A DNA stretch of 60,976 bases, filler included, from Dirinaria sp. TL-2023a (lineage: Eukaryota), in NCBI GenBank assembly GCA_051941275.1. It is 7 parts of 7 records of this genome, joined end to end, with 100 filler letters (N's around TTAATTAATTAA, not from the genome) between each part and the next. Parts side by side here need not be neighbours in the genome. Positions count along the whole stretch, not along the records: positions 52,369 to 60,976 come from JAVEBF010001162.1; 6 more parts are not named here. The stretch is one strand, 5' to 3'. The notes under the pieces were generated by a model, which saw only the letters and a list, made by a program, of their open reading frames with translations, was not told where the DNA came from and ran no database searches. The position numbers were made by a program, and so were the translations under genes. Below are positions 1 through 60,976 of the stretch, piece by piece (within the stretch, counting starts at the first letter, position 1; each line of letters opens with the position of its first letter).

Positions 1-918
1 TGCCGGCAACGAAGCAGCAGATGTTGCAGCCAAGGAGGCGACGGGCTGGAGGCGCAAAAGACAGCGCCGCGGAAGATATATTGAGGAGGACACAAACAAC
101 ACCGCGAAGCAGGCGGTGATAAGAGGCATATTGAGCAGTCCCCTAGGCACATGCATCAAAACGGCAATGGAAAAGAAGTGGCGCACGCAGTGGCAAAAGA
201 GCAGCATAGGAAGAGCGCTGCGCAATATCGAGCCACAGCCAAGAAAGGGAATATTGAAACTACACGAAAATCTGACGAAAGCGCAAAGCGCGATGACGGT
301 GCAGATGAGAACTGGAAAAGTAGGTCTTAGGCAATTCCTACATCGCCGGAAGGTGCCAGGCTTTGATAGCTCTATGTGTCAATGCGGAGGAGGCCATCAG
401 ACGGTCAAACATGTGCTGTTTGAATGCAGGAAGCATAGCACATTAAGAAGAGGCTTTTGGGATAAGGAGAAAAAGGAGGCGGCATGGGGAGAACTGACCT
501 TGAAGACGATACTAACGCGAACAGCTAGCCTCAAGAAGGCAGTCATCTTCATGAAAGGGACAGGGCTCCTAGGCCAATTTGGGGAGTCAAAAATAGAAGA
601 GAACGATAGAGAATGCGGTGTATAAGCGCCTAGTGCATTGGATCGGCAACTTGTTGCCACAGCATCAAATAAGAGGTAGGTTCAGAGGCGAAAGTGCCGG
701 ACGAAACCGCCTCAAAAGGAAAGCAATAATATAGGAAAGCAAATCGCCAGCAGGACTGCGCGACTGCAGGATGCACAGCTTCATTTTTGATGGAGCAGGT
801 GTAGAGGTGCAAGGGTGGCGCGTTCTGATTGGCTAGATATAGTATGACTAATGGCCGCATAGCTAGTCTTGATAGGACGGGCTGCGAGCGCCTAATGAAT
901 TAATCAATCAATCAATCA
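1..918 (+). mobile_element. 3' end of a non-LTR retrotransposon (LINE, Tad1-like): RNase H C-terminus, CCHC zinc knuckle, 3' UTR and (AATC)n tail
   Basis: Frame 2 is open from base 2 to 625. It reads AGNEAADVAAKEA (RNase H final motif), then QMRTGKVGL and CQCGGGHQTVKHVLFECRKH (C-x-C-x8-H-x4-C). The element ends in a small hairpin GTCTT-GAT-AGGAC (~866-878) and an (AATC)4 tail at ~902-918. The 5' end is cut by the contig edge. Confidence 0.9.
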
Positions 919-1872
919 AACCAAAAGATTGCAGGGAGGTGCAGCGAGAAACTTGACAGAAACTTATTTCTTTGAGAAGATCTTTCGCTGCATAACTATG
1001 GCTTTTCCCCTTCTCTCATACTATATCTACATAAGAACCTCGAAGCCTATCTAGTATCAAAATATCGGCATAAAAAAATGAATGCACTTCTCCTTTCTCC
1101 TCGGACTGAACGTCCAGCGTTAATAGGTATGTGTCAATATAAGTCTGTTCCAAATTCAGAAATCAATGCAGTGTCTGGAGTGTATTGCGGAGAGCTGTCT
1201 GATGTTTAGAGCTGTATGAAAGAGCACAAATTGAGGACTGAACGCCGAAAATCCATAAAGTCGGTTGATACCTCAAGTCGTCGATAGCCCTGTAAGGCTA
1301 TCTCCAACATCATCCCGAAAGTCGACTGTGCATGTTCTCAATAACTGTCGATCGGCATCAACAACGACATGTCACTTCATAGTCAGGCAGCTAAAGCCAT
1401 GACTAAAAGATCATTCGGATGCAGCCAGACTCACGCATGTTCATGAGCCCCATTTCCATTATGGTACTTTCTGTCATGCTACTCCGTACCCGCAATAGTG
1501 TTGATATGATCAGCAAGTCCGTTGACTCAACGGGCTAGTAGTCAAGCCTTCTCCTCCAATGCCAGGAGAATAAGGGGTATGAACATATTCATTGTGTTCT
1601 ACCTATTACTTTTCCAAGAAGGTGCTTCAAGTGAAAAAAATGTGTTAGCAACTAGCAATATAAACGAAGTGTGGGTGCGTGGCTAACATTTGATACGGAC
1701 ACACCGTGTCAGATTCAGTTTGGTTTGGGCACTTCAAAACAATGCACTTACTAATAATTGTGGACTCTACAATACTCCTGATGTTCTTTGCATACAAGGT
1801 GCCATAAGATCTGTTGGTCTCAGCATCCCTAGCCTTCGAAGATCGAGATCGATGATCTTCTGCTGACATAAA

Positions 1873-2884
1873 ATGGAGTCAACCAACGAACACAGCACGA
1901 ACGCTGAAGCAAGGTCCAGAAGTGAACCTCGTCAAAAGATCAGCGCTCGTCTTCACTCAGTCACAGCCAAGCTGGCATTTAAACCCCTGCTCCAAAAACT
2001 ACACTGTCTTCGCCTCGACCAGAATTCCTCAAGCGACTTAACCATGATTCCAGTTGCAACTCAACCACCTCAACATGGACGCTTGGTTCAGTACTCCAAA
2101 CTGGAGGATCTCCCTGCTGAGCTTATATCTGAGATCAGCAAGTCTCTAGATCAGGTGTCAGAGATCTGTCTTGCGAGCACATGTCGCATACTCAGATACA
2201 CTGTCCCCATCCAACCACCTCGCGACCGGACTCCCTGCGTCCGATGGCTACTTATGTGCCGAGTCGAAAAAGACTCCGAAACCCCAACCCAATCCTTTCC
2301 TTGTGCATTCTGCAAGGTCCGAGGGCCGCTAGCGGATTTCACAGGGACGTCACTCCGGCGCGCTCTCTCCAAAGATCACGCGAGAAAAGCTTGGTGTATC
2401 GACCCAGAAATCATCGATCTGAAACCGGTCGCTCGATACTGCTCTTATCACGCGCCCTTGACCGCTTGGGTCGATCTGGACCCTTCCCCGGGTCTGTCAA
2501 ATGACGAGCATCCTGTACGATGGACACGCGTGCGGAAACGCAGATGCATGCACTGCGGCGAAGCAATTGAAGGTATTGACAGCCGCTCAACTGGGTGTGA
2601 CAAGTGCGAGTGCGATGTCTGCCCTCGTGTACTGCATTATGCGTACATCAGATACGGGCCGCCCCAGACTCGGTTCGCTACTAGACCGCATATCGATACT
2701 CTCTATCAGTCGAAAGATGGGCTTGACCACTTCGTCACTGAGAAAGGAAGTAAGTAACCTTCTTCTATGTTTCTGGAGAAGGGGTTAAGGGGCACATTTT
2801 TGACTTGGTTACGCAGGCTTGGCCAAAATCCCGCTCAAATTGGAGGATGTCGTAACCAGGATTACTTGTAGTCAGGGGTGGTGA
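1873..2884 (+). CDS. F-box domain protein with Cys-rich C-terminal region
   Basis: LEDLPAELISEISKSLDQVSEICLASTCRILRY fits the F-box pattern. Several CxxC pairs follow (CAFC, CMHC, CDKCECDVC). A GTAAGT..CAG intron at 2750-2816 adds a short last exon ending at TGA 2882-2884. Confidence 0.7.
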
Positions 2885-4028
2885 TCACATTGCGCCGCCA
2901 TACAAAGAAGGCATGGAAGTCTGTTCCCTCGTCGAGAATTCGAGATGTGGTGTACGCCTTGAGCCCTACTAACCTAAAGTAACGATGATTTTCTTAGCCT
3001 AGCTATCATACGCTCCGACCAAAAAATATTCATTCATCTGGCATCCATGAAGCGAAGTGGAGTCCCTCATCAGAGAGAGAATAACCATGTGCTTTTCGAG
3101 GGGAAAGAAAGGTAATATCACCAGCTGCCTGACCTTTATAACCCCCATAATACCACCTCCAAAATCCGTTCGAAAAGGAAAGCCAGCCGCTGCTTGCATC
3201 TTCCTACTCTTTCGTAACCTCAATCACTCTACCCACTGCCATTACTACCCCGAAGACTTGTGCTATAGAACGGAAGAGTCATCATTCCGTCACTAGTAGT
3301 GCTCACACTCCTCATTCAAGCTTCTGAAACGACACATGAAGAAGCTCACTGTCGGATTTTAGCCTCGCGAGTCAGGCCGAGGTATACCCGAACTAACCCC
3401 GCGATATGTGCGGCCGAAGGGGCAGATGATGTTTGCTCTTTGAAAGATTCCTTTGACCTCTTTTATCTTGTTTGTTAGTACAGAAAACATGTATGCAAAT
3501 ACTAAGTGCCCATATGTATCTGCATCATGCCTCCTGATAGACTTTCCTTCTCCTCAATGCTGTCAGTATATTGCCTGCCCACCCATTTCATCACATGGTC
3601 ATCATCACCCCAAGTGTATAATTTGGAACAATACAGTCATTGTTTCGACATCAGTAGTACCGTACCATTCTCTATTCAAACTTTCGAAAAAATGCTTAAT
3701 GGAGCTTGAACCATTGTGCTGAGCACAAATTTCTTGTTCACAAAAGTATTGTACCTAATGTCTGCGCAAGAAAGGAAGTGTTGCACGTGAAGCTCAACAC
3801 ACTTTTTGATCTCAACACTTCGGTGCTTCTGTCACTAGATATGCATTATATATAGCTGTGTTACACTCTCACAGAACACTCACCAAATCAATTCGGTTTC
3901 GGAAGTTTCCTTGAGAGGATTTCTGCTGTATCACACAGATCCTCCTCCAATCTCAGCATTGCCGCCATCAAGAAGCCAGGAAGAAAAATTATCAAAATTC
4001 TACTTTATCACCACCATCTTCCAGCAGC

Positions 4029-4493
4029 ATGTCTCTTGTTGGACATATGCTCGTGAAGCGCTGGTACGGGGCCCTAGGTTTACCGCGTCACTCTGCAACT
4101 TGGTATACCGATCGTCTTGCGGAAGAGATCGAAGAACTCGGCGAGGCAAAAACAGCAGTGGAGAAGCTTAGCGAGAGCTCAGACGTATACTTTGCTCGTA
4201 CTCGAGCCTTCTACGACGGGTATCCAATCCTCGGCAACTATCCTCCCTCCTTCGGCACTGCCAAAGATATTCTGGTATACGCCTACATGATCGGGAAGAC
4301 TACATCGCGATGGGCTTTCTACCGAACGGCGGCGACTCTGGCCCGCGCGCCACGGGCCGATCTTGTTCGCGAAGTGGTGAACCCGAGTAAAGATTCCAAG
4401 CTCGAGGTAGTCGCTGCTCGTCATGGCATTGAACCCGCGACATTCAAGAAGGTCTGTCGTAGGTTGCGGTGGTTTTGGCCACTCTTTCCATAG
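4029..4493 (+). CDS. Intronless 154-aa hypothetical protein, possible MazG/all-alpha NTP pyrophosphatase-like fold
   Basis: Clean ATG-to-TAG ORF containing RLAEEIEELGEA..KLSESSDVYF (EExxE...ExxD). The fold assignment is inference. Confidence 0.65.
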   Translation: MSLVGHMLVKRWYGALGLPRHSATWYTDRLAEEIEELGEAKTAVEKLSESSDVYFARTRAFYDGYPILGNYPPSFGTAKDILVYAYMIGKTTSRWAFYRTAATLARAPRADLVREVVNPSKDSKLEVVAARHGIEPATFKKVCRRLRWFWPLFP

Positions 4494-5350
4494 GGAAGAG
4501 GCGGGCCTAGGGGACGGTACCGGGGTTTTGAATCTTAGAAATAATGGGCGGAGTTGTGGGCTGGGGCAAGGTGGGGAATGACTTACTAATGCTTGGTTTC
4601 TACGTGCTTAGGTGCCCCCGGAGTTTGAAATTGTTAATAGCACGCAGACTCCCGGACTTAGAGAAAGTGGCAGCGACTTCACTTAGTATTTTCTTACCCT
4701 CTTTTAAACTATAGACAAGCAGAAAATGCATGTTTCTTTCGATTGGACCTTGACTTCTTGGCTCGTGATTTCTTGACTTTATATAGCACCAAGTCCGGAG
4801 CATCATTTTTTACCCTCTTCCCTACTATACCTACTACAAATAAAGAAGCCACACAATTACTATTGTTCATCAACTTGTAACCACTTATATCTCGGATTTC
4901 TTCGACTGTAAGCCTTTTTTGTACTTTACTAAATCTAAGCATCAGCTACCTTCGCCAGGACAGACAGATTACGCGCTCTCAGTACTGAGTTACACTCTAT
5001 CCATCCAGAGATGTGCAAAAAAAAAAAAAAAAAAAGAGTAAGAATTGATGAGCTCGCTTCTTAGCCAAGTTTTGCAGTTCGCCAGAGTTCACTATCGAAT
5101 TCCAATGGTTGGGAAATGCCAAGGCGTTGCACATGTGAGTCACTTATCAGATATCGCATCACTCTTTCCTCAGAACCACCTTTTCAAGTCATCAGTCTTT
5201 CCACAAGCTCTGTCCATCTTACAATTACCTACTTAACTCATCTACACATCTAAGTTCGTCTGCCTTTTTAACTACTATTCCATAATAAGGAGTAAGACAC
5301 TCTTCAACCTTTGCCTAACTCATTCCCTATACTATATCAAGCATATCATT

Positions 5351-7181
5351 ATGTCTTCCATTCCTCCATCCGCAGTTGCTGGCTCTGGCTCTGGCTCTGC
5401 CTCCGTCTCACATCATTCAGAGCCTAGCGGCGAGTCTTCAGCTCCCAGCATCACGTCTCTCATCGACGATAGTGAGCAATATCGGATCGGTTACCCGGGA
5501 CCATTAGAGCCGCTGCCCCTTCAGACCGATATTGTTACAGATCCATCCCAGTGCCAGCAGTTCGAATTGGTTAAAGGTCAAATCTTAGAAGTCTTAGCCA
5601 CCCGCAAAAGTTGCTGGCAGATCATGAACCTAACTCTGCGCTACCCCCGTCACCATCAACGTCCAAGTAGATGCACTATCCTCGTTGACACCACGAAGAG
5701 CGATGCCGATGAAGCTTCGTGGACGAGAGCTTTTTACGATTGCGTAATCTTAATACAGGTAAACAAAGTTGACATGGGCATCGAATTTCAAGACCCTCGG
5801 TCTGTGAAGACGTTTTTCATACCGCACTGCGACCCCAGAATTCACCAACTTTGGGACAACCCTGCTAGTCCAGAGACGTCTATGAGGCGCCGCGTTTTGA
5901 ACATGCTGCAACAGCACGGAGAATGGTCCGCTATGACAGTCCTTCGCTACGGGGCTGAAGAGACTCACAGCCCTCTAGCAATAGTTATATCGACCAAAGA
6001 AGGCTCAAGGCGAGATTGGAACCAAGTGAAGTGAGAGATTGAGATTATTGTGGACGAGACTGAGTACAACTTCGAAGTCGTCTTCATTCGCAAATCGTCA
6101 CGGGGCATCTTCCGTCGTCTTGCCAGGCCCACTATTCAGTCAGTAGATGCATTCACTGGACCAGTAAATGCTGGAGCAAGCATTAGACCAGCAGGTAAAG
6201 CCTCTCCTAGCACTCTCGGGGGGTACATTCGGTGTCGGAAAGGCGATATGGTCAAGGACTTTGCTCTTACCAATTCGCACGTCATCGAGCCAGCGGACAT
6301 CACTACAGGTATGAGTCTCAAATTCCACAGTTTGTTGGACTAACTGACTTTGGCTACAACAGAAGAACAACTGCAGGGAATCTCATTTGGTTCTCAGGCA
6401 ATGAGCATCACCATAGTGTCTCCGGGAGAGATAGACAGCGAGCACACCTTAGAGACCTACGCTGAGGGGGTTAAAGCTCGACAGGAGGTCATTGACATAC
6501 TGCGAGAAAAGATTGAGTTGGGTATCGACGTTGAAAGAAACACAGAACGGCTTGAACTTCACGCTACCAAGCAGTCCAAAGACGAGGACCAAGTACAACT
6601 GATAAAACCGGCAACCTGCAATTTGGCACCCTGTACTGCTCCTCTGGATACACCAGCGTACAAGGTAGGAAGTACGTGAGCGACTGGGCTCTCATCGATG
6701 TACATCGAAATAGGTTCGGCCTCAGTACGGTAAGCTATCTTTGTCTCTTAATACAGTAGAGCCCAGGCTCACTTTCAACTTACTATAGGTGCCACAGGCA
6801 GACAGCTGGAGTAGGGGCACCCGATATTTACCTTATAATCTCACTTTGAGCGAGTACAAGACACACGTGAAAAAGGGGGACCAATTGTTCAAGAGCGGCC
6901 GAACAACGGGTAACACTTGGGGCACGTACACCGGCTTCCAAGCAGATCTCGACTTTGGTCAAGGAATTCAAACGGCTGAAGTCATATTGGGCTCAGAGAA
7001 CAACTTTCTGGAACCAGGGGACTCAGGAAGCTTCATTTACGACGAGGAAGGTTGTCTGGTGGGACTTGCGGTCGGAGGGCCGCTCGATCGCAATTTTGCG
7101 TATTTCATTCCCATCCAGCTGGTTTTCACAGAGATTGAGCATCTTACGGGTTGGAAGGTCGTGGTACCAACACCGATATGA
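5351..7181 (+). pseudogene. Trypsin-like serine protease (Ssy5/Nal1-like), interrupted by an in-frame TGA and a 1-nt frameshift
   Basis: Triad motifs ALTNSHVI (His), SDWALIDV (Asp) and EPGDSGSFI (Ser), plus STLGGYI and KSGRTTGNTWG. Introns at 6309-6362 and 6730-6788. TGA at 6032-6034 sits between two ORFs in the same frame. The frame changes at the A-run 6604-6607. Confidence 0.75.
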
Positions 7182-7314
7182 CATGCGACGTATACAAGTG
7201 GGAAGGATAGACAGACCACCGGCGAGCGCCGCGGTCAGGAAGGATATATAGATAGCTCACTGGACTGCAGTGACCTACATATACAATTGCTTGAAGTGAT
7301 TTCTGATTCGAAGC

Positions 7315-8296
7315 TCAATGACGCGTCTCCGCATCGCTTGGCGCAGTGCTGCCGCTGGAAGTTACACTGACTTCCACCACCTTCACCCCCATCTCCTTTT
7401 CGAGCGATGGAGACATTATGTTCCCCTCAGAACTCCCAGTGCTCCGCTGACTCGTGAACAATCCGACGCCCAAGCGTAGCAAGGGGCGAAGCGTCGGTAA
7501 ACAGCCACAAATGATCGCCACGCTCAACTCGATGAACGACCAAATGCAGCCGGTGACGTCGGTATCTAGAAAACATTATCCTCTTAGCGATCAAAAAAAA
7601 ATCGGCAAATCCGACAATGGGTCAAAACATACAGCTCGCATCGATCAGCGAAATGCCCGCCTCCATCGGCACCCTCCAGATACTGACAATGCAGACGAAG
7701 CCTCCCACCAAGAAGGTCGCGAGGACCTGCCACTTTTGCTTCCACGGCATCTGCAGCCTGTGCAGTAATGGCATTGGAAGACAGACGGTGACGATATCCG
7801 TGAGCGCGTTCAGGATCCCCATGATTTCGAGCTCGAGCATCAAATGGATACATTTTGCATCCCCGGAGGCGCCATCCCACGCAGCGTGGATCGGGATGCA
7901 TTGGAACATGATGGCGCAGAACTGGATGAAGCTATACGTGAAGATGAAGCCCCCCACGCACCAAAGCGCAATGTGGAAGCGCCGATTGGGGAAGATGCGG
8001 CGATACATCAAGAGAGCCGAGAACTTGACGCAGGATATCCCCGTGTTGTAGAGTAGCTGCACGGCGATTGTGATCTGGGTTACACAGAAGTATCAAAATT
8101 TTTGTACGTACGTACACACACAGTTTCACTTTCGTAGAAGATAATTTACTTGCCTTGCCATTGGCGACCGGGTCCTTGACAGCCATTGCATGCTTGGCAC
8201 TGTCGTATCCTATCACGCCGTACAGGACCCCCGTACATTCTCCGGCAGTCAAGATCTATCGGGCAAGGTTCGTGAGCATTTATTGGCCTTTGTTCA

Positions 8297-8346
<50 letters not shown>

Positions 8347-8541
8347 GTGGCTGACCAGCGCAACCAGCATCATCCAATCGTCGGCGTGATAGCCCGCCTT
8401 GATACGCCGAGACAGAAATCTCAGAGCCACAGCAGTAGCGGCCAGAGACATCAGAACAGCGTGCGAGACAATCATCTCTTTGCGTCTGTCTTGGTGAATA
8501 TGGGCTTGCTGGTACGCGATATCATACTTGGCTGGTGCCAT
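7315..8541 (-). CDS. PTH11-like (fungal rhodopsin-domain) integral membrane protein without CFEM, multi-exon
   Basis: VALRFLSRR..ADDWMMLVAL, CVKFSALLMYRRIF, NALTDIVTVCLPMPLLHRLQMPWKQKWQV, WSFIELSVAIICGCLPTLRPLL. Canonical introns lie between these blocks. Confidence 0.9.
8300..8343. repeat. (GA)~22 microsatellite inside intron 1 of the PTH11-like gene
   Basis: Perfect dinucleotide run read directly. Confidence 0.97.
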
Positions 8542-8645
8542 GATTTACGGACTGCGCGCCAGTTCGTGGCCAGCTGTGAATGGAAAGAACGGGAGATCGT
8601 TTGAACATCATAATAATGAATGGGATCCTGAGGGTCTTTTATGGC

Positions 8646-8745
8646 NNNNNNNNNNNNNNNNNNNNNNNNNNNNNNNNNNNNNNNNNNNNTTAATTAATTA
8701 ANNNNNNNNNNNNNNNNNNNNNNNNNNNNNNNNNNNNNNNNNNNN
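8646..8745. other. Artificial contig linker N44-TTAATTAATTAA-N44
   Basis: The identical 100-nt spacer recurs six times. Its core gives stop codons in all six frames. Confidence 0.99.
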
Positions 8746-10167
8746 TGATATGCGAAGCAGAGCGCCCAAATCAGAGCCAGGAGAGTGTACACCGATCTTA
8801 TTCCGATTATCCTGGGCAGCTTGCTCAGCGGAGAGGCGTGTGCTAAGCTTTCCAATCCTTTTCGTATCCGTGCTCGAGTTGAGCCTCTTGGCGGGGCGTC
8901 CAAGGTATGCGTAATGAGGCACCAGATAACGCAAAGGATACAGAAAGTATATATGAGCCATATCCACGGCAATTTTATGTGTCCTACCTTTACAAGGTTT
9001 CTTCTGGTACCGGGTTGCTGGCCACATACGAGATTTTGAGCTCCTTGCAAATAAAAGTTGCCATCAACTCTTGGGGGGGCCAGGCTAACATGATCGTCTT
9101 CGAACAAATAGGCCTTGCTCAAAGCCCATATGCATGCTGGAGTCAAAGCTGCAGTCGAAAGACCGACAGCGATTAAAGACAGAAAAATAATGTGCCATGT
9201 CAGGCGGGAGTAGAGTAAGATGCAACAGAGTGTGAATGTTATCGGCAGAAAACCGTTCATGGAGAGTGGGAAAGATAGCAGGATGTCGAATATGGGAGCC
9301 GGCTGCACATTTGCAGAATCGTTGTATGCTTGACGACTGAGGACCAAAACAGCGATCTCAATAGAGGAAATAAAATAGCACTGTGCTTTGTGAAATTCGA
9401 CCATAGCCGTGGACAAATTCAGGATATGGTTCTTGCTGCTCTTTGCCTTGGATGTTGGCCAAATGTACAGGCTCAAGAGCCCAAGACCAATAATTATCGT
9501 GAGAAACATTTGCATGAGCACAGATATAAATACCTCGACTCAATCAGGTCATTACGCCATGATTTGTACGGAAAGACTTACCCCAATTCCCCCTAGATCG
9601 GGGTTCAGTATGTCTGGGGGCACGGATTGCACTCACGCAAGTTTGCAGTCTGTGATGAAGGTCTGCAAAATCCCAGGAGCGGAAAGCAGTAGGGAATAGG
9701 GCTTGCTCACTACAAGCGCCTATTGAAGACGAGTCAACTAGGTAAGTCCCGCCTCTGATACCTTTTGCCAGCCTATCCATAGCTGTACTAACAGCAGTCC
9801 TGACTGTGAGTGTGTAGGTCGCATTGCTTGCATTGAAACCTAGGCTTTCGAAGCGGCCGAGAAGGGAAACAGGTAGTCCTGAATTGTTAGAAGCGTTACT
9901 AAGACTGTGGAAGTCCATGAAGGTCGTAGTTGCCCATAAACCGCATGTGAGTAGGTTGTTCGGCATCACCGGCTCCTTCTCCTCTATAATTTTGATACCG
10001 GTTATGAACATTACAGTACCGTCATCACACACCGTTGTGCAGTTTGAAGCGATTAGGTCGCCGTCATCGGTGATGTACTGGCACCCAGGAACAGTAGCTG
10101 GCCAGTTTTTGCCATGGAAATCTAGCCATGGTTGGATAGGTGAATTTTTCGAGATGCCGTCTGTCAT
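8746..10167 (-). pseudogene. Multi-pass membrane protein of a fungal family with an LNPDxGGIGV motif; frameshifted and truncated by the contig end
   Basis: The Cys-containing N-terminal ORF (9544-10167) needs a 1-nt shift near 9612 to reach ILNPDLGGIG|gtaagt. It resumes as VFISVLMQM..MVEFHKAQCYFISSIEIA with many hydrophobic segments. The predicted acceptor (GAG) is weak. Confidence 0.6.
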
Positions 10168-13100
10168 TTCTGATGGAATTAGATGATGAGTGGGCAGAGT
10201 GATTCACGGCCGTCCATTTTGTGCAGTCCGGTTTCCCAGTTTCGGACCGCCTTGATAACGAGTCTCTGCCCCCCACCTGCCTGTACCCGAAATTACTTTT
10301 CTGTGTGACCATCAGTGGCTCTTGCAAGTTGACACCTAATTAATTTGGCATGTGGGTGAGCAAGACATGACTCTGACGACAACTCCATGAGACATCAGAC
10401 CACAGCATGTTTTTACAGATGACATCTGCCGTCGGGCATGGAAATCAGCTGGAATCCCGTCACCATATCAGTAGCATTATAGCCCATGCTTGAAGCATCA
10501 ACGTGGCTCAAGGTACGCATAGGAGTCGCTCATCGGCTTATTGCCATACGAAACTCCGTTGTCAGGGGCTTGTGATGGGTAAAACCATGCTCGATTTAAA
10601 TGCGATGTACAAGATAAGAATTGGATCAATAGTATCGGGGGTGACTATTCGAGAAGGAAAACAGAAACAGACGTTAATCATCGGCTTGCCTCTAGCCTGA
10701 TACTTACGAGAATGGCCCACAAACATGAATTCGACTTGTACAAGAGGTACGATTGGCTGATTGTTGCTGTGTGATCCATTAACGACATGCACACTTCCGT
10801 TCAAGTGCCTTATGCAGCGTGAACTCTTCTCTCTTGGCACAAGATGGCAGGCTTAGCAGGAAACGTTCCGACGGGGAAGTGGGTCTTATTTGGCCCTGAG
10901 CCACGTTAAAGGATGAGGATTGATTTCGATTCATTAAGTTGAGCTGCCGACAGTAGCCGAGGTGCGAAGCGCAATGCCTTTGACATTCTGTATGTAGGGG
11001 TCCGTCATCCGACTTTGAGGCAAAGTGGCCATTCGTGCATGATTCTCTTATTCGTGGTGTTACCGGAGTGGGCCCAGTGTTTGAACAAGTTGGTGCCGGT
11101 GCTGTGCTAGTGGTGGAAATCTAAGGAGATTAATGCTTCATAATTAGCACTGTCTGTCGTGAGAGTGAGCATGTACGGTTTCAATAAAAGTGCGAGTACT
11201 AACTCAGCATCCGACTTCGCGTAGCCTATTCAATTTGATATGAACAAGAATGGCGACGTCAATTTCTGCATAATCTGAGGTAGACAGCTGTGATCAGTGT
11301 TGTATACACATAGCCTGGGTATATCTTCCACGGTATTGTGATGGTGCTCTCATTGCTTCATCATATGGTGGTGGAACAGCGCCAAATTGGCATTTTGCTC
11401 CGGCCCCTCGTTTGGATGATGAAGGCATAGGAGTTATCGCGGCCAAGCACACAGCACAGTAAAGAAAGCATTTAAGCAGTCCGAAATCGAGCTTGATAGC
11501 CCTCAGCTGTCCATCAATAGACGCTCAATTTGGTTTTGAAGTGAAGTTTACATCGCAGCTCAGACACAAACCCTTCCAAGACAGTAATGCTTCGAAGACC
11601 TTTTCATAGGTGCAGCCCGGGTGTGCCGACCGTGGCGTGTCTGGAAAAACAATCTCAAGTTCAGACAAGTATCGACGATGAAATCTAGAGGCAGGTCATC
11701 TGGATCAAAAGTGCCAAACGGGAATTGTGTAGAGTCTCCAACCCTAGAGAACAATGATGGGGTCGCTAAAATGATCGATCCATTTGTACAGCCAAAGGGA
11801 CAATCCCAAAAAGCCTCCGGCCGATCGGTCATTGTCCACCCAAGATCAAGCTATGGTAGTGATGAAACGAGCAACAAGCTATTCAGCTTTCAGCCGCAAA
11901 AGAGTTCAGAAGACAATACACTGCATGGAGAGACTGCTGGTTGGAAAGCACCTGCAAGATGAAACTAGGACTTGTGATTCGGAAGGAACCGAATGATAGG
12001 CGACTGGACAGTGGAGTTTCCAGTGAGGCTATCGCATGGAGCTAAATAGATTTAGTGGTACGGAAGTGGCCAGCAGCTTGGTCTAGGCGATAGATTTGTG
12101 TTTTGAAGGGTGTTGCGAGGAGTGAAGTTTCATAGAAAATCCCATCAGCATGCTGCAGTATTTGCTTGGTTGCTGACTCCGAATGGCAGAGGCTCGATCT
12201 TGGAGTATCTTCAACACCGCACACTGTCTGGTGCGTCTGGGATAGCTTAATCAAGCATAGAGCGGTACTCTCCTGATTAGTCCAAAATACGTCCGTACAC
12301 CGAGACCATCGAAAGCAAATATGAGGTAAAGAGCCACCTTCCGCGCCCTATCGTCCACATGAGGATCCTACACGGGGCGCACCAGAAGATGCTATCTTCA
12401 GCTGCCGTTGACATAGTTTGGGTAAATGACACAGGTGGCCCAGAATCGTCGTCATAGCAGTGTTTAGCTTCAATTTCTAGTAGTAAGTAGGTGTCACTGG
12501 TAGTACCGGTGAAAAGACAAGGCGCTGGCCAACCTCGCTCCCGGCCATAGGCAAGCGTCGATCCTAGAAGAAGGCGTGGAGAAGCAGTGGAAGGGTTAAA
12601 AGTCGATACCAGTAGGTACTAGCAAGGCAGGTAGTGGTAAGGTAGTCAGACTACTGTACATAAGCGAGCCACTGGAGCCCGAATACTTCCCATATTTCTA
12701 TTTTTGCTTCGGCAGATTCCCCACAACCTAAGCGAGATGTTTCATAGATTGGAAACGAATGTGAGGTCTGGTGACTTGGGGATCTAGGGTTGTCTTCAAG
12801 CGATCCAGCTGTAAATCGGTCATGGAGGGTTTCGGATCCCGGACTAAGATGGCGGTGCGACTCCTTGAAGGTTTGGGGGTGGCTGATACCTGACTCGTCC
12901 GCATGAAGACAGCGAAAATCCTGTCTTAGGCAGATTCGCTTAACGGTAACGTCTGCATTCGCGAATCGGCAAATTGCAATTTACGTGTAGCTCGACGCCG
13001 ATGGGAAGGAAACGAGATTCTGGAGAATAGATCAAGATGATAAGCGACCACCAATCTGGCATCTCCAGACCCGGATCAATTAGGTGTTGATGCCTTCCTG

Positions 13101-14658
13101 CAAGTCCATCAATCGAGTAGCCATCCACTCGACAATTGCATTGGGATCTGGGACATGTGTGTAAATCGCCGCATCCGCCCAAGCAACGCTCGAGGGCTAG
13201 ATGCCAGCAGCATGGAACCGGAACACTGCGTCCAGCATGCATGCGTATCCCAATCAGGTTCTCTACCTCTGCTCTGGAGTGGGCATGTTGGCTGCACGAC
13301 CTCCCAGTGCATGCACCTCTGTTCTTTCTTATCTTGATGTTGAGGTAGTGTGGGTACTCGTAGACAGTCTCATAGTGCTCAGTACCCGATGGTAAACTCA
13401 GTCAAAATAACAAGACCATGCAAGCAGCCGAATTGCAAGCAAATACTTCGTACCGTTGAGCAAATGGTGCTGTAGTACCTGGTCGTTGCAACCATCGACC
13501 CTTCGGATTGGTTCCTAATACATCCTTCTACATTCTCATGATCAGCTGATCCTAGTGGGAGTCTAGAAGCAGCTCCACTACCAGCCTCTACGGCGGATAG
13601 CATAACGATTTCTATGTCGAGGAGGCAGTCTTAGCGACAAGCTGGCCATAGGATATTTCTTCTTCAAATAGAAGCTTCTGTTTGGTCACAGCCTGCTGTT
13701 CATAAAGTATGCACGCGCGACAAACAGCAGGATGCTGCGGACATCGACGCTTACCGAGTTCTAGCCTGCTTCTAGCGTAGCTTTGAGAGCTTCTAGCGGA
13801 TTTCTTCTTCGGTCGGAAAACGGTGAGGTGGGGATGGTATCATGGTAGAGCGAATGGCGGCTGGTCGCATGTAGCATGTCTGACGTGGGGGCCCAATCAT
13901 CCTTCAACCCGCTGAAAATGTCTTGGAACTTCCTTCCATTATTGAAGCTCGCCAATCCATTGCGTATCCGTGACATCAACGTATCAAACTGCTCTGATCG
14001 CAGAGGCTCGTTTCGAGGCTGGCATCATGCGCGGTCACCTGCTCGCATGCAGCCCACTACCAGTAGGACCACCTGTCATTGAACCAGAGAAGCATGGCAT
14101 CGCCTTAAGCTTTTCCACCTTTTCACACGCTGGAAGACTGGTCTCGATCCTGAGACATCACTTCGTAGTTCTCTACCCGGAGGCAGCGGTTTCGGCAGCA
14201 TGCGACTCCCGCGTCGTCAAGATCCAGAGGTTAGCGGATCAGTCACTCACCACCTACTTTCATCGATTTGTCTTGTGCCCTATACACCCTCCAATTGCGC
14301 TCTTTCGTCTCCACACCTAACACCGCCGGTGGCTTGTCGACCCCAGTACCTCATCATGTGGTTGGCTCGATGCCTCAATTCCTCTCCACTTTACCCCATA
14401 TGGATTATCCTCTGTCTTCCCCAGACGTCAGGCTCTGAGACACAGGATATCGAATATATAAGACAAGTCTTGCCCTCTCCTTGTTTCGTCTTCATCTCAA
14501 GCAGCCTTCAGCATCTTAAAAGGATCCAGTAGGAGTCCTTCTTATTCTTTCACTAGCACCCTGCAATTCTTTCATTACACTGTGCGGAGCAAGACAATTG
14601 TGAACCCTTCATTACCAATACCCTATTCATTCTTCAGCCCCACTGGGCAGATAACGCC

Positions 14659-16426
14659 ATGGATAGAATCCCAAGCTATCATGTCGTCCACAAGCTGCAG
14701 AAGCGTAGCCTCCTGATTGCAATCAATTGCATTGCAGCCTTGTCCATTTTCTTCTTCGGTTACGATCAAGGTATGATGGGCGGTGTGAACAACGCCGCCG
14801 ATTACTACCACAATACCATGAAATTCGGCCACACAGGCCCTGATGGATCACCGGTCATTGATGACACCCTGCTTCAGGGAGGAATCGTAAGGACTTAAGA
14901 GCCCTCACACTTGCTCTACTAAACATTTACAGGTCTCAATCTATTACGTCGGAACTCTGGTCGGCTGTCTCGTTGGAGGTTGGTTCGGTGACAAGTATGG
15001 TCGCATCAAGTCCATCGCTCTCGGCGCTGGCTGGGCTGTCATCGGCGCATCTCTACAGACTTCGGCACAAAATTCGACCTGGATGATTTTTGCTCGTCTG
15101 ATTAACGGCTGGGGAACTGGTATTCTGAACGCCATTGTTCCCGTCTGGGCCACTGAGACCGCTGAGCACACCTCCCGAGGTCAATTCGTCGCCATTGAGT
15201 TCACTCTCAACATCTTCGGTGTCGTCGTTGCCTACTGGCTTGAATACGGCTGCTCCTTCTACATGAACGGAGAATCATCCTTCGTTTGGCGCTTCCCGAT
15301 TGCTTTCCAGATCATCCCGCTGCTGTTCCTCTTCGGCATTGTGTGGATCTTCCCTGAGTCCCCACGTTGGCTTACCAAGGTCGGTCGTGAGGAGGAAGCC
15401 CGCTATGTTCTCGGTCGTCTCCGTGGTGAAACTGGGGAGGACCTTGGCAAGGCTGAAGCCGAATTCCAGGACATTCGGAACATATGCGAGCTAGAGCGCA
15501 AGACTGCCACCCGTCAATCCTACATCTCTATGCTCTTCGGTATCGGCTCAGGCAAGCTTCACACTGGCCGTCGTGTTCAGCTCGTCATCTGGCTCCAGAT
15601 CATGCAAGAGTGGATCGGTATCGCTGGTGTCACGATCTACGCTCCAACCATCTTCCGTACTGCTGGTATCAGCAATACTGATGTTGCATGGATCTCCGGT
15701 CTCAACACCATCACCTACATGATTTCTACCCTGGTTTGTGTCTTCACCCTCGACCGCATCGGCCGTCGCTGGACTCTTTACTGGGGCTCCGTTGTCCAAG
15801 GTATCTCGCTGCTCCTCGCCGGTGTCTTCTCTCATCTTGGGCAACAGCACCCACTGGGCTCTCCTCAGGCAAAGTCCCTCTCATCAGGCGCTGTCGCCAT
15901 GATCTTCCTCTTCACAGCCACCTTCGGTGCCACCTGGCTCACCGTCCCATGGCTATACCCCGCTGAGATCTTCCCCCTCGAGGTCCGCGCCAAGGGCAAT
16001 GCTTGGGGTGTTGTCGGTTGGTCTATGGGCAATGGCTGGCTCACCCTGCTCTGCCCTGTCATGTTCAAGGCTCTTAACGAAAAGACCTACTACATCTTCG
16101 CTGCTGCCAACGCTCTCACTTTACCCATGGTGTGGGCTCTGTACCCCGAATCCAACCAACGCACTCTTGAGGAGATGAACCTTCTCTTCGCTGCCGACAG
16201 TATTTGGAACTGGGAGGCCGAGAGGAACTTCAAGATTCTCAAGGAGCAGAACCCCGAACTCGTCCAGGCAGCTCAACGCGGCACTTCAGTCCTCGACCCT
16301 GAGACTGGTCTTCCACGACAAAACAGCGTTGCCCGCGGTATGAGCTTGGATGCCAATGCCTTCTCTCAGCGCCGCATGGAGCATGACGATGTCTATGAGG
16401 AAAAGCAGGCTTTCAAGCACGGCTAA
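14659..16426 (+). CDS. MFS sugar porter (hexose/polyol:H+ symporter family, STL1-like)
   Basis: FFFGYDQGMMGG, GDKYGRIKS, WATETAEHTSRG, PESPRWL, DRIGRR, YPAEIFPLEVRAKG, PESNQRTLEEM. One intron at 14887-14932. Confidence 0.95.
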
Positions 16427-17295
16427 ATGGTGATGGATATCGCATCCTCCAACAACCACAAACTCCTACTCGGTTTTAGTCACGATGTGCATGCCTATAG
16501 ATTTCTGGTTCTTAGCTAGAGCAGCGCGGTGTTCTGCTGGATCGGTGGATTGTGGACGCTGAACTAGTTTTCTGCATTGTTCATAGATGTTTTCCTCGCT
16601 CTGTTCTCTGTTTATAGCATGCATAAAAATTTTGGACCATATCACAATCCCACCCTGTGTTGGCAGCATTGTCGTGATAAAAATAGTCTCATGAGCTGTG
16701 AGTCTTCATGCGCATTACCACTCATCCAGATGTCTGTATGTTCATATGCGCAGCAATTGCATCAATGCTTTTGACACTCTAGGCGTCAGCATATAGCCAA
16801 GCTAGGCACTGTGTGTGATGTATGCTTCGCCACCACGAATAATTCAATGCATGTGAAACAGGCCCTCATAGGAAATCATAGAAAGGAGACTTATTTATTA
16901 ACTCAGAAATTGCCTTTGAACATCTCTATGCAAAGACGGTTCAGCATCGTTGCATCGGTATTGATCTTCTCCCTCCTGCCAAGCAAAGCCCACCCGCAAC
17001 CGGAACCGAGGGACCCTGAATCATGTACCTTAAGTAGCTGCCTTGCAGCGGCCCGAAGTGCCCGAACCACCAAAACGTCCAACCCGCAAGGTAGACACAT
17101 TTTCTCCGAACATCAGGATTATCTGTCTTCAATACCTGCGTAACAAAATCGACCCATTGAAAAGAAGAGCAAGACCCTCCTCCTTCATTTCCTTCTCAAA
17201 AGCTTTCTCCTCTTCTATCACAAGAAAAAACCGCCTTGAAATTGTTCAATTGACCCCACGAATACCAAAAAACAAATCGAATTATAAAAAAAAGG

Positions 17296-17380
17296 ATGGC
17301 CGAAGCAGGAAGCATCTACCCCCCGCTCGCGGACCGGCCGATCAAGAACACAATCTGTCTCTTCGACGTCGATGGCACGT
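17296..17380 (+). CDS. SEC53: Phosphomannomutase, N-terminal fragment cut by the contig end (not in the ORF track)
   Basis: ATG 17296 reads MAEAGSIYPPLADRPIKNTICLFDVDGT. This is HAD motif I (FDVDGT) with the typical fungal PMM leader. Confidence 0.85.
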
Positions 17381-17480
17381 NNNNNNNNNNNNNNNNNNNN
17401 NNNNNNNNNNNNNNNNNNNNNNNNTTAATTAATTAANNNNNNNNNNNNNNNNNNNNNNNNNNNNNNNNNNNNNNNNNNNN
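17381..17480. other. Artificial contig linker
   Basis: N44-TTAATTAATTAA-N44. Confidence 0.99.
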
Positions 17481-17828
17481 GGGTGTGGATGGGGCGTGGA
17501 GGGCGAAAGAGGAGTGAAAAAGAAGGGCGGATTTTTTTTCCAACGATGGCGGTTTCATGGGGTAGGCCACATTCATAGCAATGGGAGCATTTTTTGTATC
17601 TGGTCCGGCCATGTGCCAGAGAAGGTGTCTATGCTGGGCTTGCGGATCAAACCCAGCCGAGCTTTGGGACTGGAAGAATTATTATCGGGAAAGCCGTAAG
17701 GACTACGAAGAAGAACTCCAGTACTTTTGATGTCGAATCGTAAATGCCGACACCGAGCCAAAGCCGCTGCAATATTGGTATCTAAATCCGCCTCGCCCTT
17801 CAAAACGCCTCCTGCCGATGAACCATCG

Positions 17829-19745
17829 TTATGAGCTTGCCCTGTCCCTTCGCTGACTCCACCTTTCTCCTTCACCGCTCCTGCCCTTGCTACTTCGACC
17901 TCGTTCCCTTTTCCTATTACTGGATCCTGTTGCTGACCTCGGCGTCGGATGATCTTCAGCCGGCAATTCATAGATTTCTGCTTGCCCGCCTCCGTCCATC
18001 TCCGGTAGTCCACTACCCTCCATCTCCACTCCGCCTCTTGTACCTTCCATTTCCACACCCCCATGAGACCCTGGAGCCTCTGCTCTTGGAGCAGGGCTAC
18101 CCTCCATCTCGGCCCCTTTCCGCTTTCCCGGACCATAGTATTCCTCGTCTCCTGTCAATTCATTTGGAAGCTTGGACTCGCCCGTCAGTTCTCCTGGTTT
18201 TTCGGGAGACGTGTCTGCTATCTCAGCTTGCGGATCGGACTGGCTACCATCGGGCTTGTTGTAGCCTCTTCTCTTTTTACGGAAGAACCAATATAGTCCA
18301 GCGCCAAGAATGAGCAGACATATAACAACAGCGGCGACTGCTATGCCCGCTGTAGCGCCTGTGGAAAGCTTGTGAGGGTTTTGATTTCCAGAGCGTTGTG
18401 GAGTGCTAGCGTTGACGGAAAGGATAGAAGTGATGTTTTGGGAAGCATTTGCTTCCCAAAGTGCTGGCTGGACTTTGAAAGTAGAGCGTTCGTAGTCAAC
18501 AGTCAGGAATCTGCGAGAGACCTATCAGCATTGAGTAAGTGCAAGAGTTTTTGACGTACGATTCCTGCAGGAAAGTCCTGCCAAGAGTATATTGGGTATC
18601 ATTTGCTGCGCGGCGAAGAGGGAAGTAGTATTGCGAAGAGTTTACAATTGGATACTCGACTCTTAGGTCAAAAGCCGCGTAAGGGAAAGTGATAGTGACG
18701 GTGGATCCGCCCTGCAGCTGGTTGGCTATGATGAAAGATACATTGGCATTCTGCTTGGTTAAAGTATCATGGAGCGTGTTGTTGACAAGATACAGTTCGG
18801 TTTTATTATCGTACGTAATGCCAAACGCATCTTCAAAGGCTTTACAAGCATCTATGGGCAGCCAGATATGAGGGATGGTTGAGTCGATAAAGGTTAATAT
18901 GCTACCAGACGGAAGCAGTTCTTTATTCTGGGTTTGGGCGTCGGAGAATTGAATTGACTGGAGACCTACGACTAAGTCTCTGGATATGTCGCTGGCAAAA
19001 CTGAATTCTACATCATTTGGTGTGAATCTTGAAGAGTCGTAACCACCTAGTGTTAGACTTGCAACTGCCTTTTTTAAGCCTATCTCCCATCAGCATTCCC
19101 CGGTCGTAACAAGTTCCTTCGCTGGACCTACGATATTGTGCTCCAGCATTATACCCATATGAAAGACTGGGAATCTGATTTGAAGTCTTCAGGCTGGAAA
19201 GGTAGCTCGGAGATGGATTATCCAAGTTCGTGAGATTGACAGGCCGTGGAGTCAATCCTAGGTTGCCGAGATAGAAATCCTTGGTGGCGATCGATGCAAT
19301 GACTTGGTGTGGCAATGTAGTAGCATTACTACCTGATCCCGGATATCCTAAGCCCAAGGTATCGAATCCATATTCCCCATCATCGTAGTTTGACGTGTAT
19401 GGCAGGTTCATTTCTACCCCAAGAGCGAAGTAACCGTGATCTTGCCAGGTCGAAGAAGCATTGACATTGAAGATGTTGCCTCGAGAATCCGCACAGTTGG
19501 TAGGATCCGTTGTAAGGCAACCTTGGTTGGACACAATCCATGTTTCTGGGACGGTGGTGGAAGCAAGGACTCTCAGAACTTGAGCTGGAGTTCCAACACG
19601 AATCACGAAGCTTGACCACGGCCCATCGTTACCGTCCCTGCGCTACATGAGCCTGTCGTCTCGAACGATAGGAAAAGCGGGAGACACTGGCTAGCTTGGA
19701 CACATACCATGCTTGGCTCGGTTCCACTGTAATAGGCTTCGCCAT
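17829..19745 (-). CDS. Pepsin-like (A1) aspartic-protease-fold protein with C-terminal transmembrane helix and cytoplasmic tail
   Basis: PITVEPSQAW|DGNDGPWSSFVIRVGTPAQ, GEYGFDTLGLG, IPSLSYGYNAGAQY, LTLGGYDSSRF, FIDSTIPHIWLP. A hydrophobic segment GIAVAAVVICLLILGAGLYWFF is followed by EMEG repeats. Start codon uncertain. Confidence 0.85.
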
Positions 19746-20750
19746 AAATCATCAGGAAAGCAAGCATCCACACCGTCGCCAAGGAATCACGCAGCGGCAC
19801 AGAAGGAAGCGAAAGACATCAGGCATGAAACGAATGACAGTGCATGCAGCGAGTAAAAGAGAGAGAGAGAGAGTACTGGAGTGTCACAAGTGGGAGATGA
19901 GATGGAGAGGAAGCACAACATGTTAGAAGCACGTCAAATGATCGGCCTTTGTGCGGCTGGACTTGGTGAAGACCTATCAACGATAAGAAGAGATTATTAA
20001 TATTGTACAAGTGGACTAAAATCAGCCCTTATGCATGTGTCCCCAGCGACGGGGTAAAGGAGATACGGTAGTAACGGTACCTTCAGGCAAGGATCCAATC
20101 GCTCTCAGCTTCCTAGCACAGCCAATCACTTCTGAAGTCCCACTACTGAGGGATTGTGAAACGTTCGGTTGGCGGAGCCAGTCTGCGGCGCGTACTTGTG
20201 TGTACCGCGTTCTAAAGATGGACTGCGGGCTCGCGGCACATCCGGATTAGAGTTTTGCCGGACTCCCATCCTTTCGCTCTCGTATCAAGAAGCGCTGCCT
20301 CGATGATGCGTGAGAGACATGTAGCCGAGTCTCGAATCTCCATGGAATCAAGTACAATAGTTAATGAGACTGGCTTCGAGTCAAAACCCTTGTGCTTGCT
20401 CATCTCAGTTGCGTCGCTTGCTGATCACGAGTGTACATAATTAGGCTGCTTGAATGCAAAGGTGGTACTCGTAGCGACTTGTGGAGCAGCGATGATGAAG
20501 GGAAAAGCCAATCTTGGGATTGAAGTTGACATGTTAGAATCTGCAGTGTTATTCGGGAGGAACTTCACTTGTGGGCAAGCTCCTGAAACATGTACATCTC
20601 AAAAGACAAGGACTATCTACCGCCCTGAAGCATGCTCGAACCAAGTATCATCATCATAATGCCACTTCTACGTGCGCCAATGCACGCTCCACATGCAAAA
20701 ATCATCAATTGTAAAGGGTCTGAACGGAAGGTGCCATTCGCCAGGTCCCT

Positions 20751-21366
20751 TTATCCACTCTTGCCCTTGGCGTACTTCCTTGTCCATTCCTTCGCAGTCT
20801 TCGTAAACGCCTTCTTGTCGTTCTTGAGTTCGTTTGCAATGTTTGCCGATACCGGGTCGTCAAGGACAGGATCTTGCAGGATCTGTTGAACAAAAACTAG
20901 CACCGTGCTGAGTTTTGAATTCGGTTTCCATTGGTCGGGGCGAAGTAAGCCCAAGCACATGCCGCCCGAGCCGTCATCGGCGACATTGGGGTGGTAGATC
21001 TTGGTTTTGAAGTTCAGGACCGGAGGCTTGAAAGGGTAATCGTTTGGAATGTTCAGTTGGAGGTTGAATACGCCGCCCTGTGAGGAATTGTCAGTGCTGG
21101 TAACCACAAAGAGACGACGCGCGAACGCATCTTGCTGTGACTTTGGGATAGGTGAGGACTGACAGCATAGGGCGTGTTCTCGGGACCGTCAATCAGAACC
21201 TGCCATTTGAAGATGTCTGATTCAGCGACCAGCGAGACATTCATACCGGCCAGGGGATTCTGCTTCAAATCGGCTAGTTCCTGAAGAAGCTGTGAGCGTC
21301 CGTCATGGCTGCAAACTCGGTAAAGCCTACCTTGCCTAGACGCTTCTGTGCACCACTTGAAGCCAT
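20751..21366 (-). CDS. Ubiquitin-conjugating enzyme E2, three exons
   Basis: KRLGK|ELADL, WQVLIDGPENTPY, YPFKPP, KIYHPNV..GGMCLGLL (HPN motif and catalytic Cys), WKP, EWTRKYA. Confidence 0.95.
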
Positions 21367-22205
21367 GGCTGTGTGTATGTGTTGGGAATATTTCTGGGAC
21401 TTGGAAAGGAAAGGAGGATTGCCTTGATGTAGTAAATAGTTTGGGTGTGGTATTGGTGGTAGTAGTCGGTTTGTGAGGAGTGCTTTTCTATCTTGCGGAG
21501 AGTAGAAGAGGCAAGGTACTGAAGAACTGCAGCGCTTTAAGTAGGTAGAAAAATTGGCTTTCAGTCATTGTCTCTGGTAAACGCCGGTGTCACACATCGG
21601 CAGTCTGATTCAGTAGAGTAGTGACCTCAATCAGGCACGCGGCTCTTCACGGATGAGACATACGTCACAAGCGGTATTTCTGAGTACTTGACTGCACATT
21701 CGAATTCTGGAGACTTCTTTATCGTGATGTCTACTTTCAATCTTCATGGTTTGGCTTATGACTTATTGCGCATCTAAATGTAACAGCCATCGAGACTCAG
21801 TTGAAATTGACGAGGATTCACGACTTCACGACTTCATGTCGATCTGGCTTCGCTACAGCTACAACAGTAGATCATGGCTCATCCGCTATTATTCATGTAT
21901 CATATTTGTTGCAAGCGACATGTTCGAAGAAAGTCTTGTGCGGTGCTATGATTACATTGTCACGAACGCGTTCTCCCTTCAAACTGCCACAAGCCTTTTC
22001 CCAGTCGAGCAGGGGTCGCATTCATCATGTAACAAACCAAGTTTCCCCCCTGGAATGCTGGCCTCGCGGACATTGTCCGATGAAAGTGCCCTCCAAAGAT
22101 TGGTCATCGAAAGGTCCAATGGTAAAGTCGCTGTTGGCTGGGAGAGTAGCGGAGTGTCAAGAGCTGCGGGAGAACGAAAAGAATTCACAACCGGGCCAAA
22201 AATTT

Positions 22206-22789
22206 CTATTCTCGTTGTAGAACTACCATGACACCCATAAGGCCCAACAGCACCGTCTTCAGCCACGGATGCTCGGACAATAATATCGTAACGTAGCCCA
22301 CAAACGGGATATAGCCCACCACACTGCCGATTATATCTGTTGATCTATCAAGGTAGCCTTGACCCTTGGCATACAACGCGGTGTCGTCGGAAGGATTATT
22401 GTCGCCTTTCGTCAAAAGCTTCAATGGCTGCTCCCTGCGCCTCGATTAGTTAAACCATGAGGTAATGAATCAAGGACTCAAAAGTTGCTATGGACTCACC
22501 CCCCACCGTACCTCCTAACGACCCTGTGAACGATGGGGATATCTTTTCCCTTAACATTGTACACGACTATCTCTCCAATCTGGGTATCCATGCCTCTGTT
22601 CCACAAGAACAGCAGATCTCCTCTTTGAAAAGCCGGCTCCATGCTACCTGACAAGACCACCACGATCGGCGAAGGGGAGTCTGTGGCTACCGAAAGGCCC
22701 TTCCACAACATGAATGCGGTGGAGAGAACAAGAGCGAAATTGAGCACCTGTGTGAGGGCTTGTCGCGGCTGGCCAAAGGTTGACAGCAT
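22206..22789 (-). CDS. SEC11: Signal peptidase complex catalytic subunit, two exons
   Basis: [56 protein letters not shown]-terminal VLQRE. Confidence 0.97.
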
Positions 22790-23690
22790 ACTGGCGACAG
22801 GAAGGTAACGCCGGAAGGGACACCGATAGACGAAGAGCCACAAAACAAAATGGAGTTAAAGTGGCGTCAGGTTGCAATAACTGCTAGCCGTCAATTGCGA
22901 ATTAGGTACCTTAGTTACTACTAACTGTGAAGGGGGTCAACATTAATATTCCGTAGATTTAAGCAACATGGAAGACAAATCCGAGGGACCCTGTCAGGCT
23001 ATCACCCCGGAGTCCCGGACCTTGCCTCTCGTGCCCGCCCAGAGCAGGCCAGCTTGGCGCGCGCACCAATTGAGTCCAGGTCGCGAACCAGAAAAAACAG
23101 GCTCGACAGGGCAAGCTGCCTTGCTGCGGAATAAGTAAAGGTGCTATTAATTCTCCCAGCATCCGTCAAATATTAATTATTGCCTCTGAAATTTATTCGC
23201 TTTCAGCATATGTGATACTACTGGTGGATAATAGCTTTGGGTATTTATTAGGATGGGCCTGCCTATATCGGCCTGCTACCGTCGATGGCATGTACATGGT
23301 GCGACTCCTTCGTTCACAATCTTTCTCGTCGAGGGATGAGGCAAGCTGTTGTTCTTCTTTCAACGATGATCTGACGGGCGACAAGATGCATGAACCGAGC
23401 TTAGAGGGTTTGCCCTGGACGAGTCAAATTCGATTAAACTAAAGTCGACGATAATTCGAAGAGCGTTTAAAAGATCCGAGTCCAATGGGCGAGCCGCTTA
23501 TTGCCAAAGCGCGGACACGTCAATCTGCATCGCATCAAGGAGCCGCACCAGATCATCTGAAAATTTTACGCGTTCTACCAGATGTCATCTTCGTCTTTCC
23601 GCCGTCTCCGCTCGTTCATGCCATCGAGGATCATGCTGCGAAGCTGCTCCAAGCTCTGCCGCCGATTGTCAAGAGGCTGCTGTGGTCGCG

Positions 23691-25707
23691 ATGGCAATGC
23701 ACGATTTTATCATCGCGAGGGCCGAGTTGGCACAAGACGTCGCTGCTGCCCTCGACAATTTTCTCACTCCGGTGTCAGACTACGCGACTGAGATTACTGC
23801 GTTGATCGGTGAATGTTATGGTCTCAGCTCTGCTCTTCGAGAACTTAATACGTGCTATTCGGACTTGCACTTCCATAATAATTACGACCAAGTCTCGACT
23901 GATATTCGCGTTACATTGGAAAGCATCAGTTACACATTCGACGATGTCAATGATCTGCTGACTGGATTGGGGAGTACGGTCCATTTGTCACGGACCGCAG
24001 CGTACCGTGCTGTCTGGGACAATATAATCGTGCATTTCGAGCGGCAGAGCAATAATTCATTAGGCAGACGAATTGGAATTTATCGCAAATTCCTTGGGGC
24101 TGTCATCTGCCTGATCGAAGGGTGGGCATCTCCTACTCCACAGTGCTATAGCCAAGAATCCAATTGACGGCATTGCTTTAGGGATTTGTGGAATGTGGAC
24201 GAGTATAATGAGTGGCGCTACCGGGTGGATTATCTATACAGAATCCAGGATAATAGGCTTGCGCTTGAAATGAACAACTTAGCACTTGGGGCTCCAGGTT
24301 CGACAAATCGACGTGCCTTCAACAGAGCTGATCACGCAGCTGATGATAGACAGGCGTTAACAGGCAGGGACCGTTCGAGAGAAGAAGGCCGCCTGCCCAT
24401 CGGCCTCCTTTACCGCCTTCGCCACCTGTTTTCCGGCATGAATGGGTTCCACGGGCATCACCACTGTCGCCGTTATCCCCAGGTTTTGATCAAGGAGGCT
24501 TTTGGTCTCCCAACGGTCCTAGCTCACCAATCACAACCAGTACTTCTTCAACGACTCAGTCGTCGAGGGCAAGCTTCGCTACCACGCACTGGGTGCCTAG
24601 ACTGTTTGACCAATATCGGCCTGCATCGCCATTTCGAAGAATTGGCCAGGTGTCCGTCGCTCGAGTGAATATACGGAACACTATCTAATCTAGTCGCAGG
24701 TCGGCGTGCTTTGATGAAGACATGCGGGGCGCTGGTTCTAGGCTTTCGCAAGAGTATGAGAAGCTGATGGAATTGTAAGTATTCTCCCGAATGCCAGGCG
24801 GATATTGGGAGCTCATAAACTAGACCTTTCGAAGAAGGTGATCTCCTTGTACGAATTTACCTCCGGTCATCAGACGAACGGGCACGAGTATACTGTCGGA
24901 GCCAACGTGGAACACAGCCACGCAAGGAAAGCTGCCTTCCTTTGACATCTTTGCGTATCCAGAGACGTGATTCATGCTTAGAGCTTCGAAAAATGAGCCA
25001 ATCTGGCCTTCCAACCGACGTCTGGGCCAGATTGAGGTTTACAAGCCTCGAGCGTAAGGCTCAATGCTGCTGCCTTTGGTGACGCTTTCGAAGCTTATAC
25101 GTATTCAGGCTTGGTCCTTTTCCACTGTACTTTCTTGGCTTTGAAAGCCGAAGACACCGAGAACCGGTCTCGTGGGACCGTTGACGACCTCATCCATGGG
25201 GAAAGAGAACACTTTGCCCAGTAAGACTTTGCTGACGCTCCGTCTCTCAACATCTCTAACTTGTTCTAGCTATATCGTCGATGACCAATATGAACATGTT
25301 CTGAGGCTGTTCAAGGACAGAGATTCCGGCGCGGTGCGGTTGCAAGCCTCTGTGCGCAGCGGCGACCTCAGAAAGTGCGGCCGACGCCATTCTACGAAGA
25401 TCAACGTAGCCTGACCAGTGTAGGACTCCCGTCTGGACCGCTTTCATCACCCATCAGATGGCATCACGGGATTGGATGTGGCAACCACGAAGCAACCCCA
25501 AAACCGTTTACCTTGCCGAGTTGCAGCCGTTCGTTTTCACCAGCGAGTACAACCCACCGCGTGGCCCTGACGGTGCCCACGAGCTGAGGTTTCGCAGCTC
25601 AGGATGTGCGTTCATGCCATGCAGTCGAGTCATCCTGGACTGACCATAAACTAGACGCTGCAGATTTCATGGATGCTGTCAGGGGGCTTGCTCGCCATCA
25701 ATCCTGA
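23691..25707 (+). CDS. Conserved-looking fungal hypothetical protein, many exons; helical N-terminal domain, Pro-rich linker, beta-rich C-terminus
   Basis: Exon 1 reads MAMHDFIIARAELAQDVAAALDNF..ITALIGECYGLSSALREL. Later exons include LVLFHCTFLALK, IVDDQYEHVLRLFKDRDSGAVRLQASV and TPVWTAFITHQ, separated by GT..AG introns. Exact boundaries approximate. Confidence 0.7.
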
Positions 25708-26110
25708 GAGAGTAGTCTATTCCGACACGACTGTAACGGTTTCACGATACGACGACTTGACGATCACATGTGCGCGATACCCAGCTCATTCAATTTTTGG
25801 TCGGTTTCCTATTTCCTCTATTTGGCATAATCATCTTGCAGTCTTTCATAGGAACCGACACGTTTACGCGGATAGTTGACCACTGTCCGAGGAGGTGCCG
25901 ATGGTTTTGATAGCATGGCGTTTTCCAGTGGGGGACGAAGTGCGGTGAGTTGTGGTAATCTTTAAGGTACCTTACTTTGAGGTACCTAGCCGGGCTAGCC
26001 TGCCTTCCTGCCAATGCTTACCAGTTACCTTACTTTATACTTGGCGTTTGCGCGGGCAGTGTACGGAGTCAGGGGACGGGGGGGAAGGGAGTACTCGGAA
26101 GGTAATAAGG

Positions 26111-26210
26111 NNNNNNNNNNNNNNNNNNNNNNNNNNNNNNNNNNNNNNNNNNNNTTAATTAATTAANNNNNNNNNNNNNNNNNNNNNNNNNNNNNNNNNN
26201 NNNNNNNNNN
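26111..26210. other. Artificial contig linker
   Basis: N44-TTAATTAATTAA-N44. Confidence 0.99.
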
Positions 26211-26302
26211 GCTAGGAGATGGTATTCACTGACTAGTCCGCCTCAGCTTCGCTTTGTAGCACCAAGGGTCTACATAATCCTGTAAAGAAAGGTCGTCATC
26301 CC

Positions 26303-27964
26303 CTAATTCCTAGCAGCCAACAGAACCTGTTTCTCTTTCTTTAGCTGGTTGACTGCCGACAGTGGGATCTTCAAGGTCGCAGCAACAATATCAGGCGGAG
26401 TCAATGCCAACCATTGGGTCAAACTGATGTCAGCCACCCGTTCGCTCTTGTACAGCTCGATCCAGATTAGCTGCTCTGTGTCTGACGTGTTCTCGATGTA
26501 ATGGCCTGCAAAGTCAGTATGGTTGTACTTGTACGGAGAGTGATGAGATGGTACATACCGCTGTTGTCTGGGAAAACCGCTGTATCGCCGGCGCGGAATT
26601 CAAAGGACCGAGCAAGCGCTCCACCTAAGAACACAGTCGCCTGGGCTTGGCCTTGATGGAAATAGAGCCATTCCTCGGCCTACAGCACAATGATTAGCTC
26701 AGACTTCTCACGATTCCATGCTTGTTACTACTTACATTGGGATGCCAGTGAAGTTCACGTAAACCACGCGGCTCGAGTGTCACGACTGCCGCCGCGATGG
26801 TCGTTGCGATGGGAAAATTGCGAGAATCAACAATCGCGAGGGTACCACCACCACCTGGCGCCGGAGGCACTTGGATCCGGGATAGGTGGTAGACGTACGA
26901 GCTGTTGCCCTCGAGCTTCCCATACGGGCTGGTGACATTGCCATTGGTGGCATTGGACTTCAAAATGTACGGATTGGGTGTTGGGACAGTGTCAAACAGC
27001 GACTGGTTAACGCCAAAGTTTTTGGCCAGGATGTCCTTTGGAGTATGAGTGATCCAATCATCGACGTTGAATGTGGTACTAATCAAATTATTAGCCTTCT
27101 GCCACAAGACTCACAATTCCGCATTACCCTGTTGCATCAAAGTCGCCTAGGCGTATATATTAGTATTGGTGTATATCGTATCAGACAGCATGAATTTACC
27201 GTCGTCAAATGCAAGGAGATACTCGTTCTCATCATTCAGCCCTTATGAAGTGAGCGGTATGAATCACATTGTGCGCATTTTCAAAGCCCACCCTGTATAG
27301 TATGTGCCTGGCCTTTCGGAAAGTACCAAATATCACCCACGTCGAGATCATCGACCTGGTTTTCCCCATGTTCGTCAACAGCCGCGACGCGTACTTTACC
27401 AGCGTAGACATATCCCCACTCTGCCTAAAATCCCATTAGTAACACGCATACACAGTCCGAGGACGCTTCTTACAACACGGTGCCAGTGAAGTTCCCGGAT
27501 CGATCCTTTGGTAAGGTGTTGTTGTGCAGCAGCGATGTCTTTACTGGCCGGCAAATCTGTGATCACTTGCTCTCGTACCCATCCGCCCGAAAGAAGCCTT
27601 GTTTTGGAGTCGGAGAAACGCCATTTAACATTTGGTACCACTCCATTGTCGGTATCTTGGGCGCCTAGATTGTCTGGGTTCTGGAGGTCTATCTGCTTGT
27701 CTGTCCCACCTGTAGGCTGATGAGCTTTGAACGACGAAGTTATTTGACAAAAGGCTGTGAGTTACCTAGGATGGGAGCTCCGTTGCCTTTCGCATTAATC
27801 GGCTGACCTTGATCGAACCTTTGGCGTTTTTCGAGTACTGGGCGCAAATGTTTGTTGACCTTCGGGGCAAGATTTCGGCGTGGAGCGACCTCTTTGTTGG
27901 TTGGACTGGCACCGGAAAAGCTCGAGATGCTCGCAAACAGCAACCAAAAAATCGAACGCTTCAT
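26303..27964 (-). CDS. Secreted bicupin of the oxalate decarboxylase/oxidase (OxdC) family
   Basis: Signal peptide MKRSIFWLLFASISSFSGA. Cupin 1: IRELHWHRV|AEW, GDIWYFPKGQAHTIQG. Cupin 2: IVDSRNFPIA, LRELHWHPN|AEEW, GHYIEN. Ends KKEKQVLLAARN*. Confidence 0.95.
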
Positions 27965-30397
27965 GCTGAACGAAAGTAATTCAAACGGGCTGGGGATGGG
28001 CAACAGACACAGCAAGGAAGCAACTACCGACAAAATAGAAAAACAAAACAAAGAAGACAACGGGAGACGATGGATACTTGTGCGGCAGGTGTCTGATGGC
28101 ACAATGGCTGACGGGGTGCCTCTGTAGCATCCTGATCAACGCCTAAGGCAGCCACCCCTGTAGAGATCCAGATCTCGAGCTCGAAATTACCTTCATAACC
28201 CCATCACAGCGAGCACGAGTGACTTGAGAGCCTACAGCTTGTGAGCAGCAGGGTCCCTCGCTACCGAGTTTCATGAGCGCCATCTCAGAAATTTTCATCA
28301 GAACGGGTGGATTTGTGGCGTTTGGTGGCGAATTATCATTACTCCTTCTCCTTGACATCTCCATGGGACTGGCCTAGACCTAGTGATGTGCGATGCATCA
28401 AATGGCATCAAATCAGCCATTATGTCGTGCTCCCCTCTTCAGGCTGTTAACCTGCGCTTGGCGCCAATGACCCTCATATAACCAGCAACGAAGCCGAGCT
28501 TGAGTGTGCTTGGCGACAAATGCCAACATTGACGGAATTTGCGTAATCCCTAAGTCCAGTTGCAGCGGGATCATGATTGAAGGTTGCTCAAGGCCCTGAG
28601 CAGCAGAAGTGTTTGGTGAAATGCAGTGAGAATTGCTCTAACTGTGATACACTAATGTGGGACTAGCTTAGTCGATATCAAAAGTGCTGCTACAACTCGG
28701 CTTGGCAGTTCTTTCCCCCACACATCAGCACATCAATTTCGCATTTTTAATGGACCTCGTACTCATTCATACTCGTACTCCGGATGTCAAAGTCATTGTA
28801 GATAGTGCTCTCCAGTTTGAGTTCATCGTCGGAGCAACTTCGGCCACTTTGATTATCATGAGACTGGGCACTTTGAACAAGACAATCTAGACTCCATTTA
28901 AGAACTTCGAAAGTCATGCAAAATTCGAAGGACTACAATAATTGCAGAATCATCTGAAACGAGCTGATTTGCATTGTGGGGGTTGATGAGGGAAGATCGG
29001 CGAGCCAAGCTGTAGCAAAACTTTTGAAATCGCCTAGTCAACGGCGGAGCTAGCGGACAATTGTTCGTCCCGTTCCGCCTGCTCGATAGTGACTGCAGAG
29101 CCCACGTCGAGGTATCAGTACGGTAAGTAATGTACGAACGAGTACCATCACAGCTTCTGTCATCTCATCCCCGGCGTTAGTCGGATCTCAGGTGTTGCAG
29201 AAATGAGCTTTTGCTGAAGTCGCAAGAATCATTGCTTGGCGTCTGATTCACCTTTATTTTGCTGTGGGTGTCCCTATCTGATGGTCTGTTAAGTTGCATA
29301 ACTTGTTGTAAGTATAATGGCATTGATAAACATCTCCATGGTGGACCTAGTTACCTGCGAGTCACCCTGCCTAAGTCGGGTCAGTCCTGGCTGCCTTGCA
29401 GCGACGAGAGTGCCGCTAATCTTGATGTGTACCTCCTCGGACTGAAGCCGTCTAGTGGTACCCAAAACGACCTGGTCATTCTCCTGCTGTTCTGAATCTT
29501 TGGTTGTGTTCGTCATCCCATCCCCTTTTTTCGTGCTTGAACAGACTGATGCTTTTCCTCTTTCGATTTGAGGCGCCGCAAACGGATAGCTTCATGCGGT
29601 CGATCCATGTATCAAGGCTGGACCTGCATGCTGAGATTCCTTCCAAGAGGGTACAGCTCTCGCTTCCTATAAAATTTTGAACATGTTTTTCAATAGAGTT
29701 GTACAGGAGTGTGTGTGGAGCGCGACTGGTAAGCGCAGAAGGTCCTCCGTGTGGACCTCAGAGGTCAGTATGAGATTTTTTTTTTCCCCTGGAAACGTAC
29801 AGTGATTGGGCTGGTCATTTGACCCATCCTCCTCCACCACAAAACTAAAGGCATCTTTCCGTAATGGGCCCAATCTCCCTGGCCCTTCATGGGTCCACAT
29901 GCAGAACAGATGATGGCCAAAAGGGCGGCCTGCCGGATCTTAGGTTTTGATACGTTGTGGAGATCTGCATACGGTAGGGGTGGTAGGACTGTGAGAGGGC
30001 GAATTCAATGCAGAATATCAGTCAACGGCTGATTCGTTGCCGTACTCATGACCAGAAACTTCTAGCCTCTGCCTGCAAGGTGTGCAGCATGGGGGCAACC
30101 TCTTTTCCCTCTCGATCAGAACTCGCTGCTTGCTAGTCAATCTCATCGTAATGCATACGAGATTCGTGCGGAGTGCTGCATGCTTCGTTCTCTTAGTCCA
30201 TTGCCAGGCTATCACACTCCATTGCAGCGTCTCGGGTGGGATTGGACTCATATCCAAGAGCTCCTTGAGATTGTACTTCAAGATTTGTTCTTGTTGTAGG
30301 AGCCCGGTGCATCGGAGACGATCGTGGACGAGTTTCGTGCTGTGTTTCGATCTACATGGTAGGTAGATGTTGGTGGCCATCGATGTCGCCATACGGA

Positions 30398-30550
30398 CCA
30401 TTTCATGTTCTGGTACACGTTAGCGTATTTCTTCACGCCCGCAGTCATCAGGGGCTTGAAATTTGTGAGAGATCTGGACCATTTCGTATTTTGGTAGAAA
30501 ATAGCGTACTTCTTCCAGCAGGCAATCATCAGCGGCTTGAAATTTGTGAG
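30398..30550. repeat. Imperfect 81-bp tandem duplication in an intergenic or degraded coding relic
   Basis: GGACCATTTC..TGGTA..TAGCGTA.TTCTTC..TCATCAG.GGCTTGAAATTTGTGAG occurs twice, 81 bp apart. Confidence 0.8.
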
Positions 30551-30768
30551 CCGTGCTGTCGATCAACAAGTGGTTATTTATACTTGGCAGGGAGATCGAA
30601 AATCTTGAATTTACTAGCAGGACAGAAGAAACAGGTGGGGGCTGTCAGTCTATAAATGTACCGGTATTACCTCAAACCTGCTCATGCTAAGTCTGCTCGC
30701 TGATCTCGCGCCGTTCCAGAAGACTCATAACTTGCTCAAAATCCCTCTATTCATCCGAGCATCGGGTC

Positions 30769-32659
30769 ATGGCTTCGCGTCTCTATCTGTCATCGCTAGT
30801 CCTTGGCTACCTTCTGGCTGGTGCTTCGGCGAACCCGGTGCCAGATGCGGAACCAGACCCCAACCCCCAGCTATCCCTCCCACCGCTGATTCCATCTGTC
30901 CCCGGGTTTGCAGATCCACTCAGCAGCCTGGCTCCTCCCCTCCCTGTGCTACAAGTACCGACTCCTCCCTTGGACAGTCCTCCCTTTACGGGGAGCAACA
31001 TTAAGCCCAAGAAGATCGGCTATTTTTGGACCGGAGCTGGAGACAACCAGCATGCAGGTAAATACGCTATCTAATTGCCAGGAATTGTGACTGACTCGTT
31101 TTGTTCCAGACTTCTTGGCTGCTTATAGCCTTGACGATGTACGTCCTACCATGGACTATGACATGACAGATAGTTGCTTACCGTCCCTTGTGCAGGATAC
31201 TTTCGGAACTTTTATCTGGTTGACCGACGTGCCAACTAGTGGGAACAGCCCTCACCATCTTGGGTCTACCCTGGACGGCAAAACCTTGGTCGGAGGTGGA
31301 CTGTTGTCGCTTCTGAAGACCCAGGCAAGACGAAATTAATCACCAATGGCCTGCATTAGCTAAGATTCTGCAGGATACCGCATACTACTTCGATGTGTCC
31401 AATCCCTATCGACCCAAATTTAAGAAGAGCAACCGCGCCTTGACAGCGGCAATCACTGATGAGATTCGTGCGAAGCCTGATGGGTCAGTCGCACCATACT
31501 AGTAGACATACATACACTAATAATTCTTTAAGGGGATTCTTGATCACTTACATGGGCTGTACGTTATATGACCCTCCTGATCTGCGCATTCGATTTTACT
31601 GAACACGACATTTAGCTGCTGGCGGTACTTCCCCTGGACGTCTCGTCGAGACAGATAGCGACTTTAATATCATCGCCCAGCATCCCCAGGATGTCGCTGG
31701 GAACGCCAACATCTTCAAAGATTTATTCAATCCGCACGGGCTGTCAGTTGACTTTGAAAAGAACATCATCCTTACCTCTGACTTCATTGTACCACTTTCG
31801 ATTCTAAAGCCTAGTCTTGGCAAGATCTCGGACAATACTCTGCGCCTGTGGAATCTTGCAAGTAGGACAATCATCAGTACAATTACCATCCCTAATGTAC
31901 GTGAAGCATTGTTCCTTGCCCTTTTACCCAGTACAGTCATGTTCTCTGGGACTGACATTACAAAACATCAAGGGCGGCGGAATTCAAGACGTCAAATTCA
32001 TTCCGGGCAACAAAGAGTCTGCTGCTCTCGCCACCGCTGTGCACCTGGGACAAATCTGGATCATCTATCCATTCAGAACAGATGTTAACGGCAATCAGGG
32101 CGTTGCCGAGCTCTTCTATGACCTTGGTGACAAAGCGCGCGATAAGACCGCGATCTAGTATGTCAACTATCCTGATCGTCAATGTAGTAAGCTCTCTTAA
32201 CGTATACCTTCCATAGCACCGACTTCACCCAAGACGGCAAGTTCTATTACGGTAAGCAATCAATATCAGCCCCATTTTAGCGTTCACACACTAACCCATA
32301 AAGCGACCATCACAACTGCAAACCACATCGCCGCGCTCGACATCTCCGACCTTGACAACCCAAAGCGCCTGGACAACCCGGACGACAACCAGCCGACCAT
32401 AGGACCGCACTACATCAAAGTAACCCCTGACCAGAAGCACATCGTCGTTACCGACTACTTTCTGCAAACTGGTGACATCGGCCTTATCAATACACCCGCT
32501 GATTACAAGGCTCTGTATATCGACATCAATCCCGATGGGTCGTTGCACTTCAACAGAAGCATTGACTTCACTACACCCTACACGAACCGAGGCGGAGGAA
32601 AGCCCCACTCGTCCGTTGTCTTTGATCTGACTGATCCAAACCACCCTTATTACTACTAG
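30769..32659 (+). CDS. Secreted beta-propeller, selenium-binding protein SBP56/methanethiol oxidase-like; nine exons
   Basis: Signal peptide and Pro-rich stalk, then DFLAAYSLD, GNSPHH, GFLITYMG, NPHGLSVD, ILTSDF, LRLWNL, GPHYIKVTPD, VVTDYF and GGGKPHS. Eight short introns, one of them GC-AG. Confidence 0.8.
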
Positions 32660-34837
32660 GTAGTGGCAGAGGACGAGCAGCTGCACAGTCACCTCGACGT
32701 GAGATGGCCGAGATCCAGATTCATCGGTTGGCAAAGTTTCGTGGCCACACCGAGAACCACGGTATGATTCAACACATACTGCGAATGGATGGCCGTAGCT
32801 CTGATTCTGTATATACTATGATGTTTGTAGTCAATTTAATTCGGTTTCTCTTTGACCGACAACGTTCTCATGTTGGTTTAGTTCTTGTCGTGCAGTCAGC
32901 TTGAAAGGGTCTTCGTTGATCGTGTCTGGTATTAGTGGTTATCGCCCCATCTGCGCATCGCCAGTATCTCGCCATGTAAAATAACTCTCAGAGGCTGACC
33001 GAGGGTTTCTATCATAGGTATATGCCAGTACTCGCTTCGATGTTTTCAGCTTCATATCAAACCCTGCTGGTTAGGCTAAAAGCCAGGTGCTTAATATTGA
33101 GCCGACGCATGTAAAATCGAATCGCTGTAGGCCTGCGCATTTGGCGTGTGCATGTGTGTTGCGAAACCTTGGCATCCAAAATTCTTTCTCTTCCCTACAT
33201 GTCGCATTAGTCATTCAGGTACTTACTGTCGTCTATCAATGTCTTTCTTCTCAAGTGAATGCTTCAGAATTAAGATTGTAAAAATCATCCTTTTTCTAGC
33301 GTCTTTTAACACTTAACGATTTGTCGATTTGACAGTGGCACTTGCATGAAGAATCGTTTCATCGATACTTCGTGAAAACGTTATTGTGCTAAACTCTGAA
33401 TCCTGAGACAGCAATATCGAAGAGAATTTACTTGATAGATGAAAAGAATTGTTGTTGTCACTGAACGAGAGAGATGTGACGACAGTGATATTTGTCAAAA
33501 AAAAGTTGTCTTGTAGACTGCGAATGTAGGGAAGAATAGAATTTCGAGATGCCAAGGTTTCGCAACACACATGCACACGCCAACTGCTGATCGGCCTGGA
33601 AGATGCGGGCCCTGGATTTGCTTCATGCAGATTCATTAGTCTCTCTAGCGCCTTTTTACTTCGTAACTCTTTGCTACCGAAGGAGGGTTAATGACGCTGC
33701 TACTAATGTTGGCCAATGCAAAAAAAATAAATTTTGCAAAAAGAAAACAGCACACATCGATCTATGTTTATCATCGTCCACGCAAACTTCCACGAATCAT
33801 TGTATTTAACGAAGCACGAGTCTTCTCATCTTGGGAAGCTAGAATCGAAAGCGAATTCCAGAAGCACACAAATTTTTAGAACATCGGTTGCAATTTGATT
33901 GAATAAAGTAGTCATATATATATACCTTTCGCCTTTTTACTTACTTACTTACAGATCACTGACTGATGAAAGCAAAAATTGCCCGGATCCCAGCATCTAT
34001 TTCCCCCCCTCAATACTATATTCTCAAGTCCGGATTTTTCCCTATTCCGTGGCTATTCATTTTCAGGGGTTGAATATCGCACACATGATCATTTAACTTC
34101 TGTTAGGTCATATGAGCCCCCCCTTTTCTTTTTTGGGTGGTCGTATCAGAGACCAAAAAAAAAAAGGATCGAAGATCATGAATTTTTTATCTCTCTTTTT
34201 TGTTTAAGAATTGAAGAAAGAAGAAGGAGAAATCAAGATATGCGAATAAACTCTGTTCTCGCTTGACCAGTACCTCATGATCCTTCAATTCGCTATCCCT
34301 ATCGAAAACATCGATATCTTTATGCTCCAAGCGTAACGTATGAAATATCATCCTTCGCATGATCGAGACCTAATCATTGAAGAAATGAGATGAAGTTCAT
34401 GTTACGAGTTCTGATCTCAAATTCGGTAAGACAAGATCTTACGTTCTCTGTTCTTACCCATCTTTAAATACTTTATACACCTTCCAATCCTCCATTCCCA
34501 ATCATAAACCAAGTCGAGTCGAGTAAAGACGTCAATCACAAATCGACGATATCAACCCGCAACAACATCTTCTCATATCCTTCCTTCCTTGCTTCGTCAT
34601 GAATAAAGATTTTCTTATCTTGAGTTATTTGTATATATATTTAATTTGCTCTATATCAAAGTTCTGATACACGGTAGATACATACACGCATTGTATATAT
34701 TTTGCCTGTAGTCGTGAAACCCAGTCTACTAATATATCGTTATCCCAGAAGAGAAAGTTTCGATACATGTCCTAATAGGATCGATGGACGTAAGAGATAA
34801 GTTCTTCAGCAACATATCACACCATAAAAGAAAATGA

Positions 34838-34937
34838 NNNNNNNNNNNNNNNNNNNNNNNNNNNNNNNNNNNNNNNNNNNNTTAATTAATTAANNNNNNN
34901 NNNNNNNNNNNNNNNNNNNNNNNNNNNNNNNNNNNNN
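34838..34937. other. Artificial contig linker
   Basis: N44-TTAATTAATTAA-N44. Confidence 0.99.
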
Positions 34938-37691
34938 GGGCATTGGAGGGAGACCGGGCTTGAGGCGCTGGATGAGTGCTTTGTGAACTCGTTCGTGTGC
35001 TGCAAGGAGGCTGGATCCGCGGACTAGGCAGATTATTGGTGGTGGGTTTGGTTGCGAGCGTAGCTGATGCAGGATATGGGCACCGAGAGCGCCGGTTGTT
35101 CCTGTGAGGATCTCCTTGTGGTTAGGCTTTTTTGTATGTGAGCAATATGGGGAAGTGGAGGCATACCACGAGATCGCGGTCTTGTTGAGGGCGATTGTGT
35201 GACTGAAGTGTCCGGCTTGCTGCAGTAGCATGATCACTGATCGAAGGAGCTGCTGTCTGATCGATGGCGATATACTTCTGCACGAGATCATGCATAAGCT
35301 GGATCTCGTCCTCTTGCTGAGTAATTCGTCCATGCCGGATGTTTCTGATGTACTTTGAGAGGCTGTCTAGAATTAAAAGATAGTTTCAAGTTCAATCTAT
35401 TAGAAGGACCTACCTTCGGATTGAGCCGCAGTCGTACACTACGTTGAGCGGCAGCGCCGGCGCTGTTCTTGGGAGCAGTGTCTAGCCTCAAGTGAGTACT
35501 TTGAGCTTTCTTCATTAAAAGATCGTGGAATCACGCTGTGTAGCATTGCCCTAATTTGCATGCATGCCACTGAGTCGATACCATAGGAGAATAGGTCCGC
35601 GTCTTCGGGGATAGTATGCTTCTTGCCAGTCGCGGAACTAATGAGGTTCATCACAGCGACTGGAAGGTCTTCGTCTTGCACCTCTTGTATTTCCGCTCCA
35701 TCTGTCACATCGCAGTTCGGGACTGGTGTCACTTGGTATACTTTTTGAATCTCCTTTTCATATTTCTCTTCAGCTTGTCTTCGCAAAACAGTACCTTTGC
35801 TACTCTTCTCCAGTCTACCTGCGTCCGCTGGCATAACGACCAGCATCGGCTTTGAGATTTTAGTGTGGCTTTGACCTTCGTAGTTCAGTTCCTCTATTAA
35901 CGGCCAAATCTTCTCTACCAGCTCGTGATCAGTCATACTTGCAGACTGTGCGTTACGGAAAAGGAGAGCCCCTGGAGATTGCTGGCCATTACCAAAGATG
36001 AGAACGTCAGCTAAAAGGGCAGAAGTAGCTATCATATCCTCGAGTGGCGCTGGATCGAATTTCTTCCCAGTAATGAGTGTCAATTGCGAATCAGCTCGTG
36101 AATGATATTTCCACGCATTCGGTAACTTTTTGTGCGGTTCAAATAAATCCGCTGTTGCGTAAGAGCCATCTTCTCGATTTCTCTTCGCCATATGTGGCCA
36201 TTGTGCTTGTACGACTAGCTCTGCCAGTCCATCGCCTTGTGTCTCGAAGTGAAGCAATGGCGAGCCATGACTTCTCAGATACTGCCAACCTTTGTCCTTG
36301 TCATAGTCTCGGTGTGATGACATGAGAAAGCCGCACTCAGCGCTCCCAAACCTCGAGACAAGGTTTATACCTTTTGCGATGAGCTCGTCACCCAGGTTAG
36401 ATGGTAGTGCTGCCCCACCGACGCCCACAATATCCATGTCTTTAAGCATCTCCAACCCCTCAGAGTCAGCCGTGACCATCTGCAGAACATACGGCACAGA
36501 TGAGAAGTACTTCACAGCTGGACTCTTCAAGGTCTTGGACGATCTCCAAGCAGTTTGTAGACTCTTCTTGACATTGGCTGCTGTGATAGGTACGTCTTTG
36601 CCTGGGAAAAGCCAAACCGTCGCACCACTGGTCCAAGCACGCAAGCAGTCTGCAATGCCTCCGTGGTATAAAGGAGTAGTTGTGAAGGTTGCCTCGTCCC
36701 TGCCATCGAGACACGGCAAAACACCTACTGCAGCATGGTGGCTTTGAGGTATTGGCTTTGGAAGGCCAGAAGATGTTCCGGAGGTATGGAATAGAAACGC
36801 GATATCCGACTCGGCGACAGAAGCTAACTGAAATGATGCGTTATGTACATCAGTGTTCTGGTATTGTCCGGTATTGCCTTGGCTCCGCAGTATCGGCATG
36901 TACTGCATTTGAAGCCCCAATTGTTGGGTTTCTGCGACCAGTTCGTCGTATGTTTCATCATACAATAAGCTTTTAACGCTACATTCTCTACATAGATGAG
37001 CAATAGCACTCGGCTGGCATTGAGGCCTAGGTTTCCGATTAGCCCGATCACCGTCGAGGCTGCTTGGAGTGACCATCGACCTACGCAATTAGCAGGACTG
37101 AATTGCCAAGAAGCATCAAGGCGAGCCATGTGAAGACGAAATCTACCGAGCTGGGGCAGAGCAGCGCGACCTGTCTACGCTCACAGGAGAGTTCTTGTCT
37201 GTACTTATCCGCCAGAGATGCCGCGCCCTGGTAAAGGGTTTTGAAGGCTGTATGTATATTAGATCGTTCCTCCCAGAGCATGGCAGCGAAAGCTCGATCG
37301 CGGAAAATTTTGCCAACATGAGCGGAATCAAAGAGATGCTGCTTGTAGCGCGCTTTGTGTTGCAAAGTGCCAAATATAGCGTGTACAGAGGGCTCGAGTT
37401 GGCCGGGGAAACTTGATACGGGAGAATCTACTAGTACAAGCTGGTGTTCGTGGCCCAAGGGAATCTACACGTACAGAAAGTCTGATAGCCCCAAATTTCT
37501 GAAGTCTGAGAAGGCACTGGGATGCCAAGTGATATTTGATCAGGCAAACGTTGACATTGCTCCACCAGGAAATGATTGACCGTAGCAAAGGAGTGTTGGT
37601 TCCTGATCCGGAGCTTGGCTGCTTGACCGAGTGTGCAGGTAAAGTAACATGGATCATGATGGCTACCTTTCGATCCGGACTGTACATGCAT
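34938..37691 (-). CDS. NRPS-like enzyme (adenylation-thiolation-reductase, carboxylic acid reductase type), 3'-truncated by the contig edge
   Basis: A domain: FLFHTSGTSSGLPKP, RFGSAECG, YATADLF, SRADSQLTLITGKK. T domain: DLFSYGIDSV. R domain: ILTGTTGALGAHIL. N-terminal exon YFTCTLGQAA. Confidence 0.92.
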
Positions 37692-38570
37692 GATGAGAAC
37701 ACCAAGTCGCTGGAGATCTGTTGATAACGATGGAAATGAACGTGTCTTGGCTCAGTCTTTTTCTTTTCTTCACTGGGACCCTCGAGTCAAATACATCATG
37801 GCTCGTTTTGGACTTCCCTTTTCTTGTTATCGACGCTCTCTGGAGTAGGATTCTTAAATCTTTGTCGTAGAAAGTGAAACCAGTCTGAGGCTGTGGAAGA
37901 TATTGGTGCTACTCAAACGTGTATATATGCCACGTTCGAGATATATGTGTATAGATTCTCGAATGATATTGGCCTGAGATGACTCAATGATTTGGATTAT
38001 ACAACCAGCAGGGAAGTAGAGTTTAGGGATCATGGGTGAGCGACCACTAGGTCATTGCGTGGATTGAACCTTTGATCTACTAAGGGACGTATTAGCAATT
38101 CAATCCAGCACGAGACAGTAGTATGTAAATGGTACACGTAATCAGAACTCCTTTGATCTTCATCGTCATTAAACCTTAGAACCGGCTTAACAAGCGTCAA
38201 GAAAACCCTATTGAAACCCTAAGAAACAAACAATCCCCGTTATCTCCTCTCGTCCTGTCCCATCAAATCGACACGGGAATCGGAGTTTGATTTTGACGCT
38301 GATCTCGGGTATCTCGCCGCGACTCTCTGTTTAGATGGTGTGGGATCTGCACCAACGCAGTATGCGTCGGAAGAATCGTCCTCCGAATCCGCGTACGATA
38401 CTTACTTTCACTATTAATGTCGCTAAAAATATTCGACATGTTGCCGTCATCGCGGTTTTTGGCCCTTGGTCGCAATGTCTTGGCGGCCTACTCTCTGTTG
38501 ACGCTTTCTTTGACGAACTCTTTTAAGCTGGCCTTTGCTTCTCTGCGCTGCTTTTTCAAGATTTTGGACA

Positions 38571-41500
38571 ATGGCTGATGCTCAATCAAGGCCACAACGG
38601 CCACATGTCGACGATATGCCCGGCATGTGGCCCTCAACCTCAGCAAATAGCTTTAGGCAGCAATATTTAGCTCCAGTTGATCAATCGCAGGCCCAGAATG
38701 GCCATTCACCAGGCGAAGAAAGCACACATGTGAGCACCTCAAGGGATCTCTCTACGGACGCGGCTGCTACAAACTCTACTCCAGCAATGGAGGAGACTAG
38801 TCGCATGTCTAGTGAGAAGACCCAGGTCCCTACGCCTTCTGGTTCACCGGCCGTTGCAGGCGCCTTGGACGGCGCCAACGCTGGGGAGCCGGAAGAAAAG
38901 GATGAGACTGCGACACCGCCAGAGCCAGCGACAGAGGCGCCTTCAGAGGACGAGGACGACCTGGAAAAGGGGGGTTTTGCTCCAATTAAGTCTGGCCCGG
39001 CGAAAAGCAAACCAAAGCGACCGGGGTTGACTTCGGAGACTTCGCGCCGCATGACTGGAGAGGACCTCTTTCAAGCATTGAGCCGTAGGCGGACAAACGA
39101 GAGTGGCCGACAAGCTTCGTACATCTCGCCACAAGTTACTCATACAGAGCAAGAGCTGGTTGAGATTGAAAGGCTGCTTTCTCGGATGTTTGGAAAAGAT
39201 AGACATGAGCATTCGGAAGAGGAGAAAACACGGCATGTGGGGTTAGTTTTCAAAGATCTCACAGTCAGAGGTCTGGGTCTTGGCGCTGCACTTCAGCCTA
39301 CCCTCGGTGACTTCTTTCTCAATGGACCAAGAGCTCTAGCAGGCCTATTCGGCAGAGGGAGTACAATGTCCCACAAGCCGCCCATTCGGACGATCATCAA
39401 CAAGTTTACGGGTTGTGTCCGCCCAGGAGAGATGTTGCTCGTTTTGGGGAGACCAGGATCGGGATGCTCCACGTTCCTTAAGGTACTGGCAAATCAAAGA
39501 TTCGGTTATGAAAGCGTGGATGGAGACGTGACTTATGGTGGCACCGACGCCAAATCAATGGCCAAGCACTACCGTGGCGAGGTCGTGTATAATCCCGAGG
39601 ATGATCTTCACTATGCCACGCTCAGTGTCAAAAATACTTTCGATTTCGCACTGAAAACCCGAACACCGGGTAAAGCTTCTCGGAACGAAGGTGAAAGCAG
39701 AGCAGACTACCGCCGGGAATTTCGAAAGATCGTTGCCAAGCTTTTTTGGATTGAGCACACATTAGGGACCAAGGTCGGCGATGAGTTCGTAAGAGGCGTT
39801 TCTGGAGGTGAGAAGAAACGTGTCAGCATTGCCGAAGCAATGATCACCAAGGCTAGTATACAATGTTGGGATAATTCGACAAGGGGTCTCGACGCTAGTA
39901 CCGCTTTGGAGTACGTTCAGTCTTTGAGGTCTCTCACAAACATGGCGCATATCTCCACTTCAGTGGCTCTCTATCAAGCTGGAGAGTCACTTTACGACCT
40001 TTTCGATAAGGTAATCCTTATTGATGAAGGAAAATGCCTTTATTTTGGACCTACTGAGGATGCTGCCGCCTATTTCGAAGAGCTCGGGTTCTCAAGGCCG
40101 GCACGATGGACCACGGCCGATTTCCTTACATCCGTCAGCGACGAGCATGAACGAGAGGTTAAAGATGGCTATGAAACTCGGATACCTAGATCTGCTGATC
40201 AATTTGAGGAGGCTTATCGCAATAGTGAAATGTACAAAGCCAATCAGAAGGACATTGAAGAGTTCGAAGCCGGACTTGAAACCCAGAGGAAAGAACGCCT
40301 GGAGGCTCGGACAAAAGCCACGAAAGAGAAAAATTATACACTCCCATTTCATAAGCAGGTCGTGGCTTGTACACATCGACAATTCCTCATCATGCTGGGA
40401 GACAAGCAGTCATTAGCGGGAAAATGGGGCGGCGTTCTTTTCCAATCCTTGATCGTCGGCTCCCTATTTTACAACCTGCCCAGGAATTCAAGTGGTGTCT
40501 TCGCCCGCGGGGGTGTACTCTTCTTCATGCTACTATTTAACGCTTTGCTTGCACTTGCTGAATTGACCGCTGCATTTGCTAGTCGGCCGATCATGCTGAA
40601 ACACAAAAGCTTCTCCTTTCACAGACCGGCAGCGTACGCCATTGCGCAAACGGTTGTTGACGCACCACTAGTGCTAGTACAGGTCTTCATATTCGATGTT
40701 GTCGTCTATTGGATGGCAGGACTGTCCAGAACTGCGTCACAGTTTTTTATTAGCCTGCTGATACTTTGGATAATTACCATGAATATGTACGCATTCTTCC
40801 GGATGGTAGGATCGATGACGAAGTCCTTGGATATAGCAACCCGTATCACTGGTCTCTCAGTTCAAATTCTTGTCGTCTATACTGGCTATCTAATCCCTCC
40901 AGCAAAAATGCACCCGTGGTTCAAATGGCTTATCTGGATTAATCCAGTACAGTACGGCTTCGAAGCATTAGTATCAAACGAATTCTACAACTTCGACATC
41001 CCATGTGTGGCTCCCGCTCTGGTACCCCAAGGTCCAGGAGCAAGTCCACAATACCAGTCCTGCACGCTGCAAGGGTCACAGCCGGGTCAAACTTTTGTTA
41101 CCGGCTCTCGTTATATTAAGACCGCGTTTACTTACGAAAGGGCGCATCTGTGGCGCAATTTTGGCATCATTGCTGGCATGTGGATGTTTTTCGTCTTCCT
41201 GACCATGCTGGGCATGGAAATGCAGAAGCCGAATGCTGGTGGCGGGGCCATCACAATATTTAAGCGGGGCCAGGCTCCAAAGTCTGTAGCCCAAGCGATG
41301 GAGAAAGGCAGCATCCCAGAAGACGAGGAGAAGGCCGGCGCGGTCGTAGCAGAAAAGATTGCCGAACAAGAATCAAGTGAATCTGAATCCGAGCAACCTG
41401 TTAAAGGTGTAGCAAAGAACGAGTCGGTCTTTACTTACCAGAATGTGAATTACACAATACCGTACGAGAATGGCGAGCGAAAGCTATTGAACGACGTCCA

Positions 41501-43388
41501 GGGCTATGTGCGGCCAGGAAAATTGACCGCGCTGATGGGAGCGAGCGGGGCTGGCAAGACGACGCTGTTGAACACACTAGCGCAACGTATCAACTTTGGC
41601 GTGGTAAGCGGTGACTTTCTTGTGGACGGTCGACCATTGCCCAAATCATTCCAAAGAGCCACTGGATTTGCGGAGCAGATGGATGTGCATGAGCCAACCG
41701 CCACTGTTCGAGAAGCCCTCCGATTTTCGGCTCTCCTACGTCAGCCAAGGGAAGTACCTATTGAAGAAAAATATGAGTATTGTGAAAGGATTATTGATTT
41801 GCTTGAGATGAGGAGCATTGCTGGCGCGACTATTGGGAAGATCGGCGAAGGCCTCAACCAGGAACAGCGAAAGCGAGTCACGATCGGTGTGGAGCTTGCC
41901 AGCAAACCTGAGCTTTTGCTATTCCTGGATGAGCCTACGTCTGGTCTTGATTCCGGCGCTGCTTTCAACATTGTCCGGTTTCTTCGTAAGCTCGCCGATA
42001 GTGGCCAAGCTCTGCTTGTCACTATCCACCAGCCTTCAGCTGTTCTCTTTGAGTATTTTGACGAACTGCTCCTTCTCAAATCCGGAGGTCGGGTAGTCTA
42101 CCATGGATCGCTTGGCAAAGACTCTCGTGAACTTATCAGCTACTTCGAAAGAAACGGAGCAAAACAATGCCCGCCTAATGCCAACCCAGCAGAATACATG
42201 CTAGAAGCTATTGGAGCTGGGAATCCCGACTACAAGGGCAAAGACTGGGGAGATGTTTGGGCGTCTTCCCCAGAACATGAGCAGCGTGGCCAGGAAATCC
42301 AGTCAATGATCAGTGAACGCCGCGGCGCCGCCTCAAGCGCAACAAACGACGATCGTGAATATGCGATGCCGCTAAGCACACAAGTTTTCTCCGTTATCAA
42401 GCGCGATTTCACCTCTTACTGGCGAACTCCTGAGTATGTGGTTGGAAAAATGTTCCTCCACATTCTCACCGGCCTTTTTAACACGTTCACGTTTTACCAC
42501 ATGGGCGACTCCACCATCGATCAACAATCCAGGCTGTTCTCTATCTTCATGACCCTTACTATCTCGCCACCGCTCATGCAGCAGCTGCAGCCCAAGTTCC
42601 TACAGTTTCGCCAGATCTTTCAGCAACGAGAGGCGAGATCAAAGATCTACTCGTGGTTCGCATTCGTCACTGGTGCAGTGATTGTGGAAATCCCATACTC
42701 GATCCTGGCAGGTACAATTTATTTCCAATGCTGGTGGTGGGGTGCCCTCGGACGGTATCGAACGCCTTTCGACAGCGGTTATACCTGGATGCTTTTGATG
42801 ATGTTTGAACTGTTCTATGTCAGCTTCGGTCAAGCTGTGGCATCTTTTGCACCCAACGAGCTGCTAGCCAGTCTACTCTTGCCAGTCTTCTTTTTATTCA
42901 TTGTCTCGTTCTGCGGTGTGGTGGTACCAGCTCGGGGCCTGCCATATTTCTGGCGCTCTTGGATGTACTGGCTCACACCGTTCCACTATTTACTCGAAGG
43001 ATTCCTCGGTGTTGCTACTCATGGCCGTAAAGTCACATGCGCCTCGAACGAATTTGCGAGATTCTCACCTCCGCCGGGCCAGACATGCCAACAATATGCT
43101 GGTCCTTACATCTCCCAAGCAGGCGGCTATGTTCAAGATGGCGCCAATGGTTTGTGCGAATTCTGCCAATATGCGACCGGAGATGAATTTGCTGCTGGCT
43201 TCAGCGTATACTACTCCCATAAATGGAACGACTACGGCTATTTCTGGGCCTTCACGCTCTTCAATTTCTTTGTCGTTTTCGTCGCTTCATGGCTGTATCT
43301 GGGCGGACTGAAGCGCATTCGCGATACATTTAGTCCCAAAGCGAGAAAGCAAAAGAAAGAAGCACTGAAGCTGAATGAGAAGGCATGA
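38571..43388 (+). CDS. Full-size PDR/ABCG multidrug transporter, intronless
   Basis: NBD1: GRPGSGCST, VSGGEKKRVSIAE, CWDNSTRGLD. NBD2: GASGAGKTT, LNQEQRKRVTIGVEL, FLDEPTSGLD. Each is followed by a transmembrane domain. The first ATG is at 38571. Confidence 0.98.
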   Translation: MADAQSRPQRPHVDDMPGMWPSTSANSFRQQYLAPVDQSQAQNGHSPGEESTHVSTSRDLSTDAAATNSTPAMEETSRMSSEKTQVPTPSGSPAVAGALDGANAGEPEEKDETATPPEPATEAPSEDEDDLEKGGFAPIKSGPAKSKPKRPGLTSETSRRMTGEDLFQALSRRRTNESGRQASYISPQVTHTEQELVEIERLLSRMFGKDRHEHSEEEKTRHVGLVFKDLTVRGLGLGAALQPTLGDFFLNGPRALAGLFGRGSTMSHKPPIRTIINKFTGCVRPGEMLLVLGRPGSGCSTFLKVLANQRFGYESVDGDVTYGGTDAKSMAKHYRGEVVYNPEDDLHYATLSVKNTFDFALKTRTPGKASRNEGESRADYRREFRKIVAKLFWIEHTLGTKVGDEFVRGVSGGEKKRVSIAEAMITKASIQCWDNSTRGLDASTALEYVQSLRSLTNMAHISTSVALYQAGESLYDLFDKVILIDEGKCLYFGPTEDAAAYFEELGFSRPARWTTADFLTSVSDEHEREVKDGYETRIPRSADQFEEAYRNSEMYKANQKDIEEFEAGLETQRKERLEARTKATKEKNYTLPFHKQVVACTHRQFLIMLGDKQSLAGKWGGVLFQSLIVGSLFYNLPRNSSGVFARGGVLFFMLLFNALLALAELTAAFASRPIMLKHKSFSFHRPAAYAIAQTVVDAPLVLVQVFIFDVVVYWMAGLSRTASQFFISLLILWIITMNMYAFFRMVGSMTKSLDIATRITGLSVQILVVYTGYLIPPAKMHPWFKWLIWINPVQYGFEALVSNEFYNFDIPCVAPALVPQGPGASPQYQSCTLQGSQPGQTFVTGSRYIKTAFTYERAHLWRNFGIIAGMWMFFVFLTMLGMEMQKPNAGGGAITIFKRGQAPKSVAQAMEKGSIPEDEEKAGAVVAEKIAEQESSESESEQPVKGVAKNESVFTYQNVNYTIPYENGERKLLNDVQGYVRPGKLTALMGASGAGKTTLLNTLAQRINFGVVSGDFLVDGRPLPKSFQRATGFAEQMDVHEPTATVREALRFSALLRQPREVPIEEKYEYCERIIDLLEMRSIAGATIGKIGEGLNQEQRKRVTIGVELASKPELLLFLDEPTSGLDSGAAFNIVRFLRKLADSGQALLVTIHQPSAVLFEYFDELLLLKSGGRVVYHGSLGKDSRELISYFERNGAKQCPPNANPAEYMLEAIGAGNPDYKGKDWGDVWASSPEHEQRGQEIQSMISERRGAASSATNDDREYAMPLSTQVFSVIKRDFTSYWRTPEYVVGKMFLHILTGLFNTFTFYHMGDSTIDQQSRLFSIFMTLTISPPLMQQLQPKFLQFRQIFQQREARSKIYSWFAFVTGAVIVEIPYSILAGTIYFQCWWWGALGRYRTPFDSGYTWMLLMMFELFYVSFGQAVASFAPNELLASLLLPVFFLFIVSFCGVVVPARGLPYFWRSWMYWLTPFHYLLEGFLGVATHGRKVTCASNEFARFSPPPGQTCQQYAGPYISQAGGYVQDGANGLCEFCQYATGDEFAAGFSVYYSHKWNDYGYFWAFTLFNFFVVFVASWLYLGGLKRIRDTFSPKARKQKKEALKLNEKA

Positions 43389-43555
43389 AATGAATGAGAG
43401 AGCTTTCACTGGTGAGGATTTGGCCGATCTAGAAGCAGGAATCCGAGTGGCCAGGATACCGCACCGACATCCAGTCTCAGGTTTGTGTCCAGACTTATCG
43501 TACTAGCCGTCAAGTAAACGCTCGGAATTCGAGTATTTTGCATAGTAATCAGCTA

Positions 43556-43655
43556 NNNNNNNNNNNNNNNNNNNNNNNNNNNNNNNNNNNNNNNNNNNNT
43601 TAATTAATTAANNNNNNNNNNNNNNNNNNNNNNNNNNNNNNNNNNNNNNNNNNNN
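43556..43655. other. Artificial contig linker
   Basis: N44-TTAATTAATTAA-N44. Confidence 0.99.
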
Positions 43656-43945
43656 GGGGGAAGGAGGGGGAGAGCGTATTTAAAGTATCTAATGTAATGT
43701 GGTGTGATCTGATGTGGTTTGAGCTGTGGAGGGGGGGAAGGAAATATCATGGGATCAATGAAAACAACGGCACAAAAAAAAGAAAAGAAAGAAAGAAAAA
43801 AGAGGTAATTTCCTCAGTCTAGCTAGAGTTCGCAGCAATAAAATAGTACATACAAAGCATCATCATATGAAGCCAAACCCGAAAGCTTTCGTGTTACCAT
43901 ACTCCTTGCTATCCCTTTCCCCTATTCCCTTCTCGTCCCTAGCCT

Positions 43946-46334
43946 TTACTTGCACTCCTCGAACACGACTCGAACCCCTTTGACCATGCCCAGGGTGAAA
44001 CAATCAACACTCCCCTCCAACAAGCCGCTCCCATCTTCCCCTTCAGCGAGCCGGATATCGAACCTCGAAACCAGCATCGCAATCACGGCGCGCATTTCCA
44101 TGAGCGCGAGGTTGCGGCCTATACATCCGAAGGGGCCTGTATCTTCGTTAATCGATAGACAAGTATATTGTAGCAGGGGCTTCCAAAGCAAACGGATACC
44201 TACCGAGAGAAAAGGGCGCGAAGGCGTTCTGTGATTTTACGAGATCGGGTTGCGAGGACCATCGCTCGGGGATGAAGTCGTCTGGGTTGATGTAGTGCTT
44301 GGATGCTGTACTAAATTAGATTATGCGAGATTCTCAGGGGTAAGGAATCAAGTGAGTATTTGGAGAAAGGGCGAGGGAAAAGACTGACAATGGCTGATGG
44401 CGTAGTTGGGTACCGCGACATTCACGCCTCCTGGTACATAAACCCCATCGACAGTTATGCCCTCGGACGGCGTGACTCTCTGCACTCCGGATGGAACGGC
44501 AGGATGCATCCTTAACGCCTCATTGATGACGCCATTGAGGTACTCTGCATTCTGGAAGTGGCGGACGTTGAACGGCTCACCAGCTGGCCAGATGGTTTTG
44601 ATCTCGCTTCTCAATTTTTGCAGATGCGAGGGGTTGGCAGCGAGATGGTAGAAGGCATGTGTGAGCGTCACAGCAACGGTGTCGCTACCTGCGACGACTA
44701 TCAGTCGCGAATCCCCGTGTAACCATCGCACTGCTTCTGCCGGGTTGTCTGCTTTCTCCAGATCGGCTAGAAGCCAAGACGTGATATCTGGGATTTCGGG
44801 CCGGAGTAGTCTCCGCTTCTCGACCTGCTCCGTGCACCAGCTGATGAATTGCAGGAAGCCTTTTGCCAGACCGGGCTGTAGAATTCGAGGCAGTGCGGCA
44901 AGGACGGGAATGGTCCAGACGACAGGCGATAGCATACCAAGTGGCAGCATGCCCGAATGAAGCATTTTTATGACGTGGTGCTCCTGGCCGTGGACGAGCA
45001 TCTCGAAAGACTGGCCAAAAGCGAGATCACCCATCACGTCGAAGCCGTAGTAGAGGAACCAGTCCGAAGCATTGACCACCTGGCCAACCCGCTGGCGAAT
45101 TCCCGAGACCAGCTGTTCTGTATATTTGGTTATTCGGCTCTCGTAGTCACGGAGAGCTTATATAGAGCAACGTTAGAGAAAAATATCGTTGGTAGTTGCG
45201 GGAATGCCAAAGCCTACCCCTCATACTAAATCCACGATCCCATATTTTTCGGCGCGCTTCGTGGGTTGCTTCGTCTCTCGCGCTATGCAGCGATTCGAGA
45301 TTCTGATACACGACATAGTCATACCACGGTGATTTTAGACATGGCGATGCAGGTCCTAGTATGGTAGTTTGCGCATTTGGTGAGATGATTGACAGCTCGT
45401 TTGGGCCTAAAACGGGAGGTAATTATCAGATGAAGGAAAGGATGATGGTGCTAGCGAGAAACATGCGAAGACAGCCAACAATGAATGGTATTGATGGAAT
45501 CGGTGAGATGAGGATAAGGGAGACTATCAATTGCTGGAATGCAAGCGGGATTCATTTTCAAGGAAAGTAGTCTACTGTTCTAGGTTACCTCATGTCCTCC
45601 GTCAGAGATCTTGGACCTGAGTGCAGAGGTACTCGGTTTTCCAAGGCTTGGAATAGTTCAGATACCTTAGGTATACCTATGTCTTCGGTTCCTTGAACGG
45701 GAATAGTGAATGCAACACCCTGGGTCGGCCAAGCCTCCGGCCAAAATGCCCGATCTTTCCTACAAACCGCGCGAAGGTGGGATAAGGTAAGGCATATTAC
45801 ATATGTGAATCTGGACCCTTGGAAAAGGGGTGTTGGGTACCGCATCCGCCCATGAGAGAAGTGGCGTCAATTTGGCTTGCAGATTGGAAAATCGACAAGC
45901 TGATGCTGAATGCAACCGAAATGTGGCTTACCTATTCGAACAAAGTCGCCATACTGCTCATGCCATCTAGCGCGCACTTTGTGGTTGTCCATGCGGTAAC
46001 AGCATAGTGAGTGGTAGAATTTCGATACCTTGGCCAAGTGAGGTCCCGGGAATTGGCCGAGCCGGTGGAAGAAGACGCGGTAAATGACCATGCTGGTCCA
46101 TATGGCTGCGCAGTAAGAAGCGGTGATCGCCGCTGTCAACGTAGCGGCATCACCGAAAGTGAACCCTCCAAACTGGATTAAGCTGATCGTGGCGATCGGC
46201 GGGAGTAGGAAAAATAGCTTGAGAAGGAGCAAGGCTTGGGTGTGATGCTCGCCATGAATGAAGTAAAAGAGGTGAGATACCACACCAAGAATAATGGCCG
46301 CGATGGCGCATGGGGCCAGCATCGCATCGTCCAT
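43946..46334 (-). CDS. Cytochrome P450 monooxygenase, five exons
   Basis: N-terminal membrane anchor, [18 protein letters not shown]-helix AGSDT, EALR (ExxR), FIPERW, heme motif FSL|GPFGCIG. Confidence 0.96.
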
Positions 46335-46475
46335 GTCAGGCAAGAAGACAGTAGTAGTCTACGAGTAATGGCGCCGTTCGTAGTCCTCCAGTGATTTTGC
46401 AGCTGGCGGACAACGACCTGGACAGCTTACACGTGTAGATTGATAACACAAAATGGAATGTTGAAAATGTCACAG

Positions 46476-46524
46476 CTAGAGAGATGACCTAGAGAGATGA
46501 CCTAGATGTACGACCTAGAGAGAC
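46476..46524. repeat. 13-bp tandem repeat (CTAGAGAGATGAC, ~3.7 copies) just upstream of the P450
   Basis: Read directly; the third copy is diverged. Confidence 0.85.
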
Positions 46525-47353
46525 CGGATATACCCGCCGTGCTTTATGACTCGTACACCGACTCACCCATCATGTCGATAACCCCAAATGTGGTTGCACA
46601 AAGGACGGCGGGGGGTTTCCTGACAAGGGGTCGACCTTGACTAAAGTAGTGACTTGCTTTGACAGGACGGTAACGCGAAGGCTCGGCATTTAGCGCCAAT
46701 AGAAGATTGGACTTTATTAATGTGTATTTGGGCAAGTGGAATACATTAATTATTCCAATTCTCTGGTGGGGCGGCATTAGGCCATTAGCCATTCCCTCTC
46801 TCCCTTTAACCGGTACGAGATTAACCGGCACTAGCGGCGTCATATGCGGCTAAAGGCACCTTATGGCCCCGCTAATGGGAGCCTATCGTATATCAAAGCC
46901 AACCGGAATTCTTCATCTCATCGCTAATTCTTCAGGGGGAAGGATCGATAGGCTCGCAAGCGACATGAGACAAAATAAACAATCTAGGCCCGCTCGACGC
47001 TCGTGGTTTGGCACAATTTCAGGACACATTGGGCGAGGCTTGGCGCGTTTTAAAGTAGTGTCCGAATCTTTTTCCAGAACCGCGAGACCCGCAGGGGCAA
47101 AAGGGTAATAAAACCTTACCTTAAGGTACCTAGGAGTAAGCACGGCATGTTCTGGTTCCAGGAAAAATGCAGCCAAGATAACCAGAGATCTACTACTGGA
47201 TCTTATTATGCATATTCCAGTTCAGCAGAGCCGTGGGATCGGAGTCGGGCCATAAGGCGTCCCGCCGAAGATCCACGGGAAACAATCGTCGATCCCCCCA
47301 ATTCGTGGTGGAAAATCCCACCCGTGGTGGATCATCCGTACTTGGCTGGTGAG

Positions 47354-47387
47354 GCGAGATGAGCGAAATGAGCGAGATGAGCGAGAT
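47354..47387. repeat. 9-bp tandem repeat (GAGCGAGAT, ~4 copies) in the divergent intergenic region
   Basis: Read directly. Confidence 0.85.
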
Positions 47388-48255
47388 ATCGTGTTGGACT
47401 GTCGTGGGATGATGTGTACAACTGGGCGTACGGCAGGTGGCCAGTGGCTAAGCGACGTCACGTTGCAGTGACGATACTGCGAGAGGGGGCCCAAGGGGGG
47501 GTTTCTTCTTTCTGTTCTTCCTGCACGGTTCGCAATAGAGTCAACCCAGCATGCTGGAAAACAGCCGGACCTGCGCGTGGGGGCTTGGGAGCCCTGGTCA
47601 ACCCTGGTCAGTTACTGGTAACCAACGTCGTCGAGTCGGATAAGCTGGCACGGAGCCCACTGATTCGGTCTCTGGAATTCCGGCTGCAGGTCATTGCATT
47701 GCACGCGCAGGTCGTGCCACGTCAATTAGTCCCGCTCCCACGTCCGAGGCTTGCGGTTTCAGGCAATGCATACCAATCGATCCTAATTGACGAGCTAAGG
47801 AACTAGCTCCGGGAGATCACTCGCATTGTATTTTCTGCACACATTCCTACTCCGCCACGCTGGTTTATCCTTTGCGGGCATGGCTTCGGTGGGGCTGGGA
47901 GCGTGGAAAATTGTTCGATCACGTTGGCGCGGCAAACAAGGTAAGGTCAGGCAAGGTAGGGAGAGAGCTAAGGCGAAGAGAGATACGACCTGACACCATC
48001 CCGGTCGTTGCAATGCGATTCTTCCTTACATGTGCAAAATGTGCTGAAGCGAAGCGAGGCAAGATCGGGAGAGGGCCGGTGCTATAAAGCATTCCTGTCT
48101 CTCTGACCCATTAATATTCAATTGACACGAATCTGTTAATTCTCCTGTGTGTGTGATCCAAGTACAACACAGTCCCACCAAAATTTCCGTGTGATTTGAT
48201 TAGGGTCGAATTGGACGTGACTGCCTTCTTGTACCCACGCCGCCGCAGTGCTACC

Positions 48256-49398
48256 ATGAATTCCTTATCCATTGTAGACCCATCCGAGAAATTGGTCAGT
48301 TTGCAGAACAGCATTGGCCTACCCAAGATGCACGAGACAGATCCCGTGCCCGAGAAGCCTGCACTCGTACCGGAAACCCCGGAACAGAACAAAGTAAGGC
48401 ACAGCTTTCCTTGCTCGTGACACTCGTACACAAAGAAATCGGAGCAGAGCATGGGAATAAGGTAGACGGCCTATACTGACTGTATGGTTACACAGGCTCC
48501 AGCCGACGTGCCGACATCGTATCATCTTCAGACCATCTGGCTCTTTACACGCAACGATCTTAAGTCAATCGTGTTCCCAGAAACCGCCTTTGGCATATTC
48601 AGTGCTCTCTCGGGTCCAGTGCTCACCGCAAACGCGTCTCCTCACCTCTTGTCAACCCTAGGCCGGCTACCGCTGGTTCTTGTGTGGTGCTGGATCAACG
48701 TCCTCATCTTCGACGTCGCCAATCAAAGGCTCTCAACATCGGTCATTGAGGATTCCGTCAACAAGCCATGGCGTCCTCTACCATCCGGACGTCTGTCACT
48801 TTCTCAAGCCAGGCGTTTCTTGCTCCTCATCCTGCCCATCGGATTCGTGGCTACAATGTACCTTGGCGGTCTAGAGGAGACCGTGGCTATGATGGTTCTG
48901 ACGTGGATGTACAACGATCTTGGCGGTGCTGACGAGAGCTACGTTGTGCGAAACCTGATCAACGCTTTTGGATTTGTCTGCTACAGCTCAGGGGCCACAC
49001 TGGTCGCCTGTGGTCGTGGGCGTTCCTCGTTTCTTCCTGTGACCTACGAATGGCTTGGCATCGTCGGCGGCATCGTCTTCACCACGCTGCAGATGCAAGA
49101 TATGGCAGACCAAGAAGGGGACCGAGCACGCAATAGAGGCACTGTACCACTAGTTCTGGGAGACTGGCCCGCTCGCTGGACAATCGCCATCCCGGTAGCA
49201 TGCTGGTCGTTGGTGTGTCCGGCATTCTGGCAGTTGAATATCTATGCCTACATCGTACCAGTGATCTGCGGCGGCACCGTTGCCTCCAGGATACTTCTTT
49301 TCCGCACTGTAAATTCTGACAAGATCACATGGAAGCTGTGGAATGTCTGGATCACATCCCTTTACCTACTACCGCTGGTCAAGTACCACGTCGCATAG
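48256..49398 (+). CDS. UbiA-superfamily membrane enzyme, probably a UbiA-type terpene cyclase (Fma-TC-like)
   Basis: TIWLFTRNDLK, FDVANQ..EDSVNKPWRPLPSGR, WMYNDLGG and QMQDMADQEGDRARNRGTVPL, with multiple transmembrane helices. Intron at 48394-48495. Confidence 0.9.
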
Positions 49399-51186
49399 TC
49401 TCTGGACAGCTTCGAAGACGCCCACAAGCCAACAGGAAATTCCTTAGGTTCAGCGTTCACAAGGCGGCAGCTCTTCTCTTGCATTTAGCTCCCGGCGTTA
49501 ACATTGGGAGCCTGGACAGCAGTATATAACGACTCACGACTGGATATGCTATGAGCTATGTGATAGAGAATGCGAAGGATATTGTTGTACTTTCAGGTTG
49601 CCGAGAGAGAAGAAAATGCCAGCAATGGGCCAAAAGTACAAGTAGCTTACTCAGCAAGACGCTTGTACCGTACATAATTGATTTAAATAAGGTATTGAGA
49701 AGCGCTCCTGCTGAGCTGATACATAAGTCGGCGAGATGGGCAAGTACTTAATGTTATTACTCCATTATCAAAGTGTACAAAGTCCTCAATAGTGAGCTGT
49801 TCAAGCGTATCAAACAGCATATGACAATCATACTCATCCTCTCTAACGAAAGAGACTCTGTGCATCATTTAATGAGTCAGCCGCGTACTCGTACAAGCAT
49901 GGATCATCGCTCTTGAAATTTGAACGAGTTGTATCCGAACTCTCCTATTACATAAGCCCTGACTCCCTGGCCCATTTTACTTGTTGGGATTTCGCTTATA
50001 CCTAGCGTCTTGGCATGGTTACGTGTATTTAAGGGGCCGAGGCGGGCCAAATCCTCCTGGCAATTATTCTAACCTCAGTGTCATCAAAAATGTCAATTTC
50101 CAACACTACCCTCAATGTTTTGGGGTTAGGGTCACGCCACAAAGTCGTTCTCGATATCAATGGAAAGATTTCTGATTTCACTTTATCTGCAGTTTCGTAC
50201 CAATGCCGAATTGACTGAATGCGATATGTCTATTATCAAGAACCTTATAACTTTTTGGAAGCTCAGACGAACAAATTATTCCAATGTGTTGAGAAAGACT
50301 TTTATGCTATAATTCTAATCCTAGCTCCATGAGGGGACGAGTCAATGGCCTTTTTGGACCTAGGTAGTAGGTACATGTATGCGGAGAAGAAGGTAGATCT
50401 GATAGTCTATTGCTACGACTCGAGCCATGTTAACATCAACTTGGTGCGTCGTCGGATTTTGCTGCACATTGCCTCGTATGTCCGTCGTGCAGGTCAAGCC
50501 TAGATAGTGGAGAATAGGGAGCTATGGAACGGTGTATTGGTACGATCCATGGACTCCGGCCTTCAATGAGGGCCAGTTGAGCATATGGGCGTCAAGCGCG
50601 CCACAGAACGTGGCTTCAGTCAATCCCTTGCTCGAGGTGTGGCTACATGCTCAAGGTTTGTGAGTCAAAAGTCTCATGGCTATTTCAGGAAAACAAGATA
50701 CAGTCTATTCGTTTGTGACCTCTTTACGGCCTTTTTGGCCTAAGGTAGCCCAGATGTTGGTAACATGTGCCTTGGCCAGGATCCCCTGATCAAGTTCCAC
50801 AAGACTGCGCTGCTACTATACTTCGTAGAAATATAGTTTTTCACTAGACTCATTGCGCTTGGAATTTAAAGGCAATGGTCGTCTTGGTTTGATATTGCTG
50901 GCTAGCGAAGCTGCAAAATATTAATTCTAGATTCATGTTTCATCGCCCTGTCTACATGTAACCTAATAGTTCTTGTGCTACTTCACTTCATGTCAGGCCT
51001 CTCACAGCCTGCTAGATCTGTCTAAGCATTCCTGTCTTTCCATCCAAACTCCAGTCGAGCCTTACACTTTGAAGGCTATCGACGCCATGACCAAGAGCAC
51101 CTTGACGTCACCTCAAGATCCATCTGCTCCCGTTACGAAGACGCTGCCTTCTCAAACATGTCGGGTGGCGTGTTCGCATAGGACCA

Positions 51187-51860
51187 TGGATCGACAGTAC
51201 GGGAATCACGATGTCCCATTTGTTGTCGCGATCCAGACTTGGAGTACACCTATCTTTACAATCAAGACGAAGATGAGGAAATTCCGATTGATGTCGAATG
51301 TGAGGTTGTGCAAAACTAGCCACAGTAGAAGCTCTCTATTCGGAATGAGACTAAACCTGAAATCAATCTGTTTCCGTGGATCTCGAAGGCCATCGCGAAC
51401 ACGGAATATGATGTCGAACAAATTACAGTCCTCAAGGCCCAGAAGCAGAACACCCTCGACAGCATAGTGAGAGCGCTCAATTAATCCAAAGAAACCAACC
51501 AGTACTGGCTTTGGTAAGGCGGTGATGGCGGCCTCTAGACACACCAGTGACATCAAGCCTGGACTTCCTTTCCTAGTCATTCACGAAATCGACCGAATTT
51601 CTGCCCTGTCTGTACAGATTCGAGAACTTACGATGTTCCCCTATTGCGAGCTCCGCTTCCTGCCGAAGCTGCAGGCCAACCTTCCCGGACCGCGCCTGAC
51701 TCAGACTCGAAGACGGCTCTGCAGACCCTTCAACCCCAAGTATCAGTCCCTTTCGAATCCTTACATTATTGCTGGCATCGGTCTTGCACGCCCACAGCTT
51801 CAGAGTTTCAGAAACGCTGGTCACTACCGACGCGAGCGCCCCTTCAGTAGTATAGCTTAA
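51187..51860 (+). pseudogene. Degraded coding relic of unknown family
   Basis: One + frame reads protein-like (DPDLEYTYLYNQDEDEEIP..LFPWISKAIANTEYDVEQITVLK) but is broken by repeated TAG/TAA stops. Confidence 0.35.
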
Positions 51861-52268
51861 GTCAAGCAGTCGTCATCGCTTTGAAACGGCTCTGTCCTCC
51901 AATGTCACCGACCGAGGCGCTGAATTCGAAAGTCATGGCTTCCGAGATAGCGTCAAGCTGGCATTCAGAGGTATGTTGCTCGCAAGGCGAGACTCGATTG
52001 CTAGCATGAGGTATACGCGATCTAGCCGGCTCATGAGTCGAAATATGAGGGTCTGAGAGATGGAGTCGAGTGAAGACAAGATGGACTTCGGTGTGAGATT
52101 GTGGAAAAAGTGAACGATGAAATATTGCATGTGGCCAGTAATTTAAGATTGCCGAAGTACAACGGGATGGTTCAATTAGAAGCTCAGGCAAAAGGGATAA
52201 AAAATGGCGAAGGGGTTGCAGTCATGAAGAAGGGTGTGGATATGAGAACGGCCAATATCATCTTGTCT

Positions 52269-52368
52269 NNNNNNNNNNNNNNNNNNNNNNNNNNNNNNNN
52301 NNNNNNNNNNNNTTAATTAATTAANNNNNNNNNNNNNNNNNNNNNNNNNNNNNNNNNNNNNNNNNNNN
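52269..52368. other. Artificial contig linker
   Basis: N44-TTAATTAATTAA-N44. Confidence 0.99.
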
Positions 52369-52969
52369 GGATGAGGGAGAAGGAGGAAAATGGGGAGATA
52401 GGGGGGGAGAAACTCGATGATTTTTCCGTTCTTAATCCGTTTGTAACTTGCTCGGTAAAGTATAGTGGGTGTGTGCGGGGGGTTGTGGAACATTATTGAA
52501 TTGAGGTGAGGTGAGTGGGGATATTCATGACTTGCATTATCTATTTGGTTTTATTTATTTTTCAAAAAATCTGTTTTCTCTGCTCTGTTTTGCTTTTTTT
52601 TGTTTTTTGTTTTTTCTTGTTCTTTAGCTTTCCTCCCTTCATTGTTCTTAATTGGACGCTGGACATTTGGTATCAATCATATTTTCGTGAATCCCGCACA
52701 CCAAAAAGAATAATCATCTTTCTCTCTCTTGCCGATATTGGTCTCGACTCGCAGAGAGGAGATACAAGGTCGCAGAGATAAAAAAAAGGTAGATTGACCT
52801 GTCTGATCACGACCCACCAATACGCCTCGCTTATGTCCCGCTCCTCATGTTGAAAACCAACCAGACTTGTTTCCGAAAAACATATTAGCCATCATCAATC
52901 AATCTCCATAGTGAGATTTCCCTGCTGTGGAAGTGGAGGGTGAGGGGGATTGCTGCATCGAAATCAATC

Positions 52970-55768
52970 TTATCCGCGGGCTAGGTGGATAACGAGTTTG
53001 TTCGTCAAGTCGAGATACGGTTGCGGACTCGTAACATCCTTATCCAAAACCCGATACCCGCTGCCCACGAGCTTCTTGTGCGAGAAATCGATCGCGTTGC
53101 CAACCTCCACGGCCGCTTCGTAGCCGGCGCATTTGAAGTCCACCAGGTAAGTCTCATGGTCCAGCTGATACAGTTGGACGTCCATGTAGACGAAGCATGC
53201 ATTGTCCGCGGCACTGCCGGCGATCTGGGCTCCCGCTGCCGAGGTGGCACTGACGCTTGTAGCCGAGCCAGCAGCAGAGGCCAGACTGCCAATGATGCTA
53301 CCACGGCGCCGCGCCGCTTCCTCCGAGTGGAGGTCGACATGACTGCTCTGAGCGGAGTGCGCGTGTACTGCTCCGGGCGGGTACATGCCATCTTTAAGCC
53401 AGCGGACATGAATGCACCAAGGGTCTTTCGGGATGTATGCTGGTGGAGGGATGTTGGGGTCGACGTCTTCATCTGCCGACGACTCGGCTTCATCATCGGC
53501 GCCGACATAGTAGACTCCTTGGCGCTGCTTGTCCTGTGGTTCTCTAAATGCATTACTATCCTGGCGCTCGACGTAGTGGGATTTCTTGTCTTTCTCGGGG
53601 CTTTCAGAGAGCTGTGATTCGGCGTAGTGAGTGGCGCCTATGACATGGACCGGGTATGGACCAGGACCCTCCTTGGCATCAGGCTTGGGAGGTGTGACGT
53701 GCCATTGTGCTCCGAGTGCTTTGAGCGCTTTGTAGATGCACATCATGGCGTCCAGGGGCTGATTGCGGCTTCGAATACCGAACTGCCATTTGGTGTGTCT
53801 ATTCTTCTTATTACTCGTCTGAGGATCAGCCCCAGGATTTTCCGAGGCTTTGGCGAGGATGGTATTCAAACGGACAGTAGAACGAGAATGAGGATTAAGC
53901 CGACGGAGACCGGATTCATGCTCATTGGGATCCAGTGACAATTTGGAAAAGTAAGCCTGTTCATTCGCCTCCATAGGCTCCCCTTCATCCTGCATCTTGA
54001 AACGAACCTCCTGCTTCTTCTTCTCTTCCTCCTTCTTCGCCTTCATGATCATGTTGTGGTAGTAAGGAAGACTGCTCGTAAGGATCCCGACTTTGCTAAC
54101 GTACCCATCTGACTGTGGTATACTTGACAGGGGTCTCGAATTTGTTTGAGGATGATGTGCCTCGCCAGCTAGATTTTGTGAGTCGGCTTGTGCCTGCTCC
54201 TGCTTCTGAGCCTCATGGGTGGCAGAGAGATCTTCAACGTGAGCTTGAGCTGCTTCGCCGAGCCGGGACGCTTTGATCTGAGGCGTTGGGGGCATCTTAG
54301 GATCCCATGGCGGTGGAGAGGTAGCAAGAAACGGTTGTACATTATTGGCCGTCGTAAGTTTCGCTGTTCATGCTAGTCAGTATTGGATTGGAAAATGTGG
54401 TCACGTGAGGGCATTCGCTGTGGCCTAAGCGCGCTCGCAGCATGCAAACAGGAATCCACTCCTCTGATCATGCGACTGCGCGAACTGAAGCAGAGTAAGG
54501 GAGACTTACGATTATCCTGCATGATCTGATTCTCACGAACGATCATATATGCGTCTTTAATAGCGTTGGGCTCATCTTTCCTCAGCGCGTCTTGGACATC
54601 GTCCTTGGCGTAGCCCATGGTCTTGCCCAATTTACCAATCACAGATTCATGGATTTGTTCTTGAACTGCGGGAGGCTTGCCAGGAGCGAGCTTGCGTGGG
54701 TCTATCGCCTTATTTGGATCGACACCAGTGTCAATGAATTCCTCCACAGGTTGCTTAAGGTAGTCCTCTAGATCTTCGTTGAACCATGGGTCTTGACGAA
54801 TCTCTTGAATAGTAAGCCGCTGCACGGGATTGACCTTGAGCATCTTGTGGATGATGTGCCGAGCGCCTGAGGATAAATAGTTTGGCGTATGATAGTTGCC
54901 GGCATTGATTTTCTTGAACAGGGCGGGTATAAATTCATCGTCAAACGGAAGCCGGCCGACAAGCAGCACGTACAGGATGACCCCGCAACTCCACACGTCT
55001 ACCTCAGGCCCAGCATATAACTTCCCAGAAATAACTTCTGGGGCTGCATAATTAGGACTGCCGCAGCTGGTCTTCAGGAAGTTGCCATCTGTCATGATGT
55101 TGCTTAGGCCAAAGTCGGCAATCTTGACATTAAGATCGCTATCAAGTAGCAAATTCTCCGGCTTCAAGTCTCTGTGCACGATTTTGTGGCGGTGACAGTA
55201 TTCAACCGCGCTCACGATCTGCTGGAAGAAGCGCCGAGCTTTGGCTTCGGGCATTTTTCCATGTTTCACGAGATAGTCGAACAGCTCGTTTCCTGCATAT
55301 TCGAGGACCATAATAATTTCTTGGGGCGTAGTGATGACTGTATAGCTACGTATAAACCACTTAGTATGAAATTCCGTCCGCAGCTGTTACAGGGGCTAAG
55401 ACTTACAGCTTGATAATGTGAGGGTGTCGAAGAAGTTGCAGATACTGTATCTCTCTTTCGACTCTCCCAGCCATGTCTCGAGATATGAGCTTCTTTCGAG
55501 ATATGATTTTTAAAGCCACCTCTTGTCCGCTGACGCGGTGCACCGCAAGCTTGACTTTCCCAAATGAACCCTCTCCAAGGGTCTTCTTGAGGGCATACTG
55601 GCCGATGCGTGGCCCTGCACGTCCGCCACTGGGAAGGTCACTGGTAGTGCTGTCCGAGCGGTGCGATGTATCTTTGGATGGCTTGGTCGGTCCCGGCCGC
55701 TGAGGGCGCTTGTCGGCCGAGCTGGACAAGGACATGGACAGCTCTTCATCGTCGAAACCGGAGGTCAT
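52970..55768 (-). CDS. SNF1: SNF1/AMPK catalytic subunit, three exons
   Basis: LGEGSFGKVKLA, REIQYLQLLRHPHIIKL, HRDLKPEN, DFGLSNIMTDGNFLKTSCGSPNYAAPEVISGKLYAGPEVD, UBA region, KWQFGIRS, QLYQ..YLVDFK. Confidence 0.99.
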
Positions 55769-57304
55769 GATGATTTGCGAGGGTCAGCGTCGTTTATGTA
55801 AGGACGGAGAGGGCTATCCTGCAGAGGTGTTAGTAAGCCGCCTCCTTTCGAATTTCTTGCTGATTCCCACGGCGGGATCTTCCAGTGTAAGACATACGCA
55901 TGGGCTTGAAGCCGCGCCGACATTACCACTTCTGTGCGGTTTGCGGTCTTCTCCGCGCCAGGTTGAAGCCCGATGAGCTAATCCTGGGAGTGTGTAGGTA
56001 CGCTATGCAATCTTAGAGTTTGACAGATGATGCAGGTAAAATCGAAAGGTTAAAAACGGGTAATTGAGTTCGTTGACAGGACCAGGGTCAGAACGCAATC
56101 GAAAGTGAGTCCTTAAGGGGGTCTATGCGGAGCTGCAGGTGTTGTACAGCAAGTCTGCTGTGGGCGTACCTAAGGTTTTGGAAGATTCCAGGAAGATCCA
56201 CACTAGAGAGTGAGAGATAAGATAAGATACGATACTGTTTGATGTAAGGTCAGGTACGAGTACAGTACTTACCTTAGGCTTCGGACACTTATGCTGAAAC
56301 TTCACCACTTCGAATGGGTGAGGCCGCAAGACGGAAAGTGTTTGAAGGTGCCAAAGGTAAAATAAGATGTGAAGGCTTGAGATGACTGTGGGTCTTCCAA
56401 ACCCAACCAGCGGTTCCTCCCGCCTGCTCCGCCGAACCGCCGGGAGGGCAAGAGCTCGTCAAGTATCCGCCAAGCCTTCTCTATCTTACCATTCTCATTC
56501 GGCTTTTCCATGATTACAATGTTGGATTGCAGTTGTGTCCTGCTGAAACCACCCTCAGGTATCGTCACTGGACACAGTATCTCTCGAGGTAGTGGAATCC
56601 AGCACAAAAGAAATTAGTCAACAAGCTCTGCAAGCTTGGGATAGTTTGCACCGCTATTCTCTCCACCCTAACCGGTGTGGAAATGAACGCAAATGTTTCC
56701 GGAATTCCAGTAGGAGAAGACAGCATTCCCCTTCTGGATCCTCCAACACGCACCCGGCCTTAAATTGGATTTTTGCTCATGGACACCACGCTGGAGAGTT
56801 ATTTTGCAACCTTGGGACTCCATAATGAAAAAATCTAACAAGATACAGGCTCTTTCTGATGATCCGTTTGTTCGATTTACCACTGTAAGGTTGAAGAGGA
56901 TCTAGGAAAATCATGGGGGAATTCGAAGGACCATTGTTCATTCTGTAGTCTCCTAGTACCGTCTGTCTCGAAGCATGAATATGCTTTGCTATAAACGATT
57001 CCTTACTGCATCATCATGTCTCAGGATGATATGTAGACCTTCTAGAATGTTTCATTGACGATGTATCTTTGACTTTGGATCAACCGATCCCTTCACTGTA
57101 AATCATCTCCTTCAATTCATATCACAATTGCCCCGCCGTGGCCAAGCAATGATCTCTGGCCATGCCAGTTTACTCAAAACGTGCTCGGTCTCAGCAGAGC
57201 TAAAGGGAAGCCATTGCACCTTTGAAAACTATCAGGCTTTAGCGTCAGCATTATTCAGACCTTGTTCCAGACATGTTTCAGAAGGCAGCATAAAAAAATA
57301 TGTC

Positions 57305-57402
57305 AGCCTCGAGAAGGATTCGAACCCTCGTCTTCAGTGGGTCCAGAGTCCACTGACTCTGGTCCCAAGCCCTGATGCGTTCCACCGCTACGCCACCGAG
57401 GC
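57305..57402 (-). tRNA. tRNA-like Pol III gene, copy 1 (98 nt); anticodon arm extended by a long hairpin; identity undetermined (TTG or TGG depending on register)
   Basis: Acceptor GCCTCGG/TCGAGGC, D arm GCGT-AGCGGTGGA-ACGC, T arm GAGGG-TTCGAAT-CCTTC. A box TGGCGTAGCGG and B box GGTTCGAATCC. T7 terminator just downstream. Confidence 0.8.
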
Positions 57403-57595
57403 TTGATTCATGAAGTTAGACATGCTAAAATCGACTATATTCATTACTTACATATTAAAGTAGAGGCCACTGCGTCGATAGCTAATCTTCTTCTGCGTTA
57501 ACATGATTTATCTCATTATTATTACGAGCATTACTCTGATCTTGTTCTAGACATGTTTCGATAGGCAGCACAAACCCAAAAAAAAAAAAAAATTC

Positions 57596-57746
57596 TGCCT
57601 CGAGAAGGATTCGAACCTTCGATCTTCAGATGACCCCTGCTCCTAGGAGCGATCACCCACCGCCGTAGCGGGGAAATCGTCTCGAGATTGGAGTTACCCC
57701 CAACCTCGATTGGTCCTAACGCGTTAAACCACTACGCCACCGAGGC
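57596..57746 (-). ncRNA. tRNA-like Pol III gene, copy 2 (151 nt); multibranched ~80-nt insert in place of a normal anticodon loop
   Basis: Same acceptor stem. D arm GCGT-AGTGGTTTA-ACGC, stem TTAGG/TCTGA, V loop AGATC, T arm GAAGG-TTCGAAT-CCTTC, discriminator A, T15 terminator. No YU-anticodon-R loop can be drawn. Confidence 0.8.
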
Positions 57747-57920
57747 TTTGATGAAGAGACTCGTCCTAAAAAAAATCATATCCATTACACGCATAACATC
57801 GTAGGGATTCAATGTGCTCTACATTTGCTTCAATATGGTTTACACCGCTACCATTGTGAGCATTGTTACTCTGCTCTCCTTCTAGATACTAATTTTGCGA
57901 AGCAATCAAAGCTAAAAGTC

Positions 57921-58023
57921 CGCCCAGGGAAGGATCTGAACCTTCGTCTTCAGGGATTGAAGTCAGCACTGAGGTGCTGCTTGCTCTCGCGACTGTACGT
58001 TAGACCAAATACGGGACTGTGTT
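57921..58023 (-). pseudogene. Degenerate third copy of the tRNA-like gene
   Basis: The 3' half is retained (CCTGA-AGAC-GAAGG-TTCAGAT-CCTTC-CCTGGGC). The A box and 5' acceptor strand are decayed. It carries its own insert hairpin CAGCAC-CTCA-GTGCTG. Confidence 0.65.
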
Positions 58024-59357
58024 CATGGCATGAGTTGTGCTTAAAATGGACCATAACTATACTTCGTTGCATACATATTCCAGCATGTAGGGAAATAGAA
58101 GAGGCACATCTTTAAGGGCAGCGGCAGAGCTGCACTCTTCGATGACGGTTATACGGAATGTTTTGTACGTCTATCATTCTAAACGATCCAAAGGTGTTGT
58201 ACGAGATCTTGGAACTTCTGATCATCGCTTTAGCTATGATAATCGTGAACATGTAAATCATGGATATGGGTAAGAGGAGGAGGAGGAGGAGGAGGAGAAG
58301 AAGGGGCACAAGCCCCAAATTTTTTAATAGAAAGGATCGAAGTCTTGCCTGCAACAAGTTCCACTGTCTATTTGATCCAGCTAGCTTACGCCAAGCGCAT
58401 TCACAATAAGATGCTACAGAGAAGCACAAAGAGCCTCAATGGCCCCTATTCGACGGTCCAGCCACTGGGCGACCTGCGCTTCGAGTGGAACACGAAGCCT
58501 CTCATCTGAAATCTCATGTCATGATCCTATCAACACGGTCACTGCTCTGCTAGTTGACAGATCTATGGAAATTGCCATCCAGTACTAGTTCCTCGGTTCA
58601 ATTGCAGAAACACCATTCCTTCATCCAAGGGATGCAGACTTGGAGGTAGCTCCCCTGTCCAAGAGCATTATGTAGCAGCTCTAATAGCATGATGCGAATC
58701 GCAGATCGTAGCTCGTGCTTGCAAACAGCAGTCGTTACCTTAAGCATTCAGGACTAGCTAGACCTCGGACTTGCCGCAAGATCAAGAGCTTTGGCGCTAA
58801 GATATTAAGCGAAAACCCTACCTTAATTTCGCGTATCCTAAGGTTTTTCATCAACGCTTCTAATCCAATTGAGCATGCTGTGTGAGGAGATCTAATTCGC
58901 CGATGCTTCAACTTCGCTCGATCTATAGTAAACACCGAGAAACACGTTTGTCTAATATATCAAGTCACGCGATGAAGAAGGACAATTGACTTGATCGTAT
59001 CCTTTCTTGCCGTGTGCCGCGCCTTCGCCATCTAGCTGAGGGACACTTAGGCAGGGCTGGACAAGTGTATTCGACATGACGCTTTTGCTCCATTATAGAC
59101 AAGACGGCTCGTCGCGATGGTCACTTTTTATAGAAATGGCGGGCAGATTCAGCCGCGAGATCTGGTACACAGCCTTGATGCCAATAATGGCCGCGATACA
59201 AAGAAAGTGTGTATTCCTCTCCATCTCATTTCCGTTCATCCATTGCTCTTCCTATATCTCGCTCTTTACAAGCGTTTCCTCTCGAATCGCTGCTATCAAT
59301 CCCATTTTTTTCCCCCGAGAACGCTCGCCTCCAGATAACTTCACTTTTCAAAAAACC

Positions 59358-60271
59358 ATGACAGTTACCTACCGCAACGGGATCTCAATCCTCGAGCTTC
59401 TCATATATGGACCTGGCCTGCCACTGGCGAACTTCATTGCCTATCGCCACGGCTTTCAATGGACAGGGGGCTGGCTGTTCCTGATCTTCTTCTCCATCAT
59501 GCGCATCGTCGGCGCCAGCTCTCAGCTCGCGCTCATGGGAGGGTTCAATCTGCGAGTAGAAGAAACATACGTTGTATGCAGCCAAGTGGCTCCGTCTTTT
59601 TTAATCAGCGCCAGTATCGGTCTTACGGGTCGAGCGTAAGTAGGCCTTTCCTCTTCTCATAATGCATAATCAACAGAGAAAAAGTCCTTCAAGACGTCGA
59701 GGGCGTGGTATTGTTCTTTTATGAAACAAAAAACAGAAACAATAACAAACTAAAAAATCATCAAAACAGGAACCAAAAAACCCGAACCCCTCTCTCATCC
59801 CTTCTTTTCCGCGGGGTAGGCCTCATCAATCTATCGGGCGTGGTTCTCGGCATAGTCGGGGGCGCGATTCAATCGTCCTCATCATCCATCACGACCGTCC
59901 AGCCCGAAACCAAAGCCGGGGTCCTCATCTTCCTCGCTTCCCGGGCTGGCACTTGCGCTCTTCTCATACTCACACTACTCAACACATTCCGCCATGGTCT
60001 GGGCGAGAGGAAATTACTCTATGCAGTCGCGTTCGCGGCGCCATTCATACTCGTCCGGTTGGTGTATAGCATTCTAGGCTCTTTTCGGGGCCGGAGGTGG
60101 AGTATTGCTACGGGAAGCGTGACGGTGTTCTTGGTCATGGCGGTGCTGGAGGAGATTATAGTAATAGTAGTACTCCTAGGGACCGGGTTGGCACTGATGA
60201 GGAAGGATAACAACAGCACGCAGGATGACGGCAGCAACCGCGATGTTGGACTGGCAAACTTGAGAGCATAA
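59358..60271 (+). CDS. Fungal integral membrane protein (~7 TM) of unknown function, two exons
   Basis: MTVTYRNGISILELLIYGP..RHGF..GWLFLIFFSIMRIVGA; intron ~59636-59769; then GERKLLYAVAFAAPFILVRLVYSIL..MAVLEE. Confidence 0.85.
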
Positions 60272-60976
60272 AAATTGTGCCTACCTATATCTCGGGGCTC
60301 TCGGGGCTCGTGCCCTCCTTTTCTTTTTCTTCTTCTTCTTCTTCTTCCTCCTCTTTAGCGATTATGTTACATAGCAAACCGACTCAATCGTGGTCCTAGT
60401 GATATAATTGTTCACAAGGTGCTGACTCGATCAGACTCTGATTTTCCTTTTCCCTTGTATATCGTACTGCTCTCGATATCGTCTCTCCTTCTGATATCAT
60501 CTCATCTCACTCCTCTCTTATCCCCCATCCCTTCTTCCACCACAGCCAACATGTCGAAGAAATCAACAGATGAACTCAAAGTAATAAACCTGATGAAACA
60601 GCAGCAATAGCAAGAAGTCGTCAACCACACCCACAATCCACGAAATCAAAGACACGTATCTTAACAACCTGCTAAGATAGCTCAAGAATACCAAAACCGC
60701 CCACAAAGTCAAACACGCCAAAACACGACGTCAGCTACCCGCAGCAGCAACTCTCGATCTCTAAATTCAAACCCAGAGCGATTCTCAAAATCGACACGAC
60801 CGACAAATCGAAAGAACAGAAATCATCAAGACTCGAGAACGATTTCAGCAATTGCCAAAAACCTGATTGACGGCGCTCGCACAGTCACTGCTAGCTGTCG
60901 CTTTCTTTTTTTTAAACTTGATTCGTGCGCTCGATTAAAAAGTCTCGAGCAGATTAAAAAATGCCGTCAAGGACAT

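Follow-up and report, generated by a model that had tools for sequence, protein, structure and literature searches.

What does a tRNA-type gene produce when a folded insert stands where its anticodon loop should be? The question is raised by a tandem array of 2.9 homologous units, with periods of 291 and 325 bp, on the minus strand of a 60,976-nt stretch of DNA (filler included; the 61-kb window below) from the ascomycete Dirinaria sp. TL-2023a. The array is intergenic, lying between an SNF1-type kinase gene and a DUF7702 gene that are divergent, and it sits upstream of the kinase ORFs, ~2 kb away and on the same strand. We delimited it by alignment, by the direct-repeat families D1-D3 and by pairwise flank alignments. 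The three units can be aligned end to end (alignment A1), and in each an upstream region leads into a tRNA-type gene, behind which come a T-run and a conserved downstream block.

57247–58100, minus strand: tandem array of 2.9 homologous units
57305–57402, minus strand: copy 1, a 98-nt tRNA-like gene (Rfam tRNA match and fold)
57596–57746, minus strand: copy 2, a 151-nt tRNA-like gene (Rfam tRNA match and fold)
57921–58017, minus strand: copy 3, a relic (B-box motif, alignment and stem pairing)
57247–57294, minus strand: conserved downstream block of unit 1, TGCTGCCT..GAAACATGTCTRGAACAAG..TAATGCT (83% identity over 48 nt)

The B-box motif GGTTCGAATCCTTC occurs on the minus strand exactly at 57313–57326 and 57604–57617, and with two mismatches at 57929–57942, giving spacings of 291 and 325. 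Allowing up to two mismatches, the whole window holds four matches (the fourth at 23298) compared to 0.43 expected by chance, and none of 100 shuffles reached four. These positions and the shuffle test bear out the tandem B boxes and the periods that an initial annotation of this DNA had described. The homologous flanks that it had reported are also present: the flank motifs it quoted were found, and the downstream block matches its unit 2 partner at 57527–57574 with 83% identity over 48 nt. Its count of three units holds for copies 1 and 2, while copy 3 turned out to be a relic and not an intact third unit.

Copies 1 and 2 both score well above the gathering score of 29 bits for the Rfam tRNA family (RF00005), at 45.8 and 44.9 bits respectively, whereas copy 3 was undetected at E ≤ 10 in this copy-by-copy check, which the initial annotation had proposed. 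Copy 1 also scores 107.9 bits with our model R1, by construction. Positions 1–71 of the RF00005 model are matched, with nine of them, 31–39, replaced by 34 nt in copy 1 and 86 nt in copy 2. In both copies pairing is standard throughout the acceptor, D and T stems (20 pairs) and at the four outer positions of the anticodon stem; at the fifth, 31:39, copy 1 has G.A and copy 2 has G.U. In copy 1 the acceptor stem is 7 bp long, the D stem 4 bp with G18G19, and the T stem 5 bp with the loop TTCGAAT; the variable loop has 4 nt. Copy 2 shares the acceptor stem of copy 1, its D and T arms are intact, and its variable loop has 5 nt. In tRNA genes generally, which are Pol III type 2 genes, the A box covers positions 8–19 and the B box positions 52–62, with an oligo-T terminator following. 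Both copies carry the A and B box sequences TGGCGTAGYGGT and GGTTCGAATCC, with a T7 run 6 nt downstream of copy 1 and a T15 run 3 nt downstream of copy 2.

57292–57298, minus strand: T7 run of copy 1, of Pol III terminator type, 6 nt past the discriminator (read from the sequence)
57578–57592, minus strand: T15 run of copy 2, 3 nt past the discriminator (read from the sequence)
57435–57440, minus strand: ATATAG, TATA-like and lying at −38 to −33 relative to copy 1 (sequence and flank alignment)
57776–57780, minus strand: TATGA, the motif of copy 2 that aligns to ATATAG (flank alignment)

The claimed lengths of 98 and 151 nt, the identical acceptor stems, the intact D and T arms, the boxes and the terminators are therefore all found in copies 1 and 2. 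Judged from the DNA, these features support the view that the two copies are tRNA-type Pol III gene units, and the ATATAG and TATGA motifs upstream are putative promoter elements.

Standard tools handle these genes poorly. In gathering mode, an Rfam scan of the whole window found only one of copies 1 and 2, and ARAGORN in its default mode found no tRNA at either. With introns allowed, every solution that ARAGORN returned was forced, leaving a long variable region unpaired, and the isotypes that it gave for copies 1 and 2, Pro-tgg and Asp-atc, are unrelated. The inserts matched no Rfam family, including C/D families; the best hit, sR23, reached 13.6 bits where the gathering score is 45. A small ribozyme, snoRNA or miRNA identity for the inserts was rejected, Rfam giving nothing above sub-threshold noise. 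An 85-aa ORF on the plus strand (57149–57406), considered as a protein-coding explanation, was set aside because it has no Pfam match.

57338–57371, minus strand: 34-nt insert of copy 1, between the 4-bp anticodon-stem halves UCAG/CUGA
57630–57715, minus strand: 86-nt insert of copy 2 (Rfam alignment and fold)

The region where the anticodon loop belongs had been described as differing in sequence and length between copies and yet base-paired in each, and our analysis agrees. The insert of copy 1 folds into a rod consisting of a 4-nt bulge, a UGGG/CCCA helix, an A.A mismatch and an 8-bp hairpin with the loop AGUG. The insert of copy 2 continues the anticodon stem with a closing helix, GACC/GGUC, with a 2-nt 3' bulge, and beyond it carries three hairpins: one of 12 bp capped by the loop GUAA, one capped by UACG, and one of 4 bp capped by UAGG. 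Folded together with their stem halves, both inserts are more stable than shuffled sequence (copy 1, z = −2.95, with 2/200 shuffles equally stable; copy 2, z = −3.92, with 0/200). The two inserts are unrelated to one another and to the tRNA body (p 0.15–0.99), and insert 1 resembles insert 2 no more than shuffles do (p 0.98–0.998). An origin of the copy 2 insert as an inverted copy of the D arm was rejected, the best match being 8 nt (p 0.15). By eye, we also spotted in this insert a likeness to a spliceosomal-type intron of ~55 nt (GUAACU...UAG); splicing of that type is not expected of Pol III transcripts.

Could either copy nevertheless yield a decoding tRNA by splicing? According to the available portion of PMC10485636, the TSEN enzyme of fungi and animals removes introns only between positions 37 and 38, at a site set by the distance from the tRNA body together with an anticodon–intron pair. 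For copies 1 and 2 we listed all possible solutions with a 37/38 intron, allowing no more than one mismatch in the stem. Taken in the canonical register, with one nucleotide between the D stem and the anticodon stem, the loops would read GCUUGG|C in copy 1 and ACCAAU|A in copy 2. Both lack Y32 and U33, copy 2 lacks R37 as well, and neither copy shows the 5-bp stem and 7-nt loop with Y32, U33 and R37 of a canonical 37/38-intron gene. The enumeration thus upholds, for the normal register, the earlier claim that no canonical anticodon loop is present. Y32, U33 and R37 occurred together in none of the 22 intron solutions for copy 2, and in copy 1 only in three solutions in the +1 register. There, copy 1 has a Pro(UGG)-like loop, CUUGGG|C, a 23-nt intron, a stem CAGGG/CACUG with one G.A and a 5-nt variable loop. 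The 3' splice-site bulge and A–I pair, absent in the canonical register, are present in this one as the 3-nt bulge ACC and the pair C32:G(−3). Copy 2 has just a 2-nt bulge, shifted by one position.

The +1 register could be taken to mean that these are atypical but working intron-bearing tRNAs, with copy 1 a Pro(UGG) tRNA with a 23-nt 37/38 intron and a longer anticodon helix, and copy 2 spliced in some unusual manner. The loop C32-U33-UGG-G37|C38 with the bulge ACC next to C32:G(−3) is what such a gene would show, ARAGORN also calls copy 1 Pro(tgg), albeit with different intron borders, and in copy 2 the GACC/GGUC helix, the 2-nt bulge on the 3' strand and the AA on the 5' strand have a loose likeness to a bulge-helix-bulge. 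However, the +1 register demands two nucleotides between the D and anticodon stems or an anticodon helix of six positions. By our own arithmetic, Y32-U33-R37 would appear in one of three registers by chance ~18% of the time. The rod of copy 1, at −42.9 kcal/mol, surpasses the canonical-like pre-tRNA fold, at −33.7 kcal/mol, by 9 kcal/mol; the body of the copies is presumably unlike eukaryotic tRNA-Pro, and for copy 2 the enumeration offers no solution with Y32, U33 and R37. By the ruler described in the portion of PMC10485636 at hand, the TSEN cut would also fall one nucleotide off. We consider this reading improbable. Because a folded insert occupies the place of the anticodon loop, copies 1 and 2 probably cannot decode.

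In the preservation of the tRNA body, copies 1 and 2 differ from copy 3. Over the tRNA body copies 1 and 2 are identical at 57/64 positions (89%), compared to 68/114 (60%) in the upstream flank (Fisher p 3.1e-5) and 17/34 in the alignable part of the inserts (p 4.1e-5), so that the cloverleaf arms are far better conserved than flanks or insert, as the initial annotation had held. The seven body substitutions, five at unpaired and two at paired positions, all preserve the fold; the paired ones change C:G to U.G and G.U to A:U, and the pattern has a rough joint probability of 0.007. The loss of arm pairing and boxes at the neutral rate that marks a pseudogene is not seen in either copy: the stem pairs are kept. 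Covariation, which had been proposed as a further check, was not significant with three sequences, as only one pair showed a two-sided change and 144 of 500 shuffles reached the observed score. Repeat-induced point mutation was rejected as the cause of the divergence, since the upstream flank shows 25 transitions and 21 transversions, without bias.

Copy 3, in contrast, has lost arm pairing and promoter boxes and is dead. Its T stem retains 5/5 pairs and its acceptor stem 5/7, with one two-sided change, and its D and anticodon stems retain 2/4 and 2/5. The A box is lost, the B box has two mismatches, only T4 follows, and the 5' half is identical to copy 1 at 16/31 positions. Neither Rfam at E ≤ 10 nor ARAGORN called it. 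A dead copy inside the array is as expected for a birth-and-death family. A possible additional relic of a 5' half at 57835–57851 (14/17 identical) fell below the threshold of 26 in a local-alignment scan, in which shuffles reached at most 23, and was rejected as chance.

A duller explanation, already raised in the initial annotation, is that all of these are decayed intron-containing tRNAs. In the form weighed here, copies 1 and 2 are recently disabled pseudogenes of a birth-and-death tandem family in which all three copies go back to a decoder with an intron and perhaps a UGG anticodon. Copy 3 would have died long ago, and copies 1 and 2 would have stayed under decoding selection until small indels disabled them, an extra G.A position of the anticodon helix in copy 1 and insertions of 9 and 43 nt in copy 2. 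Decay is indeed graded across the array, and with so few indels the arms need not have had time to decay. In the MAFFT alignment, copies 1 and 2 share the columns of R-C-(9-nt gap)-UUGGG-R, and the extra length of copy 2 is confined to two blocks, one of 9 nt and one of 43 nt. Each insert carries UUGGG close to its start, at offsets 3 and 12 (post hoc p 0.028), and this motif could be a remnant of a common UGG anticodon loop; and the 3' strand CCUGA of copy 3 would pair perfectly with UCAGG of copy 1. However, both copies must then have been disabled independently and recently. Apart from UUGGG, the 32–37 stretch differs at 5/6 positions in the canonical register, and the inserts overall are, as above, no closer to each other than shuffles are. 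If no gaps are allowed, the stem of copy 1 is one substitution from the inferred ancestor, whose loop would then have been non-canonical too, and decay does not predict that both inserts should be unusually stable. The canonical register holds no usable loop in either copy; the decayed-gene alternative keeps some weight because copy 1 can be read as Pro(UGG)-like with an extra G.A position. We regard recent disablement as unlikely overall, although it must be taken seriously.

Conservation could also reflect the DNA itself. The array might act through TFIIIC/Pol III sites, as tDNA-type boundary or regulatory elements between the kinase and DUF7702 genes, with the RNA irrelevant. Its intergenic position, upstream of the SNF1-type kinase ORFs on the same strand, would suit such a role, and the A and B boxes are the best-kept part of the body, with one difference in 23 positions. 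The 48-nt block beyond the terminator is conserved like the gene, with 36/44 aligned positions identical (no difference from the tRNA body, Fisher p 0.40), so DNA-level constraint or gene conversion may explain some of the conservation. Against this, the body outside the boxes is conserved as well (35/41 identical, compared to 68/114 in the flank, p 0.0034), the acceptor stems are identical at 14/14 positions, and both substitutions at paired sites keep the pair. These three observations point to constraint on the RNA fold, and a purely DNA-level role seems to us quite improbable.

The last alternative that we weighed is a mobile element: tRNA-derived SINE heads, LTRs of a tRNA-bearing miniature LTR retrotransposon (Helenus/TRIMp3), or tRNA copies hit by a small hairpin repeat. 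A tRNA-derived SINE joins a tRNA-related head to a body and a tail within one Pol III transcript and occurs as many dispersed copies with target-site duplications. As far as the accessible text of PMC10886601 describes it, Helenus consists of two LTRs carrying a tRNA-like part; a PBS and a PPT lie between the LTRs, and the target-site duplications are 5 bp long. In fungi, the tRNA-like sequences of these LTRs typically receive isotype calls that do not match (PMC10886601, in the same text), and tandem LTR-internal-LTR arrays would resemble a tandem repeat. However, the T7 and T15 runs 6 and 3 nt past the acceptor stem would end a Pol III transcript before any element body, no tail was seen, and units 1 and 2 are only ~60% identical upstream. 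The next match of model R1 in the 61-kb window scores 12.9 bits (E 0.24), and blastn-short found no second copy of either insert there. In addition, the accessible text reports Helenus from Pucciniales and some Agaricomycetes and not from ascomycetes (PMC10886601). The SINE reading, offered earlier as one of the duller possibilities, is therefore disfavoured by a terminator directly 3' of the acceptor stem and by the lack of another copy in the window, and we think a mobile origin very improbable indeed.

Tentatively, and without regarding it as probable in absolute terms, we prefer the reading that copies 1 and 2 are tRNA-derived Pol III genes that no longer decode and are kept as tRNA-like RNAs. 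A Pol III tRNA-type gene would have undergone an old local tandem triplication, of which copy 3 has since died. Copies 1 and 2 retain what transcription of a tRNA gene needs, namely the A and B boxes, the TATA-like motif and the T-run, and also what a transcript needs to fold the acceptor/T and D parts of the L-shape. As these parts can fold, trimming by RNase P and RNase Z is predicted. In place of the 7-nt anticodon loop, the anticodon stem runs on into a long and stable extension, helical or branched, that is wholly different between the two copies. We infer that the genes are transcribed, with products that would be 98- and 151-nt tRNA-like RNAs, end-processed, unspliced and reading no codons; their presumed function would place the tRNA body under selection and leave the anticodon-arm extension free to vary.

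A stronger version of this reading, which we find doubtful, is that the units belong to a fungal class of Pol III RNAs in which the tRNA body provides promoter, RNase P/Z processing and stability for an exchangeable module in the anticodon arm, a natural counterpart of engineered scaffolds. It is similarly doubtful that the modules would be the rod of copy 1 and, in copy 2, a three-hairpin junction with GNRA and UNCG-type loops; nor do we put more faith in the idea that the conserved 48-nt block behind the terminator is part of the unit. Should such RNAs be produced and maintained, the tRNA fold would serve a eukaryote as a vehicle for other structured RNA. To our knowledge, this is known only as a laboratory trick or, more loosely, from tmRNA, from stable tRNA introns and from tRNA-like segments within long RNAs. 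There would then also be a class of Pol III transcripts that tRNA finders miss or mislabel. If these are instead dying genes, the locus shows, in an ordinary but tidy form, how a tandem tRNA family undergoes birth and death, and it cautions annotators that a 45-bit tRNA match may have no anticodon loop.

A metagenome scan with a 19-nt 5' pattern gave 121 loci. Nearly all of them are coding sequence of high GC content, a few are tRNA-like repeats unrelated to the array, and ARAGORN found tRNAs at 0/121. A literature search with a 15-nt 5' string of the gene gave no match, and among the literature on fungal tRNA-like genes with altered anticodon arms we found no described counterpart, which does not prove that none exists.

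How, then, do these units compare with known systems? Nuclear intron-containing tRNA genes processed by TSEN share with them the Pol III A and B boxes, the cloverleaf body, the T-run and an anticodon arm with additional sequence paired to the loop region. The 32–37 stretches of copies 1 and 2, GCUUGG and ACCAAU, however, have no Y32-U33 and form no common loop, and the inserts are a rod or a branched junction continuous with the stem in place of an open loop with a 3' bulge. Tandem-duplication tRNA pseudogenes likewise have homologous flanks, one dead member and disturbed anticodon regions, whereas copies 1 and 2 keep 20 stem pairs and the outer anticodon stem, with a body at 89% and a flank at 60% identity. 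Helenus (TRIMp3) and fungal tRNA-derived SINEs, as covered by the accessible parts of PMC10886601 and PMC5063351, also have tRNA-like A and B boxes and an unclear isotype. Here, in contrast, the terminator adjoins the tRNA part, no body or tail is seen, and the window holds a single locus.

Archaeal tRNA-Trp introns carry a box C/D guide within the tRNA anticodon arm. The metazoan tricRNA hosts have in common with our units a structured anticodon-arm module that differs between genes (PMC6614914, in the part available). Both of these kinds of host, however, splice into normal decoders with canonical loops, whereas copy 2 yields no canonical mature tRNA and copy 1 does so only in a shifted register. 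A further comparison is with RNAs such as mascRNA, a non-decoding tRNA-like RNA released by tRNA processing enzymes. Arabidopsis GUT15, as far as the available text of PMC6152437 describes it, similarly has a non-decoding cloverleaf-like body that is presumably seen by RNase P/Z. GUT15 and mascRNA are cut from Pol II transcripts and have no Pol III promoter of their own, whereas each unit described here is a Pol III-type gene in its own right, and its anticodon arm is greatly extended. An architectural match comes from the laboratory: engineered tRNA scaffolds keep the acceptor, D and T arms and prolong the anticodon stem with a foreign structured RNA. Copies 1 and 2 have the same architecture; the scaffolds, developed for recombinant RNA (PMC3753655, in the part available), are man-made, while the inserts here are putative modules.

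The array at 57247-58100 on the - strand holds 2.9 tandem tRNA-type units, whose copies are numbered here along the window. The initial annotation, which described three units with B boxes at periods of 291 and 325 bp, was right about the array in nearly every detail: the B-box 14-mer is exact at 57313-57326 and 57604-57617 and carries 2 mismatches at 57929-57942, giving spacings of 291 and 325, and its 4 matches at ≤2 mismatches in the window, against 0.43 expected, were reached by 0 of 100 shuffles. All three units could be aligned end to end by multiple alignment, through repeat families D1-D3 and in pairwise flank alignments, and copies 1 and 2 pass the membership tests for tRNA-type Pol III genes. 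The three are indeed homologous, however copy 3 is a relic. Pairing persists in its T stem and in most of the acceptor stem, but its 5' half matches the other copies at 16 of 31 positions, the A box is lost, the B box has the two mismatches and the T-run that follows is only T4. The copies and their signals are as follows.

57305-57402, - strand: copy 1, 98 nt
6 nt after the copy 1 discriminator, - strand: T7 run (sequence)
57596-57746, - strand: copy 2, 151 nt
3 nt after the copy 2 discriminator, - strand: T15 run (sequence)
~30-38 nt upstream of the gene, - strand: ATATAG (copy 1) or TATGA (copy 2) motif (sequence, flank alignment)
57921-58017, - strand: copy 3, relic

In the Rfam check of each copy, the tRNA model matched copy 1 over 57305-57402 at 45.8 bits and copy 2 over 57596-57746 at 44.9 bits (gathering score 29), with an alignment complete except at positions 31-39, where 34 nt in copy 1 and 86 nt in copy 2 replace 9. 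Run over the whole window, Rfam reported copy 1 alone in gathering mode and both copies at E≤0.5, and no other tRNA in the 61-kb window at that threshold; ARAGORN in its default mode found 0 tRNAs in the window. The search for more copies proposed in the initial annotation added none, as the unfiltered model R1, a covariance model made from the three units, found just these in the window, the next-best match scoring 12.9 bits (E 0.24). When run for intron-containing genes at a reduced threshold (-ps90), ARAGORN called seven further 'tRNAs' with introns of 19-95 nt, which include the following.

1922-2224, 14063-14226, 19645-19791, 28976-29084, 45920-46103, 59767-59934: further ARAGORN calls (-ps90)

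These seven had zero support from Rfam at E≤0.5 and are therefore probably false positives. An 85-aa ATG ORF at 57149-57406 (+), antisense over copy 1 and its downstream block, gave no Pfam hit at E≤1 and is likely to be spurious.

The window comes from the nuclear genome of an ascomycete fungus, and the array sits in the 3.7-kb gap between a kinase and a DUF7702 gene, on the same strand as the kinase. The other long-ORF products in the window are a sugar transporter and the last three listed here.

52970-55311, - strand: two-part SNF1-type kinase (long ORFs)
59076-60271, + strand: DUF7702 protein (long ORF)
35439-37088, - strand: adenylate-forming enzyme with phosphopantetheine carrier domain (ORF)
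38535-43388, + strand: PDR/CDR-type ABC transporter (ORF)
48484-49398, + strand: UbiA-type prenyltransferase (ORF)

For the C-terminal kinase ORF product, most atlas neighbours are from Ascomycota; in a protein search its best database relative was 84% identical and further relatives 62-67%, and the window's own sequence was absent from the collection searched. The carrier-domain enzyme, ABC transporter and prenyltransferase lie inside 14 kb (35439-49398) and possibly belong to a secondary-metabolite cluster. Immediately upstream of the array is a (GAG)8 microsatellite (58274-58297; (CTC)n on the - strand). The window also has 12 runs of exactly 44 N (528 N in total), paired 12 bases apart every ~8.7 kb, a regular spacing that looks like a masking or assembly/processing artefact and not biology.

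8646-8745, 17381-17480, 26111-26210, 34838-34937, 43556-43655, 52269-52368: N-run pairs

Comparison of copies 1 and 2 indicates that the tandem duplication is old and that both copies have been held to the tRNA fold. The upstream flanks are identical at 68 of 114 positions and the alignable part of the inserts, the sequence between the anticodon-stem halves, at 17 of 34 with 52 gap columns, whereas the remaining tRNA part, or body, is identical at 57 of 64 with one gap (Fisher tests, 3.1e-5 against the upstream flank and 4.1e-5 against the insert). When the two boxes are left out, 35/41 body positions still agree (p 0.0034), and alignment bears out the annotated identity of the acceptor stems. 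Of the seven body substitutions, five fall at unpaired positions and two at paired positions where the pair is kept (C:G to U.G; G.U to A:U), a pattern with a rough joint probability of 0.007. In the three-unit alignment, standard pairs fill 87% of cells compared to 36-52% with partners slid; covariation was not significant with three sequences, the observed score being reached by 144 of 500 shuffles, and the one two-sided change is in relic copy 3. The upstream flank shows 25 transitions and 21 transversions, and this lack of transition bias rules out repeat-induced point mutation as the driver of divergence. Copies 1 and 2 thus do not behave like neutral pseudogenes.

Units 1 and 2 share 83% identity over a 48-nt block directly past the terminator (57247-57294 and 57527-57574), and at 36/44 the block is conserved like the body (p 0.40). 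Such a downstream block could be expected if the array acted at the DNA level as a TFIIIC/Pol III site, a role that we regard as quite improbable given that conservation extends beyond the boxes and to stem pairing. In both units the block begins with CUGCC, which could pair with the acceptor-strand end and discriminator (GGCAG / GGC..) and would enclose the T-run in the loop of a hairpin. The block also has a 19/20 match (GCTGCCTTCT.AAACATGTC) in the same sense at 51143-51162, within an ORF at 50973-51467 (+); this match may be chance because its blastn-short E-value is 0.012.

According to an excerpt of PMC10485636, the fungal/animal splicing endonuclease cuts introns solely between positions 37 and 38 and locates its sites by tRNA-body distance together with an anticodon-intron base pair beside a bulged 3' site. 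We enumerated all 37/38-intron solutions with ≤1 stem mismatch and 0-2 nt separating the D stem from the anticodon stem. In the canonical register, copy 1 reads U-C-A-G-G / GCUUGG|C / A-C-U-G-A and copy 2 U-U-A-G-G / ACCAAU|A / U-C-U-G-A; these loops share nothing, both lack Y32 and U33, and that of copy 2 has no purine at 37 either. Y32, U33 and R37 occurred together in 0 of 22 solutions for copy 2. By the defining test, the units do not qualify as canonical intron-bearing decoders. With the anticodon arm of copy 1 read one position later (+1 register), we obtained a CUUGGG|C loop (anticodon UGG), a 23-nt intron, a 5-nt variable loop, a CAGGG/CACUG stem with one G.A, and a 3-nt bulge beside a C32:G(-3) pair. 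This could make copy 1 an atypical working decoder of Pro codons, which we consider unlikely: the helix has six positions with an internal G.A, exceeding the ruler expectation by one, and by our own arithmetic Y32-U33-R37 appears in one of three registers in ~18% of random cases. With introns allowed, ARAGORN called copy 1 as Pro(tgg), with intron borders unlike the +1 register and a 14-nt unpaired variable region, and copy 2 as Asp(atc), where the intron is 58 nt and the unpaired variable region is long; these calls are forced and unrelated to each other. The body presumably resembles tRNAs for A-starting codons rather than tRNA-Pro, which is our impression. The decoder-making part is missing or deranged in both copies, differently in each.

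The initial annotation suggested that the copies may be natural tRNA scaffolds with a variable structured cargo in the anticodon arm, as in the familiar design principle of the engineered tRNA scaffold. In agreement with its base-paired inserts, both inserts with their stem halves folded more stably than dinucleotide shuffles (copy 1, z -2.95, equalled by 2 of 200; copy 2, z -3.92, 0 of 200). The copy 1 fold is a rod consisting of the anticodon stem UCAG/CUGA, a 4-nt bulge, UGGG/CCCA, an A.A mismatch and an 8-bp hairpin, and with the D arm imposed it reaches -42.9 kcal/mol compared to -33.7 for the canonical-like pre-tRNA fold in the +1 register. In the predicted copy 2 fold, the stem leads through a 2-nt 3' bulge to GACC/GGUC, and this helix closes a three-hairpin junction (12 bp, loop GUAA; loop UACG; 4 bp, loop UAGG). 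The inserts also differ as described, resembling each other and the tRNA body no more than shuffled sequence does (p 0.15 to 0.998 over both comparisons), with the exception of UUGGG near both insert starts (offsets 3 and 12; post hoc shuffle test 0.028), which may be left over from a loop the copies once shared, or may be chance. We found no Rfam family above noise for the inserts and no insert-like sequence elsewhere in the window. By eye, a ~55-nt stretch of the copy 2 insert (57661-57715, -) starts with GUAACU, ends with UAG and is comparable in size to a short spliceosomal intron of fungi; without it, this insert and that of copy 1 would be of about equal length.

The shared UUGGG, the relic copy 3 and its CCUGA strand all fit the main rival, a birth-and-death tRNA family whose last two members were just disabled by indels; this would require two independent recent hits and does not account for the unusual stability of both inserts, and we find it doubtful. 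A mobile-element origin is far less probable still. Helenus elements have tRNA-like LTR parts and occur in rust fungi and some agarics, as an excerpt of PMC10886601 describes. The terminators directly after the tRNA part and the mere ~60% upstream likeness of the units count against the Helenus/TRIM definition, which was compared on these two points, and there are no further copies in the window. The SINE heads raised in the initial annotation are disfavoured, as in terminator position and in copy number within the window the units do not fit the SINE definition.

Tentatively, and from sequence, we prefer to regard copies 1 and 2 as possible tRNA-derived Pol III genes for non-decoding RNAs. 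Pol III would transcribe them and end processing would yield unspliced tRNA-like RNAs of 98 nt (copy 1) and 151 nt (copy 2), which would not decode, may have a function, and would carry an anticodon-arm extension free to vary. A metagenome scan for relatives returned unrelated bacterial sequences, and a limited literature and sequence-string search found no described fungal counterpart, which does not prove absence. In architecture, copies 1 and 2 come closest to the engineered tRNA scaffold, as far as the excerpted account in PMC3753655 goes. The closest natural systems include intron-containing tRNAs, among them hosts of stable introns (PMC6614914, excerpt), tRNA-like RNAs excised from longer transcripts (PMC6152437, excerpt) and tandem tRNA pseudogenes.

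Follow-up and report, generated by a model that had tools for sequence, protein, structure and literature searches.

In engineered tRNA scaffolds an inserted RNA replaces the anticodon loop, and tRNA-like RNAs transcribed by RNA polymerase III (Pol III) are further analogues of this arrangement. tRNA genes of undetermined specificity also exist and provide another class for comparison. A further class is formed by the intron-bearing nuclear tRNAs of eukaryotes, for example fungal tRNA-Pro(UGG), which are handled by the Sen/TSEN endonuclease. The passages on substrate recognition in PMC10485636 and PMC6614914 place the intron of these tRNAs at position 37/38 and describe a ruler that is taken from the tRNA body. 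According to the same passages (PMC6614914, PMC10485636), the TSEN substrate has a proximal (A-I) base pair formed from position 32, the bulge at the junction of intron and 3' exon is invariably 3 nt, and the 5' cut lies six nucleotides from the base of the proximal pair. As described in PMC6614914, fungi ligate tRNA exons by healing-and-sealing, have no RtcB and degrade the linear intron; a stable circular intron is therefore not expected in them.

We analysed a stretch of 60,976 nt, filler included, from Dirinaria sp. TL-2023a (assembly GCA_051941275.1), referred to here as the 61-kb window. It contains a 151-nt tRNA-like gene, copy 2, which is the middle one of three units of roughly 340 bp each in a tandem array (Table 1). 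Copy 2 aligns with the complete Rfam tRNA model (positions 1-71 of RF00005; gathering threshold 29 bits, E = 1.2e-7). Its acceptor stem (7 bp), D stem (4 bp) and T arm (5 bp with the loop UUCGAAU) are all intact, as are both the A and the B promoter boxes. There is no run of four or more U within the gene, and the T15 tract that follows it would be expected to terminate Pol III. The anomaly is in the anticodon arm. In the RF00005 alignment, 86 nt stand between the two halves of the anticodon stem where the consensus has 9, which puts the size of the insert at 77 nt. The insert has a GC content of 0.60, compared with 0.45 across the surrounding 2.4 kb. Copy 2 was not found by cmscan at default filters, permissive filters being needed, and it was not called by ARAGORN at default settings. 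Standard tRNA finders either overlook this gene or give it the wrong name. From the evidence presented below, copy 2 is probably either a tRNA-like RNA that does not decode or a decaying tRNA copy.

Table 1. Features of the copy 2 locus, with positions counted along the 61-kb window.
Feature	Position	Strand	Basis or remark
Copy 2, tRNA-like gene, 151 nt	57596..57746	-	Rfam RF00005, 44.9 bits
T15 tract, Pol III terminator-like	57578..57592	-	Read directly, three bases past the discriminator
Anticodon-stem remnant, 5' strand UUAG (4 bp)	57716..57719	-	Rfam alignment, cloverleaf-constrained fold
Anticodon-stem remnant, 3' strand CUGA	57626..57629	-	Rfam alignment, constrained fold
AU bulge between anticodon-stem remnant and closing helix	57630-57631	-	2 nt, 3' strand
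Closing helix, 5' strand GACC, continuous with anticodon-stem remnant	57712..57715	-	MFE of isolated insert; constrained fold
Closing helix, 3' strand GGUC	57632..57635	-	MFE of isolated insert; constrained fold
Hairpin 1, GUAA (GNRA) loop on a 12-bp stem that includes two G-U pairs	57682..57709	-	MFE fold
Hairpin 2, c(UACG)g loop on an 11-bp stem with two G-U pairs and two bulges of a single U	57651..57678	-	
Hairpin 3, 4 bp, CUAG loop	57639..57650	-	MFE fold
Copy 3, paralogue with short hairpin intron	57305..57402	-	Rfam tRNA, 45.8 bits
Copy 1, 3' half only (variable region and T arm)	57914..57953	-	blastn 80%, alignment
SNF1-like kinase gene, UBA and adenylate-sensor domains	52970-55768	minus	One border of the ~3.3-kb gap
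DUF7702/RTA1-like gene	59076-60271	plus	Other border of the ~3.3-kb gap

The other two units of the array indicate where copy 2 came from. Copy 3 fits the class of intron-bearing nuclear tRNAs. The 5' side of its anticodon loop is CUUGGG, which is Pro UGG-like, and ARAGORN, when introns are permitted, reports it as tRNA-Pro(tgg). Enumeration of excisions from copy 3 gave the loop CUUGGGC with four of the five stem pairs, and the splicing rules can be followed with C32 and a G at -3, a 3-nt bulge and CUUGGG ahead of the cut. Its intron is a perfect 8-bp inverted repeat hairpin. Copy 3 is itself not fully canonical: its best canonical reading needs a two-nucleotide spacer from the D stem to the anticodon stem as well as one G.A mismatch, and the other option is a variable region of 14 nt. 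Copy 1 matches the 3' parts of both copies 2 and 3 by blastn; its T loop is changed, its acceptor strand is different and its terminator tract is only T4. A 5' half for it about 500 nt upstream, with six of seven positions complementary to the acceptor strand, was considered and rejected as within chance, and blastn detected no 5'-exon similarity there. Since copy 1 is reduced to a 3' fragment, the array appears to be decaying. The discriminator bases differ across all three copies.

Copies 2 and 3 share 57 of 64 positions in their exon parts; in the flanks, where these can be aligned, they share 124 of 161 (p = 0.027, one-sided Fisher test), the flank divergence being about 23%. Only 2 of 42 stem nucleotides differ between them, for which the binomial p is 0.0016 if the flank rate is taken, and pairing survives in each case (C-G to U-G and A-U to G-U). 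This is indirect evidence that the gene has been constrained. For the lineage of copy 2 alone, taken at half the flank rate, two or fewer changes in 42 stem positions have a p of ~0.12 by hand calculation, which is not significant. The constraint could therefore lie mostly on copy 3, and the comparison of exons with flanks does not prove constraint on copy 2 itself. Relative to copy 3, the anticodon arm of copy 2 is seven nucleotides short; two alignments explain this with equal parsimony, and in them either the loop or the 5' stem strand is gone. At its two junctions the insert looks like the base of the copy 3 intron hairpin (GGACC on the 5' side and GG(A/U)C on the 3' side), and for this reason the insert probably grew out of an older intron hairpin. 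In the explanation favoured below, copy 2 descends from a tRNA-Pro(UGG)-type paralogue, with copy 3 as its closest relative.

We examined whether removal of the insert could restore a decoding tRNA. Thirty-two excision schemes were enumerated (two connector lengths by two variable-loop lengths by eight split points), and each was inspected for a single contiguous excision that leaves a 5-bp anticodon stem and a 7-nt loop with U33 and a purine at position 37. None of the 32 schemes gave U33 with purine 37. The excision defined by the ruler would leave a product with the loop ACCAAUA. When forced, ARAGORN called copy 2 as Asp (atc) with a 58-nt intron, a call that has C33 and a non-canonical intron position. 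A class-II-like reading with an inner anticodon stem, also from ARAGORN, was rejected, as it has C33 and needs an unstructured variable region of 23 nt; this inner-stem solution is retained only as an alternative pairing of copy 2.

The comparison with described splicing substrates leads in the same direction. Like intron-bearing nuclear tRNAs, copy 2 has A and B boxes, an oligo-T tract and a complete cloverleaf body, with further sequence interposed in the anticodon arm. Unlike them, it has no 7-nt loop with U33 and purine 37 after excision, and its 77-nt insert is multi-branched, in contrast to the short hairpin that serves as the intron of copy 3. Against the TSEN rules, the bulge beside the 3' exon in the copy 2 fold is 2 nt (AU) and not 3 nt, position 32 is an A and, in the canonical register, does not form a proximal pair of the C-G type, and six nucleotides from position 32 the 5' cut would be buried within the 12-bp stem of hairpin 1 in the predicted fold. 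As modelled, copy 2 does not look like a substrate for eukaryotic TSEN, nor does it read as a decoding tRNA gene with one intron. Since none of the excisions works and the splice-site geometry is absent, the insert is not a canonical tRNA intron. An earlier note on this DNA had argued that it was not a neutral intron, which is right in the stronger sense that it is no canonical tRNA intron at all. The model of copy 2 resembles the archaeal bulge-helix-bulge introns and their relaxed bulge-helix-loop forms only loosely. What they have in common is the helix of 4 bp, in copy 2 GACC/GGUC, on either side of which bases are left unpaired, on one strand and then on the other; however, the archaeal motif needs two 3-nt bulges where the flanks here are both 2 nt, and the distal side in copy 2 is a four-way junction and not a helix. 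The host, moreover, is a fungus, whose enzyme is described in the recognition passage of PMC10485636 as using the tRNA body and a ruler.

The structure of the insert was then assessed by folding. The earlier note had proposed a multibranch fold for 57631-57716 of the minus strand, with a closing helix and three hairpins, and every helix and loop was found where it had been placed. The minimum free energy (MFE) structure of the 86-nt insert span is exactly this fold, with an energy of -43.6 kcal/mol and 32% of the ensemble. Dinucleotide shuffles had a mean of -29.2 kcal/mol, and none of 200 was as stable (z = -5.28); nor was any of 1000 in a second set (z = -4.31). As a genomic background we used 86-nt segments, half-overlapping on a 43-nt grid, from both strands (n = 2834). 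None of them reached -43.6 kcal/mol, the best being -39.0 kcal/mol. The reverse complement of the insert folds to only -29.6 kcal/mol, and 31 of 1000 shuffles were as stable as that. The difference of 14 kcal/mol in favour of the tRNA-sense strand agrees with the wobble positions in the fold, since all four are G-U on that strand. Two of 4000 shuffles had both a GNRA and a UNCG hairpin loop, as did 1 of the 2834 genomic segments, the grid of which takes in segments that overlap the insert. Both the strand asymmetry and the rarity of this loop combination back the argument that the G-U pairs point to symmetry at the level of RNA. The fold of the insert is real, sense-specific and statistically exceptional.

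In the context of the whole 151-nt transcript, folding with the cloverleaf enforced gave -64.9 kcal/mol, compared with -66.6 kcal/mol without constraint. The closing helix had been described as stacking on the anticodon stem; in the cloverleaf-enforced fold the 5' strand indeed runs straight from the stem remnant into GACC/GGUC (57715-57712 paired with 57635-57632), with a 2-nt AU bulge between the two helices on the 3' strand. The pair probabilities in the full-length ensemble were 0.91-1.00 for hairpin 1, 0.28-0.70 for hairpin 2 and 0.80-0.83 for hairpin 3, and only 0.15 for the closing helix. The 5' half of hairpin 3 can pair instead with the 5' strand of the anticodon stem, and the rival pairing of UAGGA on the 5' side with UCCUA inside hairpin 3 is 2.3 kcal/mol worse (-62.6 vs -64.9 kcal/mol). 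In these models the two tetraloop hairpins, 1 and 2, are robust, a solid prediction. The closing helix, hairpin 3 and the exact multibranch topology of the junction are less certain because of the ensemble probabilities and the close rival pairing. At the DNA level hairpin 3 is a perfect 12-nt palindrome. This palindrome and the inverted repeat of the copy 3 intron would fit a process that makes hairpins in the DNA at this site, at which they hint.

The insert on its own contains no described RNA family, whether rRNA, SRP, RNase P/MRP, snRNA, snoRNA, ribozyme or riboswitch, at E values up to 10, cmscan against Rfam 15 having given 0 matches for 57625-57720 on both strands. The 3-kb region around it gave tRNA plus matches at chance level only. 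Hammerhead, C/D-box and other motifs that had been sought by eye in the insert were dropped, as Rfam gave no match. Within the 61-kb window neither blastn nor a covariance model of the insert and its structure found a second copy; the model scored 114.7 bits on the insert itself, and its next match, at 17.4 bits, was the antisense of hairpin 1. No homologue was found in the metagenome, prokaryote-genome or viral collections that were scanned, the viral contigs giving 0 matches. The exact 21-nt strand comprising the T arm and the acceptor 3' strand was found in one metagenome contig (L001), which is unrelated, and this suggests that the strand does not belong to a widely conserved tRNA. A prokaryote match to 20 nt of hairpin 1 (L002) was also rejected, as its flanks do not continue the hairpin and about one such match is expected by chance, as estimated from the size of the collection. 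The exon strings of the gene had no match in a literature search, and no such gene was described among the search listings on fungal tRNA introns, pseudogenes and tRNA-like RNAs.

We favour, tentatively and at somewhat less than an even chance, the explanation that copy 2 encodes a Pol III tRNA-like RNA that cannot decode and that keeps the insert as a structured domain. With its internal A and B boxes and a T15 tract behind it, the gene would yield a defined transcript. The intact acceptor, D and T arms would permit processing by RNase P and RNase Z and addition of CCA, and would confer tRNA-like stability. We propose that the insert is retained unspliced because the determinants of the eukaryotic splicing endonuclease are absent. 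The tRNA body would then be a natural scaffold, displaying a compact and structured domain to a putative partner: the 77-nt insert stands in place of the anticodon loop, and the 86-nt span would extend the stem remnant into a 4-bp helix that carries three hairpins. The intact body, the lack of any U4 inside the gene and the T15 tract directly after it all support this explanation. The stability of the insert, its strand asymmetry and the classes of its tetraloops are hard to obtain by chance, which argues for RNA-level selection at some time. Evidence internal to the sequence suggests such selection on the fold, and we infer that it may have maintained the fold. The earlier note had reached a similar inference, that the insert is under selection as a folded domain and is not a neutral intron. 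This is partly supported. The energy comparison and the G-U argument agree with it, and the insert is indeed no ordinary intron; on the other side stand an array that is partly in decay and an insert that contains no Rfam family.

A non-decoding RNA of this kind can be compared with engineered tRNA scaffolds and tRNA-like RNAs, in which a tRNA body likewise carries a structured module instead of an anticodon loop, so that the processing and stability of a tRNA would benefit an RNA that does not decode. Copy 2 differs from these in being a single locus in a fungal nuclear genome. A more specific version of the explanation is possible yet doubtful, namely that copy 2 is a natural tRNA scaffold that arose from a duplicated tRNA-Pro, is matured like a tRNA and accumulates as a stable non-decoding RNA, with a selected four-way-junction domain, whose caps are GNRA and cUNCGg loops, in the place of its anticodon loop, a cloverleaf within a cloverleaf. 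Such a domain might, for instance, bind a protein or a second RNA as its ligand, or serve as a decoy for one of them. If the insert is indeed kept and selected, a nuclear eukaryotic tRNA gene would have turned into the carrier of a new structured RNA, and Pol III non-coding RNAs would be shown to have one of their origins in tandem tRNA duplicates.

Nearly as likely as the non-decoding RNA, with roughly one chance in three by our judgement, is that copy 2 is a pseudogene of the tRNA-Pro type in a decaying array. On this explanation the 7-nt deletion destroyed the anticodon arm and events at the DNA level, such as template switching or palindromic duplication, enlarged the intron hairpin; the stable fold would be a young by-product without function. 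Copy 2 indeed has no usable anticodon loop, and much of what counts against a non-decoding RNA falls into place here: the dead 3' fragment (copy 1) in the same array, the discriminators that differ among the copies, the DNA palindrome of hairpin 3 beside the perfect inverted repeat of the copy 3 intron, and the lack of significant constraint on the copy 2 lineage. The junctions of the insert, which are like the base of the copy 3 hairpin, also suggest growth from a pre-existing intron hairpin. The weak closing helix in the ensemble and the 21-nt strand that is not widely conserved likewise count against the non-decoding RNA. Decay without function, however, does not explain the occurrence of GNRA and cUNCGg loops together (the 2 in 4000 shuffles), nor why each of the four pairs that are not Watson-Crick is a G-U on the sense strand and the sense fold is favoured by 14 kcal/mol. 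At a flank divergence of ~23%, moreover, an old neutral insert should have lost its helices, and the body, boxes and T15 tract of copy 2 are all intact. Judged as a pseudogene, copy 2 has lost decoding and has intact stems, boxes and terminator tract. Like tRNA pseudogenes and genes of undetermined specificity, it has no readable anticodon and lies beside a functional-looking paralogue and a truncated copy. It is unlike pseudogenes in keeping the four body stems, both boxes and a long terminator, and in that the sequence which disrupts it has far more structure than expected by chance, with tetraloops of the RNA type. If copy 2 is merely a decaying paralogue, its importance lies mainly in annotation, and it would show that hairpin-rich sequence with 'functional-looking' tetraloops can arise in dying tRNA genes.

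It is unlikely that the insert is a genuine, atypical tRNA intron, cut at the bulges that flank GACC/GGUC as in a relaxed bulge-helix-bulge or bulge-helix-loop motif. A structured intron of ~77-80 nt would be released, which may persist in free form, and the tRNA would be left with an unusual anticodon loop. The predicted 4-bp helix, with an unpaired AA distal to it on the 5' strand and an unpaired AU proximal to it on the 3' strand, does mimic a bulge-helix-bulge, and the paralogue copy 3 fits the eukaryotic rules as given in the substrate passages of PMC6614914. However, both bulges are 2 nt and not 3, no excision scheme produced U33 with purine 37 and the ruler-defined loop falls short in the same way, and the 5' site lies inside a 12-bp stem with a pair probability of ~1.0. 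Persistence of the intron as a stable circle would also not be expected from the fungal pathway as described in PMC6614914, in which healing-and-sealing operates without RtcB and the linear intron is degraded.

Less likely still is that the insert is foreign or captured sequence that landed in the anticodon arm. It might be a piece of another structured RNA gene, a mobile element of small size, or the inner halves of two fused tandem tRNA units after decay (a 3' half, a terminator remnant and a 5' half). Its length (77-80 nt) is about that of one tRNA, a functional source would account for the high GC and the RNA-type tetraloops, and, when the exons of copy 2 are circularly permuted, a lenient local alignment of the insert to them stays colinear through positions 1-71, yet no Rfam family was found at E up to 10, no second copy was present in the 61-kb window by blastn or covariance model, and neither a target-site duplication nor a long terminal inverted repeat was seen at the junctions. 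The permuted alignment scored 12 against 7.9 ± 1.4, with 48 of 2000 dinucleotide shuffles as good; in the controls, 656 of 2000 were as good for the unpermuted exons and 779 of 2000 for the reverse complement. The match is weak, is lost with the exons of copy 3 (834 of 2000) and is not significant under stricter scoring, and the notion that the insert is a copy of the tRNA's own permuted halves may serve as a lead only. With regard to SINE or MITE criteria, the acceptor stem of copy 2 is complete, its junctions show no duplication and the 61-kb window holds no other copy.

Several further features of these sequences were recorded. The unrelated contig that contains the 21-nt strand was considered as a homologue and rejected, since it carries a repeated 'minihelix' element instead, with no Rfam match. 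The element occurs at 589-622 and 1086-1119 of that contig, with a diverged third occurrence near 1585-1618, in a tandem unit of ~497 bp. It consists of a 7-nt acceptor 5' strand followed directly by the T arm and the acceptor 3' strand, has no D or anticodon arm and is set among CTGT/GACT simple repeats.

Copy 2 is located in a gap of ~3.3 kb with no recognisable protein gene. In the array itself, a block of ~50 nt lies just 3' of each terminator (57527-57580 and 57247-57295 on the minus strand, and ~57830-57900 after copy 1). This block is conserved between units as well as the tRNA exons are, and the downstream flank is 84% identical in an ungapped alignment. Upstream of copy 1 there is a (CCT)n microsatellite at about 58275-58305 on the minus strand. 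Gene content elsewhere in the 61-kb window includes a PDR/CDR-type ABC transporter and a sugar transporter; together with the kinase and the DUF7702/RTA1-like gene, these point to fungal nuclear DNA. The open reading frames at 35439-49398 comprise an AMP-binding/PP-binding enzyme, the PDR/CDR ABC transporter of 1617 aa and a UbiA prenyltransferase, a set that resembles a secondary-metabolism or efflux neighbourhood.
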